Virus record (IMG/VR): IMGVR_UViG_3300026549_001031
From: a virus
Taxonomy: Duplodnaviria; Heunggongvirae; Uroviricota; Caudoviricetes
Reading direction: 5' to 3' (one strand)
Length of the DNA stretch: 64,000 bases
Part shown: in pieces, positions 1 through 64,000 of the stretch
How positions within the stretch are numbered: the first letter of the stretch is position 1
Layout: each line of letters opens with the position of its first letter
Program-made: the position numbers and the translations under genes
The notes under the pieces: model-generated
Databases searched by the model: none
What the model saw: the letters and a program-made list of their open reading frames with translations, nothing else
What the model was told of the DNA's origin: nothing

Positions 1-4
1 TCTT

Positions 5-1228
5 ATGAAAGCATATATGGAAACAGTAGGAGAAAGAGAGTGCTTTAAGACAGAGAGTAAGACAGATAGAAATGGAAATGTTACAACTACTGAAAAGAAA
101 GATGGTAAGATTAAGGACCCTAAAAACTGGAAGAAAGACCCTGGTTATTTATTCTGTAAACAGTGGCTAGAGTGGGTTGACTCAAGATGCTTACAGTGGC
201 AGACAATTGTTACAAAGGCATTAAGAAATAGTAGCACAACATTGATTACAATTTTTCAGAGTAATAACTGGTTAAATCAGAATAAAGCAGGAAACACAAA
301 GATTGGTAGCTTAATGCTTAAGGTTGCACAGAAAACTACAAAGATTGTAGGTAAGGGTGCATTGGTATCAACTAACACATGGGGAGATCAGACTTCATAC
401 GCTTGGAAAGCTGAAGTTGCAAAGGGTAAATGGGCAATAGCAACTGGAGAAAGCGGTTTGTCAGATGATGCAACAATATTTAAGCCTTTCAAAGTATTTA
501 CTACAGACCTTGGTGCAGGAGTTAAGGTACCTTTTGATGATTATGGAGCAGGTTCACAAAATTGTTGGACAGATTCTTTTGAAGGACACAAGGGTAATAA
601 ACCTTTAGGTTTACAGTCATACGTAAAATATATGTTTAATGGACTTGCACCTGAATTACAGGCACAGGCTGATGATGGTAGACGTTTACCAGAAACACTA
701 ACACCTGCTGGAGTATTGGTTTCATCATTTACTTATTTAAGCAATCTTGTAGCAAAGAATCCTGGTTTATTTCAGTATAACAACCTTTATGATTGCATGT
801 ACAAGGTATCAATGTTTGAGGACTTCACAGGAGATATGTCAGATGATGATATAAGAGCAGCAGAGGCAGCTGAGGGCAGTGAAGGAGAAAATGGTACACC
901 TGGTATAGACAGTTATAACTTTGATATGGATGATCAACCATTAGAGAATAATGGCATGGGCACAGGAAATACAAGTGCAGGCATGAATAGTGGAGTAGGG
1001 GCTAGCATGGGTGGTGGAAACACTAACATGGGTAATAACAATGCAGGATACTCAAGAAATGGTAATGCACTAGGAAATAATAACAAACAGCAACAGAGAA
1101 TGCCTGATGCACAGTTAAGACAGTTGATACTTAGTGTAATTAAGTCATGCAGAAATGATTTGAGTAGGTCACAGGTCAATCAGTTAGTAAACGTAGGAAT
1201 GAAAATGTTTAGAAAGTGGGGTTGGTAG
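5..1228 (+). CDS. hypothetical protein with Gly/Asn/Met-rich low-complexity C-terminal region; may be 5'-partial (ORF opens at window edge)
   Basis: Long ORF in + frame, directly followed by next gene at 1230; low-complexity GNN/GMG stretch near 950-1100. Confidence 0.5.
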   Translation: MKAYMETVGERECFKTESKTDRNGNVTTTEKKDGKIKDPKNWKKDPGYLFCKQWLEWVDSRCLQWQTIVTKALRNSSTTLITIFQSNNWLNQNKAGNTKIGSLMLKVAQKTTKIVGKGALVSTNTWGDQTSYAWKAEVAKGKWAIATGESGLSDDATIFKPFKVFTTDLGAGVKVPFDDYGAGSQNCWTDSFEGHKGNKPLGLQSYVKYMFNGLAPELQAQADDGRRLPETLTPAGVLVSSFTYLSNLVAKNPGLFQYNNLYDCMYKVSMFEDFTGDMSDDDIRAAEAAEGSEGENGTPGIDSYNFDMDDQPLENNGMGTGNTSAGMNSGVGASMGGGNTNMGNNNAGYSRNGNALGNNNKQQQRMPDAQLRQLILSVIKSCRNDLSRSQVNQLVNVGMKMFRKWGW

Positions 1229-1229
1229 T

Positions 1230-3566
1230 ATGGACATGAATGGTTTATCAGATGAGCAGCAGAAACAGTTGAAAATGTTTCAGCAGATGATAATGAACAT
1301 GGGTAAAGATGAAGATACAGAGAAAAAACCTGAACATACAGAAAGCAAGTTAGGACAGGGCATAAAGAATGGAGCATCTAAACTTGGTAGTAAGATTGTT
1401 GACAAGGCAAAAGATAGTAATATCATTGGAGATATGTCAGTTGGCATGTCAATAGATGAAAGTTATGCATCTGCTGGTTCATCTGTAAACATGGATAATG
1501 TAAAGCATGACATACATGAACATTTTCAGTCACAGAATGATGAGACAGGTACAGTTGATAGTAAAGAGAATAACAGTACTAAAAAGTCAAATGACTTTGA
1601 AATTGATGAGGACAAAATACTTTCAGACATGGGATTTGATGATTCAGACACAGAATCATCAGAGGATGGACATGGTGCAGATACAGAGAGCAGTGGGAGT
1701 TCAAAAGGTGATGCATCACCTGTAGAAAATTCAGACAATCCTAGTTTAAGTCCTGACAAACAGAAAGAATTAAATGCATTTATGAATTTAGTTAACTCAT
1801 TTGGTAAAAATGGGGATAACACTTCGAATAATTCAGCAGAGACAGAGTTTAATAATGATAGCTTTGGGAATGAAGAGGATGATGCATTTACAGCAGGAAC
1901 ACCCGACATGAGTGGTTTAACATCACAGCAACAGAGTGACTTGGAGCAGTTTCAAAATATAATCAACTCTGTTGCATCCGGTGTAGATGCAAGTGCATTT
2001 GACGATGGACGTAATAGAGACTTTGCTGATGGCGCTGTTGAACAGAATGAGATACAAAGAAGAAAAGAAGTTGCAGCTAGAGCAGCATCATCAATGAGGT
2101 TTATGACGACTAAAAAACTTATGAACAGTGGTTTTGATAAGTATATGCTTGAGCAATATTATGATAAGATTGTTTATAAGTACATAACTAAAAATAGGTT
2201 CAACTATTTAGATAGGGGTGAGAACAGTAAGAATGGTTTATACACAGCATCAGTTGTGTTAAGTAACTTTCATTATTGTTGCACACAAGGAGCATGTGAC
2301 CTTAAAACTTATACAGATGCATTGAAAGTTTCAATTGCTAACGGCGAGGATAAGAATAATAATCATAAATATGCACTTGGAATACTTGAGGATTTAGAGA
2401 ATTGTGACTTGGAATATGATCAGATGCCTCCTAAATTGAGTGTATACCTTGAAAGATATAAGGACATTGTCAGTGATGAGGTACGTGAGGAACGAAAAAT
2501 TGCAGAGACAATGGCTAACAATGTGCAGAGGTTTATGGGTGAGGACTTTAGAGAGAGGTCAACAGACTTTGATGAAAGTAGGTTTGTAAACAAGGATGAT
2601 GTGGATGATGCACAGACTCAAGAACAGAAAGTCATTCAGTTATCTAAAGTAGACATGGGATTAGATGATATTGATCCTTTCTATAAATATGATGAGACAG
2701 GTAGTTTGGTGTTTAGTCCTAGAAGTACAACTAAGGTTTGGGAGATACCTGCAAATGATGTAGTTGAGGCTTCAATAAATAAGTTTGATGGTTTCTACAA
2801 ATTTAAGAGAAAGCTCTTTGAATGTAGATATGGTACATCATTTGAGTTTAAGAAATGCTGGGATAAAGTGTTGGACACTATAGAAGAGAAATATAAGAGT
2901 AGATCAATGGTCACTAGAATTGCCATTATAGACCCTCAGGTAAATGTAAATGGGCAGCCTCTGTTACTCAATACAATTCTTGGTGGGGAGTATGATATAA
3001 GACTAGAGGACATTGTAAGTATTAAGCAACTCTTAAGAAAATTTCCTAACTTACAGCAGTTAGTAATTGACATGAATGGTGCACAGTGTATCATTAGAGA
3101 GTACGGATGTACAGTAGATGATGTTTGGAAAGTCTTTCAGGAAGGGAAGAAATTACAGATGCTTGGCATTATACCTGCTGGTTCAACAGAGACAAAGAGA
3201 TTCTACAGACAAAAATTTGCACAGCAGGTAGATGATTTGGAAGAGTTGCTTGATCTTGAGGCATGTAGAATTCAGATAGATCAGTTCGCAGACAGTAAGA
3301 ATCCTAGGTTTTCAGAGAAGAGAGTAGGAAGAGTAGACAGATTCTGGAAAAGGTCAAAAGCATTTGATAAAGGTTTATTTGCACGTGGTGGTTGGGGAAC
3401 TAACCCTAAAAGTTATAAAGTTGCAGATAAGAGATGGAAGAAAGCAGGTTGGACAGTGGCTGGTGCAGGTGCATTTTTAGCCTGTGGAGCATTAACATTG
3501 GTTGGTAAGGCAGCCTCTGGAATACATAATGCAGGTTCAAATAAGGTTTATGACATGTTCAAATAA
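1230..3566 (+). CDS. large acidic hypothetical protein (778 aa) with hydrophobic C-terminal segment
   Basis: Uninterrupted 778-codon ORF, ATG 2 nt after upstream stop (coupled); Asp/Glu/Ser-rich; C-terminal AGAGAFLACGALTLVG hydrophobic stretch. Confidence 0.6.
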   Translation: MDMNGLSDEQQKQLKMFQQMIMNMGKDEDTEKKPEHTESKLGQGIKNGASKLGSKIVDKAKDSNIIGDMSVGMSIDESYASAGSSVNMDNVKHDIHEHFQSQNDETGTVDSKENNSTKKSNDFEIDEDKILSDMGFDDSDTESSEDGHGADTESSGSSKGDASPVENSDNPSLSPDKQKELNAFMNLVNSFGKNGDNTSNNSAETEFNNDSFGNEEDDAFTAGTPDMSGLTSQQQSDLEQFQNIINSVASGVDASAFDDGRNRDFADGAVEQNEIQRRKEVAARAASSMRFMTTKKLMNSGFDKYMLEQYYDKIVYKYITKNRFNYLDRGENSKNGLYTASVVLSNFHYCCTQGACDLKTYTDALKVSIANGEDKNNNHKYALGILEDLENCDLEYDQMPPKLSVYLERYKDIVSDEVREERKIAETMANNVQRFMGEDFRERSTDFDESRFVNKDDVDDAQTQEQKVIQLSKVDMGLDDIDPFYKYDETGSLVFSPRSTTKVWEIPANDVVEASINKFDGFYKFKRKLFECRYGTSFEFKKCWDKVLDTIEEKYKSRSMVTRIAIIDPQVNVNGQPLLLNTILGGEYDIRLEDIVSIKQLLRKFPNLQQLVIDMNGAQCIIREYGCTVDDVWKVFQEGKKLQMLGIIPAGSTETKRFYRQKFAQQVDDLEELLDLEACRIQIDQFADSKNPRFSEKRVGRVDRFWKRSKAFDKGLFARGGWGTNPKSYKVADKRWKKAGWTVAGAGAFLACGALTLVGKAASGIHNAGSNKVYDMFK

Positions 3567-3591
3567 AATAGAGCAAGGAGGTAAAGGGGTT

Positions 3592-3852
3592 ATGAATCAG
3601 ATTAAAGTAAACGGACTTACTAGAGTAACAAGAGCGACAGCAAAGAAGGTATTTAAGGCAGGGGGAACTATTTATGGTTGCCCTTGTAATGTACTACCTA
3701 CAAAGATAAATTCAATTAAGTACGAGGGAAATGGAGAGGCAACCTTTGATTATATTGACAATTCAGCATACTATTATAACTGTCACGACAGTAGGGGAAA
3801 TCAGATGTTCTACTATGTAGATGATGGAGTTGCAGCTGGTTTAGGAAAATAG
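3592..3852 (+). CDS. hypothetical small protein (86 aa)
   Basis: ATG at 3592 preceded by AAGGAGGTAAAGGGG RBS; track ORF start at 3502 overlaps upstream gene and lacks RBS. Confidence 0.5.
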   Translation: MNQIKVNGLTRVTRATAKKVFKAGGTIYGCPCNVLPTKINSIKYEGNGEATFDYIDNSAYYYNCHDSRGNQMFYYVDDGVAAGLGK

Positions 3853-3870
3853 AATAAGAGGATATAGGAC

Positions 3871-4095
3871 ATGATAAAAGAAAGTAATTGCATTATAAAT
3901 GAGAATGGAGATATTGCATTACCTGGATGTACAGCGAAATTCAGGATATGCAATATTGATATCATTAGTGAAATAGAAGAGATCAATATGTTTAGAAAGA
4001 CAATTACATTGGTAGATGGGTATGGTAATCATAGAGAAATATTGTTTGACATGATTTCAGACTTCAAGATATTAAGAAAGAAAAATAATTATTAA
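3871..4095 (+). CDS. hypothetical small protein (74 aa)
   Basis: ORF with AAGAGGATATAGGAC upstream RBS-like sequence. Confidence 0.45.
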   Translation: MIKESNCIINENGDIALPGCTAKFRICNIDIISEIEEINMFRKTITLVDGYGNHREILFDMISDFKILRKKNNY

Positions 4096-4118
4096 AAGTA
4101 GTTGGAGGATAAGAGGAT

Positions 4119-4475
4119 ATGCATAAGGCTAGTATTATTGAGGCATTGAAACTTTCGGAGTTACATGATGGTTGTTACGCAGTAAACAGTCTTAACAAGT
4201 TAAGACTTGATAATTTAACAATTGGTACAGAGTATATGATTGTTGGGGCAGTAAAATCAACAAAAAGTATTTACAACACTGACATGTGTGGTGGAGACAG
4301 AGCATTTCTTTCAAAGAAAGACATCTATTGTTCAGTACTACACATTGATGGAGAAGCAGTTAAGGTGTTTACAGACAAAAAGATTAAGGTTGATGAGCAA
4401 GTAGTAATTAAGGCAAAGCTGGTGCAGACAAACTCAAACATTGGTAAAGCAAGAGTAGTATTTGACGCAGAATAA
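4119..4475 (+). CDS. hypothetical protein (118 aa)
   Basis: ORF preceded by GGAGGATAAGAGGAT RBS. Confidence 0.55.
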   Translation: MHKASIIEALKLSELHDGCYAVNSLNKLRLDNLTIGTEYMIVGAVKSTKSIYNTDMCGGDRAFLSKKDIYCSVLHIDGEAVKVFTDKKIKVDEQVVIKAKLVQTNSNIGKARVVFDAE

Positions 4476-4504
4476 AAACAAAACGGTTTAATCAGGTAGG
4501 ACAT

Positions 4505-5143
4505 ATGAAAACAGGCAAGGAACAGCAGGAAATAGAGAATAAAAAGTTTCAATTTTGGAAGAAATGGTCATCTACACCTCATACAGAAGAGGAGCTTGAG
4601 GAAATGTTGAGGAAAGCACCTGATGCAGTATGTATATCATTTATATGTAGGCATTCACAACTCAGTGGCAAGTTTATTGAAAGAATGATGGCTTTGACTT
4701 GTCCACTAGTGTGCAAGGAGACACCTGAAGAGGACTTGGAGAAAGTGAAACAGGTGCTTATTGAAAAGAATATGTCACCTTCAGGTAATGATTGCAGTAC
4801 AGATGAAATTGAAATTTACAGTGATAAAAAGACATTTATTACACGTGATGGCATATCAAAAGCAAGAATGGGATCAAGTACAGGAAATATAGAACTTGGC
4901 AGATATAATTATGAGACAGCTGGTTCGATTGATAGACTTGATTGGTATTACATATCAATGTTTCAGAAATTAAGTGAGGACTTCATAAGAAAGTATATAT
5001 TCAGGTTGGATTTAAGACAGGTACTTGGATATCAGAAAATACCTCTTGGATTGAGATTAGAGATACAGCAAGTGTTTACAGATACAAGGAAGGAAAGTGT
5101 TAAGACACAGATAAAACAGGCTATACAGTACAAAGCAATTTAG
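4505..5143 (+). CDS. hypothetical protein (212 aa)
   Basis: ORF preceded by AGGTAGGACAT RBS-like sequence. Confidence 0.55.
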   Translation: MKTGKEQQEIENKKFQFWKKWSSTPHTEEELEEMLRKAPDAVCISFICRHSQLSGKFIERMMALTCPLVCKETPEEDLEKVKQVLIEKNMSPSGNDCSTDEIEIYSDKKTFITRDGISKARMGSSTGNIELGRYNYETAGSIDRLDWYYISMFQKLSEDFIRKYIFRLDLRQVLGYQKIPLGLRLEIQQVFTDTRKESVKTQIKQAIQYKAI

Positions 5144-5145
5144 TA

Positions 5146-5174
5146 TTGACATAGAGGTTTATGTGTGTTATAAT
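5146..5174 (+). promoter_or_regulatory. sigma-A type promoter TTGACA-N17-TGtTATAAT
   Basis: TTGACA at 5146-5151, 17-nt spacer, extended -10 TGTTATAAT at 5166-5174, about 30 nt upstream of RBS AGGAGG and ATG 5206. Confidence 0.6.
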
Positions 5175-5205
5175 ATATGTATAAATTAAATTAGGAGGAA
5201 TACAT

Positions 5206-6411
5206 ATGACTTTTAACAATGATGCAATACAGATTATGTATTTAGGCATTGCAGAGACAGTAGGTCCTAAAACAACAGACCTGGTTCAGAATGTATTTGC
5301 AGTTAAAAAAGTGCTTGACAGTCTGGATTGCAAAAGATTAGCTTCTTCAAGTATTGAGAAACTCAAGAAAGAAATTGAGGCCTCAGTAAATGATTACTGT
5401 AGCTCTGATGAAGTTGAAGTGGCAAATCAGAGATTGGTAATGAGTGGAGTTCTAGACTTAGCTAAAGAGGAATTACAGTTACTTACAAAGTTGCTTGAGA
5501 AGAATGAGCAGGACACAGAGGGTACAGGAAATACCTGTTGTAAACATGGAGATAGACATGAGTGTTCAGGAGAGTGTCACTGTCACAATAAAGAGGACAA
5601 GCAGGTAGAGGACATTGAGAATGAAGATGATACAGAGAATGAAGATGTGAGAGCAGCTAAAATTCTTGATAAGTCAGCTGATGCATTATCAAGTATCATT
5701 GATGGTTTACTCGGTATGGTTGATACAGTCAAGACAAGACCTGAAGATGTACCTAACGCCTTTGCAGGTAAAGTAAACGAGGCATTGAATTCTGCTAAGG
5801 AACTCAAGAGAGGCATTTCAGAAGAGATCAAAAGACGTGTTGCAGAGAAAGAGGCAGCAGCTGGTTTAGAGGATGATGAGGCAGCAGGACATAGCATTTA
5901 CTTTGGAGACAATGGAGTAGAAATTGACCTGCATAAGAAAGCAGCTGATGCAAGAAAGAAATATGCATCAAACAATGGTTTATGTCATCAGTGGCGTTTA
6001 AGAAAAGACCTGTTTCAGTGGTTCTATAATGGAACAACATTTGATAATAGTACAAGCTTTCAGGGAATCGCTGATGTACTTGGTATTCATATTGTTGTTA
6101 ACTGTACAGGAGTGCAGGAGATCAATGGAAAAGGAAAAGAATTCATTCTTATGGAAGTTGTAATGCCTGATAAGGATATCAAGTTCATTGCTAAAGATGT
6201 GATTGACATGCAGAAGATTGCACAGTCATATGCACAATACTACTTAAATGAAATGATGCAAAACGTTGTTGACTACAATGGAGCATTAGGATTTGAGGTA
6301 GAATACAGAAGAATGAAAGCAGAGTTAAATGGAGATACATCGTTCGAGCCCGAAAAGACATTAGCAGGCAAGGAATTGGAAAAGGAATTAAAGAGAAAGC
6401 CTTGGCTGTAA
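5206..6411 (+). CDS. acidic hypothetical protein (401 aa) with Cys/His cluster CCKHGDRHECSGECHCH
   Basis: ORF with strong AGGAGG RBS (5187-5192); possible metal-binding Cys/His patch at about aa 105-125. Confidence 0.6.
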   Translation: MTFNNDAIQIMYLGIAETVGPKTTDLVQNVFAVKKVLDSLDCKRLASSSIEKLKKEIEASVNDYCSSDEVEVANQRLVMSGVLDLAKEELQLLTKLLEKNEQDTEGTGNTCCKHGDRHECSGECHCHNKEDKQVEDIENEDDTENEDVRAAKILDKSADALSSIIDGLLGMVDTVKTRPEDVPNAFAGKVNEALNSAKELKRGISEEIKRRVAEKEAAAGLEDDEAAGHSIYFGDNGVEIDLHKKAADARKKYASNNGLCHQWRLRKDLFQWFYNGTTFDNSTSFQGIADVLGIHIVVNCTGVQEINGKGKEFILMEVVMPDKDIKFIAKDVIDMQKIAQSYAQYYLNEMMQNVVDYNGALGFEVEYRRMKAELNGDTSFEPEKTLAGKELEKELKRKPWL

Positions 6412-6437
6412 AATAAGAAAGCATGATAAGATTAGAA

Positions 6438-6478
6438 CAGACACAGCAGATTATGTTGTGCCTGTTTTTATTTTTGTT
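6438..6478 (+). terminator. candidate Rho-independent terminator (imperfect stem + T-run)
   Basis: CAGACACAGC...GTTGTGCCTG imperfect 10-bp stem followed by TTTTTATTTTTGTTT. Confidence 0.4.
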
Positions 6479-6574
6479 TATAGACCATAACGATGGCTTT
6501 ACTTTTAAGAGAAAGTATATTAAATATTATTCAAGTTTTTGGCTAGTATGACATTTAAGGGGGCATTGTAAATT

Positions 6575-7627
6575 ATGGAATATAAGCATATTAAAGAAAT
6601 TGATTTTGCAGCGAATATACAGGAAAGAGTATTTGGTTTATTCATGGCTAAAAATGTAGACATTAGGGTTCAAAAGGATCAGGTTACTAAATACATTTGT
6701 CTAAATATGGTTGACAAAGACTTCTCAATATCTGCAAAGAAATTTGGAGCAACAGACAGTGAGATTGAGGCTATGCAGAATGGTAAAATATATTGTGCAG
6801 CAATAGATGTTAAGAAATATGATAAAGATCCATTGGGTTTCAGTTGTATACTTTACAATTTTGAGGAAGTAAACATGGATCCTAATGAGTTTATTGATTG
6901 GGCAGATGGAATGGATGAGGCTCAGAGAATAATTCAAGGAGCATTTAACATAATTGGTGAGAGCATCTACAAAGATTTGGTATACAATATAGTTACAGAG
7001 CATTGGGGAGACTTTACAGTTTGGACAGCAGCGAGTAGTTTGCATCACAATCAGCTAGGCGGTTTGTTTGTACATACAGCTGAAGTGATTGCACAGAGTG
7101 AGCAAATTGCAGACTTCTGGGAAAATAAGTATGGACCAAACTTTATAAATAAAGAACTCTTATTAAGCGGGGCACTGCTTCACGATATTGCAAAGACACA
7201 GGAATTAGACGTTGACAAATTGAGTGGCACCACTGAATACAGTACAAGGGCATCACTTGAGACTCATATTACAATGTGTGTATCTATGATAGACGTTGAA
7301 GCTTATAAGCTTAAGCTTGGATATCAGGAGTATAGAATCAATGAATTAAATGAGGCAGAGGGTATAAAAAGTGAAGAGCAGTTGCAAAGAGAAAGAGAAG
7401 CAGTGAGTTTATTAAAGCATTTGATACTAGCTCATCATGGTAAATTGGAGTATGGATCACCTATAAGTATGAATGTGCCTGAGGCTTATATATTGAATAC
7501 AGCAGATTTGTTGAGTTCAGAGATGTATAGGTTTAATAGGACATTTAATAACATGGATGCAGGCACTTCAAATTGTGTATGGCTTAGTGGTGTAATGGTT
7601 AATACTTATAAAGAGAGCATAAAGTGA
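6575..7627 (+). CDS. OB-fold + HD-domain phosphohydrolase/nuclease, YhaM-like (3'-5' exonuclease family)
   Basis: N-terminal OB-fold-like pattern (ERVFGLFMAKNVDIRVQKDQVTKYICLNMVDKDFSISAKKFGA); HD motifs H..E(V), LLHDIAK, and LILAHHGKLEYGSP resembling the YhaM HHG..E.GSP signature. Confidence 0.6.
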   Translation: MEYKHIKEIDFAANIQERVFGLFMAKNVDIRVQKDQVTKYICLNMVDKDFSISAKKFGATDSEIEAMQNGKIYCAAIDVKKYDKDPLGFSCILYNFEEVNMDPNEFIDWADGMDEAQRIIQGAFNIIGESIYKDLVYNIVTEHWGDFTVWTAASSLHHNQLGGLFVHTAEVIAQSEQIADFWENKYGPNFINKELLLSGALLHDIAKTQELDVDKLSGTTEYSTRASLETHITMCVSMIDVEAYKLKLGYQEYRINELNEAEGIKSEEQLQREREAVSLLKHLILAHHGKLEYGSPISMNVPEAYILNTADLLSSEMYRFNRTFNNMDAGTSNCVWLSGVMVNTYKESIK

Positions 7628-7672
7628 GAATAAATAAAAAATTTATTTATTTTATGTTTTTGGAGGTTAAGA

Positions 7673-8701
7673 ATGGATAAGCGTAAAAGATTAAATCAGG
7701 CACTGATTGTTGTATTAGTTTTGGTTTTGTTTATTGTGGCAATCTATGTTGCACTTAAAAATAGCAGCAGTAAGAAGGGTGAAACAGTAGGTACAGAAAG
7801 TGGTACAGAGGCAGTAGAGAGTACAGAAAAGAAAGGAATCACTACTTATACAGAGCCACATGAGGAATTGACAGGTGAAAAGGCAGAGACAGCAAGAGAT
7901 AAAATTACAGATGCTTTGAATGAAATTAGTGAAAATAATTCATATATTCAGGTACAGGTTGGAGATAGTAAGTATGACACTTATATTTACAACAAGAATG
8001 GGGAAGCCTTTGGCCAGGCATCTTCAGGAGATTATTCATCAATTTACAGAAAAGATGGTACAAGTGTTAAATACTCAAAGGACAGTGAGAAGTTTAGTAT
8101 TGGACAGGATGTAAGCTTTGTAGATATCTTGAATAATGTAGTAGATGCTACGAAAGATAATGATAAGAACATTAAGTTTTATAGAATGACAACTGAATTA
8201 ACAGATGGCAAGAATAAAGTTTATGACTACAGAATTGATATGCAGGGAGCAGATGCAATTAAAAAGGCATATGGTAGTTTAGCAGATGACATTGGAGATT
8301 CAATCATTGATGCAATGAAAGAATCCATTGGTAAAAATTGGGAACCTCATTTAATTTATTGTTTTTCAGTATCTGGTGAGCCTGGAACAAAAGATAGTAC
8401 ATTTGTTGCTTGTTGTTATATCATTTATAATGAGAGTGAGTACATGAATTGGATTGCTAATGGTTACATTCAGTTAGATGATTGGACACTTGATGAAAAA
8501 TGGTATGACGATGATGCATTGAATAAATTAAGTGGCGATGAAGCATATGATTATGTGGATGGACTTATCACAGATTTAGAGAATCTTATTCAAAAATTTG
8601 CAGATGATAATGGAATTGATCTTAACATTACAGATAATACAGAGGATACAGAGAATTCAGAGAGTAGTACAGAGTTAAATGTAAGTGAGACAGAAAATTA
8701 A
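7673..8701 (+). CDS. membrane-anchored acidic hypothetical protein (342 aa)
   Basis: N-terminal TM helix LIVVLVLVLFIVAIYVAL then long Asp/Glu/Ser/Thr-rich domain. Confidence 0.55.
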   Translation: MDKRKRLNQALIVVLVLVLFIVAIYVALKNSSSKKGETVGTESGTEAVESTEKKGITTYTEPHEELTGEKAETARDKITDALNEISENNSYIQVQVGDSKYDTYIYNKNGEAFGQASSGDYSSIYRKDGTSVKYSKDSEKFSIGQDVSFVDILNNVVDATKDNDKNIKFYRMTTELTDGKNKVYDYRIDMQGADAIKKAYGSLADDIGDSIIDAMKESIGKNWEPHLIYCFSVSGEPGTKDSTFVACCYIIYNESEYMNWIANGYIQLDDWTLDEKWYDDDALNKLSGDEAYDYVDGLITDLENLIQKFADDNGIDLNITDNTEDTENSESSTELNVSETEN

Positions 8702-8741
8702 AATGGTTTGGCAATATTAAGTTTATAGGAGCATATAGATA

Positions 8742-10523
8742 ATGACAGAACAGCAGGAGTTGAAAAACAAGCCGCAGAGAAAAAGAAAGAAAATAGCAAA
8801 TCCGAGTAAGGTTATGATAGTGATTATACTTATTGCTTATTTGGTATTTTCATTAACAAGTGCTTATATGAGCACTAGACCAGTAGATGGGGCAATTAGT
8901 TACAATGAATTACTTAAGAAATTACAAAGTGGAGACATTGAAAAAGTTAAGATCACTAAAGACGAGACCTCGGGAGTAGCAATTACAAAAGAAGGCAAGC
9001 AGTTAAGTTTTGTGAATCCTGGCAGTGATGATTTTGTAGAGACACTTATGAAAAATGGTGCTAGCATTGAAATTACAAAGAAAACAATGTTTAGTGCAGT
9101 AATGAATGTGGTAGCAACATTACCTATGATTATTTTAACAGCAATGTTAGCTTTATACATTGCAAGTACAATTGTTGGTGGTAACACTAAGAAGTTTACA
9201 CTGCTTAGGGATAAAAATAATGTAACAACCTTTGATGATATAAGAGGCATTACAGAAACAAAGGAAGAGGTCAAGTATTTAGTTGAGACAATCACTGATT
9301 GGCAAAAAGTTGCAGGGGCTGGAGCAAGAACAGTCAATGGTATTATGTTTTATGGACCTGCTGGAACAGGTAAGACATTGTTAGCAAAAGCGATTGCAAA
9401 GGAGGCAAAAGTTCCTTTCATTAGTGCTTGTGGTTCAGACTTCAATGAAATGTTTGTAGGTGTTGGGGCAGCTAGAGTAAGAGCATTGTGGGAATTAGCT
9501 GAGGCAAATGCACCTTGTATTATATTCATTGATGAAATTGATAGTTTAGGAAGTAAGCGTGGGAGTGGTGAGACACTTGGCATGAAAGATTCATCTAATA
9601 CAGTAAATGCTTTGTTACAGAAAATGGATGGATTGAATAAGACACCTGGAGTAATGGTGATTGCAGCTACTAACAGACTGGATGATTTAGATCCTGCATT
9701 GTTAAGATCTGGTAGGTTTGATAGAAAATTCTATGTTGGACCTCCAACAAATAAGAAAGACAGAGATGATATTGTTGAACTCTATTTGAAAGACAAGAGA
9801 TTAGAAGAGGGTGTGACAGTAGAGAAAATCAGTAAACTTTTGGTAGGTTTAACTGCTGCAGATATTGAAGAGGCTTTAAGCGATGCAGTTATGATTTCAT
9901 TCATGGATAAAAGAGATGGGGTGCTTAAGTACAGTGATGTAGACGAGGCAGTAATGAGATTAGCAACTAAGGGAGTTAAGAAAGAGCATTCATCTAAAAG
10001 AGATATTGAGATCAGTGCAATACATGAGGCTGGACATGCAGTCATGGGTTTATTGAATGGAACACCTATTGCAAAAGTAAGTGTTATAGCTTACACAGGA
10101 GGTATGGGTGGTGTTACAGTACCTGATCAAGATATCTTAGGGGATAATCAGTTAAAATTTGAGTCTGAATACATTGATGAAATCAAGATGTTACTTGCAG
10201 GAGAGGTTGCTGAAACATTGAAATATGGGCAGCATACACAGGGTTGTAGTTCAGACATTGCAGAGGCAACGGGGTTAGTTAGCAGAATGTACAGTGGTTG
10301 TGCATTTGGGGATCATATGGTTTCAGTTAATAAACTTGTCAATACTGGATTGGAACATTCATTTGATACAGATGCCATAAGAGTTTGTGATGAAATGCTT
10401 CTTGAATATGAGAAAGAGGTTAAGACAAGTTTAAGTGATAACTTTGATAAAGTAGAGAGACTTGCTGAAATGTTAATAAAAGAAAAAACAGTAGTCGATC
10501 CTACATTGGAAATGTTAAGTTAG
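8742..10523 (+). CDS. ftsH: FtsH-family ATP-dependent zinc metalloprotease (AAA+ ATPase + M41 peptidase), two N-terminal TM helices
   Basis: Walker A GPAGTGKTLLAKAIAKEAKVPF, Walker B CIIFIDEIDS, second region of homology AATNRLDDLDPALLRSGRFDRKF, zinc-binding HEAGHAVM; close match to canonical FtsH blocks; TM helices at about aa 25-45 and 120-145. Confidence 0.9.
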   Translation: MTEQQELKNKPQRKRKKIANPSKVMIVIILIAYLVFSLTSAYMSTRPVDGAISYNELLKKLQSGDIEKVKITKDETSGVAITKEGKQLSFVNPGSDDFVETLMKNGASIEITKKTMFSAVMNVVATLPMIILTAMLALYIASTIVGGNTKKFTLLRDKNNVTTFDDIRGITETKEEVKYLVETITDWQKVAGAGARTVNGIMFYGPAGTGKTLLAKAIAKEAKVPFISACGSDFNEMFVGVGAARVRALWELAEANAPCIIFIDEIDSLGSKRGSGETLGMKDSSNTVNALLQKMDGLNKTPGVMVIAATNRLDDLDPALLRSGRFDRKFYVGPPTNKKDRDDIVELYLKDKRLEEGVTVEKISKLLVGLTAADIEEALSDAVMISFMDKRDGVLKYSDVDEAVMRLATKGVKKEHSSKRDIEISAIHEAGHAVMGLLNGTPIAKVSVIAYTGGMGGVTVPDQDILGDNQLKFESEYIDEIKMLLAGEVAETLKYGQHTQGCSSDIAEATGLVSRMYSGCAFGDHMVSVNKLVNTGLEHSFDTDAIRVCDEMLLEYEKEVKTSLSDNFDKVERLAEMLIKEKTVVDPTLEMLS

Positions 10524-10547
10524 TAAATTTGATAGGAGGATAAGACA

Positions 10548-10751
10548 ATGGGAACAATTGGAACATCAGAGATTATTAGTATTGCACTTTTATTTGTTGG
10601 TTTAATTTCATTGATTATTGGAATTATTACATCTAAAAGAAAAGACAGTGCAGAGGCTGAAATAAGCAGAGACATTTTCAGGTCTAAAGGAGCTGTAATT
10701 GGAATTATTATTCTACTTGTACTGGTTGTAAAGACAATCTTGAAATTGTAG
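10548..10751 (+). CDS. small membrane protein (67 aa, two hydrophobic helices)
   Basis: ORF with GGAGGATAAGACA RBS; IISIALLFVGLISLIIGII and VIGIIILLVLVV segments. Confidence 0.5.
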   Translation: MGTIGTSEIISIALLFVGLISLIIGIITSKRKDSAEAEISRDIFRSKGAVIGIIILLVLVVKTILKL

Positions 10752-10782
10752 TTAGAACAGTAAGAATAGAGAGGATAGTTAA

Positions 10783-11394
10783 ATGGAAGTTAGTGAGGCA
10801 TTAGAAATGTTTAATGTCAGTGATATAACAAAAGAAAGCTCTGGGTCACTTAAGAAAAAATATAAGAGACTCATGATTAAATATCACCCTGACAATAGAA
10901 ATGGAGACTCTAGCAAAGCAGTTTTAGTATCTGATGCATATAAAGAACTGAAAGACTTGTTGGAAGTGATTGAAAGCTACGCTAAAAAGAAGCAGATACT
11001 TGATAGCATGGAAGCGACACTTGAGACAATAATTATTACATCAGATCAGCTGGATAAGGTATTGTCAGGTAAGACAGTAAGGATTGGAAATAAAAACATT
11101 GACAAAAGTGAACTTAAACATTACAGAGTAGTTGTAAGCAGTAAGGTATTTGTAACTGTCAATGGTTACAAAATGGAATACATTAAAAGTGAGATAGAGA
11201 ATTACCAGAATACATATGAGGTTTATTGTGAGGTCTTTGTTGATTCACTAAAAGACAGTGTGCCAATTACAATAGAGGCATTCGATAAAAAGGTGGAAAC
11301 CACATTAGACACTATGTCAATGGAGGTTACATTGAAATCACCTGGAGGGGTAAGAATTAAAACAACAATAATTAAAAAATTGGGAGCAGAGTAA
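10783..11394 (+). CDS. J-domain (DnaJ-like) co-chaperone protein, J-domain only
   Basis: N-terminal J-domain with KYKRLMIKYHPDN (HPD motif) and AYKELKD helix IV pattern; no Gly/Phe or zinc-finger regions. Confidence 0.8.
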   Translation: MEVSEALEMFNVSDITKESSGSLKKKYKRLMIKYHPDNRNGDSSKAVLVSDAYKELKDLLEVIESYAKKKQILDSMEATLETIIITSDQLDKVLSGKTVRIGNKNIDKSELKHYRVVVSSKVFVTVNGYKMEYIKSEIENYQNTYEVYCEVFVDSLKDSVPITIEAFDKKVETTLDTMSMEVTLKSPGGVRIKTTIIKKLGAE

Positions 11395-11981
11395 TGAGTA
11401 AGAATGAGCTTAAGGTCTTAATTATAAGGCTTAGAGATAGTGGTTGTAGCTATGGGGAAATTTCAAATGTACTAAAGAGTGAGTATGGAATAGAAATGTC
11501 AAGACAGTCTGTTTGTGGAATGTACACAAGGTCAGTAAGCAAGGGCAAAGAAAAAGAAGTAAACAGGCTTGATGTTGTAATGTATTCTGTACTTGGTTAT
11601 TCACCTTTAGACATTAGAGAAATACTGAAAGACAATACCGAGTATAGTTTGTCAGCAATGGATATTAAAGACATCATAGCTGAATCACGAGAACTCATTA
11701 AAGAAAATAGGGATAGAAAAGTTAGAACATTGGCAAGGGCATTGTATGATGGAACTGACAACGCTGGTGTAAATAATATACTTTCTTATAATAATAGGGT
11801 TGCAAAGAAAGATGAATACAGACAGTTATTGTGTGATGCAACAGAGATAATTATGAGAGAACTTGCAGCTACAACATATGCTCAATTGTTTAAGGCAACA
11901 GGTAACAGAGACATAGTTAAGAGGGCTATGACTCAGGTAGGTTTAGAGGTATCATTCAGAGAAATAGGTAAGCAAGCATAA
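11394..11981 (+). CDS. putative helix-turn-helix DNA-binding protein
   Basis: N-terminal LKVLIIRLRDSGCSYGEISNVLKSEYGIEMSRQSV resembles resolvase/sigma-70 region-4 type HTH; start overlaps upstream stop (TAATG). Confidence 0.45.
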   Translation: MSKNELKVLIIRLRDSGCSYGEISNVLKSEYGIEMSRQSVCGMYTRSVSKGKEKEVNRLDVVMYSVLGYSPLDIREILKDNTEYSLSAMDIKDIIAESRELIKENRDRKVRTLARALYDGTDNAGVNNILSYNNRVAKKDEYRQLLCDATEIIMRELAATTYAQLFKATGNRDIVKRAMTQVGLEVSFREIGKQA

Positions 11982-12001
11982 ATAATAGGAGGCTTATTAC
12001 A

Positions 12002-12382
12002 ATGAAAATAGAGAATAACCGAGGGAAAAAAGAAAGTAATTCAAATAGTTTAGGTGTAATTGCAATGATTATTTCAGGAGTTGCACTGGTTTGTTGTTTA
12101 TATAACACAGTATTGGCTTTTATACTTTCAATCATCGCAATTGCAATCCTAAATTCTAGAGTGCAGGAAATAGGAGAGGGTATACAGAAGAAAAACGTTT
12201 ATGTAACACTTGCTTATGCAGTAAGCATTGGAGTATTGTTAGTATGCTCAGCATTTATTTTAATTAACCTTATTGAAGTAGTTAAGTCGTTGATTTATCA
12301 TGAATCAGCAGGGAGATATATTGAGAACATGTGTGGTAGAATCAAATTTGATCTGAACACACCTATGAAAAGTACAAAATAG
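12002..12382 (+). CDS. small membrane protein (126 aa, 3 TM)
   Basis: AGGAGG RBS; hydrophobic helices LGVIAMIISGVALVCCLY, AFILSIIAIAIL, VSIGVLLVCSAFILINL. Confidence 0.5.
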   Translation: MKIENNRGKKESNSNSLGVIAMIISGVALVCCLYNTVLAFILSIIAIAILNSRVQEIGEGIQKKNVYVTLAYAVSIGVLLVCSAFILINLIEVVKSLIYHESAGRYIENMCGRIKFDLNTPMKSTK

Positions 12383-12389
12383 CATTGGT

Positions 12390-12418
12390 TTGACTTTTAT
12401 GTTCATATATGATATAAT
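12390..12418 (+). promoter_or_regulatory. sigma-A type promoter TTGACT-N17-TGaTATAAT
   Basis: TTGACT 12390-12395, 17-nt spacer, TGATATAAT 12410-12418, upstream of 12450 gene. Confidence 0.55.
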
Positions 12419-12449
12419 AGGGGTAATGATAGTAGATTGGAGATAAAAT

Positions 12450-13274
12450 ATGGGTATTGTGATTGATAGAGATGTAAATGATGAGGTAGGCATTTCTGTT
12501 ATGATGTTACTTGACGAAGAAAAGAATGGGTACCTTGTAACTGGTAGTAGGTATGATTTATTATTGGCTTTGAGACATACAAAAGAGTTCAGGACAATAA
12601 TCAAGGAATACAGAGACAACCTTGAGTCTTTGATTAATCTCATGCATGAGATTATGGACAAGGAGAGAAACAGTACATACATTCCTGACATACATGGAAT
12701 CATTGAAAGAGTTGAGAACTTACCTCATGAATGGAGTGACCGTCTTGTTCATTCTTTAAGATACTCATGTGATGATATGTTAACTCTTATGACAGAAACA
12801 AACAACGTTAAGGAAGTAGAATTTCTTACAGATACAAATGAGGCAGGACATACACTTGATAACTTGGACTTCAGTAAAGCAAGTGATGATACACTTGGAA
12901 TATTAAGTGTTTGTTTATTGGTTACATTACAGTCTATCATTGTTGCAATGTATAGTCTTTACAGAGTTTATAAGTGTACAGATGAGGAAATAGCAAATCT
13001 TCCTGTAGTGGTAGATGTACTTGATGATACAATACCTGATTTAGGTGAGGCAGTGAGTAATGATAAAGGAGAGGCATATGCAACAATTGCATTTGATTCA
13101 ATGATATTGCCTAATACATTATTAAGTTTAGCATCTGAAAAGATAGCAATGGATATGAGAGAGGATAATGTAAAAGCACCTAGTAATTCACCTGAAGTAA
13201 TGAAATACTCATTATATGTAAATTGTATCATTGAGCCTTATTTGAAATACGGGGAAGATTGGGAGGACAACTAA
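12450..13274 (+). CDS. hypothetical protein (274 aa)
   Basis: ORF behind promoter and RBS GGAGATAAAAT. Confidence 0.55.
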   Translation: MGIVIDRDVNDEVGISVMMLLDEEKNGYLVTGSRYDLLLALRHTKEFRTIIKEYRDNLESLINLMHEIMDKERNSTYIPDIHGIIERVENLPHEWSDRLVHSLRYSCDDMLTLMTETNNVKEVEFLTDTNEAGHTLDNLDFSKASDDTLGILSVCLLVTLQSIIVAMYSLYRVYKCTDEEIANLPVVVDVLDDTIPDLGEAVSNDKGEAYATIAFDSMILPNTLLSLASEKIAMDMREDNVKAPSNSPEVMKYSLYVNCIIEPYLKYGEDWEDN

Positions 13275-13275
13275 A

Positions 13276-13899
13276 ATGGAAAATGTAATGCAGGAAGTTA
13301 CAGAGTCAAACTTTGACGATTTTACATATGACGTAGGACCTGGAAATTATATCATTATTACAAATAGTGATAACACGGATAGAGTAGTGCAGGCAATGTT
13401 TAGTACAGAGGAACTTTTCTTAAAGGGATTAAGAGCAATGGAAAGTACACCTGACATTATTGCAACATTGGCTGAAATTGCAAATGATGAACTTAACGAT
13501 ATAAAAGACACAATTAAAGGATATGGAAGCATTGATAATTGGGTTGCTGCAGATGGAATAGATCAGGTAGAATATGATACAGAAGTCTTCTTACAGACAT
13601 ATTTCACTATTGCAATGCTAACAAATACAATGTATTATGATAATATCATTGTCAAAATGCTTAGCAAAATGAAAAACGAGCACGGTGATTGGTATTATAG
13701 CATTGATATAGATTCAAAGCTTGATCCTGAGGAATGGGAATATTCACTTGTGGCTAATGCAGTATTCAATCATGACTGTTTGTTACAGTCAGTTCCAAAC
13801 AGAGAACATCTGACAAAACAGTTTGTCATAAAAAGTTTAATCACTAAGGCAATCGATGGTATTGAGAGTTTAAAAAGAGTATCAGAGGCAGAGGCATAG
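13276..13899 (+). CDS. hypothetical protein (207 aa)
   Basis: ORF starting 2 nt after upstream stop. Confidence 0.55.
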   Translation: MENVMQEVTESNFDDFTYDVGPGNYIIITNSDNTDRVVQAMFSTEELFLKGLRAMESTPDIIATLAEIANDELNDIKDTIKGYGSIDNWVAADGIDQVEYDTEVFLQTYFTIAMLTNTMYYDNIIVKMLSKMKNEHGDWYYSIDIDSKLDPEEWEYSLVANAVFNHDCLLQSVPNREHLTKQFVIKSLITKAIDGIESLKRVSEAEA

Positions 13900-13920
13900 G
13901 ACATGTAGGACATAGGAAAA

Positions 13921-14496
13921 ATGAGCGCAGCATATATACATTTGGATGTTGGACATTACAACTTAATAAATGTTAGCATAGAGATGAACGAAGCAGACGC
14001 ATTTATGAAAGAATTTACACATGCTTGTAATTATGCAGACATATTGGCAGATGCAATTAGCTCCTTACAAAGTATATATCACAAGTATGGGGTAATGCAT
14101 AGCTTCAATAATATAGAGAAAGACATTGAGAGATTTATCAAACTCGAAAGTGATGATGAAGAGTTCATTACATATGGTGCATATTTAAAAAACAGAGACA
14201 GCTCAGCTTTCAGATATGACTTGGATTTAGCTCACTATCATGATTTATGTAAAATGCTTTTTGAATATCAGAGAGTTGCAGTACTAAAATATAAATCAGA
14301 CTTAGGTAAAATTGGAGCGGCAGAGGTTTATAATTCAAGTTATTGCAAGTTAAACTTTGGAAAAGTAAAGGTACCCTTTGATTGTTGGAACAGGGCAATA
14401 AGAAATGAGTTAGGTTTGCAAAGTATTGGGGTGGATGCAAGAATAAAAGTAGTGAGATACATAGTTAACTTGATAATATCAGAGATAGATAAATGA
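13921..14496 (+). CDS. hypothetical protein (191 aa)
   Basis: ORF with GGACATAGGAAAA RBS-like sequence. Confidence 0.55.
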   Translation: MSAAYIHLDVGHYNLINVSIEMNEADAFMKEFTHACNYADILADAISSLQSIYHKYGVMHSFNNIEKDIERFIKLESDDEEFITYGAYLKNRDSSAFRYDLDLAHYHDLCKMLFEYQRVAVLKYKSDLGKIGAAEVYNSSYCKLNFGKVKVPFDCWNRAIRNELGLQSIGVDARIKVVRYIVNLIISEIDK

Positions 14497-14511
14497 GAGG
14501 ACATAATAAAA

Positions 14512-14868
14512 ATGAAATCAGACAGGGAAAAATTACAGGAGCACTTAAATAGAACAGATGGATCATTTGAGAATATAGTGTTATCATATATGATTAAAAA
14601 TCAGCAGGACTTTGATACAGAGAGAACACTTGAGTTTATTGAAATGATCAACAAAAATATGCTCAAGCATCTTATTAAGAGAGATGCAAGGGCAGTGAGA
14701 GTGGCTAAGGAGCGTGCAGGATATCTCGAGACGTATTTAGAAGGTAATATGTACACTACTAAAGAGGCAGAGGAAATTAACAAACCTGCACAGATAAATA
14801 ATGCTAAAGCAATATTAAATGCTTGTGATGGCAAAGATGAAGATGGAAATACAGTTGGTAGTTTGTGA
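14512..14868 (+). CDS. hypothetical protein (118 aa)
   Basis: ORF with GAGAGGACAT RBS; same frame as upstream gene, separated by TGA + 5 codons. Confidence 0.5.
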   Translation: MKSDREKLQEHLNRTDGSFENIVLSYMIKNQQDFDTERTLEFIEMINKNMLKHLIKRDARAVRVAKERAGYLETYLEGNMYTTKEAEEINKPAQINNAKAILNACDGKDEDGNTVGSL

Positions 14869-14879
14869 GGTGCAGAATA

Positions 14880-15761
14880 ATGAAATTTGAAGTCATTATA
14901 GGAAATCCTCCTTATCAAAATAAAAACAAAAGTATTTATCAGAATTTTATTGATTTAGCACTGCAGTTAAGTAACAGACATGTGGTAATTATATCAAAAG
15001 ACAATTGGTTAGTTGGAGATACACTTCAGAATGTAAGAAACCACATTGTAGAGAACGGGTTAGTTTACATACATGACTTTCCTATTAGAAAAGAGATCTT
15101 TAAGGATGCAAATGTTGCAGTGGCAATACTGCATGTAGACAATTATAAAAATAACGATACACATGAGTTTATTTATGAGTGTACTCAGAATGGAGAAACT
15201 AGAAAGAATTTAATAAGACCAATACTTACAAAAGACGGGTATGATATCATTTCAAATGAAGACGAGTACAGTATAGTAAGCAAGGTTACAAGTCATAGAG
15301 ATTTTGAATCATGGAATTTAACAAGAAACATAAGAATTTGGAGTGTGGCAAGTAATGGAAATTACATGCTTACAGACCGAACAGTAGATATTATAAAATA
15401 CACAGATAATAAAGAAAAAGACAGTGACATTAAGGTAATATTCATGAATAGTAAACATGACAGCTATTGTAAATATACAAATGCATTACCTAAAGGAAGA
15501 GATGGCGTTGATGAATATAAAGTTGTCTGTGGAAGTAAGGTGGGTAAGACAGGACAGGTAATAACATCACTATTGATGGTGAGACCTGGTGAAATAGTTA
15601 CTAACTCATATTCAATTATTGCTATAGTACATACAGAATATGAGGCAAATGCAGTGTATAAGTATGTACAGACAAGGTTGTTTAGAGAGTTGGTACATAT
15701 TGGAATTTCAGGAGACAGAGTTTCATTCAGTTACAGCTGTTCAAAATATGTACCTATGTAG
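14880..15761 (+). CDS. divergent 'headless' gamma-class N6-adenine DNA methyltransferase paralog (begins at motif IV NPPY, no SAM-binding motifs X/I)
   Basis: ATG 14880 gives MKFEVIIGNPPY, matching N-termini of paralogs at 18885 and 44097; C-terminal KYVP resembles FRFVP/TaqI RDFVP; track start 14865 is GTG without RBS. Confidence 0.6.
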   Translation: MKFEVIIGNPPYQNKNKSIYQNFIDLALQLSNRHVVIISKDNWLVGDTLQNVRNHIVENGLVYIHDFPIRKEIFKDANVAVAILHVDNYKNNDTHEFIYECTQNGETRKNLIRPILTKDGYDIISNEDEYSIVSKVTSHRDFESWNLTRNIRIWSVASNGNYMLTDRTVDIIKYTDNKEKDSDIKVIFMNSKHDSYCKYTNALPKGRDGVDEYKVVCGSKVGKTGQVITSLLMVRPGEIVTNSYSIIAIVHTEYEANAVYKYVQTRLFRELVHIGISGDRVSFSYSCSKYVPM

Positions 15762-16102
15762 GACTTCACCGAAAATAGTGATATAGATTGGAATAAGAGC
15801 ATAGAGGAAATAGCATGATATGCTTAGCAAGAAATATGGTTTAACAGAGGATGAGGAGAGATACATAGCTAATAAAATAGTAAGCATATAGAAATATGGG
15901 GTTAGCATAGCAGATATAAGATGTTTAGCGCGGGCTGGACAATATGTTTTATAATTTTGCGAGCAGAAAACCCCGATGCTTTAGCATCGGGGATGAATGC
16001 CGCCAGTAGTGTTTGACCCGTATTATGGTTGTACAGTAAAAAGTACAGATTTCAGTAATGCATTAGCCCAGATACTTCTATACTATGTAGGAGGTATTTG
16101 AG

Positions 16103-16516
16103 ATGGCTAATACATATAAGTCAGGCTCTCACAGCAGGTATTTGTTGCAGTATCATCTGATATTCATATGCAAGTACAGAAGAAAACTTTTGGTATATCC
16201 ATCAGTAATTGCAGATATTAAGTCTTTGTCGAGAGAGATATGTAGTCGGCATAATGTTGTCATACACTATATGGAATCCGATAAAGACCATATTCATTAT
16301 ATGATTGAGACGATGCCCAATATTAACCTTGCAGATTTTGTAAAGACCATGAAGTCATATACAACATATCATATATGGCAGAAATATCCTCAGTATCTGT
16401 CTCGGTTCTTTTGGAAAGAGCATACTTTTTGGTCAGACGGGTACTTTTTAGCCACAATAGGTAATGTAAGTCAGGAGACGCTGAAGCATTACATCATTAA
16501 TCAGGGCAAGAAATAA
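16103..16516 (+). CDS. tnpA: IS200/IS605 family Y1 (HuH) transposase TnpA
   Basis: HuH motif HIHYMIE, catalytic Tyr context WSDGYFLATIG, size 137 aa typical of TnpA. Confidence 0.9.
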   Translation: MANTYKSGSHSRYLLQYHLIFICKYRRKLLVYPSVIADIKSLSREICSRHNVVIHYMESDKDHIHYMIETMPNINLADFVKTMKSYTTYHIWQKYPQYLSRFFWKEHTFWSDGYFLATIGNVSQETLKHYIINQGKK

Positions 16517-16541
16517 GAATACATCCGTTCGAGCCTGTATC

Positions 16542-16570
16542 TTGAAAAATAATTAGCTTTAGTATATAAT
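16542..16570 (+). promoter_or_regulatory. sigma-A type promoter inside IS, TTGAAA-N17-TATAAT upstream of tnpB
   Basis: TTGAAA 16542-16547, 17-nt spacer, TATAAT 16565-16570, then AGGAGGTGA RBS and ATG 16606. Confidence 0.5.
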
Positions 16571-16605
16571 TACTATATAGTAATATGAAAAGGAGGTGAC
16601 AAAAG

Positions 16606-17873
16606 ATGTCAGAACCAATATACATAACACAAAGTAATGTCATACGGGGATTATCATCAAAACAGTATCAGGCACTCCGTGAGATGTGCCAGTATTCCAA
16701 TAACCTTTATAATGTTGCTCTTTACAATATCAGACAGTATTTTTTTAGTCAGAACTTGTTTCTGGCTTACGAAAGCAACTACCATGAGTGCAAAACTAAC
16801 GAGAACTATGGTCTTTTACAGGCAGGGGTAGCCCAGCAGACGCTTAAAGTTGCAGATAGAAGTTTTAAGTCGTTTTTTGCTCTGCTCAAAAAATGTGGTA
16901 CAAGTGATTACCGCTATCATGATGTAAAGATACCCCATTACCGTAAGAAGGGTGGGTATTTTAATATTATCTGTTCAGGCAACGCGATAGCAATATCAAA
17001 CGGATATTTCAAAGTGCCGATGAGTCGTGAGTTTAGAAAGATGCATCCCGACGTAAAGGATATACTGATTCCATACCCAGAGCGTCTTAATGGCGGCGTA
17101 GTGAAGGAAGTCCGTATCATCCCTTATGATAATGCAAAGCATTTTAAGATACAGTATGTCGTGTTATGGTACAATGAGCCGAAAAATGTAAATACAGATA
17201 ATTGTATGGCAATAGACATAGGAGTAGACAATCTTACGACCTGCGTTTCCAATGTTGAGACTCCGTTCATAATAGACGGACGTAAACTAAAATCAATCAG
17301 TATTGGAACAAACGAAGGGCGAAACTTCAGTCTATTGCTATAAAGCAGGGACTCTATACCACGCATCAGATAAATGCTCTCAATCATAAACGTAACAACT
17401 GTGTCAACGATTACATTAAAAAGGCAGCACGTATCATCATAAACAACTGTCTTGAGAACCATATCGGCACTCTGTATGTCGGCTACAATAAGGACTTCAA
17501 GCGTTCAGTCAATATGGGCAAGACGAATAACCAGAATTTCGTACAGATACCATTTGGTAGACTTCGTGACCAGTTAAGTTTTCTGTGCTGGACATACGGG
17601 ATAATGTATCAGGAAGTCGAAGAGTCCTATACATCTAAGTCAAGTTTTCTGGATAATGACCCTCTGCCAGGGTATAAAGCAGAACAGTCATATAAAGGTA
17701 CGTTCAGTGGAAAACGCATCCACAGAGGGCTGTATCGTGCATTAGATGGGACTGTAATCAATGCAGACGTAAATGGGGCATATAATATAATGCGTAAAGG
17801 TAAGCAGAACTTCTGTAAGGAAGAACTGTCTAGTGGGCTATTGGAGAGCCCAGTACGGATAGCTATACAGTAA
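16606..17873 (+). pseudogene. tnpB: IS605 OrfB/TnpB (RNA-guided nuclease family) interrupted by a 1-nt frameshift near 17290-17297
   Basis: Frame 1 (16606-17343) reads ...IDGRKLKSI, then frame 0 reads NQYWNKRRAKLQSIAIKQG...IKKAARIIINNC...LYVGYNKDFK...NADVNGAYNIMRKG (canonical TnpB C-terminal RuvC-like blocks); the join needs -1 shift in AACTAAAATCAATC. Confidence 0.8.
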
Positions 17874-18109
17874 TGTACAGTGACTCACGTACAGAATCCC
17901 CTCTGCTAAAGCAGAGGGGAGTTTCAATGTGAAAAATCAGTATGGCTACTTTGAGGTCTGGCAAGTAGGCGGTCTTGTATCAGATATCAATGGTACATTG
18001 ATTGAACATTTGTACAATGTAAGAAAAGTAGCAGGCATCTTTGAATAAAAGAGGACAGCTGAAACGCATGAGCATTTATACAAGAAAAGAAAAATGGAGG
18101 ACAGATAAA

Positions 18110-18391
18110 ATGAGTGAACAGACAACAGAAAAGAAAGTAGATACAGAGGTTAAGAATACAGAGCATCCTGTTTGGAAAGTATTGGACAAGAGTAAGTTTG
18201 TTGAATCAGCATGGAGAGACATTGAGGAAATGTATGATTTCATCAAGGGCATTGTTAAAGTAACGGGTAACACTACTGTAGATGGAAATACAGTACCAAA
18301 AATGAAGGTATTCTTTGATATGTGGAACAACAATAGTAGCGAGGTCTTTTGGATTCTCAATTCACTTGTACATGACAAGGAAGAGCAGTAA
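18110..18391 (+). CDS. hypothetical protein (93 aa)
   Basis: ATG 18110 with AAATGGAGGACAG RBS; track start 18041 is TTG. Confidence 0.4.
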   Translation: MSEQTTEKKVDTEVKNTEHPVWKVLDKSKFVESAWRDIEEMYDFIKGIVKVTGNTTVDGNTVPKMKVFFDMWNNNSSEVFWILNSLVHDKEEQ

Positions 18392-18414
18392 GTAAAGAAC
18401 AGAGGACAGTTAAA

Positions 18415-18888
18415 ATGAAAAGGACAGTTAAGAATAAGTTAGTTACAAAGATGGTTAGTACAATTGCATGCGCAGTTGTACTTTGCACAAGTTTAGTAGG
18501 GTGTGGACTTGAGGATGTATTTACAAGCAGTACAGAGAACACTGAAAGTACAGAAGCTGACTCTGTTACACTTGGGGAGTTACTCAAAGTTGGACAGAAC
18601 GAAACAAAAGAGTTTACTGTAGGTGCAGAGTATAAAGTACTAGACGTTAATTATGCAGGTGCAGACCATATATTTCTGATACTCGCACTGGAGGATGTAA
18701 AAGATTATACAAGAACAGCATACGAAAGAGAACTTGGCTTTAGTAAAAATGACTATCTGTATGAGAGTATAATCAAGGGAGATACAATCAAGTTTACAGA
18801 GAAAAGTGTAGAGATCATTAAGAGTGCTGATGATACAGAGGATAAGGAAACAGATCAGAAAGCAGAAAAGGTAGAACAGCAGAAATGA
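18415..18888 (+). CDS. putative lipoprotein (157 aa)
   Basis: Signal peptide with lipobox LVGC (VVLCTSLVGCGLED); upstream GGACAGTTAAAATG initiation motif; stop overlaps next start (ATGA). Confidence 0.6.
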   Translation: MKRTVKNKLVTKMVSTIACAVVLCTSLVGCGLEDVFTSSTENTESTEADSVTLGELLKVGQNETKEFTVGAEYKVLDVNYAGADHIFLILALEDVKDYTRTAYERELGFSKNDYLYESIIKGDTIKFTEKSVEIIKSADDTEDKETDQKAEKVEQQK

Positions 18889-19781
18889 AATTCAGTGCAG
18901 TGATAGGAAATCCTCCTTACAATAAAGGAATGGATATAGACTTTGCTATTTTAGGGTTTAACTTGACAAGTAAATATATGACACTGATTATTCCTGCTAA
19001 GTGGCAGACATCAGAAAGAGATGGACAAGCAATTAGCAGATATAACTATGGTCAGTTTAGAGACACACTGGTTAAGCATATGAGCACAGTGTGTTTTTAT
19101 CCTGAAAGCAGCAATGTGTTTAGAGCTGCACAGAGTGATGGTATTACATACTTCCTTATTGATAAGGAAAATACATTTAATAAGTGTAAGGTCATTAACA
19201 AATGTGATGAGCAGGCATTATTTAATAATGAATGTACAAGAGAAATAATTAAGCAACAAAGTCTGAATAATTTAGGACAAGAGATAATTGAGTATATGAT
19301 GCCTTATAAATCTTTTAAGTGGCCTAATTTTAATGGTGGGCACTATGAGGTTTGGACAGCTAGAAAGCTATTGACTAGTGGTAATGGTAGGACAATCATT
19401 AGAAAAGATGGCAATACACAGGTAACTCAAAAGGTATTCATATATGATAACTTTAATGGGCAAGGTAATAATACTGCAGACTCATGTCAGGTTTATGCAA
19501 GTGATGATAAATTAAAGTGTGAGTCATTATCAAGTTATTTGAACACTAAGTTTGTAAGATTTTTCGTTCTAATGAATATAAGTAAGCTTACAGGAGTGTG
19601 TACAGACTACTATTATAGATTTGTACCTGAACCTCCTAACAGTGATTATGGGTTTAATCATGTATGGACGGATGAGGATCTGTATGAATATTATGGTCTG
19701 AACAGAGAAGATGCTAAAACAGCAAATGGAATAAGATACAGAGACATTATTGAAACAGTTGTAAAAGACAGAGAAAATTAA
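18885..19781 (+). CDS. 'headless' TaqI-like gamma-class N6-adenine DNA methyltransferase paralog (starts at NPPY motif IV; has IIPAKWQT and YRFVPEPP...WTDEDLYEYY C-terminal TaqI_C-like region)
   Basis: MKFSAVIGNPPYNKGMDIDF at N-terminus; IIPAKWQT matches M.TaqI VPATW block; C-terminal RFVP matches M.TaqI RDFVP; about 50% identical to 44097 and 61846 paralogs. Confidence 0.75.
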   Translation: MKFSAVIGNPPYNKGMDIDFAILGFNLTSKYMTLIIPAKWQTSERDGQAISRYNYGQFRDTLVKHMSTVCFYPESSNVFRAAQSDGITYFLIDKENTFNKCKVINKCDEQALFNNECTREIIKQQSLNNLGQEIIEYMMPYKSFKWPNFNGGHYEVWTARKLLTSGNGRTIIRKDGNTQVTQKVFIYDNFNGQGNNTADSCQVYASDDKLKCESLSSYLNTKFVRFFVLMNISKLTGVCTDYYYRFVPEPPNSDYGFNHVWTDEDLYEYYGLNREDAKTANGIRYRDIIETVVKDREN

Positions 19782-19796
19782 GGAGGACAATAGATA

Positions 19797-20576
19797 ATGG
19801 ATGATTACTTTAACAGTAAGTATTACGCTGCAAATAAGTTAGGAGATAAATGCAGAAACTTGGTAAAGAGAAACATGCCAACAGAGTATATGTACAGTTC
19901 TAGCATATATGAAGGCTTTAAGACGTTTTATGATACATTTGATAGTGAGCTTACAGGTCTTGTACTTTGTCTTATGGACTCTGAAGATGTAAAGTATGAG
20001 AAAGAGATGCAGAGACTTGCATGCGAATATGCACTTAAAATGGCAGTGAGATACAGTATAGTTGCTTATGGACTTCCAGAGAATCCTTTTACCAGCACAA
20101 CACATGAGCATATGATAGAATCAGAATGCAAGGAATTAAATATGAAATACATTCCTTATGAAAAAGACAAAGAGGAAATATATAAGGAATTATTAGCAGG
20201 GTTAAACATGGATGAGAGAAAGCAGGCACTTTGGGCTTTATGCAAGGTATACTTTACTAAAGCAGTAAAAGACTTGGAGAAAGTTCACGTTTGCTGTAAT
20301 GTTAACTGGCAAACAGCAGTTTATTTTTATGAGCATGAGTTTAAGCCAGCAGACATTAAAATTGATGTAGACAACTGGGCTAAAATAGCATATTTAACAA
20401 CTTTGACAAATAAGTTGATTGATAAGTACATTGATACAGATAGAGATGTGCAGGTAAGTACAAAGCAGATGCTTGATAAAGCACACGAGCATGTTAACAA
20501 GTATATGGGTGAGTGTGGTATGGATTTTGGTTTCAAAGTTGTAGACATTGCCTTTACAGGAGTTCATCATAACTAA
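19797..20576 (+). CDS. hypothetical protein (259 aa)
   Basis: ORF with AAGGAGGACAATAGATA RBS. Confidence 0.55.
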   Translation: MDDYFNSKYYAANKLGDKCRNLVKRNMPTEYMYSSSIYEGFKTFYDTFDSELTGLVLCLMDSEDVKYEKEMQRLACEYALKMAVRYSIVAYGLPENPFTSTTHEHMIESECKELNMKYIPYEKDKEEIYKELLAGLNMDERKQALWALCKVYFTKAVKDLEKVHVCCNVNWQTAVYFYEHEFKPADIKIDVDNWAKIAYLTTLTNKLIDKYIDTDRDVQVSTKQMLDKAHEHVNKYMGECGMDFGFKVVDIAFTGVHHN

Positions 20577-21026
20577 AAAAATGGATATGCATTGACTGAT
20601 GAGCAGTATGAAAAAATAGATATGCAGTAGAAATAAATTCTACAAATTATAGAAATGTAAATCTTAAATGATAAATGAAAGGTTGAGGATATAAAAGATG
20701 ATAAACTAACGAAAATACAATACAGGACAGTTAAAATTGAAATCAACATGTGTTTTTAAGTGAGATTTGCATGGACTAAAAATTGGATGAGCAGTGGGGT
20801 TATTTTTGAGGTAGGCATTGTTCTAAAAATTATGTAGAAAATTTTGGTAAAACGAGAGAAAGGGAAAGAAAGTGGAAAAATGAAATCAGAATTTAACAAA
20901 AAGATAATTATGATTGCACAGAGGTAATCACCCGTATCATTAAGATTGCAGATAATAGCACTAAGGTACGATATGTTTATCAGTGGTATTAAGGAAGTCA
21001 GATAAAAGTAAATAATTAGCATAAAA

Positions 21027-21069
21027 TATAGACGTAATACACAGGATAGTTTAGCATATTACGTCTATA
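21027..21069. promoter_or_regulatory. 13-bp perfect inverted repeat (TATAGACGTAATA-N17-TATTACGTCTATA), candidate operator
   Basis: Arms 21027-21039 and 21057-21069 are exact reverse complements; sits 12 nt upstream of -35 of promoter at 21081-21109. Confidence 0.45.
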
Positions 21070-21080
21070 CTTTTAGGGTA

Positions 21081-21109
21081 TTGTATTAGTTATAGTTTTA
21101 TGATATAAT
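21081..21109 (+). promoter_or_regulatory. sigma-A type promoter TTGTAT-N17-TGaTATAAT
   Basis: TGATATAAT extended -10 at 21101-21109, then AAAGGAGGACAT RBS and ATG 21151. Confidence 0.5.
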
Positions 21110-21150
21110 AATTATAGATTGAAAAAGAGAAAAGGAGGACATCTTAAAGT

Positions 21151-22257
21151 ATGGGAATACTTAACGTTAAAAAAGAAACTGCTATGTCTAATATTAGTAA
21201 TAGACAGTACCATGTCGAAGTGGTTGATAGAGATAACAACCTTCTTGGTTGGGAAGTACATACTCCATTAGAAGAGGTACAGGGATACAATAAACTTATT
21301 AACCTGGCAAAATCACTTGGAGCGCATAGTGTAAGCGAGGATACAGATATCACATGGTTTATGCCTTTTGAGCATAATGATGAGAGACCTGTTGGAACAG
21401 ATGAGACAAAGAAAAGTTGTGTATCAGCATTCAGTAACAAAGAGGCAGCAGCTGAATACACCATTAAAAAGTGTATTTGCAACATGGTTAGTAGTTTTCT
21501 CAGGCTTCATGATGAAATGAAGTTTGACACTATTGTTGGATTTGATCGTGTACAGTATAAGAGAGGTACACTGTTCAATGAGGCAGAAGGGTATAAGATT
21601 TTCGCTAACAAAGATGGAAAATTCATGGTGGACAGTACAAGTAAGCTGGTAGCATTTGTAATGATCAGTTTAACAGACTGTGATAATGAAACACGTACAG
21701 TAAGAGTGGAACTTGACAGAAAGTCAAGGACAGGTAGTAAGATTCAGGCTGAGCGTAAGGTAAATATGTTTAACTCTGCTGATGGTGTAAATTACTATAC
21801 AAAAACAATGATCAGCCTGGCAGGTGCATTCTTTGGTAAAATGAGAGATGCATTGGATGGTTTTGACCTGCTTAATGGTGCAGTCATTACAGAAATGAAT
21901 GTGCGTCATGGAAAGACACTGGACGTTTCAAAACCTAAACTGTCAGACTTCAATGCAAGAGTGACAGTAATGGGTTACAATGATCATATCAAAGCAACAA
22001 AGATTGTCAAGGTTGTTAAGTTGACAGGCATTGATATATTGATTGCTGAGCCTGAAGAAAAGAGTTCAGACTATGTAGCTATGAAGGACAAGCTTATGGA
22101 TAAGCTTGGTGAGGCATATGATGAGAGAGTGACAGCAGGTGTGATTTGTGAGGAGTCTGGAAACTATGAGACAAAGTTAAGGAGCGTTAACAATGGTTCA
22201 GTAGTCCTGAGTGATTATGATACAGAGTTGTTTTCTCAGGTAACAGACATTTACTAA
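21151..22257 (+). CDS. hypothetical protein (368 aa)
   Basis: ORF with AAAGGAGGACATC RBS behind promoter. Confidence 0.55.
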   Translation: MGILNVKKETAMSNISNRQYHVEVVDRDNNLLGWEVHTPLEEVQGYNKLINLAKSLGAHSVSEDTDITWFMPFEHNDERPVGTDETKKSCVSAFSNKEAAAEYTIKKCICNMVSSFLRLHDEMKFDTIVGFDRVQYKRGTLFNEAEGYKIFANKDGKFMVDSTSKLVAFVMISLTDCDNETRTVRVELDRKSRTGSKIQAERKVNMFNSADGVNYYTKTMISLAGAFFGKMRDALDGFDLLNGAVITEMNVRHGKTLDVSKPKLSDFNARVTVMGYNDHIKATKIVKVVKLTGIDILIAEPEEKSSDYVAMKDKLMDKLGEAYDERVTAGVICEESGNYETKLRSVNNGSVVLSDYDTELFSQVTDIY

Positions 22258-22291
22258 CAGAGAAACTGCATGAGAGGAGGTGGGATTAGAC

Positions 22292-22522
22292 ATGCAGGAT
22301 TTAATGTTTAACTATTCAACAGAGGATGGTGAACGTGAAACAAAAGAGTACAGTACAATCATGGACTTCCTTGACGACGTTGAGAGCGGTGCAATGGATG
22401 ATGTACTTGAGTGTGATGATGTTAATGCAGAGTTCTTTGAGAACGAACTTAACACTAAACACTTTGATACAGTGAATGATCTTTACACACATTGTTGTAA
22501 GATTGTTGGACAGGAAGATTAA
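22292..22522 (+). CDS. small acidic hypothetical protein (76 aa)
   Basis: ATG 22292 after GAGAGGAGG; track start 22280 is GTG abutting RBS. Confidence 0.45.
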   Translation: MQDLMFNYSTEDGERETKEYSTIMDFLDDVESGAMDDVLECDDVNAEFFENELNTKHFDTVNDLYTHCCKIVGQED

Positions 22523-22582
22523 AAGCAGTTAGACAAAAATTGTTTAACATAGGACAGTTAAAGTAGAGAGGACATAGTGGAA

Positions 22583-23797
22583 ATGGGAAGTACCAGACAG
22601 AGTGATACATATAAAGGTGTAGTAAGGGTCATTGATGAGTTGTCAGGAGACAAACTTTGTGTGGCAACAGTCAATAATAAAGGTTACCTTAATTATGTAA
22701 AGGGCAGTAAGGACAGTAGAGCAGGTGCTTTTACTATTTATGTGAAGGACAAGGAGACTTGCAAGGCAGACTGTGATATCTTAAAACACAATTTGATTAA
22801 CTATTTAAGACATAAGAGTTATGATACTGACATTGATACACATGGAGAGTCAATATTCAGTTTAATCAATAACAATGATCAGTCATGTGTACTTATTGAC
22901 CCGAAAGAGTCATTATTCTACAGACTTATTGTTTGTGAAAACAAATCATCTGTGGAACATACATCTACAATGGAGGCTGAATTTGGGAAGGATACAATAA
23001 GGTTCGGATTAAGAACACCTGCAAATGTTGTAGGTAGTATTGTACCTGATGAATCAGCACCAAATCACAAAGACATGTATCGTTATGTGTCTAACATGAT
23101 TAATTTTGTTGATCTTGGTATTGTATGCAATCAGAGTAAGGGATCAAATACAATGAGTGGTAAGTTACAGTTTAGATATCATGGAAAGAGCAATGATGAT
23201 TGTATCGGGAACATTCCTGAGTTTACAAGGAATACAACCTTCATGTGGGCGTCGTCTAAAGATTTTGAGAAGGCATATACTTGGTTGGACTCAACAATTG
23301 ATGAGTTATGGAAGCATATTATCACATCAGTAAGTCTTGTACTTGAGCTCGACCGCATTTCAATTAAGCCTGATGAGAATATGGCAGACATCTGTGTTAT
23401 TACAGATACACGATTGAATAGATCACTAAACATGAAGGTTGCTGTATTAGCAAGTATGATCGAGCATGGATTAAGAGTGGACTTAAGTCATACAGAGAAA
23501 AAGTGTGGTACAGCTGGAAATAAATCTTTACAGGATAACAGATTCAATGACATCATGGATGAGTTAAAGAAGCTATCTAATCAGCAGAATGGTTCTGAAG
23601 AGAGCTTTCGTGTTGAAAAGGTGGATTCATATAAAGCAGATGTAACAGACATATATAGTGTAGATGTGGCGCTTGATTCAAATTGGAAAAGCTGTCTTAT
23701 TCATGGCGTTAACAATAACATCACAGATAGATTCTATAAGGGAGATTTAGAGATGCTTAAGAAATATGGTAATCTCAACATTGAGTATGTAGATTAA
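22583..23797 (+). CDS. hypothetical protein (404 aa)
   Basis: ATG 22583 after AGAGAGGACATAG; track start is GTG. Confidence 0.55.
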   Translation: MGSTRQSDTYKGVVRVIDELSGDKLCVATVNNKGYLNYVKGSKDSRAGAFTIYVKDKETCKADCDILKHNLINYLRHKSYDTDIDTHGESIFSLINNNDQSCVLIDPKESLFYRLIVCENKSSVEHTSTMEAEFGKDTIRFGLRTPANVVGSIVPDESAPNHKDMYRYVSNMINFVDLGIVCNQSKGSNTMSGKLQFRYHGKSNDDCIGNIPEFTRNTTFMWASSKDFEKAYTWLDSTIDELWKHIITSVSLVLELDRISIKPDENMADICVITDTRLNRSLNMKVAVLASMIEHGLRVDLSHTEKKCGTAGNKSLQDNRFNDIMDELKKLSNQQNGSEESFRVEKVDSYKADVTDIYSVDVALDSNWKSCLIHGVNNNITDRFYKGDLEMLKKYGNLNIEYVD

Positions 23798-23820
23798 TCA
23801 AAGGAAATTGGAGGCAAGAC

Positions 23821-24882
23821 ATGGAGTTATTAGGAGTGTTTGATGATATCAACAAAAGAGACAGCAAGGTTGGTAAGTACAGACTTCTTGTTTGTGATGA
23901 GACAGATGGAAAAGGTGTATATAGAATTGTAGAGAAAAATGAGTTAGAAGAGGAACTTGGAACAACCATTAGGACTACAGCTATTGGACTTAATCATTTT
24001 GTGTCATACAAGCATATGGTAACAGCTGGACTCATGCTTCAGATGTATAAGCGCTTGAAAGAGGGATTTCCTGCTCTTGCCTTTGATTACATCTGCAACA
24101 TCTGCAACAATGTAGAATCTGATGGCACTATAACATGTAGTGTATACAGTAAACCTGTAATGACACTACGTGAGGCAAAGTGGTTTGAACATAGTGAAAG
24201 AGATATGTCAATTAGTGATAATGTCAAGCTCATTTTTGGCATTACATTATCTTTCACAGACACTAAAGTGGAATATGAGATCAGCCTTCTTGAAAAGAAA
24301 GGACTCACAGTTTATACCACATATACAGGTAAGAAAATTGCATTTGCAGGTACAATTGATGAGGGGACAGACTTTGATTCTGCTAAGTTCATTGCAGCAA
24401 ATGCAGTGCATAGTTTTTTGATGCTTATGAAAAATCAGTTAAACTGTGAGTTGGATCATCCTGTAGTGATGTTATCATTGGAGAACTTTGAGGAATACCT
24501 GTATACTGGAGTACCTGAACTTCTGAAAGTGGACTCACAGACACTGTTTAGACTGATCACCCTTGGTTTAAAAGTGAAATGTGATCAGGGTGTTGCATCT
24601 CCTATTTTGGCAAATGCATACAGAATTCCTGACATGTTCAGGGCAAGAAATAATGTGTGCATTAAGAGAGATGGAACTGCAACTATTTATGATGATTGTT
24701 GCAGTGTATCAATGGACAAGAAAGCAATGATTAAGTTAATCAGGGCAAATGGGTTTGGAGACAGCATTACAGAGTTAAGACAGCAGCAGAAAAGCTATGA
24801 TGAGCAAGAGGAAGTTAGGGTGTCTGCTGAGAATATTAGAAATGTGTTTGACAGAAGGCAGCTTAGGGCACTTGACTTCTAG
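23821..24882 (+). CDS. hypothetical protein (353 aa)
   Basis: ORF with GGAGGCAAGAC RBS. Confidence 0.55.
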   Translation: MELLGVFDDINKRDSKVGKYRLLVCDETDGKGVYRIVEKNELEEELGTTIRTTAIGLNHFVSYKHMVTAGLMLQMYKRLKEGFPALAFDYICNICNNVESDGTITCSVYSKPVMTLREAKWFEHSERDMSISDNVKLIFGITLSFTDTKVEYEISLLEKKGLTVYTTYTGKKIAFAGTIDEGTDFDSAKFIAANAVHSFLMLMKNQLNCELDHPVVMLSLENFEEYLYTGVPELLKVDSQTLFRLITLGLKVKCDQGVASPILANAYRIPDMFRARNNVCIKRDGTATIYDDCCSVSMDKKAMIKLIRANGFGDSITELRQQQKSYDEQEEVRVSAENIRNVFDRRQLRALDF

Positions 24883-24888
24883 AAAGGC

Positions 24889-25098
24889 ATGGTTAAAAAT
24901 ATGGCAACATTAAGAGTAATGGTGATACTCATTCTCATAGGTTGTTTGATTGTAAGTGGTGTGATTGCACTATTGGTTAAGAAACCTGTCATTTTAATAA
25001 TTGGTTTAGTCACTGGTATATGTTTAGGTGGCTTTACAATACAGATGGCAGGCATACTTGATCCTCAATTAAGCACTGAAATAGAGAATAGCTCATAA
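24889..25098 (+). CDS. small membrane protein (69 aa, 2 TM)
   Basis: Hydrophobic helices VMVILILIGCLIVSGVIALLV and VILIIGLVTGICLGGFTI. Confidence 0.45.
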   Translation: MVKNMATLRVMVILILIGCLIVSGVIALLVKKPVILIIGLVTGICLGGFTIQMAGILDPQLSTEIENSS

Positions 25099-25212
25099 TA
25101 AAAAATAAAATGTTTCGAGATGAGCAAGGATGATACGAAGATGTACATTATCAAGAAAGGGCTTACAGAGACAAAAGCAACTTAACATAGCAAAGAAGGA
25201 GCTTAACATCAA

Positions 25213-25518
25213 ATGAATGAGTTTCTTATATTGATTGGTACAGTAGTCATACAGATTTTTGGTGTTTTAATTGTATTGTGTACATTGACTTGGTTGATGT
25301 ACACAAAGAAAAAGATACCTAACATTGCTAGGATATGTTTAGCAATATTTGTAACATTTTCAATGTATATAATCATGGGAAAAATAGTAAATAGGAGGTG
25401 CCTAATGAAAGATATAGCACTAGGAATTTTTGTTATTGCACTGGTTTCAATTAATATTGGTATTGGATTCATGGTGCTTAACAATAAAAAAGATGATGAC
25501 AAGCATGGAGAAAAATAA
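25213..25518 (+). CDS. small membrane protein (101 aa, 3 TM)
   Basis: AAGAAGGAGC RBS; three hydrophobic helices. Confidence 0.5.
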   Translation: MNEFLILIGTVVIQIFGVLIVLCTLTWLMYTKKKIPNIARICLAIFVTFSMYIIMGKIVNRRCLMKDIALGIFVIALVSINIGIGFMVLNNKKDDDKHGEK

Positions 25519-25520
25519 TT

Positions 25521-25566
25521 ACTAAACGAGAGTGCTGATGCAGTAGTATCAGCACTCTCGTTTAGT
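25521..25566. terminator. 19-bp perfect-stem hairpin (ACTAAACGAGAGTGCTGAT-8 nt loop-ATCAGCACTCTCGTTTAGT); terminator or other structured site
   Basis: Exact reverse-complement arms 25521-25539 / 25548-25566 starting 3 nt after stop of 25213 gene; followed by AT-rich promoter-like spacer; no clean U-tract. Confidence 0.5.
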
Positions 25567-25660
25567 TTATGCAGATAGATGGGCATGTTTATGGGCTTAT
25601 AAATTATAAAAAGAGTATTTTAATAATTTTAATTTTTAGACTAGAAAGTGGTGTGGAGCA

Positions 25661-26266
25661 GTGGATAAGAAGGAACTAAACATTAAAAAGCTCGAAGAGT
25701 TTCGTAAACAAATGTCAGGTATTCAAGGAAAGTTAAAACGCAGAACAAATAGAGTGCTAGGCATAAGAGATATGGATAAAGACGTTATATTAAATGGTGT
25801 AATGAACATTGTAGCTGGAACAATAATCATAACAATACTCATAATTGGAGTATTATTTACAGGTGGTAAAATTTCAGGAGACCCTGTAGGGATATTGATG
25901 TTAGTCTGTACCATCTTGCTAGCTTTAGTATTTATGATAATTATACCATCAGCTAGTTTAGCTGTTGCATTTCATAATAGAAAGGTACTTAAGAAGGATA
26001 TTAAGAGGTTTGAGAGTGAGATAATCAGGGCATATGAGGAATCAAATAAAGCATTGAAATTAAATGAGGTACGTGATGAAGTGATAGCTGGTGCAATTGA
26101 AGCATTACAGTCATTTGGATTAGAGGACATCGAGGATGCTATGAAATACTATTATAATAGTATTGAGAGGTTAGGAAATAAAGAGTTCAATACAATATTA
26201 AAGATTGACTCAACAATGGTATATAAAGGAGACATAGATAAATTTGCATATAATGTAGAGGAATGA
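25661..26266 (+). CDS. membrane protein (201 aa; start uncertain, GTG 25661 or ATG 25709)
   Basis: Two long hydrophobic helices (aa 50-75 and 85-110), C-terminal amphipathic region. Confidence 0.45.
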   Translation: MDKKELNIKKLEEFRKQMSGIQGKLKRRTNRVLGIRDMDKDVILNGVMNIVAGTIIITILIIGVLFTGGKISGDPVGILMLVCTILLALVFMIIIPSASLAVAFHNRKVLKKDIKRFESEIIRAYEESNKALKLNEVRDEVIAGAIEALQSFGLEDIEDAMKYYYNSIERLGNKEFNTILKIDSTMVYKGDIDKFAYNVEE

Positions 26267-26270
26267 GTTC

Positions 26271-26588
26271 ATGGAATATAGTTTAGATCAGAGTATTAGT
26301 ATTATAGTACAGAAGTTAAGCTTGGCATCTAGCAAGGTGGATCAAGATAGTCATACAGAAGTAATTGGTAAGACTTCAGCCTTTACATTAGAGACACTAG
26401 ATGAATTGTTTGACAGTTTAAGTGAGGTTTGCAGACATAACTTATATTTTGAGGCGAACAGAAAATTGTATTTTGACATTATTGAGTTTATTAGAGAGCA
26501 ATGTAAAAGAGAGGATGTCAGGTATACAGTTAAGAAATACTTAATCAATTCATTGATTAAGCTCATATGTGAAATAGGAGAGCATTAA
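26271..26588 (+). CDS. hypothetical protein (105 aa)
   Basis: ORF 4 nt after upstream stop. Confidence 0.45.
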   Translation: MEYSLDQSISIIVQKLSLASSKVDQDSHTEVIGKTSAFTLETLDELFDSLSEVCRHNLYFEANRKLYFDIIEFIREQCKREDVRYTVKKYLINSLIKLICEIGEH

Positions 26589-26698
26589 ATACTATTAAAT
26601 TTTAATTGAAACAAAATGGACACATGTTATAAAAGAAAGCTAAACATGGAGAATAATCAATAGTCATAAAACAAATAAAAAGAAAATGAGGGGCAAAA

Positions 26699-27277
26699 AT
26701 GGAACAGGACATTGAAAAACAGGTAGACAAGCAAAAAGAGTTAATTATAGTCTTTGAAGTTCAAATGGATGGACTAGATGAAAAAATGGCAGACTTCTAC
26801 AATAAAGCAAAAGATGCATATAAACGTGGAATCAGGTTAGTAAAAGATATGGTTAGGACATTGGTAGTAATGGCAGTTGCAGTGATATTATCACTGCTGT
26901 GCAATGCAGTAATACATAAGGAGTTTATTAACTTTGTTGGATTTGTGATATGTATATGCATATGTCTTTTGTGTTTGGCACGGATGGTGTTTATAGTATC
27001 AGGTTTAAGTAAAGCAGGTAAGCAACTCGATACCATGGTTGGAGAGATGATTGACATTGATAACCTGATGTTAAAACACTACAGAGAAAGTAATCAATCA
27101 ATGAGTTATGTGATGTACAGAGCAGGAAAGATTGAGGACTTAAAGAAATTATTAGACACTAATAAATATGCATTTATAAAATATGCTGAGCAGGAGATAC
27201 AGTCAAAGGGCTTTGATGATCCTATGTCACACATAAGTGAAGAAAATGGACATAAAACATTTAACAGCATAGCATAG
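26699..27277 (+). CDS. membrane protein (192 aa, 2 TM)
   Basis: GAGGGGCAAAA RBS; helices LVVMAVAVILSLLCNAVI and FVGFVICICICLLCLARMVFIV. Confidence 0.5.
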   Translation: MEQDIEKQVDKQKELIIVFEVQMDGLDEKMADFYNKAKDAYKRGIRLVKDMVRTLVVMAVAVILSLLCNAVIHKEFINFVGFVICICICLLCLARMVFIVSGLSKAGKQLDTMVGEMIDIDNLMLKHYRESNQSMSYVMYRAGKIEDLKKLLDTNKYAFIKYAEQEIQSKGFDDPMSHISEENGHKTFNSIA

Positions 27278-27347
27278 AGAAATAAAAACACAACATTAAA
27301 ATTAAAGTTGGTTTAACACATAAAATTAAAGGAGGACACAGGAAGAT

Positions 27348-27956
27348 ATGGAGATTGGTATTGAATCATCAGATACAAATGTAATGGCACAGTTAATTTA
27401 CATTAACAAATTTCTGAAAAGCATAGAAGCATCTGATGAAGCAATTAAGAAATATAAAGACAATATGGCAATTACATTAAAAGTGAGTGAGGAACTTGAG
27501 GCTTTTAGGAGTAATTGGAGTAATATTGGATGGAGAACATTGTTATTTGCAATTTATACATTGGGAATGAGTATTATTACAAATAGATTGTTTGGTGGTT
27601 TAATTGGAGTGATAGTTGCAGTAATAACTTGGGTCACTGCACTGATAATTTTGTGGTTGGTGCTTACAATCACAGAAAGTAACTATAAGAAGAAAGCAAA
27701 TGAAGCATTTAACAATATGAGGGATGCAGTGAATAAGGTTTATAATGGCACAGGAGCAATAATTGGTACAAAGAGAGTATTGTTAGATGCAGTATTAAAT
27801 AACGAGTTAGACTTAATAATTGAGAGATTAAGAAATAAAGAATTTGATACAGTAGCAGAGGCATGTGAATGGTATAATCTAGCATATAGACCTAAAGTTA
27901 ATTGGACATGGAGAAAATTGAGGCAGGACAGTATTAGTAAAAGAAGTACAATTTAA
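27348..27956 (+). CDS. membrane protein (202 aa, 2 TM)
   Basis: AAGGAGGACACAGG RBS; helices TLLFAIYTLGMSIIT and GVIVAVITWVTALIILWLVLTI. Confidence 0.5.
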   Translation: MEIGIESSDTNVMAQLIYINKFLKSIEASDEAIKKYKDNMAITLKVSEELEAFRSNWSNIGWRTLLFAIYTLGMSIITNRLFGGLIGVIVAVITWVTALIILWLVLTITESNYKKKANEAFNNMRDAVNKVYNGTGAIIGTKRVLLDAVLNNELDLIIERLRNKEFDTVAEACEWYNLAYRPKVNWTWRKLRQDSISKRSTI

Positions 27957-27973
27957 TAGCAAAGGAAAGAGAA

Positions 27974-28411
27974 ATGGAAGAGATTAAAGACATGGAAGTA
28001 AATGAAAACAGCATAGAGGTTAAAAGTGAAGAAATGGATGAGACACCTAAACATGAGGAGATTGACTTAGAGAATAAAACGACAGAGCAGTTACAGAGTG
28101 AGAATGAGCAGTTAAGAAAAGATTCACAGCAGAAAGATAAACAGATTGCAGAGTTGAGAAATTTACACAGGCAATTAGATAAAGAGATGGAACTTGATAA
28201 GAAAGCAAGGGAACTTAGTGAGAAATGGTTAATAACTTCGCTGTTTATTTTAATACCTTCAGTATTTCTGTTAAGTACATTGTTAAAAAGTTGGATCATT
28301 GGAGTATTAGGGTACTTAATCATTGGTTGTTTTATCTTCACATCAAACAGTTTAGCATATAAGCATTTAGAGAAAAAAGAATGCAGAGAGAATAGAAAAG
28401 ACAAAGCATAA
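27974..28411 (+). CDS. coiled-coil + C-terminal TM protein (145 aa)
   Basis: Gln/Glu/Lys-rich heptad region then LITSLFILIPSVFLLSTLL and IIGVLGYLIIGCFIF helices. Confidence 0.5.
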   Translation: MEEIKDMEVNENSIEVKSEEMDETPKHEEIDLENKTTEQLQSENEQLRKDSQQKDKQIAELRNLHRQLDKEMELDKKARELSEKWLITSLFILIPSVFLLSTLLKSWIIGVLGYLIIGCFIFTSNSLAYKHLEKKECRENRKDKA

Positions 28412-28469
28412 GGGAAAGAGGAACAGCATGGGAAAATTATAAAATTTAACATAGGGAGGAAAGAGGGGT

Positions 28470-28925
28470 ATGCACTACATCTTAATTATAGACTTGCATA
28501 GGGGATTGAGAGACAAGGAAAATAAGTATAGTCAGGCAGTAAGGTTTATTGACACTAACATAGGGAAATATGATAGGTCAATAGCAATAAATAGAAAGAG
28601 CAGTGGGAAAAAGAGTAAATGCAAGCTAGATGATCAGATGGACTTTGAGACACAAGGGGTTAAAGTCTTAGAGAAAACAGAGATTAACATAGAGTGGATA
28701 ATGAGTACACTGGACAAAGAGAAAGATACAGTGGATATAGTAGGATGTGACACTGAAGCAAATGTCATGGACATATTGTTTAAATTACAAAAAGTAGGGT
28801 TTGAAAAGGTGAACATATTAAAAGATTATGTTTATACAACTGCTGAAGGAAAAAGTAATAAGATTATGTTGGATCTTATGAAAAGAAACTTTGGAGCATG
28901 GTTAAAAAACAGAGTAAGCATATAA
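28470..28925 (+). CDS. hypothetical protein (151 aa)
   Basis: GGGAGGAAAGAGGGG RBS. Confidence 0.5.
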   Translation: MHYILIIDLHRGLRDKENKYSQAVRFIDTNIGKYDRSIAINRKSSGKKSKCKLDDQMDFETQGVKVLEKTEINIEWIMSTLDKEKDTVDIVGCDTEANVMDILFKLQKVGFEKVNILKDYVYTTAEGKSNKIMLDLMKRNFGAWLKNRVSI

Positions 28926-29004
28926 AGAAAAGGGTATACAGTGAAATAAGTTGGAGCATGTAAATAAAAGTGGTGCAGTGGATAAATAAAATAATACATT
29001 GGGT

Positions 29005-29033
29005 TTGACAGAGTTGGGTATATCTGGTATAAT
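29005..29033 (+). promoter_or_regulatory. consensus sigma-A promoter TTGACA-N17-TGgTATAAT
   Basis: TTGACA 29005-29010, 17-nt spacer, TATAAT 29028-29033 with TG at 29025-29026. Confidence 0.6.
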
Positions 29034-29088
29034 AAATTTATAAATTAAGGGCAGAGGTTATAAACAACATTTGAGTGAGGTAGATAGC

Positions 29089-29337
29089 ATGGCAGTGATA
29101 AAGATTGCATTGGCAGGATGTGGGTTGCTAACATATGTAGTTGTGATGGGATACATTGCTAAGGATTGTTTAAGACTTACAAGAGAAATCAAAAAGAACA
29201 TGAAAAAGTTGCAGGAACAGCGAGTGGAATATGCTAAATACCAAAAAGAGTTAGAGGCATACAGGGCAGAGGCTGAGGCAAAGCGAGCAGAGGTTGAGGC
29301 ATGGAGAGCCGAGGTTGAAGCAGTGAGTAAAAAGTGA
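29089..29337 (+). CDS. small TM-anchored coiled-coil protein with 3 tandem 21-bp (7-aa) repeats RAEAEAK/RAEVEAW/RAEVEAV
   Basis: ATG 29089 after GAGGTAGATAGC; N-terminal helix IALAGCGLLTYVVVMGYIA; tandem 21-nt repeats at about 29266-29328. Confidence 0.45.
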   Translation: MAVIKIALAGCGLLTYVVVMGYIAKDCLRLTREIKKNMKKLQEQRVEYAKYQKELEAYRAEAEAKRAEVEAWRAEVEAVSKK

Positions 29338-29356
29338 AGGGGCTTAGTTAATTAAA

Positions 29357-29539
29357 ATGGACAAGATTACATACATAGTTAACATAGCTGGAGGACTTCC
29401 TTTACTTATTGGGTTTGGTGGTTTAGCATTATATAGTTTATATGATCTCACTACAACAACAATATTAAGGGCATTGAAAAAGAGAGATGAGCAGTTAGAA
29501 GAAAAGGTCCGAACAGAGAGCAGAAAAGAAAAGCATTAA
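29357..29539 (+). CDS. small TM protein (60 aa)
   Basis: Hydrophobic GGLPLLIGFGGLALYSLY segment. Confidence 0.4.
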   Translation: MDKITYIVNIAGGLPLLIGFGGLALYSLYDLTTTTILRALKKRDEQLEEKVRTESRKEKH

Positions 29540-29701
29540 AAGAAGAAATGAGAATTGCTAAAGAAAGGGAAGAGCGTATAAATAGAGCAAGGATCAGGAA
29601 AGAAAAACAATTGGACAGTTAAAAGAAAGGGAAAGACAATGAGTTAAGTAGTAGGTTACAAAGTTTATTTTGATGGAAAACAGTTTAAAAATGAAGATAC
29701 A

Positions 29702-29968
29702 ATGAGTGAAGTACAGTCATTACCTGTAGACAGTACAGATATTTGGATGGATACAGTTGGACATGCTAGAGAAGCACTTGATAAGTACAATAAGCATATA
29801 GGGGAGATTAAGGTATGCAAGGATTGTGGTAGGTACTTCATTCAGTCACAAGATGAGGTTGATTGGTTTATTGAGAGAGACATGAAACCTCCTGTAAGAT
29901 GCATTACTTGTAGGAAAAAGAGAAAGAACGAGAAGAAGCAGGACAGTAGAAAGGAAAAGAAAGCATGA
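29702..29968 (+). CDS. zinc-ribbon protein (88 aa) with basic tail
   Basis: CKDCGRYF ... CITCRKKRKNEKK (CxxC...CxxC). Confidence 0.5.
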   Translation: MSEVQSLPVDSTDIWMDTVGHAREALDKYNKHIGEIKVCKDCGRYFIQSQDEVDWFIERDMKPPVRCITCRKKRKNEKKQDSRKEKKA

Positions 29969-30468
29969 TTGAAATATCAGCAAGCAGTGAGGTAATGGAG
30001 CAGCTCATCAATGATGAAAAGAAAGACATTGAGAATGTAAGCAGGGCAGAATCAATTAAAAAGGTACAGCAGTTCATCTCAGATAAGCAGGAAACTAGTT
30101 TAGATGATGAAAAGATCAATGCAGTGAATAAAAGATATAGCATCATATCAGTAATCGCCTTGGCAACTCTAATTACAATGGTCTTGGCAAGTATAATTGC
30201 ACTGTTTGCAGTAGGAATATTGTGGATACATGTCTTGGCTGTAGGCTTGGAATATGAGATTGGTTGTTTAGTCATCTTGTCTGTTTATTATACCTTGTGT
30301 GTTTCAAAAGACAGAAAACAAATCAAAGATGCTTACGAGAAAACAAATAAAGCAGTCAGTTTTGAGATGATTGATAGGGCAGATGAAGTGATGAGAGCAC
30401 TGGTTGAAGGTAAGGCATACACAATTAAAGATGCTGAAGCAGTGGTATCATCAGTTAAGAAAAAGTAA
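29965..30468 (+). CDS. membrane protein (167 aa, 2 TM)
   Basis: Start overlaps upstream stop (ATGA); helices ISVIALATLITMVLASIIALFAVGILWIHVLAVGL and CLVILSVYYTLCV. Confidence 0.5.
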   Translation: MIEISASSEVMEQLINDEKKDIENVSRAESIKKVQQFISDKQETSLDDEKINAVNKRYSIISVIALATLITMVLASIIALFAVGILWIHVLAVGLEYEIGCLVILSVYYTLCVSKDRKQIKDAYEKTNKAVSFEMIDRADEVMRALVEGKAYTIKDAEAVVSSVKKK

Positions 30469-30491
30469 GTATGATGGAGGACAGTTGAAAT

Positions 30492-31256
30492 ATGGAAAAC
30501 AGCACTAAGAATTTTTACTTGGTACATCTCAATGTTGTTTATGATGGCATTGCTGGTGGATACAATGTCATTGGAGAGATTGACAGCAACAGTGTGGTAG
30601 ACAGAGAGACAATAATTGAAAACCTGGTAAGCAACAGTAGACTTGAGGACATGGATGATGTTGAGTGCATTGAGAGTGTAATGTTAATCAGTGAAAAAGA
30701 TTATTCAAACTTGGTACAAATGTATGGGCATGTATGGTTTGGACCTTGTGGTAATGTATCAGGCACTGATTTGGTTTGTAAGAAAGAAGTTGAGACAGTA
30801 TACAGAGACAAAGCAGGCATTGATCTTGTAGAAATTAGCCTTAATGCAACAGCTCCTTACAGTGGAAATGAGTATTATGAGCATTATTGGATTAAGAAAG
30901 AGTCTTATGAAAAGATTAAGGAGGACTTACCTTCAGAGGAAAGTATCCCTGAATTAGATGGCAAACACAGTGAAGTTTCTGGAGATATCATTACTGAAGA
31001 GTATGGATACAATACAGATGAAGAATATGCAAAGGCAGGAAAAATCAGTACATTTGACAGTGATGATGAAATCCTGAAAAGATTATTGTCAGACTTATAC
31101 AGTGAGGCAGGGTTAGATTTTGACAGTGAGCAGGACGAAATCAATGAGTACTTCAATAATTTGGACTGTTACGTTGACTTAAATATTAAGGTGCCAGAGA
31201 GTTTAGTATCCGACATTGAGGAATTAGTCAATAAATACATTCAGGAAAATAAGTAG
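30492..31256 (+). CDS. acidic hypothetical protein (254 aa)
   Basis: GGAGGACAGTTGAAAT initiation motif. Confidence 0.55.
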   Translation: MENSTKNFYLVHLNVVYDGIAGGYNVIGEIDSNSVVDRETIIENLVSNSRLEDMDDVECIESVMLISEKDYSNLVQMYGHVWFGPCGNVSGTDLVCKKEVETVYRDKAGIDLVEISLNATAPYSGNEYYEHYWIKKESYEKIKEDLPSEESIPELDGKHSEVSGDIITEEYGYNTDEEYAKAGKISTFDSDDEILKRLLSDLYSEAGLDFDSEQDEINEYFNNLDCYVDLNIKVPESLVSDIEELVNKYIQENK

Positions 31257-31570
31257 ACAGTTGGAGGTATAAATATGTATGCATTATTTGAGAGTGTTTT
31301 AGGACTTGTAATCTGTTGTGTGGCGTACAGTGGTGTAAAAAGTGTACATAAAAGAAATAAACAGTGATGCATAAGAGAAAGGGTATCAAACATGGCAGCA
31401 TTTTGGTTTATACTTGCAGTTATTATAGTAGCATTTTTGATTTTCATGTTTCCTCATTTTGAGGGGATTGGAGATACAATTCTTAGGTTCTTTGGACTCG
31501 ACAATGATGACAAGGATCATAAGGATAAAGAGTAATAAAAGAAACAGGACAGTTAAAAGGAGAAAAGGAC

Positions 31571-32476
31571 ATGACAAGAGAAGAAGAAAGACTAATTAAG
31601 AAAAAGAGAATCACAGGGATTGTGACAGTAGTACTTGTGTTTCTAGTGGTAGGCATTGCAGCGGCACTTTGTACAGTGAGGGTACCTGCTGGATATGCAG
31701 CTGTTTGTTACAGTATGAATGGGGGTGTAAGTGGAAAGACATATGGCCAGGGTTGGCACTTCAAGAATCCTACAGTTAAGACAACGAATTATACAGTAGG
31801 CATTGAGCAGAGTTACTTAACAGCAAACAAAAAAGGTGATTCACCTAAGGATGAAAGTTTTTCAGCATCTTCTTCTGAAGGTAAGTCATTAACAATTGAT
31901 CTTACATACACTTACAAGTTTGAGAGAAAGAATGTTTGTAAGGTATTTACAGAGTTTAAGGGTCTTAACGGTGATGATGTAAGAGATACATTTATCAAAC
32001 CTAACATTGTTTCATGGTCAAAAGAAGTGATCTGTAAGTATGAGGTTTCGGACATAATTGGTTCAAAACGCGATGAGGTAAATAAGGCACTGACAAAGAA
32101 TTTGGCAGCAAGATTTGAGCCTTATGGCATTTCAATTAATAATGTGTCAATGCTTGATGTTTCAGTAGACAAGAAAACAATGAAAGTAATCAATGATAAG
32201 ATTGCAGCTCAGCAGGATGCAGAGACACAGGCAATTAAGAATAAGACAAACATTGATAAGGCGAAAGCAGATGCAGAAGTGAAAAGGACACAGGCTCAGG
32301 CAGATGCAGATGCAAAGGTCATTGAGGCTAAAGCAGAGGCAGATGCTAATAAGAAGCTTAACAGCTCAATTACAGAAAACCTCATTAAAATGAAAGAGGC
32401 AGAGGCACGATACAAACATGGTTGGGTCACTGTTAAAGGGGCAGATACAGTAGTAACTGATGCAAAAGAGAAATAA
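31571..32476 (+). CDS. SPFH/band-7 family membrane protein (HflK/C- or flotillin-like) with N-terminal TM and Ala/Glu/Lys/Asp-rich coiled-coil tail
   Basis: TM helix ITGIVTVVLVFLVVGIAAALC, SPFH-like core (...DLTYTYKFERKNVCKVFTEFKG...IKPNIVSWSKEVICKYEVSDIIGSKRDEVNKAL...ISINNVSMLDVSVD), then KAKADAEVKRTQAQADADAKVIEAKAEADANKK repeats. Confidence 0.65.
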   Translation: MTREEERLIKKKRITGIVTVVLVFLVVGIAAALCTVRVPAGYAAVCYSMNGGVSGKTYGQGWHFKNPTVKTTNYTVGIEQSYLTANKKGDSPKDESFSASSSEGKSLTIDLTYTYKFERKNVCKVFTEFKGLNGDDVRDTFIKPNIVSWSKEVICKYEVSDIIGSKRDEVNKALTKNLAARFEPYGISINNVSMLDVSVDKKTMKVINDKIAAQQDAETQAIKNKTNIDKAKADAEVKRTQAQADADAKVIEAKAEADANKKLNSSITENLIKMKEAEARYKHGWVTVKGADTVVTDAKEK

Positions 32477-32505
32477 AAAAAGAGAGTGAGCAGAGAATAA
32501 GGAGG

Positions 32506-33303
32506 ATGAGCATTATGAGAAGTAAGAGTAAGTCATTGTTAATAATGATTTTAGCAATGTGTTTAATCATTGGTTGTGCATTACCAGTGAATGTTGAGGC
32601 AGCTAGTAAGAGTAAGAAAAACACTTGGAAAAATGTAGACAGTATCACAACTACATTGGTAGAAAGTGATTATTCTGATCAGCAAGATGTATATAAGCTT
32701 AAAGTTACAAAGGATTATCAGGTCAGATTTAAGATCAACCTTACAGATGTGGGGGATTATCCATTAAAGTTTGTTGGTTTTGATATTTTCGATGAAAATT
32801 ATCATTACAAAACATCAATGAGAATTGATGAAAAAACAGGAGTTGGATACATTTACCTTGATAAGGGTACATACTATTATACCTGTTATGCTCAAAATAA
32901 TGATATTTACCTTGATTGTCACGGAGTTACTAACATTAAGATGAAACTTGACATTGCTGTAAGAAACATTACTAAACTTCCATCTACAATAGAGGTAAGA
33001 TCAAAATACAGGGATAAGAGCTACATTGAAATTAAGTTTGGTGTGATGAGTACATATCAAAATCAGTCATTGCTTTCAGGCGATAGGACAGAGTGGCAGA
33101 TTGCTACATCAAAGAATATGAAAAAGAATAAAAAGTCATACACTGTTGCAGGTAGTGCTATAGAATTTGATAGGACTGATGGCATAAAACCTAACAAAGC
33201 TTATTACTTAAGAGCAAGGTCTTATTTGAAGTTACATGATGGTTCATATGCATATGGTCCTTGGAGTAAGGTAATCAAGATTGACAAAGCAAAGAAAGCA
33301 TAG
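32506..33303 (+). CDS. secreted protein or lipoprotein (265 aa)
   Basis: Signal peptide LLIMILAMCLIIGCALPVNVEAAS (possible lipobox IIGC or SPase I site VEA-A). Confidence 0.55.
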   Translation: MSIMRSKSKSLLIMILAMCLIIGCALPVNVEAASKSKKNTWKNVDSITTTLVESDYSDQQDVYKLKVTKDYQVRFKINLTDVGDYPLKFVGFDIFDENYHYKTSMRIDEKTGVGYIYLDKGTYYYTCYAQNNDIYLDCHGVTNIKMKLDIAVRNITKLPSTIEVRSKYRDKSYIEIKFGVMSTYQNQSLLSGDRTEWQIATSKNMKKNKKSYTVAGSAIEFDRTDGIKPNKAYYLRARSYLKLHDGSYAYGPWSKVIKIDKAKKA

Positions 33304-33385
33304 CTAAAATAGCAAAAGCTGTGGGGTATAGAGGATATGCCTCACAGCTTTTTGAGTTTATGCAGGGAAAGGAAATAGAAAAGGC

Positions 33386-33796
33386 ATGGATGGTTTAGAG
33401 AGGTTGTTCACTGCGCTTATACTGGGTATTGCACTAATGTCTGCAAGTTTTCTTATAATAACATGTTTTCCAGACATTGGAAATAAGTTAGAGACACAGA
33501 TAGCTAGCTTGAATACAGAGTTAAATGAGAAAACAGCATCAACAGAAAAAATCAAAACAGTTAAGAAAGATAATACACCTAGGGATGATGAATCATACTT
33601 CAACAGATACTTGGTATTTATACATAAGACATTTGGTACAGGTGTTACATATGTAGATGGAGTTAAACAGAGTGATAAATTTGATGCATCAAAGGAAAAG
33701 TACAATAAGCAGTACTATTATAGTCTGGACAGTAAGTTTAATTTGCAGCTTGAAAGTAAGAGTAAATACAGGGCAGAGCATAAAGAAACAGCATAG
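33386..33796 (+). CDS. TM-anchored hypothetical protein (136 aa)
   Basis: N-terminal helix LFTALILGIALMSASFLIITCF. Confidence 0.45.
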   Translation: MDGLERLFTALILGIALMSASFLIITCFPDIGNKLETQIASLNTELNEKTASTEKIKTVKKDNTPRDDESYFNRYLVFIHKTFGTGVTYVDGVKQSDKFDASKEKYNKQYYYSLDSKFNLQLESKSKYRAEHKETA

Positions 33797-33801
33797 GAGT
33801 A

Positions 33802-34416
33802 ATGGAAATGAGTGAGAAAAGCATTAAGAGAGAAGAGAATGACATTGAAAAAAGGGAGCATAAGATTAAAAAGAAAAAGAAGCAACTTAAAAGTATGAGA
33901 ATGGACTTTGAGGAAGAAGTAAGTGACTTTGAAGAAAAAATGAATGACTTTCAGGAAGAAGTTGAATCATTTGAAAATAGAAAAAGTATCTGTCATATTT
34001 GTGGTGATACAAGGATTGATGGCGAGTGTAGTAAGTGTAATATGAGAAAACAGGCATTGCATGATATCATTGAAATTAAGAGACAACTTGGGGATGATGC
34101 ATTACTTGATTTTGATAGGGCAGAGATGTCATTATATGGACTTACGTTCACAGTAGCTGGGGCAGCACTGGTAGTATTGGCTGGACTTTTATTCCAGTGC
34201 TTTTACATGATACCAGTAGTATTGGTACTAGGGTTGTTAGTGGCTGGATACGTTCAGAGAATTGCTAGTATCAAGAGAAAATGGATTGGAGTATTTAACA
34301 AACTGGAGTTATCTGAAAAGTTTAATCTTGATGATTTTATGAACGGCACTATTGATAAGGCAGAGGAGAGACTTAAAACAGGTCAGGCAGACACCTTATT
34401 TGAAGCACTTTCATAA
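33802..34416 (+). CDS. zinc-ribbon + TM protein (204 aa)
   Basis: CHICGDTRIDGECSKCNMRK CxxC...CxxC; helices LTFTVAGAALVVLAGLLFQCFYMIPVVLVLGLLVAGYV. Confidence 0.5.
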   Translation: MEMSEKSIKREENDIEKREHKIKKKKKQLKSMRMDFEEEVSDFEEKMNDFQEEVESFENRKSICHICGDTRIDGECSKCNMRKQALHDIIEIKRQLGDDALLDFDRAEMSLYGLTFTVAGAALVVLAGLLFQCFYMIPVVLVLGLLVAGYVQRIASIKRKWIGVFNKLELSEKFNLDDFMNGTIDKAEERLKTGQADTLFEALS

Positions 34417-34440
34417 TAAAAGAAAGGGAGGGCAGTTAGG

Positions 34441-34908
34441 ATGGAAAAGTTAGTAAGGAGAAGCAATGAGATCACTAGAAAATATCAATTATACACTGCT
34501 ATTTACATGGGCATAGTAAGTATGGCATTGATAGTCATGGATTGTGTTAGTAAAGTGCATAGTATTGCAAAGTGGGCAGATATAGCAATAATGCTAATTA
34601 GCATTGTTATGTTTGTACAGGCACTTGTACACTTCACAATAGACTACGATGTAATAAATACAGGGAACAAATTCAAAATAGCAGTACTATTTGCAGTGAT
34701 ACAGTTAATCGAAAATATTGCAATCCTAGTATGCCTTGTAATTGATACAGTCACAATAGAGGGGTACACAGTATTAAGAGCATTCTTTGTGTTCTTGTGT
34801 GGTTTGATGTTTGAATGTGAAATAGTAGAGTACATTGCATCAATAAAAGATTTACGTATGAAAAGTAAAATTGGCAAGGATATAAAAAAGAACAGCATTG
34901 GCAAGTAA
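34441..34908 (+). CDS. multi-pass membrane protein (155 aa)
   Basis: Four hydrophobic segments. Confidence 0.5.
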   Translation: MEKLVRRSNEITRKYQLYTAIYMGIVSMALIVMDCVSKVHSIAKWADIAIMLISIVMFVQALVHFTIDYDVINTGNKFKIAVLFAVIQLIENIAILVCLVIDTVTIEGYTVLRAFFVFLCGLMFECEIVEYIASIKDLRMKSKIGKDIKKNSIGK

Positions 34909-34918
34909 GGAGAAGAAA

Positions 34919-35344
34919 GTGAAAGTGGTTGAAAGACAGTATCAATTATCATCAATTATAGTAATGTTTGCATTAAGTTGTGCTATGTTAGCAGTAAGTA
35001 TTGCACCTGAATTGACAAGTTTAGCAGTAAAGAATACTGTAGTAATTTTTTGTTTATGCGGTTTGATGCTATTTCAGAGATTAGCTTGCATGATTCTTGC
35101 AGAACTTAAACAGGGATTAACAGATGATCTGCAGTTGTTATTTTCAGGAATGCAGTCAGTTGAAAATCTTGTAATTACTTGTTGCATTATGATAAATATA
35201 GTACAATATGGAATGAATATGAACAGTAGAATTATCATTTTAGCAATGTTTTCAACTTCCTTCTTGATTGAAGTGATTGGATGCACTAGATGTATCAATA
35301 GAGTCAGTGCTAAAGAAGCAATGAACACTAGAAAATCAGTTTAG
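34919..35344 (+). CDS. multi-pass membrane protein (about 141 aa; GTG start after AAGGAGAAG RBS)
   Basis: Track start 34898 is TTG inside upstream gene end; GTG 34919 has RBS at 34907-34915; 3-4 hydrophobic helices. Confidence 0.45.
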   Translation: MKVVERQYQLSSIIVMFALSCAMLAVSIAPELTSLAVKNTVVIFCLCGLMLFQRLACMILAELKQGLTDDLQLLFSGMQSVENLVITCCIMINIVQYGMNMNSRIIILAMFSTSFLIEVIGCTRCINRVSAKEAMNTRKSV

Positions 35345-35439
35345 CATAAGAGAATGAAATATGCTTATTGGATTTAGGTATAATAAGCATATTGTAATGT
35401 TTGGATATACAGTAATAGTTTGACATATGTAATACAGAC

Positions 35440-35830
35440 ATGGGTTCAGAAAATATTTGGAAAAAATTGGGTAATTAAAGCATCAGAAAAAGGGATGAGC
35501 AGTGGTGGAAAATTAGGTATGCATTGGTGAAAAATTAGGGTTCGACAGTGATGAAAATTTTGGTAAGCAGTAGGTAAAAATTGAAAGCAGTGAAATGGCT
35601 ATTTAGCAATTTCATAAAAAGTGTTGGTTAGATGATAAATGAAAGGTCAAACTAATAAGTGAAATCAGCTAAAGATAGAGTATAGATAATACATAGTAAA
35701 AAGAGGTATGCAGTGGGTATAAATTGAGTATACAGTGACTTGTAAGACATTGGGAAAAATTAGCGTGGGCATACATAGATAGACATAGTAGTTGGTTTAT
35801 CTTTTACATATAGAAAATTGGTTTAACATA
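35440..35830. repeat. non-coding region with at least 7 direct copies of GAAAA(A)TT(A/T/G)GG, four of them phased every 23-24 bp (iteron-like array)
   Basis: Copies near 35452, 35465, 35505, 35528, 35552, 35576, 35755, 35810; region 35345-35890 has no ORF >60 aa; contains GGGATGAGCAGTGG (35492-35505) also found at 20784-20796. Confidence 0.45.
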
Positions 35831-35891
35831 ATAATTAGCATAAAGAGTATTAAATAATAAATTTATTTATTTTATTTAGGAGGATTGACTT

Positions 35892-37295
35892 ATGAATGCA
35901 AGTGATTGTACATATGACAAGGAAAGAAGAACATTGATTGATGATAATGGACAGCCATTTGCGGCTTCAAACATTGAGCAGTTTAGGACATACTTAAGAA
36001 TAAATCCAGCATATATGTTAGACATATGTACAAGGACAGTTGGCATTGGGGAAACTCTAAAAAACATGATTAGCTGGGATAGCGCACAGGAGAAATTTGA
36101 TGAATCAGTAGAAAAGAAAGATTACAAGTTCATGTATACAGTGCATTTATTTTTAGAGACAATGTCAGAATACATGAGCGTAGTAAAAAATGACTCTAAC
36201 ATGGCTAATTTGATGTATGAGCAAGATGAAACAGGAAGTTACTTTAGAATTAAAAAGAATGCACTTGATACTATGGGACCTAACAAGTTGTTTATTTGCA
36301 ACGATGGTTTAAGTAGCAGTAGGTATGACAAATATACATCAGGTAAACTTGATTCAGACCAGATGAGTGTGATGGAGATACAGTGTTGTAAAACACTATG
36401 TACATATAACATAATTAACTGTGCAAGGTATGCTCAGAGTATGACATCTAAGAGGGAGTTTAATACAGAAGTAAGAAAGTTTAAGAAAGAGTTAGAAAAA
36501 GAATTGAGCAAGCTTGATGGAGAAGATGCAGCTAAAAAGATAGAGAATGTTAGTGAAAACCTAGGAGGCGGACAGGCAATAGAAGGCAATGGGCATGAGA
36601 GTGCAGGAGTCCAGCAGGTAGAGGAAAAGAGAGTAGAGACACATAGCAATAGTGAGTATACAAAAGCAGTTATGACAGGTGGGGTACTTCAATTTGCTAG
36701 ACAGACAGAGGATGGAGAGAATAGAATCAGGGTGTTTAGTAGTGAGGACAGTTTAATTGAGACTGCTGGACATTGTAAACAATATGTTGACTTCTTAATG
36801 GGAAAAGTAAGGAGTGCAGTAGATAAATTAGTATCTGCATATGAGGAAGTGGATTCTAACTCTGAAACAGTAGATGAAGCAGTAGATAAATTGATTGAGA
36901 ATCATCCTTTTGACATAAACTCCATGTTAATGGATGTGACCAACAGTGTACAAGAGGTACTGGTCATTACTAGAGGTAGAGAGGACATATATCAGGAGTT
37001 AAAAGATCATTTCATAATGTCAAATAAGAACATTCATGGAAAATTGTCTAAGGCATTTAAGGAAAAAGCAGACTTTGAGGATGAAAATAGTTCAGACATA
37101 TATTTAGGAATTGTGTCTAAACCTGTTGATAAGTTTGATACCCTGATTGACCCTTGGCTAAGCAGGGATGAGAAGAGAGAACTTGTAGATGGAGCAGAGC
37201 AGGCAGCTAGGATGCAGACACTTGCAATAATTAGAATGTCTAACTCAATTAAGAGTGATGAGTATACACTAGATACAGTGTGCACAATCAATTAA
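35892..37295 (+). CDS. hypothetical protein (467 aa)
   Basis: TTTAGGAGGATTGACTT RBS, ORF behind long non-coding region. Confidence 0.6.
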   Translation: MNASDCTYDKERRTLIDDNGQPFAASNIEQFRTYLRINPAYMLDICTRTVGIGETLKNMISWDSAQEKFDESVEKKDYKFMYTVHLFLETMSEYMSVVKNDSNMANLMYEQDETGSYFRIKKNALDTMGPNKLFICNDGLSSSRYDKYTSGKLDSDQMSVMEIQCCKTLCTYNIINCARYAQSMTSKREFNTEVRKFKKELEKELSKLDGEDAAKKIENVSENLGGGQAIEGNGHESAGVQQVEEKRVETHSNSEYTKAVMTGGVLQFARQTEDGENRIRVFSSEDSLIETAGHCKQYVDFLMGKVRSAVDKLVSAYEEVDSNSETVDEAVDKLIENHPFDINSMLMDVTNSVQEVLVITRGREDIYQELKDHFIMSNKNIHGKLSKAFKEKADFEDENSSDIYLGIVSKPVDKFDTLIDPWLSRDEKRELVDGAEQAARMQTLAIIRMSNSIKSDEYTLDTVCTIN

Positions 37296-37317
37296 AAATA
37301 GTTTGGAGGACAGCTGA

Positions 37318-39045
37318 ATGGACTTTAGTATCATAGAGGCAGATGATAAATACATAGGTGGAGATAGATATGTACTTATAGACAATGATAGTATAATGGA
37401 GTTTGACACAGTAGATGAATTTGTCAGCATGGCTAGGAAAGTTAGTAGACTTAACAATATAGTGCTTGGCAATCTGAGTTTGCTAGCACATACACTTATT
37501 GAAAGATATAGGCCTAGATACAATAAGAGTTTATCACTAAAGAGTTTATTTGTTCAGTTGAAATCAGAGGACTGTACAAGCATAGAACTGGAAAATACAT
37601 TCAGAAGTTTTGCTGAACTTAAGATAATATATGATATACTTATGGGAAGATATCATAGACATATGAAAGAATTCTTCCTGCATAATAAAAATAGAAAGGT
37701 TGACACTCTTTACATAAGGGATGCGTTGGAATATGTGAAAATTAGCACTGGTATTAAAAACTGGGCAGACAGTAATGAGGTTTATGCAAGTAGCAGAGAA
37801 CTAAAAGCAATGAGTTTAATTGAGCATGCATATAATATTGAGCATATAAACAAGAAGATTGGCATTGACTTTGATGTAGTGTATCAGCATGGAATTGATA
37901 CAGGCAGCATATTGGGGGATGTGCAAGTTGTACCCGGTGAAGTCATAGGATTTCCTGATGATGCTAGCAACTGGTTTGTAAGGAGTGTATCACTAGGTAT
38001 TGGGGATAAACAGGTGCCGATTGGTCAAGCAGCATATAATACTGTTACACATGAAAAGGTGTTCACTTCAGACAGTGATCAACCTGGTAGCATTTATTAT
38101 AAACCTTCGTATCATGGAGACTATATAATAAGTCTTATTGGTTCTAATTTGGAACAGTTGAACTTTAAGGTTGATGGATATGTAATACATATAAAACCTA
38201 TGGATATACTTAGGGATAAAGCAGGTAATACAGGGTTTTATGATGTGTTTAGCAAGGAAAGAAAGGCAAGACTTGTAAGAAATAATCATTTTGTAGGATT
38301 TGAAAGCCTTGAGGAAACATTAAATGCATTTAACAGTAATGTTGAGATCTTAGGTGCTTTTAAATTAGGTTTATTAACAAATATACACTTATTTAAGGAT
38401 AAGATCATGTATATATTTAATAAGGAACAGCTGCTAAAGAAGATAGTATCATTTAATGAATTACTTGACAGTGGAGAGACAGTAGATAGCTTAAATAATA
38501 GAAGGTACAGCATACTAGAAGACTATGTGGTACATGCAAGAGCAGTAGTAGAGGCATATCAATTATATAGTATACTTACTGATACAAAGAGAGGATTAAG
38601 AATATTAAGAGGGCTTCCTGATAACTACATATTTTCAATGAATCCATCATTATGGGGAAATATTGAGGGCAATGTAGTAGAAGGAAACAGCAGTGGAGAA
38701 GCAAAGTTTAGTCAACTAGATTGCAGTATACACAATGGTAGAGAAATTGAAATCTCTGATATAATAATGAAGGACATACTGGATGAAAGCGAGTACATTG
38801 ATTATAAAAATAGTTTAGACAAGTGGACAGCTAATAATAGAATTGGACACAATGATAAATTGAATAAGTCATATGTAATTGCAGCATATAACATTTATGT
38901 AAAATTTAAGGCTATGTATGATAATTATTTAGCACGAGTAGGGTATTCAAGGTTACCTTTGGAAGATATAAAGACATTGGATAGTTTAAGGGTAAAAGAG
39001 TTTGGTAGATTGAACTCTCATGGAAAAGTGATGATACAAGAATAA
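37318..39045 (+). CDS. hypothetical protein (575 aa)
   Basis: GGAGGACAGCTGA RBS. Confidence 0.6.
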   Translation: MDFSIIEADDKYIGGDRYVLIDNDSIMEFDTVDEFVSMARKVSRLNNIVLGNLSLLAHTLIERYRPRYNKSLSLKSLFVQLKSEDCTSIELENTFRSFAELKIIYDILMGRYHRHMKEFFLHNKNRKVDTLYIRDALEYVKISTGIKNWADSNEVYASSRELKAMSLIEHAYNIEHINKKIGIDFDVVYQHGIDTGSILGDVQVVPGEVIGFPDDASNWFVRSVSLGIGDKQVPIGQAAYNTVTHEKVFTSDSDQPGSIYYKPSYHGDYIISLIGSNLEQLNFKVDGYVIHIKPMDILRDKAGNTGFYDVFSKERKARLVRNNHFVGFESLEETLNAFNSNVEILGAFKLGLLTNIHLFKDKIMYIFNKEQLLKKIVSFNELLDSGETVDSLNNRRYSILEDYVVHARAVVEAYQLYSILTDTKRGLRILRGLPDNYIFSMNPSLWGNIEGNVVEGNSSGEAKFSQLDCSIHNGREIEISDIIMKDILDESEYIDYKNSLDKWTANNRIGHNDKLNKSYVIAAYNIYVKFKAMYDNYLARVGYSRLPLEDIKTLDSLRVKEFGRLNSHGKVMIQE

Positions 39046-39065
39046 GATAAGGTAGGACAGTTAAA

Positions 39066-40526
39066 ATGGTAGGAATACATAAATCAGCATTTAGACCTTG
39101 CATGGATAAAGTGAATGGAGTCTTAAGATTAAGAAAAATTAGCACAGATACAGAGGATCTAGCAGGAGAGAAAGTAAATGACAATAACTATACAGATTAT
39201 AGCACTATTGATGAAATGTTTGATAGTTTTAGATCAGACAATAGGGTTGTAACCCAGTTTATGTGCAGAACATGTGATATAGTTTACAGAATAGTTGAAG
39301 CATACAGGGATAAAAACAATGCATATATCATGGAGCATACAGAATATCATAAGGACTTATTAGAGTTAGCATATAGGTGGTATGCATGGGAATCACTTAA
39401 AAGCAAAGACAAGTGTGTAAAGACATACTTTAGAGAAGATATGACACCTGAGAGAATAGTAGACAAGGAGAGCAGAAGATATAAGCTTGCAGCAACAGTG
39501 AAGGACAAGGGTGAAAAATTAAGGGTACTTGGTATTTGGAGTAGTGTACCTAGTGAATATGAAGCTGACATTAAGAAAGAAGTGGTTCAGCATTACTTTG
39601 GAATAGAAAGCAGTAATGATGAATTGTTTATACTTAGTGCAGTTAAACTTGCAAGAGAGATTGATAAGGACTTCTACAATAAAGGGGTTAATCTTGGTTT
39701 GGTTTATGATCACACAATAGAGTCTGGGTTGCAAATTATCAAAGGAAGATACCTTGACATTAACACTAGTAGTCGTATAGTATTATGTGAGTTGTTTGCT
39801 AGTGATGGAGTAAACAAGTTCTTTATTGGTATAGCTGAATGGCATGGGCTAATGACTAACCTGCTTAGTGTATATCAGCAATTTGCAGTACGTATTGGTG
39901 GAAAGACATATGATATATCATCACCAAGCATTACTCATATGAACAAGCGCTATTCAAAGTTTTTACATGCAGACACTTATGGTCTATTGTCAGATAGGGG
40001 AGTAAGGGTAACGTATGACACAGCTGATGAGGCACTTACAGCAATAAGAGAATGCAGTAGTTTTGTTTCTGTTACACATAATCATTTGATGCTGGCATGT
40101 GGAGAGTTCTTTAGAACATTTAAGGATGTAAATCAAGAAGAAAGTAAATTTAGAGAATACATATATGGTACTACTAAATACTCCGATGATGCAGGAGATA
40201 TACTTCATTATTTACTAGGGTCATATGTAGAAAATTATGTATTAACATATGAGAATACTGACATGGCATTGGAGGTAGCACATGAGGCAGGGTTTATTAT
40301 GTGTAATAAACAGGGTTTTTGCCTTGAGTTTCCAGATATAGAGGATGCATACATAGGTGATAAAATACTTGAGCAGTGGTTAACAAAAGATGAGCTTAAG
40401 AAATTAAGGACAAGTGACAGGGATAGAGAGATGCTATGGCTTGCAGCTTATAGGATTGCAATGAATCTTAGGACAGAATACATGAAATATTCTGAAGTTA
40501 TGAGTGACTCGTGGGATAGACTTTAA
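39066..40526 (+). CDS. hypothetical protein (486 aa)
   Basis: GGTAGGACAGTTAAAATG initiation motif. Confidence 0.6.
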   Translation: MVGIHKSAFRPCMDKVNGVLRLRKISTDTEDLAGEKVNDNNYTDYSTIDEMFDSFRSDNRVVTQFMCRTCDIVYRIVEAYRDKNNAYIMEHTEYHKDLLELAYRWYAWESLKSKDKCVKTYFREDMTPERIVDKESRRYKLAATVKDKGEKLRVLGIWSSVPSEYEADIKKEVVQHYFGIESSNDELFILSAVKLAREIDKDFYNKGVNLGLVYDHTIESGLQIIKGRYLDINTSSRIVLCELFASDGVNKFFIGIAEWHGLMTNLLSVYQQFAVRIGGKTYDISSPSITHMNKRYSKFLHADTYGLLSDRGVRVTYDTADEALTAIRECSSFVSVTHNHLMLACGEFFRTFKDVNQEESKFREYIYGTTKYSDDAGDILHYLLGSYVENYVLTYENTDMALEVAHEAGFIMCNKQGFCLEFPDIEDAYIGDKILEQWLTKDELKKLRTSDRDREMLWLAAYRIAMNLRTEYMKYSEVMSDSWDRL

Positions 40527-40593
40527 GTAGGACATTGGTATCAAGAGGAAGAGTATTTTAATTAAAATTTGTTTGGTTTGGAGGCATATAGAA

Positions 40594-41184
40594 ATGGGCA
40601 GTAAGAAAGCAAAAAGACTCGCTAAAAGAATGGCACAGCAGGCTGGTTTAGAGTCAGCATTTGAGGATGAAAGTATTGACATGGGGAATGAAAACGTAAG
40701 CAGTATGGGAGTTACTAGCTTTGATGAGGTTGCATTAGATAGAGGAATAAAAGCACTTGTAGATAAAAGAATCAAGAAAGTTTGTAAGAAATACAATGAG
40801 GATGAGCCTCTGGACATTCAGGGAATTAGGAATGAAATTGGGGCATATGCAGCTACACATACAGTTAAGCATTGTAGTTTAGTAGGAGCAGAGTTTGAGA
40901 CACTTGATGACTTTTTATCTTATGTGGAGTCATTAAAAGGTTGCTCAGTGTTTGTAGAACAGCATGAGGAATATATTGCAGCAGACACAACTGGATTGAG
41001 TGATAGCATTTCTGAATATGTGGATAAGGCAATCAGAAAGAAAGGTTTAACCTTTGATATGGTAACTTTCAGTACAGGTGATGCATATATTAGAATTAAG
41101 AGCAGAGAGAAGAAATATGGACTTAATAAGTTAGGTAAGAGACTCATTGATGATATATACACTATGGGATTGTATGAGTCATGA
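40594..41184 (+). CDS. hypothetical protein (196 aa)
   Basis: ATG 40594 after GGAGG (40579-40583); track start 40573 is TTG. Confidence 0.55.
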   Translation: MGSKKAKRLAKRMAQQAGLESAFEDESIDMGNENVSSMGVTSFDEVALDRGIKALVDKRIKKVCKKYNEDEPLDIQGIRNEIGAYAATHTVKHCSLVGAEFETLDDFLSYVESLKGCSVFVEQHEEYIAADTTGLSDSISEYVDKAIRKKGLTFDMVTFSTGDAYIRIKSREKKYGLNKLGKRLIDDIYTMGLYES

Positions 41185-41300
41185 GATAGAATGTACCAAA
41201 TCAGTGAAGAAATGGGAGCAGACACAGGTAAAATCATTTGAACATAGTAATGTTAAGGTAGTTGCATAGTAAAATAAAAAGAAATTTCGTTAAGAATTTA

Positions 41301-41340
41301 AGACAAGCATTGAGTTAAAAAGTGCTTGTCTTATTTTGTG
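41301..41340 (+). terminator. Rho-independent terminator (9-bp stem AGACAAGCA/TGCTTGTCT, 13-nt loop, T-rich tail)
   Basis: Exact 9-bp inverted repeat 41301-41309 / 41323-41331 followed by TATTTTGTG. Confidence 0.6.
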
Positions 41341-41354
41341 CTTTGTGATATAAT
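41326..41354 (+). promoter_or_regulatory. promoter with extended -10 TGaTATAAT (weak -35 TTGTCT overlapping terminator stem)
   Basis: TGATATAAT 41346-41354; followed by GGCAGGAGG RBS and TTG 41398. Confidence 0.45.
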
Positions 41355-41397
41355 ACTATTATAGGAAAATTAGAATTGTTGGGCAGGAGGAATAAAT

Positions 41398-42720
41398 TTG
41401 GCAGACAGTAATAAAAAGAAGTTAAACATAGAGTTTAAGGATGATACAATACTGGTAGGACAAGCATACACAGATGTAAATGACTTGTATGTGGACCTTA
41501 ACTTAGATAATGAGGTCATAGCATATATTGTAGGTTGCATGGCAATAAATGCATGGAGATTAAGAAAGCACATTGAAAACATTGAGTACAAGCAGAGAAT
41601 GTTGTCTGCATGGACACTTTGGAGGGTACTCGAGGGTTGTTTAGAGGAGGAACTTGACTTCATCTTTGCAGTCACAGATGAAAATGATAATTACATTGGA
41701 GTTAAGACACTTATAGGATGGAGTGACATTGAGACAGTAGGAAAATACATAAATGATGGAAAGATGAGCACTGACAATCCTAGATATGTCATGAATGCAA
41801 TACTGTCAGAGTGTGAAAGTAATGGAGTGGTGCTTAGTAAATTATGTGAAAGAGACAATGGTAGATACGGGATATACTATGATAAGTTTATAAGTGTACC
41901 TAATGGTTCAGGTGCAGAGTGGAGATATAAGGTGAGACTTGACTCACATGGAACTAACATTGGTTTAGAGAAATTGATCAACAGTATTGAATTTTATTAC
42001 ATTCCTGGTGTTACAATAAATGCAAGTATGACTTTACAAAAAGATATAACTGACATGTGCCATGAAGGTATGGCATTTGAGATGATGCATAATGGCAAGG
42101 TAGAAACATTTAATCTCTATGATTTGTTGATACCTGACCCTGATGATGTAAATATGACAGTGCAAGATGATTTAGACCACTTTATGGTTGATGATATTAC
42201 AAGATTTAAAAGGTTTATATACACAGTTACATTTGGTGATTACATTTCATATAGGAGATGTAGCAGTGTTATAACAAGTCACAACAGACTTAATTTCTAT
42301 TCAGACTTGCTTAGTGCATTAAGAAATTGGACTGACTTTGATCTTCTCAACTCTGCAATTGTATTAAAATACATGAACTATTTGCTTTACTACAAGCTAG
42401 ATATCAATAGAGCTATTAAGTTGGCAAAAGAGACAGGCGGTTTAGTTTTGGATAACATACCTAAACAAGGATTCTACTTTGTTGGAGAGAATGAGTGCAT
42501 GACACAAACAACTAGGATGAGTGTAGTAATTAGTGATGAACCAGATATTTCTTTAAGAAGGCTTGCAAGTTATGATGGATTTACACTTAAAGAAGATGAG
42601 GGAGAAACCAGTTTATTGTATAGGGTGCTTAAGAGATATGAGTCAGAAGCAATGAAATGGATGAATGACCCTTGTAATAAATGGGTTATTAGCAAGTACT
42701 ATAAAGATGGCATATTATAG
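41398..42720 (+). CDS. hypothetical protein (440 aa), tandem paralog of 42735 gene
   Basis: TTG start with AGGAGG RBS; shares IAYIVGCMAINAWRLRKH / FISVPNGSGAEWRYKVRL blocks with next gene. Confidence 0.55.
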   Translation: MADSNKKKLNIEFKDDTILVGQAYTDVNDLYVDLNLDNEVIAYIVGCMAINAWRLRKHIENIEYKQRMLSAWTLWRVLEGCLEEELDFIFAVTDENDNYIGVKTLIGWSDIETVGKYINDGKMSTDNPRYVMNAILSECESNGVVLSKLCERDNGRYGIYYDKFISVPNGSGAEWRYKVRLDSHGTNIGLEKLINSIEFYYIPGVTINASMTLQKDITDMCHEGMAFEMMHNGKVETFNLYDLLIPDPDDVNMTVQDDLDHFMVDDITRFKRFIYTVTFGDYISYRRCSSVITSHNRLNFYSDLLSALRNWTDFDLLNSAIVLKYMNYLLYYKLDINRAIKLAKETGGLVLDNIPKQGFYFVGENECMTQTTRMSVVISDEPDISLRRLASYDGFTLKEDEGETSLLYRVLKRYESEAMKWMNDPCNKWVISKYYKDGIL

Positions 42721-42734
42721 TTGGAGGAAATGGC

Positions 42735-44060
42735 ATGAGGTTTAATAGTGATAACAATACAGTATGGTTTGACAAGAATTTTAAAAACATTGGTGAGGCA
42801 TATGCATTTAGTAGAAACAACAATGAAATTATATCATTTATAGTTGGTATTATGTGCATCAGCGCTTGGAGAAGATACACCTGTGAGAAGATGGAGTATG
42901 CATATGAAAGATTGCATGAATATGAGAATAAATATACAGGGCTTATGCTGGCAGCTAAAAATTGCTATGAGGCATTGATAGGTGTGACTGCAAGCATAGC
43001 AGGAATGCATAGACATTTTATATTTACTAAAACATCTGGTAGAGTAAAAGGCATTAAGATTGAAGCATGTCAGCTTGATACAACATTCACAAGCTCTGCA
43101 GAAATAGCTAGTACAATGAATAAAATAATTCTACAGTGTTATAAGAAAAACATCAGGTTGGGAAGTGTATTTGAGCGTAACAATGGAGAGAAAAGCATTG
43201 TATGGGATAGGTTTATTTCAGTACCTAAACATGGTGGACAGTGGTTATTTAAGTTGAAGGCAACATCCAGTAAAAGACCTGCATTTGCATATTGGGTAAA
43301 TCAGCAAATGTTTACACTTGCAGAGGATGCTGAATACATTGAACCTGTGGGGTGTGAAAAAGTAAACTTACTTGGTGGAACAGATAAGCCTTTTGTAGCA
43401 GTGAAGTACAGTGGAAAATGTGAAATAATCAATACAAATGATGCTGCACTGCCTAGTCCATTAGACATAGGTGTTAGAGTATTTAGACCTGGTGTGTTGG
43501 AAAATGGCATGTTTGGAAAAGACTATAGAGAAGAGGCAATTACATTTAATACAGCTAGAGACTTTATTCTTTATTTAAGGGCGTATCCAGAAAAGGTAAG
43601 AGACACTTGTGATCAATTTTACACAGCAATTTATAATGCAGCTTATTGTTTGTATACAGGTAAAGGGTTTGCTGACTACAATAGTGTAAGGTATTATTAC
43701 TTTAGATATTTATTATTTACAAGATTAGGTATTGATATGGCTTGTAAATTGGGAAAGAATACAGGATGTATAAGCACTAAATTCAAAATTAGAGATGCTA
43801 TAACATTTGGTGATGGACCTGAAGGCTATATGGTGGACATTGGAACATATGACCTGGATGAGAACATGAATGCAGACATTGCTCATCTTGCAGCATATGA
43901 GGGATTTGAAATATCTGGGGATCCTTTAGATCAGCTGAAACAGCTTATAACATACTATGCTGATACAGTGAATAATTGGTGCACATATTGGGGTTTAGCA
44001 AATACAGGTGTGCTATATAAATGGCATGAGGTTGGTTCTGACTGTTTATATTTTAAGTAA
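42735..44060 (+). CDS. hypothetical protein (441 aa), tandem paralog of 41398 gene
   Basis: GGAGGAAATGGC RBS; ISFIVGIMCISAWRRYTC / FISVPKHGGQWLFKLKAT blocks aligned with upstream gene. Confidence 0.6.
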   Translation: MRFNSDNNTVWFDKNFKNIGEAYAFSRNNNEIISFIVGIMCISAWRRYTCEKMEYAYERLHEYENKYTGLMLAAKNCYEALIGVTASIAGMHRHFIFTKTSGRVKGIKIEACQLDTTFTSSAEIASTMNKIILQCYKKNIRLGSVFERNNGEKSIVWDRFISVPKHGGQWLFKLKATSSKRPAFAYWVNQQMFTLAEDAEYIEPVGCEKVNLLGGTDKPFVAVKYSGKCEIINTNDAALPSPLDIGVRVFRPGVLENGMFGKDYREEAITFNTARDFILYLRAYPEKVRDTCDQFYTAIYNAAYCLYTGKGFADYNSVRYYYFRYLLFTRLGIDMACKLGKNTGCISTKFKIRDAITFGDGPEGYMVDIGTYDLDENMNADIAHLAAYEGFEISGDPLDQLKQLITYYADTVNNWCTYWGLANTGVLYKWHEVGSDCLYFK

Positions 44061-44096
44061 TTTGTGGTATAATAGAGGTAGGAAAAGAGGAACAAG

Positions 44097-45041
44097 ATGA
44101 AATTTAGTATTGTCATTGGAAATCCTCCTTATAACAAGGGGATGGATATAAATTTCATACAGATAGGATACAAGATCAGTAGAGAGGTTTGTTGCATGAT
44201 AGTTCCTGCAAAGTGGCAAACAGCAGATGATGAGTACAGTGGGACAAATTATGCTAACTTTAGAAAAGAAATAGTTCAGCATATGAAAGAAGTGGTATTT
44301 TATCCTTGTAGCAAGGATATCTTCGATATATTACAAGTAGATGGAATTACATACTTCTTATTAGACAAAGAGGTACATGAGAAATGTCTAGTGTCTAACA
44401 GATGTAGTGTGTATAAAACACTAGAAAGTGATGGAATATACAGAGATATAAGAAACAGACAGAGTTTATTAAACTTTGTTGACAATATAATAAATAGACT
44501 TGGGCAGTATGAGAAATTTAGGTTCAATCATATAAGTATGGGCAGCAGGTTCAGAGTTTATATGAACAATAAGGCAGGTGGTGGAGCGTTTGCAAGTGCA
44601 GACATAACAGAGGGATGTAAGGATAGGGAAACTAGAAAAGTGTTCTTTACAGGTGCAAGTTATATAGAGGACACTTTGGGAATAGATAAGACATGTGGGA
44701 TTCATAGAGAGAATAGGACAGCTGAACAGTTAGTTTTTACATCAGACAGTAAGGAAGAATGTGAGAACTTTATAATGTATTTGAATACAAGGTTTGTTCA
44801 GATGTTACTTTCTGGAAATCAGAGTAAACTTAGTTGCATTTTGACAGATGATTGTTTCAGGTTTGTACCTAGCATTGAAAATGAAATTGGTACAGATGGG
44901 AAAATAGGGTACCAACATAAGTGGACTGACGAGGAATTATATGAGAAATATAACATCACAGAGAAAGAACAGAGAGACATTGAAAGTTATGTAAATAGAC
45001 GTGAGAATTATGGATTGATGAAAGAGAAAGATGGTGAATAA
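44097..45041 (+). CDS. 'headless' TaqI-like gamma-class N6-adenine DNA methyltransferase paralog (starts at NPPY)
   Basis: Own extended -10 TGGTATAAT (44065-44073) and AAAGAGGAACAAG RBS; MKFSIVIGNPPYNKGMDINF, IVPAKWQTAD, FRFVPSIEN...WTDEELYEKY. Confidence 0.75.
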   Translation: MKFSIVIGNPPYNKGMDINFIQIGYKISREVCCMIVPAKWQTADDEYSGTNYANFRKEIVQHMKEVVFYPCSKDIFDILQVDGITYFLLDKEVHEKCLVSNRCSVYKTLESDGIYRDIRNRQSLLNFVDNIINRLGQYEKFRFNHISMGSRFRVYMNNKAGGGAFASADITEGCKDRETRKVFFTGASYIEDTLGIDKTCGIHRENRTAEQLVFTSDSKEECENFIMYLNTRFVQMLLSGNQSKLSCILTDDCFRFVPSIENEIGTDGKIGYQHKWTDEELYEKYNITEKEQRDIESYVNRRENYGLMKEKDGE

Positions 45042-45366
45042 CATGTATTATAGATATGTTGGCAGAAGACTAAATGGAACAGACATTAGATTTAAGGGCA
45101 TATTTGAGATCTTTACACCTGACGAACGAAGAAAGTGGAGCAGTTGTTTGGCTACACCTAAATGGTACAGCGAGCATCCTGGTGTTGAGACTGAGGCGTG
45201 GTTTACTCAACATGGATATGATAAGTGGCATGGCAAAATGGATGCAATAATCAATGATTTCTTAGATGCATACGGTAGAAATAATTATGAGGTACATTTA
45301 TTAAGGGTAGAGACATTAAATAACATCGTGTCTAAAGGAAAGACACAGTGTATTGTGAGAGTGTAA
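45031..45366 (+). CDS. hypothetical protein (111 aa; start 45031 or 45043)
   Basis: ORF overlapping end of upstream gene. Confidence 0.45.
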   Translation: MVNNMYYRYVGRRLNGTDIRFKGIFEIFTPDERRKWSSCLATPKWYSEHPGVETEAWFTQHGYDKWHGKMDAIINDFLDAYGRNNYEVHLLRVETLNNIVSKGKTQCIVRV

Positions 45367-45413
45367 CAGTTAGAAATAGAAGTAGGACAGTTAAAATATC
45401 TGGGGGAGATACA

Positions 45414-46043
45414 TTGAACAGAAAAGTGTTTAACATTAACAACTTAAAGAATTGCATACTTATACAAAGATGGGATGGAGATATAGGCATTATTGACCTT
45501 GAGTATACCATTGGTACAACTGAAGTGATAGACTATGATTTCTATAACATACCTGATGGAAGTAATATAGAGTTCATTGTTGGAGCAGGCAGGACATATG
45601 AGAAAATGAGTGAGGACAGAGCAATGGTATTTAATAAACATAAGCTCAAAGAGGATGATCAATCAATATTTCCGTTATACAATAAGGAATATGACTATGT
45701 TGACATTCATAAAAACAATGATCTTATCTTTTGGGATGGCAAGAACTTAACAGATGTAATGTTAGACGTATGTAATAAAAAGATATCTTATATGTGTACT
45801 AAGGTATGCAGTTTACTGCTAGAGAATAACAGTGGTTATAGGACAGTTGATAGGTTTGATACACTTCTGTCTAGGAGAGATACAGTAGAGTTAATAGATA
45901 AGACAGGATTCATTACAGATCTGACTAGTGAGTATGATATAGCAAACATGCTTAAAGGAGAAGAAATCATGTATTTTAAGCATGGTCCTTTCAACATTGT
46001 GTATCAACCTCGAAAAATAAGTGTAAGGAACATTCCATTTTAA
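45414..46043 (+). CDS. hypothetical protein, paralog family G (TTG start after GGGGGAG RBS)
   Basis: N-terminus (M)NRKVFNINNLKNCILIQRWDGDIGIIDLEY aligns with (M)RKEKFDIDNLRDCIVIHRYDGSIDIIDI of next gene; track start 45348 is GTG inside previous gene. Confidence 0.5.
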   Translation: MNRKVFNINNLKNCILIQRWDGDIGIIDLEYTIGTTEVIDYDFYNIPDGSNIEFIVGAGRTYEKMSEDRAMVFNKHKLKEDDQSIFPLYNKEYDYVDIHKNNDLIFWDGKNLTDVMLDVCNKKISYMCTKVCSLLLENNSGYRTVDRFDTLLSRRDTVELIDKTGFITDLTSEYDIANMLKGEEIMYFKHGPFNIVYQPRKISVRNIPF

Positions 46044-46064
46044 GAATGAAAGGTAGATGGTACA

Positions 46065-46733
46065 GTGAGAAAAGAGAAGTTTGACATTGACAATTTAAGA
46101 GATTGTATAGTAATACATAGATATGATGGGAGCATTGACATTATTGATATAAGACAGGCAAGAGAGAAAGATAGAGTTATTGAGTCTGAATACTATGTCA
46201 TACCTGAAGAAAGCAATATTGGGTTTATTACAGGCATCAATAGAAAATATGTTACAGATAATAGAGAAGCATTAGGGCTTGCACTTGTTTATAATAACAG
46301 TAAGTTTAAGAGATCTAGCATGAATGTTATTGGTTATACAAGATGCTCATTACATTATAGGGACAATAGTGCATATGATAAGTTTATTATATACAATGGG
46401 GATAGCTTAAGAGATGCAGTCAAGGTTAAAATAGACAACACAGATCTTGAGTTTGAGGTAGTTGGTGATTTTGCTATTTGTAAAATGGCTATTTTACCAA
46501 GTATAGCTATTGTACCAAGTATTGATATAAGATATACATATGTTAATAATTTTAGTACACTAGTTTCTAAAGATGATACAATTGAATTGATAGATTCAGC
46601 AGGTAATACTAGAGATTTAACATATGAATGTGATGTACATGCAATGACAAGCGAAGAAGATAAGTACAGAATTATGCTTAATGAACTTGCTATATACATT
46701 GAGAATGAGAATCTATGCATTTCGAGACTATAG
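46065..46733 (+). CDS. hypothetical protein (222 aa), paralog family G (GTG start)
   Basis: Tandem paralog of 45414 gene. Confidence 0.55.
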   Translation: MRKEKFDIDNLRDCIVIHRYDGSIDIIDIRQAREKDRVIESEYYVIPEESNIGFITGINRKYVTDNREALGLALVYNNSKFKRSSMNVIGYTRCSLHYRDNSAYDKFIIYNGDSLRDAVKVKIDNTDLEFEVVGDFAICKMAILPSIAIVPSIDIRYTYVNNFSTLVSKDDTIELIDSAGNTRDLTYECDVHAMTSEEDKYRIMLNELAIYIENENLCISRL

Positions 46734-46747
46734 TATGATACATTGAT

Positions 46748-47026
46748 ATGAGGAGAAAGTTCCTAGAGAAACTAGACAAAGATAGTTTAATTGAGAGGCT
46801 TATGATAGCTGAAGAGTTACTCAACGAGGAAAAAGCAGATGCACGAGAATGGACAGGTTCAGACGGTATGCTAGGAAAAATTAGCAGTATTGTTTATAAC
46901 GAAAACAGCGTTAATTATGATAAGGAACTTGCTGAAAAGTGGACAGACTTAATAAACAAAATTGAAGTCATGTCATTTGGAGCAACTTACAGAATAAATG
47001 AGAGGATACAACACTATGATAAATAG
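46748..47026 (+). CDS. hypothetical protein (92 aa)
   Basis: ORF with ATATGAGGAG RBS. Confidence 0.45.
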   Translation: MRRKFLEKLDKDSLIERLMIAEELLNEEKADAREWTGSDGMLGKISSIVYNENSVNYDKELAEKWTDLINKIEVMSFGATYRINERIQHYDK

Positions 47027-47954
47027 AGAGATACAGAGTTTCTGTGTACAGGGCACTAGAAAATCACATGCAGACTTGAATGGTAATACACATGATATGA
47101 GAGTATTAGAATTTGAGACTAGTCGTGGTTTAAATAATAAAATGCAATACAAAAGTTTAACTACAACTGGTAGAATAGATTTTGTACAGGATGGTTTATG
47201 GGATCAGCGTTACAATGTTATAATAAGAGACAATGACTATGATGACATTAAGCATCCACATTTTGATTCTTTGAAATTAAACCAGATTACATTAACATGC
47301 CCTAATGATACAGATATAAAATTGAATGTACTTTGGAATGACGGAACTAAGGAGGTTATAGACATAGTAGGTGACCTTTTTACACATGTAATGTTAGGAT
47401 TTAATCATTATGCTACAAGAATAGGCTGCTATGAAATTACACTAACACTTACAGATGATTCATTGATCATGTGGCTAACAGACATGTCTAGATTTGACTA
47501 CGTTAAATGGGTAGAAGTTCAGCAGGTCAAGAAAGAGGACAACAGGGTTGTGTTTGACTTTGATGCATATGATAGTAAAGATAAGTTGTCATGTGATAAG
47601 TTTAAGGGCAGTAACTCAAAACTAATGTGCAGTGGTCATATTGTGTTTAATACAGATCATAAAACACTGACAGCAGAGACAAGAGGTTATGATGCATATG
47701 GATTAAGAGAATATGACCTTAATAAAATGAAAGATGAGAGGGTACTGTATATTGAATTGGATGATACCAGTGATACAGAAGTGAAGATCATGGGAGAGTT
47801 GGAGAATGGCAGTATCATAAATATGAATGTACGTGAGGTATTGGACATGTATGCAAGACATGTGATAAATGACAATGAAATAAATTGTGGAGCATTAAAA
47901 GTCATAGTAGATTGGGGTAAAATTGTGATTAAACTTTCACATAACTTGTATTGA
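46998..47954 (+). CDS. hypothetical protein (318 aa)
   Basis: ORF overlapping upstream gene end. Confidence 0.55.
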   Translation: MRGYNTMINREIQSFCVQGTRKSHADLNGNTHDMRVLEFETSRGLNNKMQYKSLTTTGRIDFVQDGLWDQRYNVIIRDNDYDDIKHPHFDSLKLNQITLTCPNDTDIKLNVLWNDGTKEVIDIVGDLFTHVMLGFNHYATRIGCYEITLTLTDDSLIMWLTDMSRFDYVKWVEVQQVKKEDNRVVFDFDAYDSKDKLSCDKFKGSNSKLMCSGHIVFNTDHKTLTAETRGYDAYGLREYDLNKMKDERVLYIELDDTSDTEVKIMGELENGSIINMNVREVLDMYARHVINDNEINCGALKVIVDWGKIVIKLSHNLY

Positions 47955-48015
47955 GGGGGAATGATGCATAGGACTAAACTTGACAGGCACACAATAAAGA
48001 AGATGAGGCAGTGAT

Positions 48016-48270
48016 ATGAATGAGCTAAGAGATTGTGTAGTAGTAGAGTTCACTAATGGTATCAAGTTTTACATTGGGTTTGACAGTAGTAATAAAAAAT
48101 AGAACATTGGGGAATATGACTTATGTGCATATTTAGGTGAAATTGGCATATATAATAAGTTAATGAAGCATCTAAAGGATGAAAATAGTGCATTGGGTAG
48201 TTTATGTGTTCCTGTGGAGAGATACTTGACATATTGGAAGATATATGTATACAGGAAATGTTAGGATATG
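48016..48270 (+). pseudogene. decayed remnant of paralog family G with in-frame TAG at 48100-48102
   Basis: MNELRDCVVVEFTNGIKFYIGFD aligns with NLKNCILIQRWDGDIGIIDLEY / NLRDCIVIHRYDGSIDIIDI; reading frame continues after TAG for 53 more codons. Confidence 0.45.
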
Positions 48271-48462
48271 AACTTATGGATAAAGTAGAGTTCAGTTATG
48301 CAAGTGGAGCTGGCACACTTAGTTTAGCAGTGAAATGTGCAAATGAGAGTGTGCAATAACAGTAAAAACTGCATTTAGATATAATAATTATAATTTAATT
48401 ATTAAAATACAGATCAAAGACAAGCTAAGAAAAGCAATGAGCATATAAAAGGAGAAAAAGAC

Positions 48463-48987
48463 ATGGTAAATGGTTTATTTGTACGTATCAGATCAAAAGA
48501 GACAGAAGAAGTTTTATTAAAGTGTCCCCTGTCTGAAAAGGTTAGCTCAGATGATATAGAGGCAATCAAAACAGAGTGTGAGCAGTGCGGAATCAAGTTA
48601 GTGGACAGTATAGTTCCTGAATCCTCAAGATTAGCTAGTAACTCTACATTTTGGACAGTCTTGTGGGATGATTACAATTATGTAGCATTAGAAGTTGGAA
48701 TATATGACCAGTATTTGTATGATGTTACAGTGGCTTGGGATGAAAGCAGGCATATGGCAGAGGTTGTTTGGACTGATGATAATGGAGAAGAGCAGGTATT
48801 TGATTTAGCATCACAGCGTGAATTAAGTGCAATGCTTGGTCAGGAATCTTGGAATACAGACTTTGGATGTAAACTGACACCTGGTAAATTGGAGGACAAG
48901 CAGGTGTTTAACTTGGATACAAATGAAGTAGAGAATATGGAATACAGTAGTGCAGTGATTACAGTGAGAGAATCAGAGGATAAATAA
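48463..48987 (+). CDS. hypothetical protein (174 aa)
   Basis: AAAAGGAGAAAAAGAC RBS. Confidence 0.55.
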   Translation: MVNGLFVRIRSKETEEVLLKCPLSEKVSSDDIEAIKTECEQCGIKLVDSIVPESSRLASNSTFWTVLWDDYNYVALEVGIYDQYLYDVTVAWDESRHMAEVVWTDDNGEEQVFDLASQRELSAMLGQESWNTDFGCKLTPGKLEDKQVFNLDTNEVENMEYSSAVITVRESEDK

Positions 48988-49024
48988 AAGAGCGTGCAGT
49001 TGGAGCATTGAAAAAATAAATAAG

Positions 49025-49068
49025 CCTGTGTCATAGGAAATAAAACCATGACACTAGGTTTATTTTAG
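49025..49068 (+). terminator. candidate Rho-independent terminator (bulged stem CCTGTGTCATAGG/CCATGACACTAGG + TTTATTTT)
   Basis: Imperfect inverted repeat with 7-bp core GTGTCAT followed by T-rich run. Confidence 0.45.
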
Positions 49069-49096
49069 CACTTGGGTAATTGCAGGAGCATAGGGA

Positions 49097-50248
49097 ATGT
49101 TAGATAGACAGGGTTTAGGTTTGGAGTTAGACAATACTAGTTTATATTTGATCTTTGTAAGAGAGGGCAAATATGCAGTAGTTAATTTAGACAAGACCAT
49201 TGAAAATAGTAAAATTGACATAGCAGGTGATTATTGGACAGTTAATGAGGATGTTAACTTGCATCAACTTGAATATACTGAGGCATTGATTAAAATAACA
49301 ATTAGCAGCTATTTTCAAGACAGACTTGGATGTGCAGTCTCTTTTAATTGTAATACAGGCGAGGAAATAACTGGAGTTACACTTGATAATTTATTTGAGA
49401 GAGTTACAATTAAATCTAGGACAGATACAGATGTGTATTTGGTCAGAGGAAATAAAGAGATATACATTAGTGAACAAGTTGGTTTGGCTTCAGCGCTTGG
49501 ATGTGACGGTACAGAAGTTGGTTTGGACAACCTGATAGATAATGTCAGGGTTTCAGGGTTTATTAGTCCTATGACTAATTCAGATGGGTTTATAGAGGGT
49601 TGTCTTAGCATTAGAGTTGAGATATATAGACAACCATTGGAGGAGGATAACAATACAGAAGTTATTATACTGCGTGACAAAAGAAAAATGGACAGATATG
49701 AGGTAGAGGGGGAGGAGAGCAGCATTGGAGAAAAGAGCATTGGAGAAAAGTATGAGTTGGAAGAGGCATTTAGAATTAACTTAGGCAGACCTCTTAATTT
49801 AAGAGCTGGTACATGTGGATTTCATATAGACAATTCAAAGAATATTAAAATTACAGTGAGTAATAATCATACACCTTTGACAGATAGAGGTAGAAAAAGC
49901 TTCTATAGGGGAAGTTGTAGGATACCTGTAATAACAAGTGAACTCACTAGAGTAGGAGTGTTCATTGGAAGTGACACAGTAAATCTATGGATCAACATAG
50001 ATGACTATGGAAGAGTGCATAGGGCTGATTTATTTTGGACAGATAAGAATGAGGATGTGCAAGTAATAGTTGAGAATAAGGCACTTGGACAAAAAATGGT
50101 TTATCAAATGTTTGATAATGATACATATGAAAATGAACCTGATACAGGGATTGGATGTTGGGTTGTGCATGAGACAATTTCAAAAGATCCTGATGAAATT
50201 TCAGAGTTCATAAGGTTAAATAGTAAAGAAAACGGGTTGAATACATAG
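49097..50248 (+). CDS. hypothetical protein (383 aa), paralog family D
   Basis: Shares LYLIF N-terminal block and GxxxGxxGTEVGLDNLI block with 53441, 54597, 55633 genes. Confidence 0.55.
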   Translation: MLDRQGLGLELDNTSLYLIFVREGKYAVVNLDKTIENSKIDIAGDYWTVNEDVNLHQLEYTEALIKITISSYFQDRLGCAVSFNCNTGEEITGVTLDNLFERVTIKSRTDTDVYLVRGNKEIYISEQVGLASALGCDGTEVGLDNLIDNVRVSGFISPMTNSDGFIEGCLSIRVEIYRQPLEEDNNTEVIILRDKRKMDRYEVEGEESSIGEKSIGEKYELEEAFRINLGRPLNLRAGTCGFHIDNSKNIKITVSNNHTPLTDRGRKSFYRGSCRIPVITSELTRVGVFIGSDTVNLWINIDDYGRVHRADLFWTDKNEDVQVIVENKALGQKMVYQMFDNDTYENEPDTGIGCWVVHETISKDPDEISEFIRLNSKENGLNT

Positions 50249-50299
50249 ACAATGTAGAAAGACATGAAGTAAATAAGAGTTAGGGCAGGGGTTATAAGA

Positions 50300-51499
50300 A
50301 TGGGATCTGGAGTATATCATATCGAGACAATAAAAGTAAAGAGTAGGGCAACAGGAAATGTGGTTGTGCAGTTTAGATTGGATGCTAAATACAAGAAAAC
50401 AATAATAAAGCCATCAGAGATGAAACCACTTATAGGGGCTATGTTGATCAGTAGTAATACAGGGTACAGTTATGATTTTGAGAAATTGGCAAGAAATTAT
50501 AAGTATGTGCCTACTAGAAGTATAAGGGCATACATACCATATGTACATACAGCAGTATACCATACAAGCATTACAAAGAAAGAGATTGATACACCTGATT
50601 TGACAGAGTGTCATGTGATTAGTTTATTGCATGATTTAGGTACAGAGTATTTAGCAGCAGTTGCATTTAATTCACTTGATAACAGGAAATATGAGTACAT
50701 ATACACTGGAGAGAAAGAGATAAACTTATCAGAATTATATGAGAAGCATAGACAAGTTGGAGTAAAAGAGATTGATAGCACTTCAACAAGAAACATATAC
50801 ATGGCAAATGAGATTTTGTTTATGACTTCAAAAAGAATAGACTTCTATGAAATGGGTAAGCTTTATGATGCATCTAGTACATGTAAAATAGATTTGGTTC
50901 CTACAGTATTGAAAATTGAGGAATCAAAAAGAAAAAAGAGAGGAAAGATTAGCATTGAGGAACAGGCAGAGGAAAATAAGAAAGAATACAATGAAAGATT
51001 AGAAAGGGCTAAAAGAAAAGGAAATATATACATTGAAATTAACAATGACATTGACAAAATTTTGATTGATACAGGGGCTGAAAAGATGGAGGACATTGTG
51101 ACAATTCTTCAGAGCAGTAGGTTTAATTACAGATTAACTCATGGAGAATTGGAAACAAATGTTAGCAACATGTCTTTTAGGTTGGAGTACAGAGATCCTA
51201 ATAAAGAGGCTCTAAAAAGTTCAAGAATTGTGGAAGGTAGTGTTGTTGTTGATACCTTAATTCCTAGGGACAGGTTTATTTGTGACATTTATTTTTTACA
51301 TAATCAGTGTAGCATATTCAGGTTCAAAAAGAATGATATATATGTAAAAGTATGTGGAGGGCATGAAGACTATGACCTTAATGAATTAGTTGGCATAGCT
51401 GATATGACAGGCGGCAATAAATTTCTTTATGAAGACTGTGCTATTGGGATAAACAACTTTGTGTTTGTAGGGATTGGCAATGGAATGAAAGAGATTTGA
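50300..51499 (+). CDS. hypothetical protein (399 aa)
   Basis: ORF with GGGCAGGGG RBS-like sequence. Confidence 0.55.
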   Translation: MGSGVYHIETIKVKSRATGNVVVQFRLDAKYKKTIIKPSEMKPLIGAMLISSNTGYSYDFEKLARNYKYVPTRSIRAYIPYVHTAVYHTSITKKEIDTPDLTECHVISLLHDLGTEYLAAVAFNSLDNRKYEYIYTGEKEINLSELYEKHRQVGVKEIDSTSTRNIYMANEILFMTSKRIDFYEMGKLYDASSTCKIDLVPTVLKIEESKRKKRGKISIEEQAEENKKEYNERLERAKRKGNIYIEINNDIDKILIDTGAEKMEDIVTILQSSRFNYRLTHGELETNVSNMSFRLEYRDPNKEALKSSRIVEGSVVVDTLIPRDRFICDIYFLHNQCSIFRFKKNDIYVKVCGGHEDYDLNELVGIADMTGGNKFLYEDCAIGINNFVFVGIGNGMKEI

Positions 51500-51570
51500 C
51501 AAGGAAAAAGAAAAGATGAGCAAAGGATTACAGGTAACGGACAATGGCAGAATAATGGGATGTACATTGG

Positions 51571-52071
51571 ATGAATTTGAGAAAGTCATTAAAAAAAGAA
51601 AGAGTTACGAGCGATGGTTTATTGCTGAACATCAATAATGAGTTTAGGGCATATATTCCTTTGAACTTGGGGCTTGTACATGGAAAGTTAAACATGTATA
51701 CAACAGAGATTGGACATAAATCTAGTATGGGGTTTAATTATATTGAAGATGATGGGCATATAAAAGTAAATTTGGTCTATAGGACATGGCTAATTGGCAT
51801 GTGTGAGTATAAGCAAGGAGTAAAAAATAAATGGGTATTACATAAGATAATTTTAATACCAGGTAGTATAATATCAGAGTTTGATGCTGATTACATAACA
51901 ATTGATGAAAAGATCAGTTTATCTGATGTGTTGGATGAGTCAAGGATGTTTGGGATATTAACATGGTACAATGTCAAAGAGATTAATGGCATGTGGTTAA
52001 GTTTGGATGGAGGTAATATGTTTTTAAGTGATCATATGTACAATCCTAAGGACTTAAAGGTTTATGGATAG
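51571..52071 (+). CDS. hypothetical protein (166 aa), paralog family E; start uncertain (overlaps 40-codon ORF 51516-51638 with A7 tract)
   Basis: C-terminal block MFGILTWYNVKEINGMWLSLDGG aligns with NMLGISSWNNIEEIDNLWLSISAG and NMLGIKVWHNMNKIDNMFVSIVNKG. Confidence 0.5.
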   Translation: MNLRKSLKKERVTSDGLLLNINNEFRAYIPLNLGLVHGKLNMYTTEIGHKSSMGFNYIEDDGHIKVNLVYRTWLIGMCEYKQGVKNKWVLHKIILIPGSIISEFDADYITIDEKISLSDVLDESRMFGILTWYNVKEINGMWLSLDGGNMFLSDHMYNPKDLKVYG

Positions 52072-52244
52072 AACATAAGAAAATAGGAAAATGGACAAGG
52101 AGTAATGGGAAGTAGATCATGGGAAGTGATTTAGATAGCATAGTCTTAAGAGGGGATCAAGCAGCTAAGACAGTTATAAAAGACCTTGATACAATTAAAG
52201 AATGAAATAAACATGTTGAAATTGAAAGCAAACATAAGGGTTGC

Positions 52245-52712
52245 TTGATATTCACACTGAAGGATTGTAAGATACTTTTCTCATTATGTGTTTATTACAG
52301 TGATAATACACCAGAGACACATTTATACGTGTATAAGCATAATGGAAAAGCAAAGGTGTCCACAGAAACAGGAAAGATGCTTGGGAGAATAATAGACACA
52401 GCAGTAATGTTTAATGATGAGACAGCTATACACTTGAGATTTGAGCTTAAGGATGACAATTGGTCAGCTACAGATATTGAGTGAGATGCTGGGGTATTGA
52501 GTGGTACTACAGAACTTACACATGTACATGGGGATGTGCATAAAAACTTATTAGAAAACATTGATATGATCAATATGCTTGGGATATCAAGTTGGAACAA
52601 CATAGAGGAAATAGATAACTTGTGGTTGAGTATAAGTGCAGGTAAATTTGTTTATTTAACAAGTAAGCAAGCAGTACCTATCAATTATAAGGAATATACA
52701 GTGACAGATTGA
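52245..52712 (+). pseudogene. paralog family E gene with in-frame TGA at 52482-52484 (nonsense mutation or readthrough/recoding)
   Basis: Track ORFs 52245-52484 and 52497-52712 are in the same frame separated only by TGA; fused length 151 aa matches paralogs (152-166 aa); TGA aligns with Cys (TGT/TGC) of 52932 paralog. Confidence 0.5.
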
Positions 52713-52931
52713 GGGTTAGACATAACAAATGGGAGCATGACATTGGATAGTATAACATATGAATTGATAAAGCAGAGATTAAGAAAAGCAATGAGTAAAT
52801 CAACATCTATGAAAGATAATAAATGCATGGGTAATGGTAAAGATACAGCAGTCTATCAGCTCTGCAAAATTGATAACCTGGTTGATTTGAATAAATAAAT
52901 AGAAATTGAGAAGCAACATGACGGTTGTTTA

Positions 52932-53420
52932 TTGATGCAATGGGAAGAACACACAATGATGCTTTCATTTTGGATACCTGACTGTAATGATAGGAAAGAC
53001 ATCATTACAATTTATATGGTGGACAATGTACAAATCTGGGACCTGGAAGATCCAGTCATAGAAGTTCAAAAGACAAACTGGGATTCAATTAGTGTTGGTA
53101 TATATTATTATGGATATGACATTGTACTTGTAGACTTTATATGGGATACAGATAAAAAGAAATGGACAGTGGCAAATTGTGATTGTGGCATGGTAGAGGT
53201 ATCTAGACATACAGAAGTTACATATATAACAAAGAATGGACAGTGGAAATTATCAGAAAACATTGATTTAGCTAATATGCTTGGTATTAAGGTTTGGCAT
53301 AATATGAATAAGATAGATAATATGTTTGTTAGCATAGTAAATAAAGGAATATCATTAAGTATTCAGAAGAAAGCACCTGATGAATTGAGAGTATTTGAAA
53401 CAGACGGAGAAAAGCAGTAA
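52932..53420 (+). CDS. hypothetical protein (162 aa), paralog family E
   Basis: Conserved 5' leader GAAATTGAGAAGCAACATGACGGTTG shared with 52245 gene leader. Confidence 0.5.
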   Translation: MMQWEEHTMMLSFWIPDCNDRKDIITIYMVDNVQIWDLEDPVIEVQKTNWDSISVGIYYYGYDIVLVDFIWDTDKKKWTVANCDCGMVEVSRHTEVTYITKNGQWKLSENIDLANMLGIKVWHNMNKIDNMFVSIVNKGISLSIQKKAPDELRVFETDGEKQ

Positions 53421-53440
53421 AAGAAAGGACAGGCAGTAGA

Positions 53441-54547
53441 ATGAAAGTTTCAGACTTTGGAATTTATGGAATTGACAATGGAGATGCATACTTATTATTT
53501 AAGAGAATAGGATCAAACAATCTTGACTGGTCGTGGTTTAATTTAGATGATACAGTTAAAAATGAAGTGAATGGAGCACAGGTTTATGGTAAACAGCTTA
53601 GACTACAGGAGGATGCTATTGTAGATACCTTATATGGTAGTAGGTGTGGTAAGCTGGATCGTAACTTTACACTTGGCATAACTGAATATAGTGAATGTCA
53701 GTTCAATAAAAAAACACATACAGCAAATGAAATTGGTGCATATAATATAACAATTAGGAGCATTGATGGAAATATAGACTCTGTTAAAATGAAATACAAT
53801 ATACAAACATATGAGTCATATCTAGTAAAGGGAGATACAGTAATAGATATTAACAAGTGTGCAGGAGTTAGACAACTTGCAGGGTTTTGTGGAGAGTTAG
53901 GGCTCGAGAGTTTAATACAGAACATACAAATTATATTGGATACAGCTGAAAGAAAAGATGGTTACATTGGAATTTCAATATATAAAGCAGTATTTGATTG
54001 GGATAGCAGTACATATTTACAAATGGTAGCACACAGTATGGGAAAACAAACAGTGTTTGACCTGGGATACACAAATGAGGGCATAAGTAGTAATAAATAT
54101 GACTTGTATTCTTTGAGGCACATGAATGTAGATTTGGATAGACCTGGAGTTAAGAGCTTTTCTTACATTAGATGTAGTAGCTTAACTACTAAAGAAGAGG
54201 ATAGTATTATGGAATATGACATGTGGTTACCTGATAGATTGTATGTGATGGCATTGTTAGACGGAGAAAAACGCTTAAGTAAAATGAATGTCATTGGTAA
54301 AGATACTCGTACAGATAAAATTGAATTTATACTTAGGAAAACAGAGGATGGCAACACAGTAGATAAATCAGTGTTACTTATTGATAATGAAGGATGCGTT
54401 AAAGATGGTAAGAATAAGTTTTCAAAAGAAGTACTTGGGCATTGGGTATTAGAATATAGTCCTAGTGTAAAGGGAAGATGGGCAATAGGTATAAATCATT
54501 TGAGCAATACTGGAAAGATGCCTTCATTTGCATTTCTTGGTATATAA
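53441..54547 (+). CDS. hypothetical protein (368 aa), paralog family D
   Basis: AAGGACAGGCAGTAGA RBS; GVRQLAGFCGELGLESLIQN block. Confidence 0.55.
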   Translation: MKVSDFGIYGIDNGDAYLLFKRIGSNNLDWSWFNLDDTVKNEVNGAQVYGKQLRLQEDAIVDTLYGSRCGKLDRNFTLGITEYSECQFNKKTHTANEIGAYNITIRSIDGNIDSVKMKYNIQTYESYLVKGDTVIDINKCAGVRQLAGFCGELGLESLIQNIQIILDTAERKDGYIGISIYKAVFDWDSSTYLQMVAHSMGKQTVFDLGYTNEGISSNKYDLYSLRHMNVDLDRPGVKSFSYIRCSSLTTKEEDSIMEYDMWLPDRLYVMALLDGEKRLSKMNVIGKDTRTDKIEFILRKTEDGNTVDKSVLLIDNEGCVKDGKNKFSKEVLGHWVLEYSPSVKGRWAIGINHLSNTGKMPSFAFLGI

Positions 54548-54596
54548 AAGTCAGACAGAAAAAAATTGTAGTCAAAAGTTGGACAGGTGGTTAAAA

Positions 54597-55628
54597 ATGA
54601 ATGGCTGTAAATTTGATAAAAGATACAGTAAAGGCTTATGGTTAATCTTTAGAGAAAAGAGTGGTAGGACTTGGCATAAAATAAAGTTTGGCAAGGGGTT
54701 TAATGCAAAAGACAGTGGACTCAATAAATATGCATATGGTAAAAGGGAAAGGTCTTATTTTCCTAGGTCATTAGCATTACTTGGCAACAGGTTTGACATA
54801 TACGACTTCTTGTTACATGAGGGTACTTATGAATGGAATAGTTCTACATTAACAATTAGAACAATAGATAGTGTAATAGACAATGTAGTTTTTGAATTTG
54901 ACAAAGACTTATTTGAGGCATACTTAATAAATGAGGGGTACATCATTGATGTTTATAAGGAGATAGGAGTAACAAATGCATGTGGCAGTAATGGTACAGA
55001 AATAGGTTTGAACAAGGTGGTACCCGGAGTTGAAATTGAGTACTCATATAAATGGAAAGGGATGATCCGTCTAAGAATAATAAAAGAGCATATCAAGTAT
55101 GACTATAATGAGGAACTTGAATGCAAGGTTACAGTTAATGGTACAGTGGAGTTTGACTACAATATCAGTAGTCCACTATTTGATGGACCTAAGGGGTTGG
55201 ATATGAGGAACAATATTAAGGACAAGCATCTGGATATAAGAGACTACTATCACTATAGAATTAGGAGTGGATACAGGCTAGGAAAAACAATAGCATTTGA
55301 GAGTTACTTATCACTCTACGAAAATCTGGGTGTATACACACTTGAAATTGAGAATGACATGAAACTATGTGCTATAGAAATTAACCCTACAGTTAGATGT
55401 TTAGCTGGCAGTGATGCAACTATAGAGTTGACACGATTGAAAAATGGGAAAGAGATTGATAAGCTAGAGTTATTATACACTAAAGATACAGATGATAACA
55501 TATATAAATGGTTTGGACAGTGGATGATATGGAAAGAGGGCAGTATACTTAATATAAGACATAGTTCATGTCTTGGAGAGTTTGTAGTTTGCAGACTTGG
55601 TAGTGAAGAAGATGGCATAGTGATATAG
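54597..55628 (+). CDS. hypothetical protein (about 343 aa), paralog family D
   Basis: ATG 54597 after GGACAGGTGG gives N-terminus MNGCKFDKRYSKGLWLIF aligning with paralog N-termini; track start 54528 overlaps upstream gene. Confidence 0.55.
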   Translation: MNGCKFDKRYSKGLWLIFREKSGRTWHKIKFGKGFNAKDSGLNKYAYGKRERSYFPRSLALLGNRFDIYDFLLHEGTYEWNSSTLTIRTIDSVIDNVVFEFDKDLFEAYLINEGYIIDVYKEIGVTNACGSNGTEIGLNKVVPGVEIEYSYKWKGMIRLRIIKEHIKYDYNEELECKVTVNGTVEFDYNISSPLFDGPKGLDMRNNIKDKHLDIRDYYHYRIRSGYRLGKTIAFESYLSLYENLGVYTLEIENDMKLCAIEINPTVRCLAGSDATIELTRLKNGKEIDKLELLYTKDTDDNIYKWFGQWMIWKEGSILNIRHSSCLGEFVVCRLGSEEDGIVI

Positions 55629-55632
55629 GAGA

Positions 55633-56787
55633 ATGTACATGATATCTGAAAGAAAACACTTCTTAGAAAAAGTTAATATCATGGAGAAGTTAGGATTAGG
55701 CAAGGATGGTTTATATCTTGTACTTAGGGGAAAGTTAACAGGCTGTGTTGGAAAATGGTCCTGGTTAAGATTAGATACATGTTTAAGTAATAATGACATT
55801 GACAAGTTGAATGGAGGTGCATGGCATGCAAGTGTAGAGGCAACGGAACAAAGAAGAGAGCATACAGAACAAACACGTAATACATATAAAGGAAGAAGTA
55901 TGTTATATGAACCTTGGTGTGTTGAGCATTTCAGTTTTGCAGAATCACTTGATAATTATGGAAGTCACTTAACAGTAAGAGCATTTGATAATAAAGTTGA
56001 CAAAGTTAAATTTGAGTATGTGTCTGATAATTATGATATGTACATTGTGAGTGGGAATAGTGGCAGTGTAATTGACATAAATAAAGAGGCGGAAGCATTA
56101 TACTTAAGCGGTTTTGACAATGGAGAATTAGGACTTGATAGTTTAATTCCTGGTATCAGCATAGAGTTTGTAAGAGTTCATAGATACAAAGTTCATGGGC
56201 ATAAAAAGTATATTATTTATATTAAGTTCATAAGTTTTAAGGAAGATAGACATGAAAGATTGGGTATTAACTTTTTGTTTGATGGCACAAGCAGGTTGAG
56301 AATTAAGAGTGTTGATGACATTAAATCTCAAGACTCCTTAAATTGGTATATTGATGATGGAATTGAGGATAGAGGTTATACTTATAGAGCTGGCAGACCT
56401 GGTGCACCTTTTAATAGACATTGTTATAAATTAGCTGATATACATAAGAGTTATAATAGATATGGTTTAATTGTAGGTCATCAGACATCTATAGATTTTG
56501 TAGTAGAAAATGATTATAGCACTAAGCTCATTGATATTTCCTTGTGTCCTAAGATAATTGATGTTGGGAAGGATATAGACATTATAATCACAAGGGAATA
56601 CAACGGAGAAGTGATTGATACCATTAAAATAAATAACAGTCACCCTGAAGTATTAAGGGATAAGCAGAGCAGTTTTATATTTGGCAATTGGATTTTTATA
56701 AGTGACGTCTCTGATAGTGTGGTAGGTTTATGTAGATATAAATTGATGCATAAACAAGGAACAGCAGAATTTATACATGAAATATGA
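55633..56787 (+). CDS. hypothetical protein (384 aa), paralog family D (alternative start ATG 55680)
   Basis: TAGGAG RBS before 55633; EKLGLGKDGLYLVLRGK aligns with RQGLGLELDNTSLYLIFVREGK of 49097 gene. Confidence 0.55.
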   Translation: MYMISERKHFLEKVNIMEKLGLGKDGLYLVLRGKLTGCVGKWSWLRLDTCLSNNDIDKLNGGAWHASVEATEQRREHTEQTRNTYKGRSMLYEPWCVEHFSFAESLDNYGSHLTVRAFDNKVDKVKFEYVSDNYDMYIVSGNSGSVIDINKEAEALYLSGFDNGELGLDSLIPGISIEFVRVHRYKVHGHKKYIIYIKFISFKEDRHERLGINFLFDGTSRLRIKSVDDIKSQDSLNWYIDDGIEDRGYTYRAGRPGAPFNRHCYKLADIHKSYNRYGLIVGHQTSIDFVVENDYSTKLIDISLCPKIIDVGKDIDIIITREYNGEVIDTIKINNSHPEVLRDKQSSFIFGNWIFISDVSDSVVGLCRYKLMHKQGTAEFIHEI

Positions 56788-56839
56788 AGCATAAAAGAAA
56801 TACTTTGGAAACAGTCGAGAAACAGTTGGGGAATGAAGT

Positions 56840-57319
56840 ATGGACATAAATAAAAAATTGTACAACTTTGATAAAAGTAAACTAATCAATGAAGATTTGT
56901 ATCTAATCATTGAAAAAGAGGATAAAGACACTGGAGAATCAAGATGGGCATGGATAGATATAGATAAACCATGTAATGATGAAAGAAGTAAAATTGTGGT
57001 TTATGGGGATGCATGGGAGGATAGTGGAATTACATGTAATGCATATACAATATGGCAACAGCTTTATATAGGAGAATTTGAGGACTATTTTGATACTCTT
57101 ATAACAGTAGATAAAGAGACAGGGTTCTGTATTAGTATAAGGATTGTACATAATGAAAATAAAGTTGATCAGGTAGGTATAAAAATCAGCACTAAAAAGT
57201 CAGATGGCTTAGCAATTTATTTATATCATTTGGGAAAGATAATAAACATGACAGAAGAAACTAAGATATGCTATCTTAGTGGGGGGAGTTTAGCAATGAA
57301 ATTGGGTTTGGAGACTTAA
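56840..57319 (+). CDS. hypothetical protein (159 aa)
   Basis: ORF with GTTGGGGAATGAAGT RBS-like sequence. Confidence 0.5.
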   Translation: MDINKKLYNFDKSKLINEDLYLIIEKEDKDTGESRWAWIDIDKPCNDERSKIVVYGDAWEDSGITCNAYTIWQQLYIGEFEDYFDTLITVDKETGFCISIRIVHNENKVDQVGIKISTKKSDGLAIYLYHLGKIINMTEETKICYLSGGSLAMKLGLET

Positions 57320-57357
57320 TAAATAATGTAAGAGTTAGCTTTGCAATAAGTGGTAAG

Positions 57358-57909
57358 GTGACAGAGTTTAGAATCAACAGGGTAATAAATAACTGGGACT
57401 ATAGACACAAGACATGGTTCAGTGTAGAGGCAAGTAATGATACAGCATTTGAGATAGATGCAAAAGCAGCAATAGATGTTAAAACTAGCATAGGAAATAA
57501 AAAGAAACTTGACATTGTAGATTATATTGGTAGACCTAATTATTCATATTATAGGAGCACTTTTAGAGATCCTAGCATTTACAAAGAACCAACAGAACTT
57601 CGTCTAAAGTTGGGTAAGAAAGTGTTTTTGAAAATGGTGCACGATGAATATGGAGGTATAATCAGTATGGTGGTTAAAGCACATCACCTTAAACCTGGAG
57701 ACTTCAAAATGAAAATAACTTGCATTGATGAGACAGAAACTACAAAGGAAAATGAGGGCGGAAAGAGAGAGATATATGAAATAGACAATGTAAATAAGAA
57801 AGATACAGAAGTGGCAGAGGTTGGCAATTGGTTAATTAGCTATGACATTCAAAAAGAAGTAGTCAACATACATGTTTTTAATAAAGACTACACTTGCATG
57901 ACAGTGTGA
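57358..57909 (+). CDS. hypothetical protein (183 aa; GTG start, weakly supported)
   Basis: ORF; start codon choice uncertain. Confidence 0.4.
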   Translation: MTEFRINRVINNWDYRHKTWFSVEASNDTAFEIDAKAAIDVKTSIGNKKKLDIVDYIGRPNYSYYRSTFRDPSIYKEPTELRLKLGKKVFLKMVHDEYGGIISMVVKAHHLKPGDFKMKITCIDETETTKENEGGKREIYEIDNVNKKDTEVAEVGNWLISYDIQKEVVNIHVFNKDYTCMTV

Positions 57910-57959
57910 TATAATAGATAAAGATAAAAAGTAGTTAGAAGGATAAGGGCATATAAATT

Positions 57960-58418
57960 ATGAAGAAAGCAGTATTAAAAATTGAAAAAGATGGAGTAAA
58001 AATATTTGAGGCATCCTTATCAAATGGTATAGGATTGATTTATCAGGACAGTGAAGTTGCTATTTATGATCAGAGACTAAATATTGAGTACTATACTCAT
58101 TTGATCAGTTACAAGGATAAATTAGTTGCAATGATTATCAGTAGTGACAATGATGTTGCAGAAGTAAACCTGTTCATTAAAGATGGATCATTGAAAGCTT
58201 GGTTCACTACAGATGCTGGGGATGGAGATATCATTGATGCTGGTTTAGTGCAGAATATGTTAGGAACTAAGTTCAAGGGATTTGGAGAATTATATGATAT
58301 AATTACACAGGAGTATGAGGATATGACATTGATAACAATGTATACTAACATGTCACCTGATGGTAAATCATATAAACCCAATACAAAGCATTTGGAGTGG
58401 GCATACACACAGGCATAG
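57960..58418 (+). CDS. hypothetical protein (152 aa), paralog family F
   Basis: KIFEASLSNGIGLIY block shared with 58437 gene. Confidence 0.55.
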   Translation: MKKAVLKIEKDGVKIFEASLSNGIGLIYQDSEVAIYDQRLNIEYYTHLISYKDKLVAMIISSDNDVAEVNLFIKDGSLKAWFTTDAGDGDIIDAGLVQNMLGTKFKGFGELYDIITQEYEDMTLITMYTNMSPDGKSYKPNTKHLEWAYTQA

Positions 58419-58436
58419 TGAAAGAGGTAGCATAGA

Positions 58437-58895
58437 ATGATAAGTAAGTTACTTTTGCAATTAACATATGACAAAGAAAAGATATTTGAGGCATCTGTAT
58501 CAAGTGGGCTTGGACTAATTTATACAGGAGAGGACATTGAATATAAGGAATTTACATTTGGTCCTGATTACATAGCAGTTGTAGTTTATAGAAAAGATAA
58601 AGTGATTGCACTGTTTGAATTAGATTGTAACATAGTGAAATCAATTCATACATTCAGCAAGGATAATAATTTAGATGCATATGTCATTACAAAAAATTGT
58701 AAGGAAAGTGTGGATGCTGCAGTTACACTAGGTGTAATGCTTGAGCAAAATGTATGCACAGTGGCTAATAAGTTCAATGTACATTGTAAAGTATTGGATG
58801 GCATTCAAGTCACAAGTATGTACATTGACTTACAAGATTATATCAGAGATAAAAATACAGCACTACGTTATAGTTGGGTATTAAATAAAGTTTAA
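58437..58895 (+). CDS. hypothetical protein (152 aa), paralog family F
   Basis: Tandem paralog (KIFEASVSSGLGLIY). Confidence 0.55.
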   Translation: MISKLLLQLTYDKEKIFEASVSSGLGLIYTGEDIEYKEFTFGPDYIAVVVYRKDKVIALFELDCNIVKSIHTFSKDNNLDAYVITKNCKESVDAAVTLGVMLEQNVCTVANKFNVHCKVLDGIQVTSMYIDLQDYIRDKNTALRYSWVLNKV

Positions 58896-58906
58896 CCGCA
58901 TGGGTA

Positions 58907-58935
58907 TTGATTTTTATGGAAATAAGTGGTATAAT
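58907..58935 (+). promoter_or_regulatory. sigma-A promoter TTGATT-N17-TGgTATAAT (near-identical copy at 63333-63361)
   Basis: TTGATTTTTATGGAAATAAGTGGTATAAT; followed by GTTGGAGGTAAG RBS and ATG 58967. Confidence 0.6.
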
Positions 58936-58966
58936 TTAATTATTAAGAGTTGGAGGTAAGAGATAG

Positions 58967-59845
58967 ATGAAAGCATCAAATAAAATTTTAGGAGCAGTAT
59001 TAGCATTAGCTATGACAGTAGGAACAGTAAGTGGAGCACCTGTTGCAGGTGATGTACTTGGAGCAGAAACAGTGCAGGCAGCTACAAGAACAAAGAGTGT
59101 TACAATTAGTAACGTTAAGAATGGAAAAGCTACCTTATATACAGGGCAGAGTTTATCATTTAAGACGAACTATAAAGAAAATCAGTTGAAAGTGTCTACA
59201 TCAGATAAAAGCGTGGTCAGCGTAAAAGGTATTAAGATCACAGGAGTAAATAAAGGAACTGCAAAGATTACAGTGGCTGTTAAAAGCAATACAAAAGTAA
59301 AAAAGACTATTACAGTAAAAGTTGTGGATAGGTATATTATCAGAAAGAGTTGTGAAGGTGGTAATGCAGTTACAGAAAAGTATGACAGAAAGACAAAGAA
59401 GAGCACATATACAGTTGCTATGACAGGTACAGATGAGTTAAATAAAGCAGATATCAGTGTAAAGTTTAAGTTTACATCTAAGGCTACAAATCTGACAGGT
59501 ACAAGATATGCAGGAGAATTAAATAATGGTGAAGGTTGTGGTCTTAGACTATACAACATGACAAAAGATGACTCATACAAACAGATTATTGATTTTAACA
59601 AGAAATCAGATAAAGAGCTTTACAAATATTATGAGCTGACAAAGGCAGAAATCAAGCAGACAAAGTTTACACGTAATAATACAGATGCAGGGTATGTGAT
59701 GGCATCTGTTGTTCCACATGGCAAAAACGGACTTATTAAGGAATGTTTAATCAAAGACAAGGAAACAGGAACATTATATAAATTAGAGTATCGGGGTAGC
59801 GAAGATCCGTATGCAGTATATAAGAGTGTAAAAGTCATAAAGTAA
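58967..59845 (+). CDS. secreted protein with signal peptide and bacterial Ig-like (Big_2) domain
   Basis: Signal peptide MKASNKILGAVLALAMTVGTVSGAPVAG; Big_2-like SVTISNVKNGKATLYTGQSLSF...KVSTSDKSVVSVKGIKITGVNKGTAKITVAVK. Confidence 0.7.
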   Translation: MKASNKILGAVLALAMTVGTVSGAPVAGDVLGAETVQAATRTKSVTISNVKNGKATLYTGQSLSFKTNYKENQLKVSTSDKSVVSVKGIKITGVNKGTAKITVAVKSNTKVKKTITVKVVDRYIIRKSCEGGNAVTEKYDRKTKKSTYTVAMTGTDELNKADISVKFKFTSKATNLTGTRYAGELNNGEGCGLRLYNMTKDDSYKQIIDFNKKSDKELYKYYELTKAEIKQTKFTRNNTDAGYVMASVVPHGKNGLIKECLIKDKETGTLYKLEYRGSEDPYAVYKSVKVIK

Positions 59846-59875
59846 CAAGCATAAATAACTAAAGATTTAGTTGTT

Positions 59876-59915
59876 AACAGAGGACTCAGGTGTTTGGACA
59901 CTTGGGTCCTTTTTG
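59876..59915 (+). terminator. candidate Rho-independent terminator (GGACTCAGGTGT...ACACTTGGGTCC stem + TTTTTGTG)
   Basis: 12-bp stem with G-U/mismatch positions followed by T-run, 30 nt after stop of 58967 gene. Confidence 0.5.
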
Positions 59916-59991
59916 TGTACATAAATTTCTACATGAATTTAATTAAAATTGAAATTTTATATTTTTAATAATTTATAAGAGGTAATAGAAG

Positions 59992-61736
59992 ATGAGCATG
60001 TTATTAAGAGGACAAGACAGTATTGATGAAGTTTTGAGGCTATCTAAAGATCATGATAGCATTGAAAAACTTAATGAGACACAAGAAAGTGAAGATAACA
60101 TTGGGTACACAAAAGGAAAAGAACTGGAAAATTCTGGAAATGAGGAGTCAGAGTTAACAGACAATAAAGAAAAGGCAAAAGGCAGTGAGTCAGCTGAAAA
60201 TAACATTGAAGAAGAAAACAAACAGGAGGATAAGAGTAAATCATTAGGGGGTTTAATTAAACGCGGAGCAGAAGCATTAGCAACACTAGGATTAATAGCA
60301 GTCACAGAAAAGCAGATAGAAGAGACACATCAATTGAGAGTCTTTGCAACTTGTACATGTAAAGGTTCTTGCGGTAATAATTGTAAAGGTTGCAGTGGTA
60401 GTTGTAAAGATAGTTGTGTTTCAGGTTGTACAGGAAGTTGCAAAGGTGACTGTAATACAACATGTCATGGTGGCTGTAAAAATGGGTGTCATACAAGTTG
60501 TAATGGCGGTTGTAAGGGTGGTTGTAATAAGTTATGTAAAGGCGGATGTAAGACGTCATGTAAAGATGGATGTGCAAATGCATGTGGTGGGTGCAAAGGT
60601 GGTTGTGCACATGACTGTGCTAATTGTAAAGATAGTTGTAAGGGTGGTTGTATACATGGTTGTGGTGGTGATTGCAAAGGTTCATGCAAGGAAGGATGTA
60701 AAGGTTCATGCAAAGGCAGTTGCAAAGGTGAGTGTAAAGATGGCTGCAAGGGAGATTGTAAGGGCAGTTGCAATACTGGATGCAAGGGAGATTGTAAGGG
60801 CAATTGCAAAGGAAGTTGCAACACCGGCTGTGATAGTTCATGCAAGGGAGGTTGCAAGACAGGTTGTAACACTTCATGTACAGGCAGTTGTAGTGGCGGT
60901 TGTAATACTTCATGTTCAGGAGGATGTGATGGCTATTGTGGAGGTTCTTGCAGTAGTTCCTGTGGTGGAGACTGTTCAGGAAGTTGTGGATCCTGTGACT
61001 CAGGATGCTACAGTTCTTGCAAGACAGGCTGTTATCAAGGATGCACAGGAAGTTGTGGACAGGGATGTGCAAGTGGATGTGATAGTACATGCACAGGATC
61101 CTGTGACACTAGTTGTAATACTTCTTGCAATACAAGTTGTACTGGATCATGTGGTAGTGGGTGTGAAAGCACTTGTGAAGGATCATGTAAAGGACAATGT
61201 GACACAGATTGTAATGGATGTACAGGAACTTGTAATGGTAGTGCAGCAAGTACTTGTGGTGAGAGCTGTGAAGGTGGCTGTAAGACAACATGTAATACAA
61301 GTTGCACGGGGGCATGCACAACTAGTTGCAGTGGAGAAAGTAGTGGATCAGACACAGGTTGTAATGGATCATGTAAGGCAGAATGTACAGGCTGTACAAC
61401 TACTTGTGGAGCAGATTGCTCAAGTGGATGCAACACAAGTTGTTCAAGTAGTTGCAGTAACGGATGTAAAGGCAAATGCACAGATTCCTGTACAGGCAGT
61501 TGCATAGGACAATGTTAGGTACTTGTATAGGCACATGTAATACAGGATGTATGACAGGATGTAAGACAGGTTGTAAAGAGGCATGTGCAGGAACTTGTTT
61601 AGGTGGATGCACCGGTTCATGTAAGATGACAGCCCAAAGTACAACACCTGGTGGAGGAAATGGTGGGACAGTTGTGCCTGGTGAACAACCTGGAAGCACT
61701 AACAGAGATAGAATACATACAGTAATAGTAAATTAA
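59992..61736 (+). CDS. giant cysteine-rich C-x3-C tandem-repeat protein (about 580 aa, more than 100 Cys); reading frame needs -1 shift near 61513-61518
   Basis: Frame 1 ORF 59992-61518 (acidic N-terminal 100 aa then ...CKGSCGNNCKGCSGSCKDSCVSGCTGSCKGDC... for about 400 aa); frame 0 continues CLGTCIGTCNTGCMTGCKTGCKEACAGTCLGGCTGSCK to TAA 61736 keeping the 4-residue Cys period. Confidence 0.6.
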
Positions 61737-61845
61737 ACAAAGTGTTTATAAGTAGGACATGTCATATAAAAGGCATGTCCTATTTTTATGCATAGAAGTA
61801 TAAAAAGAGAATTTTTATTTTTAATTAAAGTTGGGAGGAATAAGC

Positions 61846-63185
61846 ATGTCTGATGTAATTGAGCAGTTATATGGAGATAGGGTACCTGGTACAAATATAG
61901 TGTTTACACCTGAAAATGTTGTAGAGGAAATGATGAGTAGACTTCCTGAAGATTTCTGGACACCTGACAAAAGAATATTGGACATATGCAGCAAGTCAGG
62001 TAGATTTCTGAAATATGCATTTAACAAATTATATAAATCACCTTATTTAAGTGAAATGACACCTAATGAGAGAAAGAGGCATATAATTGAAAATCAGTTG
62101 TTTGGACTGTCAAATGACTTTACATGTCTAGTTTTGGCAGAAACAACACTATATGGTTTTGCACAGTATGGAAAAAGAAACATTAAGCTTGTATCAAATT
62201 TAGAGGCAGTAGTAAAAAGAGTAGATAGACAGAGTGAACTTGGAAAGGAGACAGGTTTTGATATGCATTTCGACTTAGTAATTGGAAATCCCCCTTATAA
62301 TAAGGGCATGGATATTGATTTCATAGATCTTGGCTATGAATTAAGTAAACAGTATACAGTGATGATAGTGCCTGCAAAGTGGCAAACAGCAGATGCAAAT
62401 CAGAGGATCAGTAGTAAAATGAGTTATGGACAGTTCAGAGAGAAGCTAGTCCCTCATATGAAATATGTATGTTTTTACCCTGACTGCTTAGACGTTTTTG
62501 GTATTCAAGAGCAGTCTGGGGTTAGCTGGTTTATTTTAGATAAGAGCAATACATATGAGGATAGTTGCACAGTAGAAAATAAGTGTAACTTACAGAAATA
62601 TGCTAATGGCATTGAGAAAAGAGATATAACTCACAGACAAACCTTATGGAACATAGGAAATAAAATAATTGAGCACTTAAATAGGGGGGGCAGTACAAAT
62701 CATATGAGTTTAGTCCTATAGAAAATAGAAAAGCATACACACTTAACATGAATACACAAATGGCACTTGGTACATGTTCATCTGGTGCATGGGATTTCGA
62801 CATGGGTGGAATAAAGAAAAGCTTTATAGGCAAAGGTGGAGTATTGTTTAATCAGAGTGGACAATTGAATCTAACAAATAAAGCACGCTTATTAAGAGGG
62901 GTTGAAAAGTCAGGCATAAGTGCATCAAAAGATGTCTTTACTTCTGATGACATAGACGAGTGTAAATCTTTTTATACATGGATAAATAGCAAATTTACAA
63001 GGTTTTTTATACTGATCAACATTAGTTCATTAACAATTTTAAATGACAACACATTCAGGTTTGTCCCTTGTCCTCCTCATAATTCCTTTGATCACCTGTA
63101 TACAGATAAGGAGCTGTATGATTGGTTTAACCTACCAGAGGAATATAGGGAAGTCATAGATAGTATCCTACGAGACCGTAAATAA
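61846..63185 (+). CDS. full-length TaqI-like gamma-class N6-adenine DNA methyltransferase, split by poly-G(7) tract at 62684-62690 (intact with G8)
   Basis: ATG 61846 after GGGAGG; motif X/I VFTPENVVEEMMSRL...ILDICSKSGRFL (cf. M.TaqI VETPPEVVDFM...LEPACAHGPFL), motif IV LVIGNPPY, IVPAKWQTAD; second ORF 62748-63185 carries FRFVPCPP...YTDKELYDWF; inserting one G joins ...LNRGG to QYKSYEF..., restoring homology to paralog 44097 (GQYEKFRF). Confidence 0.75.
62684..62690 (+). repeat. G7 homopolymer inside methyltransferase coding sequence (candidate slipped-strand phase-variation switch)
   Basis: Only long G run in an AT-rich window; length 7 = OFF (stop 14 codons later), length 8 = ON. Confidence 0.6.
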
Positions 63186-63332
63186 TAAAATCACAAGCAG
63201 TATAATAAATTTAGTTTAACAGGTTGTAAAAAGAGAGATTCATAAATAAAAGAAGATACACAGATATGAAAATAAGATATAGCATTTGTATAAAATAATA
63301 TACATTGAGTTATAGGTCTGATATGCAATAGG

Positions 63333-63361
63333 TTGATTTTTATAGAAAAACATGGTATAAT
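63333..63361 (+). promoter_or_regulatory. sigma-A promoter TTGATT-N17-TGgTATAAT (copy of 58907 promoter)
   Basis: TTGATTTTTATAGAAAAACATGGTATAAT. Confidence 0.6.
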
Positions 63362-63402
63362 ATAAATAGAGATTGGAAGAGAGTTAAGCGAGGGACTCAA
63401 GA

Positions 63403-64000
63403 ATGAAAATAAGCAGTTCAGAATTAGCAAGAGTACAAGGACAATTATGTGTAAGTGCATATAGATATTTAAGAGGACTTAACAGAGAAATAAGTGATAG
63501 TTCTGAGGATAAACTCTTAGATGATTTCAATGATGCATATAGAGAATATGCTAAGGTCATGCATGATGAGTTTAATACATTAACTCCTGCAACAGCACCA
63601 GAGATTGCTAAAACAATCGTAGAAGAGTGTAATAGATGCAGCCTTGACTTGAGTGCATTCTGGGAAAGAAGGATAAGTGATGCAGTAAAAATCAAGTATG
63701 GAACATTCAAGAGAATAATACCTGACATAAGTAGATATGAGTTTACAGTGATTTGTGAAATTGATCATGTGGATTACGAGATCGGATGCATTGACATTTG
63801 GAGAAATAGTTGGAAATTCTATAACATTGCAGATGAGGCAATGGAAGTTGATGACACAATTACAGTAATGATAGACGGAAGGGCACATGATATTTGTAAA
63901 GTACACTTTTTAAGTGTAAAAGATCCTTTCTGTAAAAATAACATAGCAATGTATAACAGTTATTGCATAAAAGTTGAAAGTTACATTTACAATTATGATT
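63403..64000 (+). CDS. hypothetical protein, 3'-partial (runs off window end)
   Basis: ATG 63403 after promoter and GCGAGGGACTCAAGA; open for 199 codons to window end; not in track because no stop inside window. Confidence 0.45.
   Translation, partial: MKISSSELARVQGQLCVSAYRYLRGLNREISDSSEDKLLDDFNDAYREYAKVMHDEFNTLTPATAPEIAKTIVEECNRCSLDLSAFWERRISDAVKIKYGTFKRIIPDISRYEFTVICEIDHVDYEIGCIDIWRNSWKFYNIADEAMEVDDTITVMIDGRAHDICKVHFLSVKDPFCKNNIAMYNSYCIKVESYIYNYD

What the first reader, a model, noticed from the sequence alone, without database searches (positions are those of the whole stretch)
45414..58895. Hot-spot of tandem paralog families with decaying copies (families D, E, F, G)
At least four unrelated families are each present as 2-4 adjacent copies, sharing N-terminal and internal blocks.
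- Family G: 45414, 46065 and the remnant at 48016.
- Family D (about 345-385 aa): 49097, 53441, 54597, 55633.
- Family E (about 150-165 aa): 51571, 52245, 52932, with a conserved 5' leader GAAATTGA.A.GCAA.CAT.A.GGTTG.
- Family F (152 aa): 57960, 58437.
Two copies carry in-frame stops (TAG 48100, TGA 52482). This birth-and-death pattern is typical of arms-race cargo (anti-defence, host-range or immunity-like genes). None has a recognisable motif.
Basis: seen in the sequence. Interest (0 to 1): 0.6.

Follow-up and report, generated by a model that had tools for sequence, protein, structure and literature searches.

The report
Tandem orphan gene families, some copies decaying
This stretch of an uncharacterised half-megabase mobile genome from ruminant guts carries several adjacent families of duplicated genes found nowhere else, and related strains have lost or broken different copies. 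This pattern is familiar from large viruses, and here the function remains unknown.

Summary
Leave-one-out profile tests confirm families D, E, F and G as tandem paralogs (E 2e-19 to 3e-27).

Corrections:
- There is a fifth D copy (56840-57909), split by a +2 slip in a G6 run.
- Gene 55633 is a D4::D5 chimera left by deletion of one copy.
- E2 has two TGG>TGA changes. E3 has a TAA that removes its N-terminus.
- The "5' leader" is former coding sequence.
- The 48016 remnant belongs to a separate 195-aa gene, not demonstrably to family G.

Five related haplotypes from independent metagenomes show strain-specific loss, cassette replacement and copy-number change. However, the duplications are old (22-33% identity). 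Intact copies are under purifying selection (dN/dS about 0.1-0.5), with no diversifying signal.

The families exist only in this clade of 0.41-0.55 Mb contigs. They have no Pfam, PHROG, PADLOC, PDB or fold match.

Best reading: a variable multigene-family region of individually dispensable, soluble, acidic accessory proteins. It works like the multigene families of large DNA viruses. A counter-defence role is inference only. The phenomenon is ordinary and the proteins are novel. Interest is modest.

The parts
45414..46043 (+). G1, 209 aa, intact
   Evidence: 31% identical to G2 over 201 aa, E 4e-24. G1 profile hits G2 at 3e-27. The start at 45414 matches the 209-aa orthologs in L001, L006 and L017.
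46065..46733 (+). G2, 222 aa, intact
   Evidence: The ortholog is divergent and shortened in L006 (57%) and absent in L016.
46998..47954 (+). H, 318 aa, single-copy orphan gene inside the array
   Evidence: No family hit. Intact in four haplotypes and fragmented over three frames in L016.
48016..48359 (+). G3 pseudogene remnant, with TAG at 48100, a deletion of about 226 bp near 48214-48222 that shifts the frame, and an 18-bp deletion
   Evidence: Three-way alignment. L006, L016 and L017 have an intact 195-aa gene. L001 has lost its ATG and has the same TAG. The window has the further deletions. Not significantly related to G1/G2.
48463..48987 (+). I, 174 aa, pI 4.2, single copy, intact in all haplotypes
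49097..50248 (+). D1, 383 aa, intact
   Evidence: A profile of D2-D6 hits D1 at 2e-19. Eleven orthologs at 72-100% identity.
50300..51499 (+). J, 399 aa, single copy, intact in all haplotypes
51571..52071 (+). E1, 166 aa, intact
   Evidence: E2+E3 profile hits E1 at 3e-10. Absent from L001-L005, where the E cassette is replaced.
52119..52712 (+). E2 pseudogene. Full-length 594-nt frame with two in-frame TGA codons (52203, 52482) and no indel
   Evidence: Both TGA codons align to TGG (Trp) in the intact 197-aa orthologs of L016 and L017. 95-96% nt identity to those orthologs. Identical in L007 and L008.
52737..53420 (+). E3, interrupted by TAA at 52896. Leaves a 53-aa N-terminal ORF (52737-52898) plus a 162-aa remainder (52932-53420)
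   Evidence: L006, L016 and L017 have one 226-227-aa gene. The window TAA aligns to CAG in L006.
53441..54547 (+). D2, 368 aa, intact
54597..55628 (+). D3, 343 aa, intact
   Evidence: The start at 54597 matches the 343-aa orthologs.
55633..56787 (+). D4::D5 chimera, 384 aa. The first ~29 residues come from D4 and the rest from D5. One 1.15-kb unit is deleted
   Evidence: blastn breakpoints. The crossover lies in the GLYLV-coding microhomology. The same chimera is in L017. D4 is present in L001, L006 and L016.
56840..57909 (+). D6, split into 159-aa and 183-aa ORFs by a +2 insertion in the G6 run at 57281-57286
   Evidence: The orthologs are single 355-362-aa genes. The G6 run is one of only two G/C runs of 6 nt or more in the window.
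57960..58418 (+). F1, 152 aa, intact and the most constrained gene here (dN/dS about 0.1)
58437..58895 (+). F2, 152 aa, intact
45031..45411 (+). Strain-variable insertion carrying a 111-aa gene
   Evidence: Present in the window, L016 and L017. Absent from L001 and L006.
58896..61738 (+). Strain-variable 2.8-kb segment with a 292-aa signal-peptide protein and a 508-aa Cys-repeat protein
   Evidence: Absent from L001. Its first gene (the 292-aa protein) is also present in L006 and L017, whose fetched loci end within or just after it.
44097..45041 (+). Eco57I-like methylase paralog starting at the NPPY motif, on the upstream flank of the arrays
   Evidence: PF07669, E 4e-7. Paralogs at 14865, 18885, 61831 and 62748.
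61831..63185 (+). Eco57I-like N6 methylase on the downstream flank, split at the G7 tract 62684-62690
   Evidence: PF07669 and PF02384. The tract is G9, G10 or G11 in L001-L004, and only G11 gives one 447-aa ORF.

Best explanation
**What it is**
The region is a variable multigene-family segment of an uncharacterised mobile genome of about 0.5 Mb from ruminant-gut metagenomes. The genome is probably a huge phage or a megaplasmid.

**Shown**
- Four lineage-restricted families lie head to tail on one strand with short Shine-Dalgarno-bearing spacers: D (six ancestral copies), E (three), F (two) and G (two). Single-copy orphan genes H, G3, I and J lie among them.
- The proteins are soluble, acidic and, in the D5 and F1 models, beta-rich.
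- The duplications are ancient. Each paralog has one-to-one orthologs in relatives.
- Intact copies are under purifying selection.
- Individual copies are dispensable, and lineages lose different ones by four routes:
  - G:C>A:T nonsense transitions at Trp or Gln codons.
  - Slippage in a G run.
  - Deletion of a whole unit by recombination between conserved motifs of neighbouring paralogs, leaving a chimera.
  - Replacement of a whole cassette.
- Uneven dS between adjacent genes shows that homologous recombination reshuffles alleles among co-circulating strains.

**Inferred**
The proteins are partly redundant intracellular accessory factors that act on host components (counter-defence or host takeover). 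The set a strain keeps would then tune it to its current hosts.

**Confidence split**
About 0.9 for the architecture and evolutionary mode. About 0.3 for the functional inference.
For: **Paralogy and restriction to this clade**
- Paralogy and family limits.
- D family: 17 proteins among 5.8e9 sequences and 10 representatives among 1.84e9, all orthologs of D1-D6.

**Variation between haplotypes**
- Haplotype comparison and lesions.
- The lesions are identical in independent runs.

**Selection**
- dN/dS is 0.1-0.5, like the flanks.
- Window-vs-L001 dS ranges from 0.04 to 0.67 between adjacent genes.

**Coding and protein properties**
- Standard genetic code.
- No N-terminal signal-like or transmembrane segment; the only hydrophobic stretch flagged is internal to G2. 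SD motifs lie upstream of the genes.
- Proteins in the region are more acidic than the rest of the window: median pI 5.14 vs 6.33, p = 0.004.

**Context**
- Methylase paralogs flank the region.
- Tandem families continue upstream (41398/42735) and downstream (four paralogs of about 460 aa in L001).
- Relatives sit on contigs of 410-550 kb.
Against: **Function**
- The structure models are weak: pLDDT 58.8 for D5, and 69.6 for F1 in only one of five models.

**Selection**
- No signal of diversifying selection. This is not what a fast arms race predicts.

**Element type**
- The element is not classified. There were no PHROG hits for 20 proteins and no capsid, terminase or conjugation gene in the window. 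It was not found in IMG/VR, INPHARED or GTDB genomes.
- Whether the region is expressed early, or at all, is unknown.
Confidence: 0.55

Rival explanations
1. The families are virion-associated paralogs. They could be packaged internal-head or ejection proteins, as in phiKZ-like jumbo phages, or alternative receptor-binding or tail proteins. Copy loss would then change particle content or host range.
For: Tandem paralog arrays of head proteins are established for giant phages (own knowledge, not tested here). D paralogs share a better conserved N-terminal half and a more divergent C-terminal half. The D5 and F1 models are beta-rich.
Against: No PHROG structural hit. No fold match to tail or capsid proteins in BFVD or PDB. 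No structural or morphogenesis gene was recognised in the 64-kb window. Between strains, the C-terminal halves are as constrained as the N-terminal halves.
Confidence: 0.15
2. The arrays are orphan immunity genes against polymorphic toxins, as in acquired interbacterial defence clusters. The element carries them for the benefit of its host.
Confidence: 0.08
3. The copies are functionless duplicated DNA that is drifting towards loss. The region is simply tolerant of junk.
For: Several copies are broken or deleted in every lineage examined. There is no detectable function.
Against: dN/dS is 0.1-0.5 over dS 0.1-0.6 for all intact copies. Eight genes are intact in all five haplotypes despite up to 28% protein divergence. 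Reading frames of 150-385 codons have been kept since duplications old enough to reach 22-33% identity.
Confidence: 0.07
4. Some apparently broken copies are still expressed. Routes would be UGA read-through as Trp in E2, -1 slippage at the G6 run in D6, or reversible on/off switching of homopolymer tracts. These copies would be regulated rather than dead.
For: Both E2 stops are TGG>TGA at Trp codons in an otherwise intact 594-nt frame. The only two G/C runs of 6 nt or more in the window sit exactly at the two frameshift sites. The methylase tract varies between G7 and G11 among close relatives.
Against: TGA terminates 12 genes in the window, and making TGA a sense codon gains no more ORF coverage than the TAA control. 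No suppressor tRNA is present. G3 carries deletions, and the E3 and G3 stops are TAA and TAG. TGG>TGA is also one of the commonest nonsense transitions. The D6 orthologs have no long G tract.
Confidence: 0.1
5. The stops and frameshifts are sequencing or assembly errors.
For: Homopolymer G runs are error-prone on some platforms (own knowledge).
Against: The same lesions occur in contigs from separate runs, SRR8442993 and SRR7971122. The G3 TAG is shared with the more distant L001 lineage. The D4::D5 chimera is shared with L017.
Confidence: 0.02

Closest known systems
Multigene families (MGF 100/110/300/360/505) in the variable regions of African swine fever virus, and terminal host-range gene families or 'genomic accordions' of poxviruses (own knowledge)
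   Same: Several unrelated families each form adjacent same-strand copies. Strains differ by deletion, truncation and chimeric fusion between neighbouring paralogs. Members are individually dispensable. The paralogs are old and divergent.
   Different: This element uses bacterial-type translation signals and is not a eukaryotic virus. There is no sequence or fold relationship. No link to host range or immune evasion has been shown. No recent amplification was seen.
Hyperplastic or plastic regions of T4-like and other large phages, filled with small orphan genes that vary between relatives (own knowledge)
   Same: Co-oriented orphan genes between conserved blocks. Cassette replacement between close relatives, here the E cassette versus a PQ-loop gene. 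Mosaic divergence.
   Different: Here the genes are organised as multi-copy families with proteins up to 385 aa. The element has not been shown to be a phage. No promoter or stem-loop shuffling cassettes were found beyond chance.
Paralogous inner-body and ejection protein arrays of phiKZ-like and SPN3US-like jumbo phages (own knowledge)
   Same: Tandem arrays of divergent paralogs restricted to one phage lineage.
   Different: No structural-protein homology. Virion association is untested. No protease or capsid genes were recognised nearby.
Anti-defence gene clusters of phages and plasmids (own knowledge)
   Same: Small acidic proteins clustered next to DNA methylase genes. Content varies between strains.
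   Different: No member matches a known anti-defence or defence family. The adjacent methylase copies are truncated or frameshifted.
Lak megaphages (PMC8346664)
   Same: Gut-associated genomes of about 0.5 Mb that have also been detected in rumen.
   Different: Lak genomes have 26-31% GC and use an alternative code. This window has 34% GC and uses the standard code, with TAG terminating 23 genes. No sequence match was found in the phage collection.

Membership tests
Any curated protein family (Pfam-A, PHROGs, PADLOC) | Profile match above the family threshold for members of D, E, F, G, H, I or J | tested here: not met
   Zero significant hits; the best E-values are 0.002-0.09 and lie far below the cut-offs.
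Tandem paralog (multigene) families | Adjacent genes significantly similar to each other and not to other genes | tested here: met
   Leave-one-out profile E-values of 2e-19 (D), 3e-10 (E), 9e-11 (F) and 3e-27 (G), with no decoy hits. Between families, hhalign E is 0.007 or worse.
Tandem paralog (multigene) families | Copy number and integrity vary between related genomes | tested here: met
   Five haplotypes were compared: D4 is deleted in two, the E cassette is replaced in one, and G1, G2, G3, H, E2, E3 and D6 are each broken or lost in some.
Arms-race (diversifying) gene families | dN/dS above 1 gene-wide or in defined segments, or recent lineage-specific duplications | tested here: not met
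   dN/dS is 0.1-0.5, and 7 of about 250 30-codon windows exceed 1. Paralogs are 22-33% identical, and every homolog is an ortholog of a fixed paralog. Only five haplotypes and a counting method were used, so site-level selection is not excluded.
Polymorphic-toxin immunity proteins | Recognised immunity domain or fold, and a cognate toxin gene or toxin remnants nearby | tested here: not met
Known anti-defence proteins | Homology to a characterised anti-restriction, anti-CRISPR or similar protein, or demonstrated inhibition of a defence system | tested here: inconclusive
   No homology. Acidity and the methylase neighbourhood are only suggestive. Inhibition cannot be tested with these tools.
Stop-codon-recoded phage genes | One stop codon is absent as a terminator, and ORFs lengthen markedly when it is read as sense | tested here: not met
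   Terminators are TAA 42, TAG 23 and TGA 12. Coverage rises by 3% or less for any recoding, no more than in the TAA control. No tRNA gene is present.
Lak megaphage | TAG-recoded genome, 26-31% GC, sequence similarity to Lak genomes | tested here: not met
Bacteriophage (any) | Hallmark genes such as major capsid, portal or terminase | tested here: inconclusive
   None were recognised in this 64-kb window or its 10-kb flanks. About 85% of the roughly 0.5-Mb genome could not be fetched.
Virion inner-body or ejection paralogs of jumbo phages | Presence in purified virions and processing by the prohead protease | not testable with these tools
   Needs virion proteomics.

The most novel reading that the evidence does not exclude
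Families D, E, F and G (with H, G3, I and J) may be a previously unseen repertoire of host-manipulating or counter-defence proteins with new folds. A new clade of half-megabase ruminant-gut elements, absent from phage, plasmid and genome catalogues, would carry them. The particular set of intact copies, together with a poly-G-switched methylase next to them, would set which host strains each variant can exploit.
Probability: 0.15. Interest if true: 0.6.

Novelty: new member of a known kind. Interest (0 to 1): 0.35.

Why it matters
If the inference holds, this locus would be a compact natural experiment. Eight genes are always kept, and about ten are kept or lost depending on the strain, in an abundant but unclassified 0.5-Mb element of the rumen. 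That contrast points to which orphan proteins are core and which are conditionally useful. It also gives concrete candidates for screens for anti-defence or host-takeover activity.

As it stands, the finding mainly documents a familiar genome architecture with new, functionless-by-annotation protein families. The more unusual object is the host element itself. It has 88% coding density, all window genes on one strand, fewer than 10% of proteins with any domain hit, and no match in IMG/VR, INPHARED, PLSDB or GTDB genomes.

Tried and rejected
1. **One superfamily?** A recurring 'D-h-x(6)-MLG' strand-helix motif seemed to link G, G3, H, I, E, F and D.
   - hhalign gives no significant pair.
   - A D-motif HMM hits no other family.
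   - A leave-one-family-out motif HMM ranks the left-out families 1st-5th of about 95 ORFs, but mostly at E 0.01-1.
   - I chose the segments by eye, so this is suggestive only, and I rejected it as evidence.
2. **Concatenated query.** A 1,954-aa concatenation of G, H, I, J, E and F was used to collect homologs in one search. The second structure therefore had only two sequences.
3. **AFDB Foldseek.** This library was not available.
4. **Public collections.**
   - Phage and plasmid collections: no DNA or protein match for the region.
   - IMG/VR, JGI metagenome and GTDB genome scans: no relatives, apart from generic FtsH hits.
5. **Stop-codon recoding.** Rejected.
6. **Regulatory signals.** Promoter-like and terminator-like sites in the region are no more frequent than in shuffles. 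There are no Rfam hits.
7. **PDB sequence searches.** Searches with four large neighbouring proteins, aimed at classifying the element, found nothing.
8. **Literature.** Searches did not identify the element.

Full report
**Context**

The window has 34% GC and a strong positive GC skew. It has 88% coding density, and every credible gene lies on the + strand. It contains no tRNA and no Rfam family.

Domain hits were found for only about a dozen of the roughly 50 window proteins scanned against Pfam:
- an FtsH-like protease, a DnaJ-domain protein, an HD protein and an SPFH/Band-7 protein;
- an IS200/IS605 pair;
- five Eco57I-like methylase fragments.

Twenty proteins scanned against PHROGs gave nothing useful. 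The exact proteins of the window lie on a 496,540-bp metagenomic contig, and relatives lie on contigs of 410-550 kb. At least some of these samples are rumen metagenomes.

The element has no match in the phage or plasmid collections, IMG/VR, or GTDB species genomes. It uses Shine-Dalgarno sites and the standard genetic code. TAA, TAG and TGA terminate 42, 23 and 12 genes, and treating any stop as sense adds no more ORF coverage than a control. It is therefore not a Lak-type recoded megaphage, which has 26-31% GC and an alternative code (PMC8346664). Whether it is a huge phage or a megaplasmid remains open.

Yes. BLASTP all-vs-all recovers the four families at the stated coordinates. Leave-one-out profile searches were scored as if against a million sequences, with reversed decoys. 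They give D2-6->D1 2e-19, E2,3->E1 3e-10, F2->F1 9e-11 and G1->G2 3e-27, with no decoy hit. Profile-profile comparison finds no significant link between families, so 'unrelated families' stands.

**Corrections and additions**

- *D6.* There is a further D copy, 56840-57319 plus 57358-57909. It is one gene split by a 2-nt insertion that makes a G6 run at 57281-57286. Its orthologs are single genes of 355-362 aa.
- *D4::D5 chimera.* Gene 55633 is a chimera. Relatives L001, L006 and L016 have an extra 378-382-aa copy (D4) between D3 and D5. In the window, and in L017, the first ~29 codons of D4 are joined to D5 within the conserved GLYLV-coding stretch. This removes exactly one 1.15-kb unit.
- *E2.* It spans 52119-52712. 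It is the same length as the intact 197-aa orthologs and 95-96% identical to them. It carries exactly two TGG>TGA changes, at 52203 and 52482.
- *E3.* The ancestral gene is 226-227 aa and starts at 52737.
- *The '5' leader'.* It is this lost N-terminal coding sequence. The pattern as written matches nowhere.
- *The 48016 remnant.* It descends from a separate 195-aa gene (G3). The alignment shows progressive decay:
  - G3 is intact in L006, L016 and L017.
  - L001 has lost the ATG and carries the TAG.
  - The window carries the same TAG plus a deletion of about 226 bp and an 18-bp deletion.
  - A G1+G2 profile does not detect G3.
- *Not artefacts.* All lesions are identical in contigs from two other sequencing runs.

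**Comparative picture**

Five haplotypes were compared: the window (= L007/L008), L001-L005, L006, L016 and L017. They are collinear at 72-99% identity but differ by indels.

| Feature | State across haplotypes |
|---|---|
| I, D1, J, D2, D3, D5, F1, F2 | Intact everywhere |
| L006 | All members intact |
| L016 | G1 frameshifted, H fragmented, no G2 |
| L001-L005 | Whole E cassette replaced by a 146-aa PQ-loop membrane protein |
| 111-aa gene (45031) | Present in some haplotypes, absent in others |
| 2.8-kb segment (58896-61738) | Present in some haplotypes, absent in others |
| 413-aa gene near 41188 | Present in some haplotypes, absent in others |

The pair 41398/42735 lies upstream. At least four paralogs of about 460 aa follow just past the window end in L001.

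**Evolutionary mode**

- Paralogs are 22-33% identical. Orthologs are 72-98% identical and one-to-one.
- Every D homolog in 5.8 billion proteins, or 1.84 billion representatives, is an ortholog of D1-D6. The duplications therefore predate the known clade, and no recent birth is seen.
- Nei-Gojobori dN/dS between orthologs is 0.1-0.5, like the flanking genes. It is uniform along the genes, and only 7 of about 250 30-codon windows exceed 1.
- The broken D6 C-terminal half shows a higher ratio (0.78 against L001), as does G2 against its divergent L006 ortholog (0.82).
- dS between the window and L001 swings from 0.04 to 0.67 between neighbouring genes. This indicates a recombination mosaic.
- All four nonsense codons arise by G:C>A:T transitions at Trp or Gln codons.

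**What the proteins are**

- They have no signal peptide and no N-terminal membrane segment.
- They are more acidic than the rest of the window (median pI 5.14 vs 6.33, p = 0.004).
- A few low-scoring D5 hits are toxin-immunity proteins (RhsI1, TsiN, YdcD). At this confidence that is a lead, not evidence.
- A weak 'MLG' motif recurs across families, but it fails significance tests.

**Interpretation**

The shown part is an old, lineage-restricted set of tandem families. Purifying selection maintains them, but members are individually dispensable. They are eroded by point mutation, slippage, inter-paralog recombination and cassette replacement.

This is how multigene families behave in the variable regions of large DNA viruses and in the plastic regions of large phages (own knowledge). 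The step from there to 'counter-defence or host-takeover factors' is inference. It rests on dispensability, acidity, cytoplasmic location and the flanking methylase paralogs. The lack of diversifying selection weakens it.

The rivals are listed with the results that would refute each: virion paralogs, orphan immunity genes, junk DNA, regulated read-through or phase switching, and artefact.

**Verdict**

The architecture is a new member of a known kind. The proteins are new and of unknown function. Interest is modest, at 0.35. The unclassified 0.5-Mb host element and the poly-G methylase tract are arguably more interesting than the arrays themselves.

Noticed in passing
window 61831-63185 (tract at 62684-62690); L001 15394, L002 15394, L003 9952, L004 7853: An Eco57I-like N6-adenine methylase is split at a poly-G tract. 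The tract is G7 in the window, G9 in L001 and L003, G10 in L002, and G11 in L004, where alone it forms one 447-aa ORF. This looks like a phase-variable (contingency) methylase. G/C runs of 6 nt or more are otherwise avoided in the window: 2 observed against 7.7 expected.
   Followed up: partly
window 59992-61518: A 508-aa ORF has 97 cysteines. An acidic N-terminal ~110 aa is followed by about 95 repeats of a four-residue C-x-x-x unit (CKGS, CKGD, CNTS, CTGS and similar; 12-nt DNA period). It has no Pfam hit and local GC of 41%. It lies in a 2.8-kb segment that L001 lacks.
   Followed up: partly
whole window; contigs behind L001, L017, P0007, P0014: The host genome is an unclassified element of about 0.41-0.55 Mb from ruminant-gut metagenomes. 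All window genes lie on one strand, coding density is 88%, and few proteins have any domain hit. No match was found in the searches made of INPHARED, PLSDB, IMG/VR and GTDB species genomes.
   Followed up: partly
L001 16118-21143 (continues from about window 63400 onward): A further tandem family of at least four paralogs of 459-486 aa (28-35% identity, E down to 1e-69) lies immediately downstream of the window.
   Followed up: partly
window 41398-42720 and 42735-44060; 34441-34908 and 34898-35344: Two more adjacent paralog pairs lie upstream of the reported region (E 1e-20 and 4e-5).
   Followed up: no
window 14865-15761, 18885-19781, 44097-45041, 61831-62721, 62748-63185: A dispersed family of Eco57I-like methylase genes or fragments. 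Of the three copies that begin at or near the NPPY motif, 44097 shows no match to the AdoMet-binding N6_Mtase domain that 61831 carries; 14865 and 18885 align to it from their first residues.
   Followed up: partly
window 16103-17343: An IS200/IS605-type element with a Y1 transposase (E 5e-33) and a short OrfB/TnpB-like ORF. It coincides with a block of higher GC and low GC skew.
   Followed up: partly
L001 7300-7740 versus window 51509-53372: In the L001-L005 lineage a 146-aa PQ-loop (SemiSWEET-like) membrane protein gene occupies the slot that holds the three E genes in the other lineages.
   Followed up: partly
window 41188/41189; L006 1137-2378; L017 674-1915: L006 and L017 carry a 413-aa gene here that the window lacks. 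This shows that indel variation extends upstream of the reported interval.
   Followed up: no
window 48389-48405 and 58930-58946: An exact 17-mer, TATAATTTAATTATTAA, occurs twice, in the intergenic regions upstream of genes 48463 and 58967. It is promoter-like but has not been tested.
   Followed up: partly
window 3871-4095: A 74-aa ORF repeatedly scores best (E 3e-4 to 3e-3) against the hand-built 'MLG' motif model derived from the array families.
   Followed up: no
window 6575-11394 and 31571-32476: A cluster of proteostasis-type genes: an HD-domain protein, FtsH-like AAA protease, DnaJ-domain protein, and further on an SPFH/Band-7 (HflC-like) protein. FtsH homologs also occur in jumbo phages such as PA5oct (about 31% identity).
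   Followed up: partly

Follow-up and report, generated by a model that had tools for sequence, protein, structure and literature searches.

A 64-kb stretch of DNA (64,000 nucleotides; hereafter the window) carries an open reading frame (ORF) in which cysteine recurs at almost every fourth residue until a stop codon cuts the pattern short, while an overlapping frame continues it. The locus thus raises three linked questions: whether the two frames are parts of a single gene, to which family the repeat belongs, and what a protein with more than 100 regularly spaced cysteines might do.

The cysteine array and its reading frame

The plus-strand ORF at 59992..61518 has a 508-aa product that contains 97 Cys, of which residue 121 is the first. 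The distance from one Cys to the next is 4 residues in 87 cases, 3 in six, and 2, 8, and 11 in one case each. The −1 (= +2) frame is open from 61476 to 61736 and adds 9 further Cys, every one at a spacing of 4. Read together, the two frames restore a protein of 581 aa with 106 Cys (spacing exactly 4 in 96/105 intervals), corresponding to an ancestral gene of ~581 codons at 59992–61736. The preliminary description had reported over 100 Cys at a four-residue period, which these counts bear out, and an array of about 480 residues, which shortens to ~424 (residues 121–544 of the restored protein). The array spacers follow the pattern K/N/T – G/T/S – S/G; they are rich in K/G/S/T/N/D, aromatic and hydrophobic residues are almost absent, and Pro is absent altogether.

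The Cys frame is the one that evolution has preserved. Compared with the relatives L016 and L017, its dN/dS is 0.17–0.23 at dS 0.38–0.63, whereas the other two plus-strand frames give 1.0–1.7. All Cys columns (106/106) are conserved across three lineages, although 18–28 Cys codons have flipped between TGT and TGC, and the periodicity is far above chance. This pattern of substitution establishes that the Cys-repeat gene truly codes for protein and is maintained by purifying selection. The region also contains overlapping ORFs rich in Val, in H/Y/L, and in P/L/Q, all of which the frame comparison shows to be spurious; the earlier suggestion that the antisense H/Y/L-rich and P/L/Q-rich ones are by-products of the repeat was right.

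Strong intrinsic terminators lie on both sides of the gene (Table 1). The upstream one implies that an independent transcription unit begins after it, and the one immediately past the ancestral stop places both ORFs in a single unit. A good Shine–Dalgarno sequence precedes the Cys-repeat ORF. The statement that no promoter is recognizable needs qualifying: a weak sigma-70-like match is present, at a level that does not exceed shuffle expectation. The upstream protein, previously called a secreted Big_2 protein, has a signal-peptide-like N-terminus, yet it gives no Big_2 Pfam match.

Table 1. Positions of the features of the cysteine-repeat locus in the window
Feature	Position	Strand	Description
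Intrinsic terminator of the upstream gene	59880..59914	+	14-bp stem, U5 tail; dG −25 kcal/mol, z −4.9, 0/200 shuffles as good
Weak sigma-70-like promoter match	59943–59972	+	TTAAAA-18-AATAAT; consensus scan 9/12; shuffle expectation not exceeded
Shine–Dalgarno AAGAGG	59977–59982	+	9 nt upstream of ATG; read directly from the sequence
N-terminal 120 residues, Cys-free	59992..60351	+	Conserved helix at aa 2–29, variable acidic linker, conserved pre-array segment
Conserved segment SLGGLIKRGAEALATLGLIAVTE	60238..60306	+	aa 83–105; counterpart, by alignment, of the h-region in the Tat signals of maturase-linked CXXX targets; twin arginine absent
G5 tract in leader	60247..60251	+	G4 in L016 (−1); G6 in L017 and L098 (+1); GGGAG in L011–L014
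Cys array, part 1	60352..61515	+	97 Cys, the first C121 and the last encoded by TGT at 61513–61515; dN/dS 0.17–0.22 relative to L016 and L017
Lesion TGT/TAG	61513..61518	+	1-nt deletion, T3 run to T2; TAG stop created; alignment with L016 and L017
Cys array, part 2, −1 frame	61515..61622	+	9 more CxxxC units (LGTC...TGSC); contiguous with part 1 in L016
Cys-free conserved C-terminal tail KMTAQSTTPGGGNGGTVVPGEQPGSTNRDRIHTVIVN and ancestral stop	61623..61736	+	Near-identical in L016
Intrinsic terminator past the ancestral stop	61750..61787	+	RNA fold dG −24.2 kcal/mol, z −6.4

Origin of the frame break

The proposal of a single gene with a one-base frame change at CAATGTTAGG is confirmed by comparison with relatives. 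In the alignment, L016 and L017 read TGTTT(A/G)GG where the window reads TGTTAGG; they carry one extra T and are in frame, and L016 reads on through the junction to the corresponding C-terminus. When TGT (61513–61515) is followed by TTA read from 61515, the result is C-LGT-C, and the Cys period thereby continues over the break. The DNA register agrees: measured from start to start, 12-nt repeat units on either side of the junction lie 95 and 107 apart, both values being 12n−1. The shortening of T3 to T2 at 61515 creates the TAG, with loss of the last 9 repeats and the conserved 37-aa tail. Reassignment of a stop codon was considered and rejected: TAA, TAG, and TGA all serve as stops in the window (32, 19, and 9, respectively), and readthrough of the TAG breaks the Cys period.

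If the break were a sequencing or assembly artefact, the true genome would hold an intact 581-codon gene. The difference is indeed a single nucleotide in a short homopolymer, the neighbouring methylase is likewise broken at a homopolymer (G7 versus G8), and Logan contig L001, in which the lesion sequence is identical, may share source reads with the window. Such an error is nevertheless unlikely. The independent Logan assembly has 0 mismatches over 4187 bases, short reads are not error-prone at T2/T3, and the 12-nt units are just 60–75% alike, too far diverged for collapse, which also speaks against the collapsed or chimeric assembly that had been raised as a possible objection. Relatives from other samples bear their own, different lesions, so that in this lineage a broken allele is the norm. 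Programmed recoding, the other cause suggested earlier, might take the form of −1 ribosomal frameshifting at CAATGTTAGG or of termination–reinitiation at the overlapping ATG (61512) and TAG (61516). Past the junction, 74 codons remain open and keep the Cys period perfectly, and automated gene calling places a 74-aa product at the ATG that overlaps the stop. However, GGA CAA TGT TAG contains no X_XXY_YYZ heptamer, re-pairing in the −1 frame is impossible for tRNA-Cys on UGU, the 71 nt downstream are unstructured (z +0.19), and AGGA lies only 2 nt upstream of the ATG, a poor spacing. The relatives are in frame at 61513–61518, so the shift is not conserved, and recoding of either kind is highly improbable. 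The alignments thus point to an ordinary mutation and not to programmed frameshifting, base-calling error being the less likely cause.

Family membership and relation to the cellular operon

The preliminary description held that nothing in bacteria or phages has this architecture. This view has to be abandoned: the repeat is that of a curated family, represented by TIGR04114, TIGR04117, PF27846 (tSAM_targ_Cxxx_rpt), and phrog_6085. An exhaustive search matched 608 cluster representatives (best E 5.8e-58), many with 60–120 Cys. Another search gave 245 matches, nearly all with PF27846; a best E of 1.8e-32 was also obtained, with PF27846 in nearly all of the 120 matches listed. The similarity to the family is in large measure compositional, with a best identity of ~40–45%. 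The phrog_6085 profile matches the window protein at E 2.6e-17. Against the NCBI models, the window protein scores 28–31 bits with TIGR04117 (cut-off 50) and 19.7 bits with TIGR04114 (cut-off 20), while its orthologue L016 clears the latter (29.2 versus 20). Genuine operon-linked targets (P0002, P0003) score just 15.9, so the TIGR04114 cut-off does not discriminate. No PF27846 match is on record for the window product, and a Pfam scan of the protein, with a release older than PF27846, gave no match. In public records, family members are labelled “hypothetical protein”. On these sequence comparisons, the window repeat is homologous to the arrays of TIGR04114, TIGR04117, and PF27846.

In Bacteroidales, CXXX members carry a Tat signal ahead of the array, and their operon also encodes a TIGR04115 radical-SAM/SPASM maturase, TIGR04119, TIGR04116, and TatA/TatC. 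The operon proteins of cellular members score 636 bits (TIGR04115), 219.6 bits (TIGR04119), and 88 bits (TIGR04116), and the second-best match of the cellular CXXX radical-SAM enzyme is PapB, at 190 bits. Maturase and accessory genes adjoin CXXX targets at P0096, P0010, and L010. L010 was the sole IMG/VR match for a viral CXXX maturase, a candidate that was rejected: it is a Bacteroidales integrative element with the full cellular operon.

The window protein shares with these radical-SAM targets a Cys at every fourth residue, small polar spacers that resemble the Tat-signal set, the lack of Pro, and comparable HMM scores. It also shares the pre-array segment (aa 83–105), which is kept in all relatives and aligns with the signal h-region of Tat-signal CXXX targets (hhalign probability 94.6%); TIGR04117 model positions 8–97 align to aa 68–166, in the register of genuine Tat-signal targets. 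The twin arginine, by contrast, is replaced (SLGGLIKR versus SRREFFKK), an extra, largely acidic extension of 82 residues precedes the segment, and the translation of the Cys-array protein contains no signal peptide. The leader as a whole is acidic, as described before (D/E 28 versus K/R 16 in 120 aa), and is found at 59–95% identity in P0129, P0131, P0148, P0179, P0238, and P0239. The array is also longer, 106 Cys versus ~15–70 in Tat-signal CXXX proteins, and the gene lies on a mobile element, with maturase, accessory, and Tat genes all missing from its surroundings.

A second group, the large non-Tat CXXX proteins of phage-like contigs (phrog_6085; e.g., P0074, P0022, P0001, P0121), likewise has long arrays (60–120 Cys), no maturase within 10 kb on each side, and neighbours of unknown function. 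In that group, large domains of globular or adhesin-like type enclose the array, and E and Q are commoner in its spacers, whereas the window protein consists of little besides the array, its leader and tail being short.

Recurrent lesions and the state of the gene

An uninterrupted ORF was found in 0/7 sampled lineages. The lesions differ between lineages, several of them falling at the short poly-G tract of the leader. The length of this tract at 60247–60251, taken from nucleotide alignments of relatives, differs between close relatives (G4/G5/G6) and switches the reading frame. Together with the adjacent DNA methylase tract (G7 versus G8), this toggling is a trait shared with phase-variable genes. 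Hypermutable tracts usually have at least 7 bases; the methylase tract is within this range, whereas G5 is shorter than the classic ones. Enrichment of G runs was rejected for the window, which has 12 runs of at least 5 against ~32 expected.

Interruption of all seven lineages might indicate a gene in decay, that is, a pseudogene without current function in the lineage. This is very unlikely given a dN/dS of ~0.2 at dS up to 0.63 with zero Cys lost, and the codons downstream of the window lesion are still clean: the 73 codons past it show 5 synonymous and 3 non-synonymous changes relative to L016. Each lineage has a single lesion, unlike those of the others, which further implies that each is recent. 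We infer that the Cys-repeat gene is a dispensable accessory gene of which each sampled lineage carries its own disabling lesion. Disruption in all lineages could mean that gene loss is under way.

The element and its missing operon

No maturase, accessory, or TatA/TatC genes were found in the window plus the ~7 kb seen in relatives (~70 kb in total). The five operon proteins gave no tblastn match in the window and L001, a PapB-like gene was likewise missing from both by tblastn, and the CxxxCxxC motif is absent from every real ORF of the 64-kb window. The genes downstream in L016 include no maturase or accessory genes, and neither these nor the downstream genes of L001 match any Pfam family. 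Among 56 window ORFs compared with PHROG and Pfam, no phage hallmark or structural gene was found; the window likewise gave no match in Rfam and tRNA scans. Megablast and tblastn searches against annotated phages gave no match, P0074 and P0022 also lacked a useful annotated match, and no relatives turned up in IMG/VR, JGI metagenomes, or GTDB genomes when either the leader or the gene upstream served as query. As judged from its sequence, the window gene is an orphan CXXX-repeat variant on an uncharacterized mobile element or large phage. The host of the element probably belongs to the gut Clostridia, a guess drawn from an IS200 transposase.

Possible functions of the array

Judged by its family, the array is first of all a candidate for radical-SAM cross-linking, an option absent from the preliminary description, whose candidate roles were a metal or redox buffer, a disulfide beta-solenoid, and an Fe–S scaffold. 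The TIGR04115 maturase is homologous to PapB, SCIFF, and QhpD-type enzymes, PapB (freyrasin) being the most similar to it after its own family, and by this homology the arrays would be substrates for intramolecular thioether cross-links. Links installed in this way by the enzyme would stiffen a flexible, Gly/Ser/Lys-rich chain and make of it a rigid ladder that resists proteases. PapB makes Cys-to-Asp S–Cβ thioethers, repeatedly in a repeated motif; its product freyrasin is a short Cys-X3-Asp peptide with six links, and the ranthipeptide/freyrasin precursor motif is Cys-X3-Asp (or Glu) (PMC8172795). In the window protein, by contrast, position +4 is Cys, not Asp, and at 581 aa the chain is about ten times longer. 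It retains the array and the signal-like pre-array segment, the twin arginine having been lost. With no maturase or Tat genes within ~70 kb, the protein may borrow the CXXX maturase of a host, and so become an array cross-linked by thioethers, or it may act as an unmodified thiol-rich binder; since no maturase is seen, its modification can only be inferred. The explanation as a whole, an orphan CXXX-array gene with an ordinary 1-nt deletion, served by a borrowed host maturase or binding through unmodified thiols, and dispensable as an accessory, is moderately probable.

Taken on its own, the unmodified alternative would be a giant metallothionein- or Csp-type cytoplasmic copper store, or another metal or redox binder, with no radical-SAM step. 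Metallothioneins are small proteins with clustered CxC, CxxC, or CC motifs, and the copper storage proteins Csp1 and Csp3 carry CxxxC on helices; in Csp1, Cys at i/i+4 line one face of the helix. The window protein has the very high Cys content and the spacer composition of this class, the missing signal peptide and maturase/Tat genes fit a cytoplasmic binder, and AlphaFold2 (AF2) shows a weak preference for helices, along which i/i+4 Cys would share a single face. However, these helices have pLDDT <50 and form no confident bundle, and a PDB sequence search found no solved structure with any sequence relation. The protein is much larger than a metallothionein and strictly periodic: in the 508-aa ORF, a Cys spacing of 4 occurs 87 times, 3 six times, 2 once, and 1 never, so that CxC, CxxC, and CC are nearly absent. 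The strict period and the spacer preferences fit the maturase-linked Tat set, with whose targets the pre-array segment also aligns. A binder of this kind is possible but doubtful.

A disulfide-laced structural fibre or virion component, in the form of the beta-solenoid idea put forward earlier, is a further alternative. Related arrays do sit inside multidomain proteins of 900–1800 aa, with adhesin-like modules such as Flg_new, Fn3_assoc, and CHB_HEX_C, on large phage-like contigs, and ~85 Cys columns are invariant across 20 multidomain orthologues. But the window protein has no signal peptide or adhesin domain, structural genes were undetected in the 64 kb, and the recurrent knock-outs are hard to reconcile with an indispensable role in the virion. 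No beta structure is predicted by AF2: the model contains no confident fold and no solenoid (pLDDT 41 without an alignment, 45 with a 56-sequence alignment), and the helix at aa 2–29 has pLDDT 57–76. A fibre is accordingly improbable. Also quite unlikely is a contingency locus, in which the poly-G tracts of the leader and the adjacent DNA methylase would switch expression, and the cytoplasmic 106-Cys protein would be cross-linked by the host CXXX maturase or act as a decoy that titrates it. If true, this would be the first mobile element to exploit host RiPP-type maturation for a protein-sized substrate.

Implications for the CXXX-repeat family

Although NCBIfam and Pfam both list the CXXX-repeat family, no paper on its chemistry or biology was found: literature searches for PF27846, the TIGR families, or every-fourth-Cys repeats returned nothing relevant, and no description of TIGR04115 family chemistry was located. 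For annotation, the lesson of the locus is that its split ORFs form one gene with a simple deletion and that the long overlapping ORFs are repeat artefacts. At this locus, arrays of more than 100 Cys are held by strong purifying selection, are found on mobile elements, detached from the Bacteroidales radical-SAM/Tat operon, and have been knocked out repeatedly in nature. The locus is thus a clean test case for whether such arrays require enzymatic cross-linking to work, and it supplies natural on/off alleles for the experiments.

The cysteine array and its coding frame

The first ORF of the Cys-array gene opens with a Cys-free leader (residues 1-120), which is acidic (28 D/E vs 16 K/R) as the preliminary description had stated, and carries its 97 Cys within the following 388 residues. 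Successive Cys stand exactly 4 residues apart in 87 of 96 cases; the remaining spacings are 3 (six times), 2, 8 and 11 (once each). The claimed continuation of this periodicity in the -1 frame was likewise confirmed. TGT at 61513-15 followed by TTA from 61515 gives C-LGT-C, so that the Cys period is unbroken over the junction, and the unit register drops exactly one base there (spacings 95 and 107 nt). The restored protein, with both ORFs joined by undoing the one-base frame break, has 581 residues and 106 Cys. Its array occupies residues 121-544, about 424 residues rather than the earlier estimate of about 480. Two strong terminator hairpins flank the gene; because the second lies 3' of the second ORF's stop, the two ORFs form one transcription unit (see table).

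The Cys-array gene is real, and the Cys frame is its coding frame. Close relatives and their contigs were recovered by a search with the leader alone; window 49953-64000 shares 91.6% identity with L016, and 59910-61569 shares 85% with L017. Over the array, dN/dS is 0.17-0.23 at a dS of 0.38-0.63. All 106 Cys columns are kept in the relatives' alignment, irregular spacings included; TGT/TGC changes occur in 18-28 Cys codons, and no Cys is lost. The other two frames of the same nucleotide alignment give a dN/dS of 1.0-1.7, which identifies the long overlapping ORFs as side effects of the repeat, as had been supposed.

Features of the Cys-array locus and other genes in the window
Feature	Position	Strand	Details
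Methylase-like paralogue	14865-15761		GNPPY motif
IS200/IS605-type Y1 transposase	16103-16516		region 16103-17873
ORFs after the transposase	16606-17343; 17514-17873		resemble a split TnpB-type gene
Methylase-like paralogue	18885-19781		GNPPY motif
Methylase-like paralogue	44097-45041		GNPPY motif
Tandem paralogues	45348-46043; 46065-46733		~225 aa each
Tandem paralogues	between 49097 and 56787		five ORFs of 366-399 aa
G6 run	57281-57286		near 3' end of ORF 56840-57319; in L016, 2-nt gap and different local sequence
Tandem paralogues	57960-58418; 58437-58895		both 152 aa, similar N-termini
Gene upstream of Cys gene	58967-59845		Gram-positive-type signal peptide
Terminator hairpin	59880-59914		z -4.9
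First ORF of Cys gene	59992-61518	+	508 residues, 97 Cys; stop TAG 61516-61518
Second ORF segment of Cys gene	open to 61736	+, -1 frame	nine further Cys, every spacing 4
Terminator hairpin	61750-61787		z -6.4
Eco57I-like N6-adenine methylase	61846-63185		GNPPY motif; two ORFs (291 aa, 145 aa) separated at the G7 tract 62684-62690

Origin of the frame break

Both relatives covering the break read CA(A/G)TGTTT(A/G)GGTACTTG, whereas the window has CAATGTTAGGTACTTG, one T fewer in the T3 run; L016 continues in a single frame through CIGQCLGTCIGTC to the identical C-terminus ...RIHTVIVN. The 12-nt DNA units of the array share only 60-75% identity, which lets the region assemble uniquely. Gene calls on the independent Logan assembly of run SRR7971122, which shows 0 mismatches to the window across 4187 bases, give precisely the 508-aa product and the 74-aa remainder as well; the break is therefore reproducible. 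Programmed frameshifting, one of the two origins proposed earlier, is unsupported: the site lacks a slippery heptamer, the 71 nt that follow show no better folding than shuffled sequences (z +0.19), and the relatives stay in frame with the extra T. Stop-codon reassignment was also considered and excluded. The break is best read, on solid grounds, as an ordinary 1-nt deletion, and less likely as a base-calling error.

A separate heptamer, G_GGT_TTA at 60250-60256, combines the leader's G tract with TTTA in the right phase for a canonical -1 slippery site on the window's in-frame allele, which could be coincidence. A -1 slip there would yield an 88-aa leader-only product ending in ...SLGGFN.

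The CXXX-repeat family and its cellular system

The architecture had been called unprecedented, which is wrong: the repeat family is catalogued, widespread and functionally unstudied. The protein matches NCBIfam models TIGR04117 ("Cys-Xaa-Xaa-Xaa repeat radical SAM target protein") and TIGR04114 below threshold, as well as phrog_6085 (unknown function, E 2.6e-17). A large protein search returned 245 matches, nearly all with Pfam PF27846 (tSAM_targ_Cxxx_rpt), an entry that postdates the local Pfam copy; an exhaustive search gave 608 cluster representatives at E <= 1e-3, some 1100-1800 residues long. Among the matches listed, Cys counts range from 29 to 120, mostly at spacing 4. Twenty orthologues (~900-1000 aa, on 100-290 kb contigs) share ~85 invariant Cys columns at a mean column identity of 50%. 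In the family protein P0127 (1163 aa), a strongly acidic C-E/Q-x-x variant array (CETGCESTCEIGCQSTC...) is C-terminal in a large protein of unknown function; the period is kept despite very different spacer chemistry.

The Bacteroidales-type targets P0096 and P0010 start with a twin-arginine signal and lipobox, and behind their genes comes a conserved operon whose products score far over curated cut-offs: a 416-aa radical-SAM/SPASM enzyme (TIGR04115 rSAM_Cxxx_rpt, 636 bits; second-best match PapB, 190 bits), a 312-aa protein (TIGR04119 CXXX_matur, 219.6 bits) and a 94-aa protein (TIGR04116 CXXX_rpt_assoc, 88 bits). TatA and TatC are also operon members. L010, a Bacteroidales integrative element, has the same genes together with two small targets of 101 and 215 aa, next to a tyrosine recombinase and a relaxase-like gene. 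On six contigs (L005-L010) the cellular CXXX system brings TatA and TatC of its own, encoded immediately 3' of the maturase genes. PapB makes repeated Cys-to-Asp thioethers (PMC8172795). Literature searches found no paper on the chemistry of the CXXX system; homology and gene context suggest that cellular targets would be thioether cross-linked and then exported by Tat as folded products.

An orphan variant

No counterparts of the five operon proteins were found in the window or in L001, the matching Logan contig; the CxxxCxxC motif occurs in no real ORF, and the downstream genes in L001 and L016 have no Pfam matches. The window's protein lacks an N-terminal signal. Ahead of the array it has a conserved segment, SLGGLIKRGAEALATLGLIAVTE, which hhalign matches (94.6%) to the h-region of the signal in genuine targets, and the register of the TIGR04117 model places it likewise; unlike those targets, the protein has no twin arginine and carries 82 residues ahead of this h-region-like segment. 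Its spacer residues are nearer to the Tat-linked set than to the E/Q-rich non-Tat giants. Since the operon genes, signal and twin arginine are all missing, the protein is filed as an orphan family variant, a substrate-type domain without its system. AlphaFold2 gave no usable model of it (pLDDT 41 and 45), and no solved structures are related by sequence. As to mechanism, we infer that the protein is either cross-linked by a maturase that it borrows or acts as a thiol-rich binder with no modification.

Element, host and neighbouring genes

The window has a GC content of 34.7%, and all its predicted genes (1-64000) lie on the + strand. A scan of 56 ORFs against PHROG and Pfam left most without a match; those with one are an IS200-type transposase, Eco57I-like methylases, an SPFH/Band 7 protein, HD and DnaJ. 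The scan yielded no terminase, portal or capsid, so the phage status of the element is not established; it may be a huge phage, a plasmid or another type. Scans of the window for tRNA and Rfam gave no matches. The closest TnpA relatives (76% identity) come from MAGs of gut Lachnospiraceae and Oscillospiraceae, which suggests that the host belongs to the gut Clostridia.

The gene upstream of the Cys gene, previously described as a Big_2 protein, matches neither Big_2 nor any other Pfam model at E <= 0.1. In L011, L015 and L016 it lies in synteny with the Cys gene. Further members of the tandem paralogous families, 459-486 aa long, lie past the window's end in L001 and L016. Four methylase-like orphans are an unusual number for 64 kb; two of the four matched Pfam Eco57I in the bulk scan. 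The split methylase downstream looks phase-variable: in L016 the tract is G8 and the gene encodes one protein of 446 aa, and one G added to the window restores one ORF.

Recurrent lesions

An intact full ORF is found in none of the sampled lineages. Full-length coverage of the gene exists for the window and L016 only; every other contig is partial and has a lesion in the part covered. The window and L001 lack one T at 61515. The G5 tract at 60247-60251 is G4 in L016 and G6 in L017 and L098, and L015 (labelled pig gut) has a GAA-to-TAA nonsense change between leader and array. L099 breaks off after codon 41. In four samples (L011-L014) homology is lost at 60306, and the foreign DNA that follows encodes a tyrosine-recombinase C-terminus; in place of the Cys array it holds a 128-aa ORF and the C-terminal motif of a tyrosine recombinase (GNSPEVIRKHYF). 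A mobile element may have inserted at the boundary of leader and array, or replaced what followed.

Where the window and L016 overlap (14 kb), the clear intragenic differences that shift the frame by a single base are two in the Cys gene and one in the neighbouring methylase; other non-triplet indels are intergenic or lie at the ends of genes. Purifying selection over the long term, combined with knock-outs that are recurrent, independent and recent, suggests either that the accessory gene is useful under some conditions only or that the G tract switches it on and off. For a hypermutable tract G5 is short, and the window shows no enrichment of G runs.

What is new here is the orphan status of this member, the degenerate signal-like segment that its acidic extension precedes, how strongly selection acts on its 106 Cys, and the recurrence of lesions in the gene.

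Follow-up and report, generated by a model that had tools for sequence, protein, structure and literature searches.

Is the run of seven guanines that interrupts a DNA methyltransferase (MTase) gene on a large phage-like element the OFF state of a genetic switch, an assembly error, or the first sign of a decaying gene? It is well established for bacterial pathogens that phase-variable MTases randomise the epigenome and the restriction barrier. Such enzymes on phages or phage-like elements are few, and we found none from Clostridia of the rumen or gut. The gene studied here lies near the end of a 64-kb stretch of viral metagenomic DNA, hereafter called the window, and the original prediction, made from the letters of this stretch, was that slipped-strand mispairing at the G tract turns the MTase on and off. 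We have therefore compared the locus with its public relatives (about 645 homologues of the MTase), among which the length of the tract, the reading frame behind it and the selection acting on that frame can be followed.

Results

The window and its likely hosts

The window contains 61 open reading frames (ORFs) of at least 120 aa that all lie on one strand and use the standard genetic code. Pfam and PHROG scans of 30 of its proteins revealed no phage hallmark gene and left nearly all of them without a family match, the sole exceptions being an FtsH-like protease, an HD domain, an SPFH protein, and the MTase paralogs described below. No tRNAs were found in the window. A Lak-like recoded megaphage was considered and rejected, as TAG serves as stop codon in 20 of the 61 ORFs. 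Contigs that carry the locus reach 0.41-0.55 Mb, and relatives of the MTase are found in genomes of Roseburia, Agathobacter, Lachnospiraceae, Oscillibacter, and Erysipelotrichaceae as well as on IMG/VR contigs. In the INPHARED phage collection, the locus had no DNA match and a single protein match with 21% coverage. That the element is a phage is our assumption, which rests on its gene organisation, the 0.41-0.55 Mb contigs, and relatives in IMG/VR and in a record deposited as Siphoviridae sp. ct87j35; the best available description is a huge phage or other giant element of rumen or gut Clostridia.

A G tract at the domain boundary splits the methyltransferase gene

The MTase gene begins 7 nt behind a GGGAGG ribosome-binding site (RBS; Table 1). 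Its first part, ORF A, is read in frame 1 up to a TAG at 62719-62721 and ends in ...NRGGSTNHMSLVL, the last nine residues (STNHMSLVL) being an out-of-frame tail behind the tract. The remainder of the gene continues in frame 0 and includes ORF B (62748-63185, 145 aa), which bears out the claim that a poly-G(7) run splits the adenine MTase. One additional G in the tract joins both parts into a single ORF (...IEHLNRGGQYKSYEFSPIENRKAY...) with its stop codon at 63183-63185. The extra G thus restores the gene as predicted, but to 446 aa and not 445 aa, and the stop of the split form lies 9 sense codons past the last tract codon where 14 codons past the G7 had been given.

The G7 tract is the sole G or C run of at least 7 nt in the window, with a G6 at 57281 as runner-up. 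The window has 34.7% G+C with 23% G on the given strand, and at least one G7 appeared in 73 of 100 dinucleotide shuffles of the 64-kb sequence (mean 1.39). The tract is therefore the only long G homopolymer of the window, as had been noted, but a lone G7 in 64 kb is expected by chance and statistically unremarkable. Its weight as evidence lies in where it sits and in what relatives show, and its occurrence alone carries none.

As to position, the tract is an uninterrupted simple repeat inside the MTase coding sequence; it specifies R280-G281-G282, which belong to the linker that joins the MTase domain to the DNA-recognition domain (TRD). The codons AGG GGG GGG are a rare way to encode R-G-G in the window (codon-usage expectation 0.0037), and compared with the family consensus (...YL----GKY...), the tract falls into an insertion of 3 residues. 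In an AlphaFold (AF2) model of the restored protein (pLDDT 88.5, pTM 0.88; alignment of 25 homologues), residues 280-285 form a coil behind helix 269-279, where the catalytic and recognition parts meet.

Table 1. Features of the methyltransferase locus and its paralogs in the window
Feature	Position	Strand	Basis
Short-form, more divergent MTase paralog, 298 aa	14865..15761	+	PF07669 37 bits, alignment
Short-form MTase paralog, 298 aa	18885..19781	+	Homology, alignment
Short-form (5'-truncated) MTase paralog, 314 aa, different TRD, no G tract	44097..45041	+	Pfam, alignment
Terminator-like hairpin AGGACATG / CATGTCCT, 12-nt loop, followed by T run	61754..61789	+	Sequence; kept in L001-L003
RBS GGGAGG (61833-61838) and MTase start ATG (61846-61848)	61833..61848	+	Sequence; start shared with intact P0001, P0002
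ORF A, MTase catalytic domain, putative OFF-state product of 291 aa	61846..62721	+	Sequence, Pfam, exact protein P0121 on 5 public contigs
Internal ATG, Met140	62263..62265	+	Alignments; repeat families D3 and D4
Poly-G tract, G7 in the window; flanks AATA-Gn-CAGTAC	62684..62690	+	Sequence; G8 or G11 in frame with these flanks
Frame-0 continuation: TRD and conserved C-terminus (FRFVP...DHLYTDKELY)	62691..63185	+	Sequence; alignment; dN/dS 0.02-0.06 between OFF lineages

The restored protein is predicted to be a stand-alone gamma-class adenine methyltransferase

The restored protein scores above the gathering thresholds of two Pfam families, PF07669 Eco57I (39.6 bits; cut-off 25.3) and PF02384 N6_Mtase (25.8 bits; cut-off 20.4). 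Motif I (LDICSKSGRFL, residues 44-54) lies N-terminal to motif IV (NPPY, residues 148-151) and the recognition domain is C-terminal, which is the motif order of gamma-class N6-adenine MTases; in the family alignment, the middle part of the protein is variable and the C-terminus conserved. A PDB sequence search with the MTase yielded no relative, so that fold comparison was needed. Foldseek searches with the AF2 model gave CamA as best solved structure (E 1e-12, probability 1.0; PDB 7LT5, 8CXS and others), alongside Type I HsdM subunits, PglX/BrxX, and M.TaqI (1AQJ, E 3e-7), though at only 13-17% sequence identity and TM-scores of 0.35-0.44 to CamA and M.TaqI. Judging from motifs and modelled fold, the gene product is most likely a stand-alone gamma-class N6-adenine DNA methyltransferase, and the earlier label "TaqI-like" is fair for this reason. 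CamA, an orphan N6-adenine MTase of Clostridioides difficile, and M.TaqI share with it the arrangement of a gamma-class catalytic domain followed by a C-terminal DNA-recognition domain; to our knowledge, neither is phase-variable.

The 446 residues comprise an MTase and a recognition domain only, unlike the fused restriction-modification (R-M) enzymes of Type IIG (Eco57I-like) or BREX PglX, and an NCBIfam scan gave scores far under the cut-offs (PglX 14.6 versus 500). No restriction partner was detected adjoining the MTase: the neighbouring proteins have no Pfam match, and the MTase itself has no nuclease domain.

The window encodes three further members of the family, of which the paralog at 44097-45041 aligns with the restored protein across the junction as anticipated (37% identity, E 2e-61; paralog ...NRLGQYEKFRFNHI...). 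All three begin just before the NPPY motif (the one at 44097-45041 by 7 residues) and lack the AdoMet-binding N-terminal 139 residues, which confirms the claim that the split gene is the only full-length MTase. Met140 is invariant across 25 full-length homologues and corresponds to the start codon of all short-form paralogs; its use as an internal start is our conjecture. The terminator-like hairpin between the MTase and an upstream Cys-rich gene was missed by a consensus scanner because its loop exceeds 8 nt.

The G7 allele recurs in independent assemblies

The original prediction had named a homopolymer sequencing error as the alternative to a switch, i.e., the true genome would carry G8 and the window would under-call the run. 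Sequencing of long G runs is error-prone, and compared with three relatives the window has three single-base homopolymer deletions within 1.2 kb (61515, 61812, and 62684). In addition, a JGI contig from this strain breaks off 28 nt away from the tract, which could reflect poor read quality there.

All three deletions are nevertheless shared by a 104.7-kb Logan contig (L030/L038, SRR8442993) that is identical to the window over 59736-64000 (4.26 kb) including the G7. This contig differs from the window at 40 positions in 59348-59735, 39 of them within about 200 bp (59348-59549), and this variable patch upstream marks it as a separate assembly of a close strain; its G7 therefore argues against a one-off assembly error in the window. 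Another contig (L044, JGI 3300026526) shows 100% identity over 62656-64000. The ORF A protein (P0121) occurs unchanged on 5 contigs from JGI, Logan, and ENA, three of which are 0.2-1 Mb in size, and G7 is also found in short-form copies from at least 5 further samples. Assemblies of the same kinds give G8, G9, G10, or G11 here, which speaks against a systematic collapse to G7, and six independent assemblies agree on G9. No other window-specific single-base indel that breaks a frame was seen when 51.8-61.5 kb of the window were compared with the syntenic contig L002. A sequencing or assembly error is thus very unlikely, and we consider G7 to be in all likelihood a real, heritable allele.

Tract length varies between G7 and G11 among close relatives

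The closest full-length relatives of the MTase, P0001 (95% identity, ...NKGGGQY...) and P0002 (90%, ...NRGGQY...), are both intact, and the restored protein aligns with intact relatives of 446-447 aa at 90-95% identity. At the DNA level, three contigs (L001-L003) are syntenic with 51.8-64 kb of the window at 89-91% nucleotide identity. Among public contigs with the AATA-Gn-CAGTAC context, we counted G7 in 8 (OFF), G8 in 6 (in frame; L002, L003, L004, L005, L011, and L012), G9 in 9 (OFF), and G11 in 1 (ON). Intact relatives with G8 at the same locus read ...NRGGQY... (L002; P0139, P0143, and P0171). The two contigs with other flanks follow their own frame: L001 (AAA+G9) is in frame and hence ON, and L010, the ct87j35 record (AGA+G10), is OFF and split into 291+145 aa like the window, with an intact, in-frame relative (P0160). 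Repeat number thus moves the gene between a full-length frame (G8/G11, 446/447 aa) and truncated ones (G7/G9/G10, 287-292 aa plus a 145-aa ORF). An IMG/VR scan for the exact flank pattern found no copy of the tract context.

The clearest comparison is a near-clonal pair from two rumen samples (i.e., not from one population). Contig L031 carries G9 and a gene split into 287+145 aa, and contig L037 carries G11 and an intact gene of 447 aa (P0144, ...NRGGGQY...); over 6,866 bp, the two show 0 mismatches, and their sole gap, of 2 nt, is the tract. Repeat number is therefore polymorphic on an otherwise identical background. L037, which comes from another rumen sample, belongs to the sister lineage of the truncated protein P0122 (...NRGGAVQII*); P0122 occurs on 16 contigs, and all six that we fetched carry G9. 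The ORF B protein of the window is likewise linked to more than one tract length: seven of the fetched contigs that encode it have G7 and three have G9, and they come from at least 9 samples. Many of these loci were retrieved via OFF-state proteins and the sample is biased towards OFF, so that the contig counts do not give ON/OFF frequencies.

The reading frame behind the tract is under purifying selection

A different way to explain these alleles would be a mutational hot spot without adaptive switching, in which the tract is fragile, the MTase dispensable, and G7 an early pseudogene state. Function is indeed also lost in this region by ordinary mutation outside the repeat: the MTase of L003 is broken by an A4 to A5 frameshift, and the Cys-rich gene adjoining the MTase is broken in the window lineage by a T3 to T2 frameshift at 61515 (TTT to TT) and in L002 by G5 to G4. 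OFF alleles are also common, with P0122 and P0121 on 16 and 5 contigs compared with 1-2 contigs per ON protein, subject to the retrieval bias described above. Finally, the persistence of an unbroken tract among the lineages sampled was not significant (P about 0.23-0.28; tree of 0.64 substitutions per four-fold site), and we dropped the argument that such persistence demonstrates selection for the repeat itself.

Several observations speak against decay. Across the 492 nt that follow it, we compared three OFF lineages, i.e., the window (G7), L031 (G9), and L010 (G10), and found 11 synonymous and 3 non-synonymous differences between the window and L031, 25 and 2 between the window and L010, and 30 and 5 between L031 and L010. 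This amounts to a dN/dS of 0.02-0.06 at dS of up to 0.39, and no second lesion (stop or frameshift) was present in this stretch in the OFF copies compared. Purifying selection this strong, in a comparison of lineages each of which is OFF today, implies that the frame was translated for most of the time separating them, which argues against pseudogene decay. OFF states of three different lengths (7, 9, and 10) point to independent origins, and L037 and L031 carry an ON and an OFF allele on DNA that is the same in all other respects. Purifying selection, independent OFF lengths, and intact downstream frames are together what a reversible switch would predict, unlike pseudogene decay, and with a separate second poly-G site in another TRD allele (see below) they make a hot spot without adaptive switching unlikely.

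Recoding of the G7 allele is highly improbable

The G7 allele might alternatively give rise to the full enzyme by -1 ribosomal frameshifting on G_GGG_GGC or by slippage of RNA polymerase. The frame-1 reading of the tract is G GGG GGC, formally a slippery heptamer, and a -1 shift would yield exactly the protein sequence of the G8 allele. Relatives, however, carry the gene in a single frame, so that the out-of-frame arrangement is not conserved, and the OFF alleles would require opposite shifts (-1 for G7; +1 or -2 for G9 and G10). There is no stable structure downstream that could stimulate frameshifting, as shuffled versions of the 108 nt that start at the tract fold at least as well in 181 of 200 cases (z = +1.2). 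In bacteria, the documented cases of efficient transcriptional slippage involve A/T runs of at least about 9 nt, not short G runs. Together, these points leave recoding as an extremely improbable explanation.

Separate translation of ORF B into the second part of a two-piece enzyme was also judged unlikely: ORF B lacks a Shine-Dalgarno sequence, and relatives do not conserve its ATG, which is ATT in L002. Made on its own, the ORF B product would also start 19 residues into the recognition domain and so miss part of a predicted strand.

A second poly-G site and the clustering of G/C runs

A different TRD allele of the same MTase family carries a poly-G run of its own in the context TTTC-Gn-ATG. 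At this second site, L014/P0012 has G10 and an intact gene of 425 aa, L013/P0008 (at a locus syntenic with the window) has G8 and a gene split into 310+117 aa, and P0168 and P0164 are read as G9 and are split or truncated. This allele thus appears to have an independent poly-G ON/OFF site, which supports the slippage reading.

Across all loci fetched up to that stage of the analysis, 11 of 12 G/C runs of at least 7 nt lie in 28 kb of MTase-homologous DNA and only one in 202 kb of other DNA. Even this lone run sits at the end of a fragment of a D12-class MTase, which terminates at G8 in L011; it lends weak support because the rest of that gene is missing. No G/C run of at least 7 nt was found in the more distant homologues (L015-L029).

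Discussion

A putative slippage switch for a stand-alone methyltransferase

We conclude, with a probability of roughly 0.7, that slippage at the G tract toggles a stand-alone MTase between ON and OFF and that the window was caught in the OFF state. This agrees with the slipped-strand switching originally proposed and is supported by the G7-G11 alleles, the L031/L037 pair, purifying selection downstream of the tract, and the second poly-G site. The tract would gain or lose G's by strand slippage during replication, G7 being at the short end of efficiently slipping tracts. Between AATA and CAGTAC flanks, G8 or G11 would give the full 446/447-aa enzyme, and G7 (the allele of the window), G9, or G10 would lead to a stop codon 5-10 codons later and leave a catalytic domain without a recognition domain, which is presumably inactive. 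The role of such a switch might be bet-hedging, with progeny genomes that are either methylated or unmethylated at the target motif of the enzyme. Methylated genomes would gain protection from host restriction enzymes of matching specificity, and unmethylated genomes would escape methylation-dependent restriction and any cost of methylation. In this scheme, the variation in tract length, its effect on the reading frame, the near-clonal pair, and the purifying selection downstream are observed, and the rate of slippage, its reversibility within a population, the activity of the enzyme, and the selective benefit are inferred.

The tract may in addition be one layer of a two-layer diversification of the element's methylation specificity, in which recombining TRD modules each carry a poly-G gate; we regard this extension as rather doubtful. 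It would involve one full-length "expression" gene and several 5'-truncated paralogs with different recognition-domain modules, which could recombine at conserved core motifs such as a 34-nt, 97%-identical stretch at the PAKWQ motif (44196-44229 and 62362-62395; repeat family D5). The mosaics seen across loci (N1+TRD-A, N2+TRD-A, N1+TRD-B, N2'+TRD-B, and short+TRD-A/B) fit such a scheme. If true, a population would vary both in the motif that is methylated and in the presence or absence of its methylation, and the locus would be a pilE/pilS-like cassette system for an MTase on a giant phage-like element.

Comparison with known phase-variable systems

Phasevarions are controlled by phase-variable Type III mod or Type I hsd MTases that govern regulons in Haemophilus, Neisseria, Helicobacter, and Streptococcus. 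The locus described here shares with them a DNA methyltransferase that appears to be toggled by a simple sequence repeat, but the enzyme is a monomeric gamma-class, Type II-like orphan. Moreover, phasevarions are defined by a set of genes that change expression with the state of the MTase, and we do not claim that name for the present locus. On a phage-like element, a more obvious consequence than gene regulation would be that the DNA is shielded from restriction or exposed to it.

The closest parallels in tract architecture are the poly-G/C phase-variable R-M and MTase genes among the simple sequence repeat contingency loci of Campylobacter jejuni and Helicobacter pylori (PMC6321876, PMC3936762, PMC8437040). 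Shared features are an intragenic G homopolymer of 7-11 nt in which a one-unit change shifts the frame and truncates the enzyme, and variation in tract length between near-identical genomes. The locus differs from them in its Clostridia-type background (relatives in Lachnospiraceae, Oscillospiraceae, and Erysipelotrichaceae, not Campylobacterota) and in its setting on a large, ORFan-rich, phage-like element with a stand-alone MTase that has no detectable nuclease partner.

Among phages, Fletchervirus phages of Campylobacter carry hypermutable polyG tracts of 7-11 nt in receptor-binding protein genes (Sorensen et al. 2021, Cell Rep 35:109214, as cited in PMC12823448, bioRxiv 10.1101/2025.10.21.683753). 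That preprint also describes contingency loci of coliphages T2 and T4 and mentions, for Bordetella phage BPP-1, a methylase gene with a polyG tract that was not studied further (bioRxiv 10.1101/2025.10.21.683753). These cases share with ours a poly-G tract of 7-11 nt inside mobile or viral genes, which in our case, too, would generate ON/OFF subpopulations, and BPP-1 provides a precedent for a phage methylase. Unlike in Fletchervirus, the affected gene here encodes an MTase and not a receptor-binding protein, and the evidence is comparative (from metagenome assemblies), not experimental. A difference to both Fletchervirus and BPP-1 is that the tract travels with exchangeable recognition-domain modules and also occurs in 5'-truncated paralogs.

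The locus would thus extend known poly-G switching of MTases to an unstudied host range and genome type, with comparative support that is unusually clear. If the switch is real, the element hedges between methylated and unmethylated progeny, which would bear on how large mobile genomes face both methylation-sensitive and methylation-dependent host defenses. Public read sets hold G7, G8, G9, and G11 alleles on nearly identical backgrounds, which makes the case directly testable. Automatic annotation cuts the gene into two "hypothetical" ORFs in many assemblies, and such a split should be read as neither an error nor a pseudogene.

Relatives of the methyltransferase and possible module exchange

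The N6-adenine DNA methyltransferase (MTase) has widespread shorter relatives that are kept as intact open reading frames with 35-55% identity to one another, in the window as well as on other public contigs (see table). In these short-form paralogs, the protein begins at the counterpart of Met140 in the full-length sequence, immediately ahead of the catalytic NPPY motif, and lacks the AdoMet-binding half; Met140 itself is invariant in 25 full-length MTase proteins. Some short-form copies carry the same poly-G tracts, in ON as well as OFF states (proteins P0133 and P0164; contigs L040-L047).

Three types of observation suggest, at the level of sequence, that modules have been exchanged between MTase genes. 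First, window positions 44196-44229 and 62362-62395 share a stretch of 34 nt at the PAKWQ motif that is 97% identical, while the proteins of these two paralogs are only 37% identical. Second, mosaic genes change their parent sequence near PAKWQ (L010) or near CFYP (L013). Third, N-terminal domains and recognition domains were found in all combinations across loci (including L010, L013, and L014).

On three contigs with a genomic context unlike that of the window, an MTase copy is directly followed downstream by a small serine recombinase, and an apparent bacterial efflux-pump gene is present on one of them (L012) as well. Another locus, L011, encodes a fragment of a D12-class adenine methyltransferase that stops 2-3 codons past its G8 run, with the remainder of the gene absent.

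Coordinates of methyltransferase relatives and other genes (window positions unless a contig is named)
Feature	Location	Remark
Short-form MTase paralogs	14865-15761; 18885-19781; 44097-45041	
Short-form MTase paralogs in other loci	L004, L005, L011, L012, L016, L019, L025-L029	
Small serine recombinase (Resolvase domain, 249-255 aa)	L004 2712-3479; L010 10586-11335(-); L012 1893-2642(-)	
D12-class (Dam-like) adenine methyltransferase, 117-aa N-terminal fragment	L011 1519-1872(-)	G8 at 1528-1535
Tandem 152-aa paralogs	57960-58418; 58437-58895	
292-aa protein gene	58967-59845	Variable patch at 59348-59549
Cys-rich repeat protein gene	59992-61518 plus 61476-61736	Split by frameshift at 61515
FtsH-like AAA+/M41 protease	8742-10523	Full-length, with extracellular domain

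Indels and an assembly break at the methyltransferase locus

Length variation at this locus extends beyond the G tract. At position 61812, in an AT-rich stretch between a terminator-like hairpin and the ribosome-binding site of the MTase gene, the window and L030 (a separately assembled Logan contig of a close strain, SRR8442993) have T5 and the syntenic contigs L001-L003 have T6, a difference that could affect promoter spacing. In L003, the gene is cut into 90+359 aa by an A4 to A5 insertion (L003 6001-6011, corresponding to window 62090) despite an in-frame G8 tract. A further contig (L044; JGI 3300026526, Ga0256869_1087603) matches window 62656-64000 with 100% identity, and its start is separated from the downstream G tract by just 28 nt; this assembly break could reflect mixed tract lengths among the reads of that sample.

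Upstream of the MTase, the gene of a Cys-rich protein is split by a frameshift outside any long repeat, with TT in the window instead of the TTT found in its three relatives L001, L002, and L003. In relatives, the product has 581-582 aa; in the window, it comprises 508 aa and a continuation of 73 codons in a different frame. Because L030 shares this deletion, it is a real allele. The same gene is disrupted elsewhere in L002, where G5 is shortened to G4 (window 60247). Its product consists almost entirely of C-x3-C-type repeats (CKGSCKGDCKGSC...), for which no Pfam match was found, and several long open reading frames in alternative frames are repeat artefacts; one public gene call on L030 had taken such a frame (387 aa).

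Other genes of the window

The patch in the 292-aa gene differs from L030 by 39 mismatches in ca. 200 bp, followed by a single further mismatch (59735) and then 4.26 kb of full identity, and it is hypervariable or recombined. An origin from a DGR is disfavoured since the substitutions are not adenine-specific. Exact copies of the window's 292-aa protein were found only on contigs of ca. 1 kb from four samples. On L031-L037, the interval from the 152-aa pair to the MTase is devoid of both the 292-aa and the Cys-rich gene.

The MTase locus is flanked on both sides by repeated protein families with members of 460-490 aa (window 35892-40526; downstream of the MTase in L001-L003), with no family match for these proteins. 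The best PHROG match of the FtsH-like protease is phrog_30773 (E 5e-93), and its tblastn matches at ca. 31% identity include the ftsH genes of jumbo phages of Pseudomonas, PA5oct among them.
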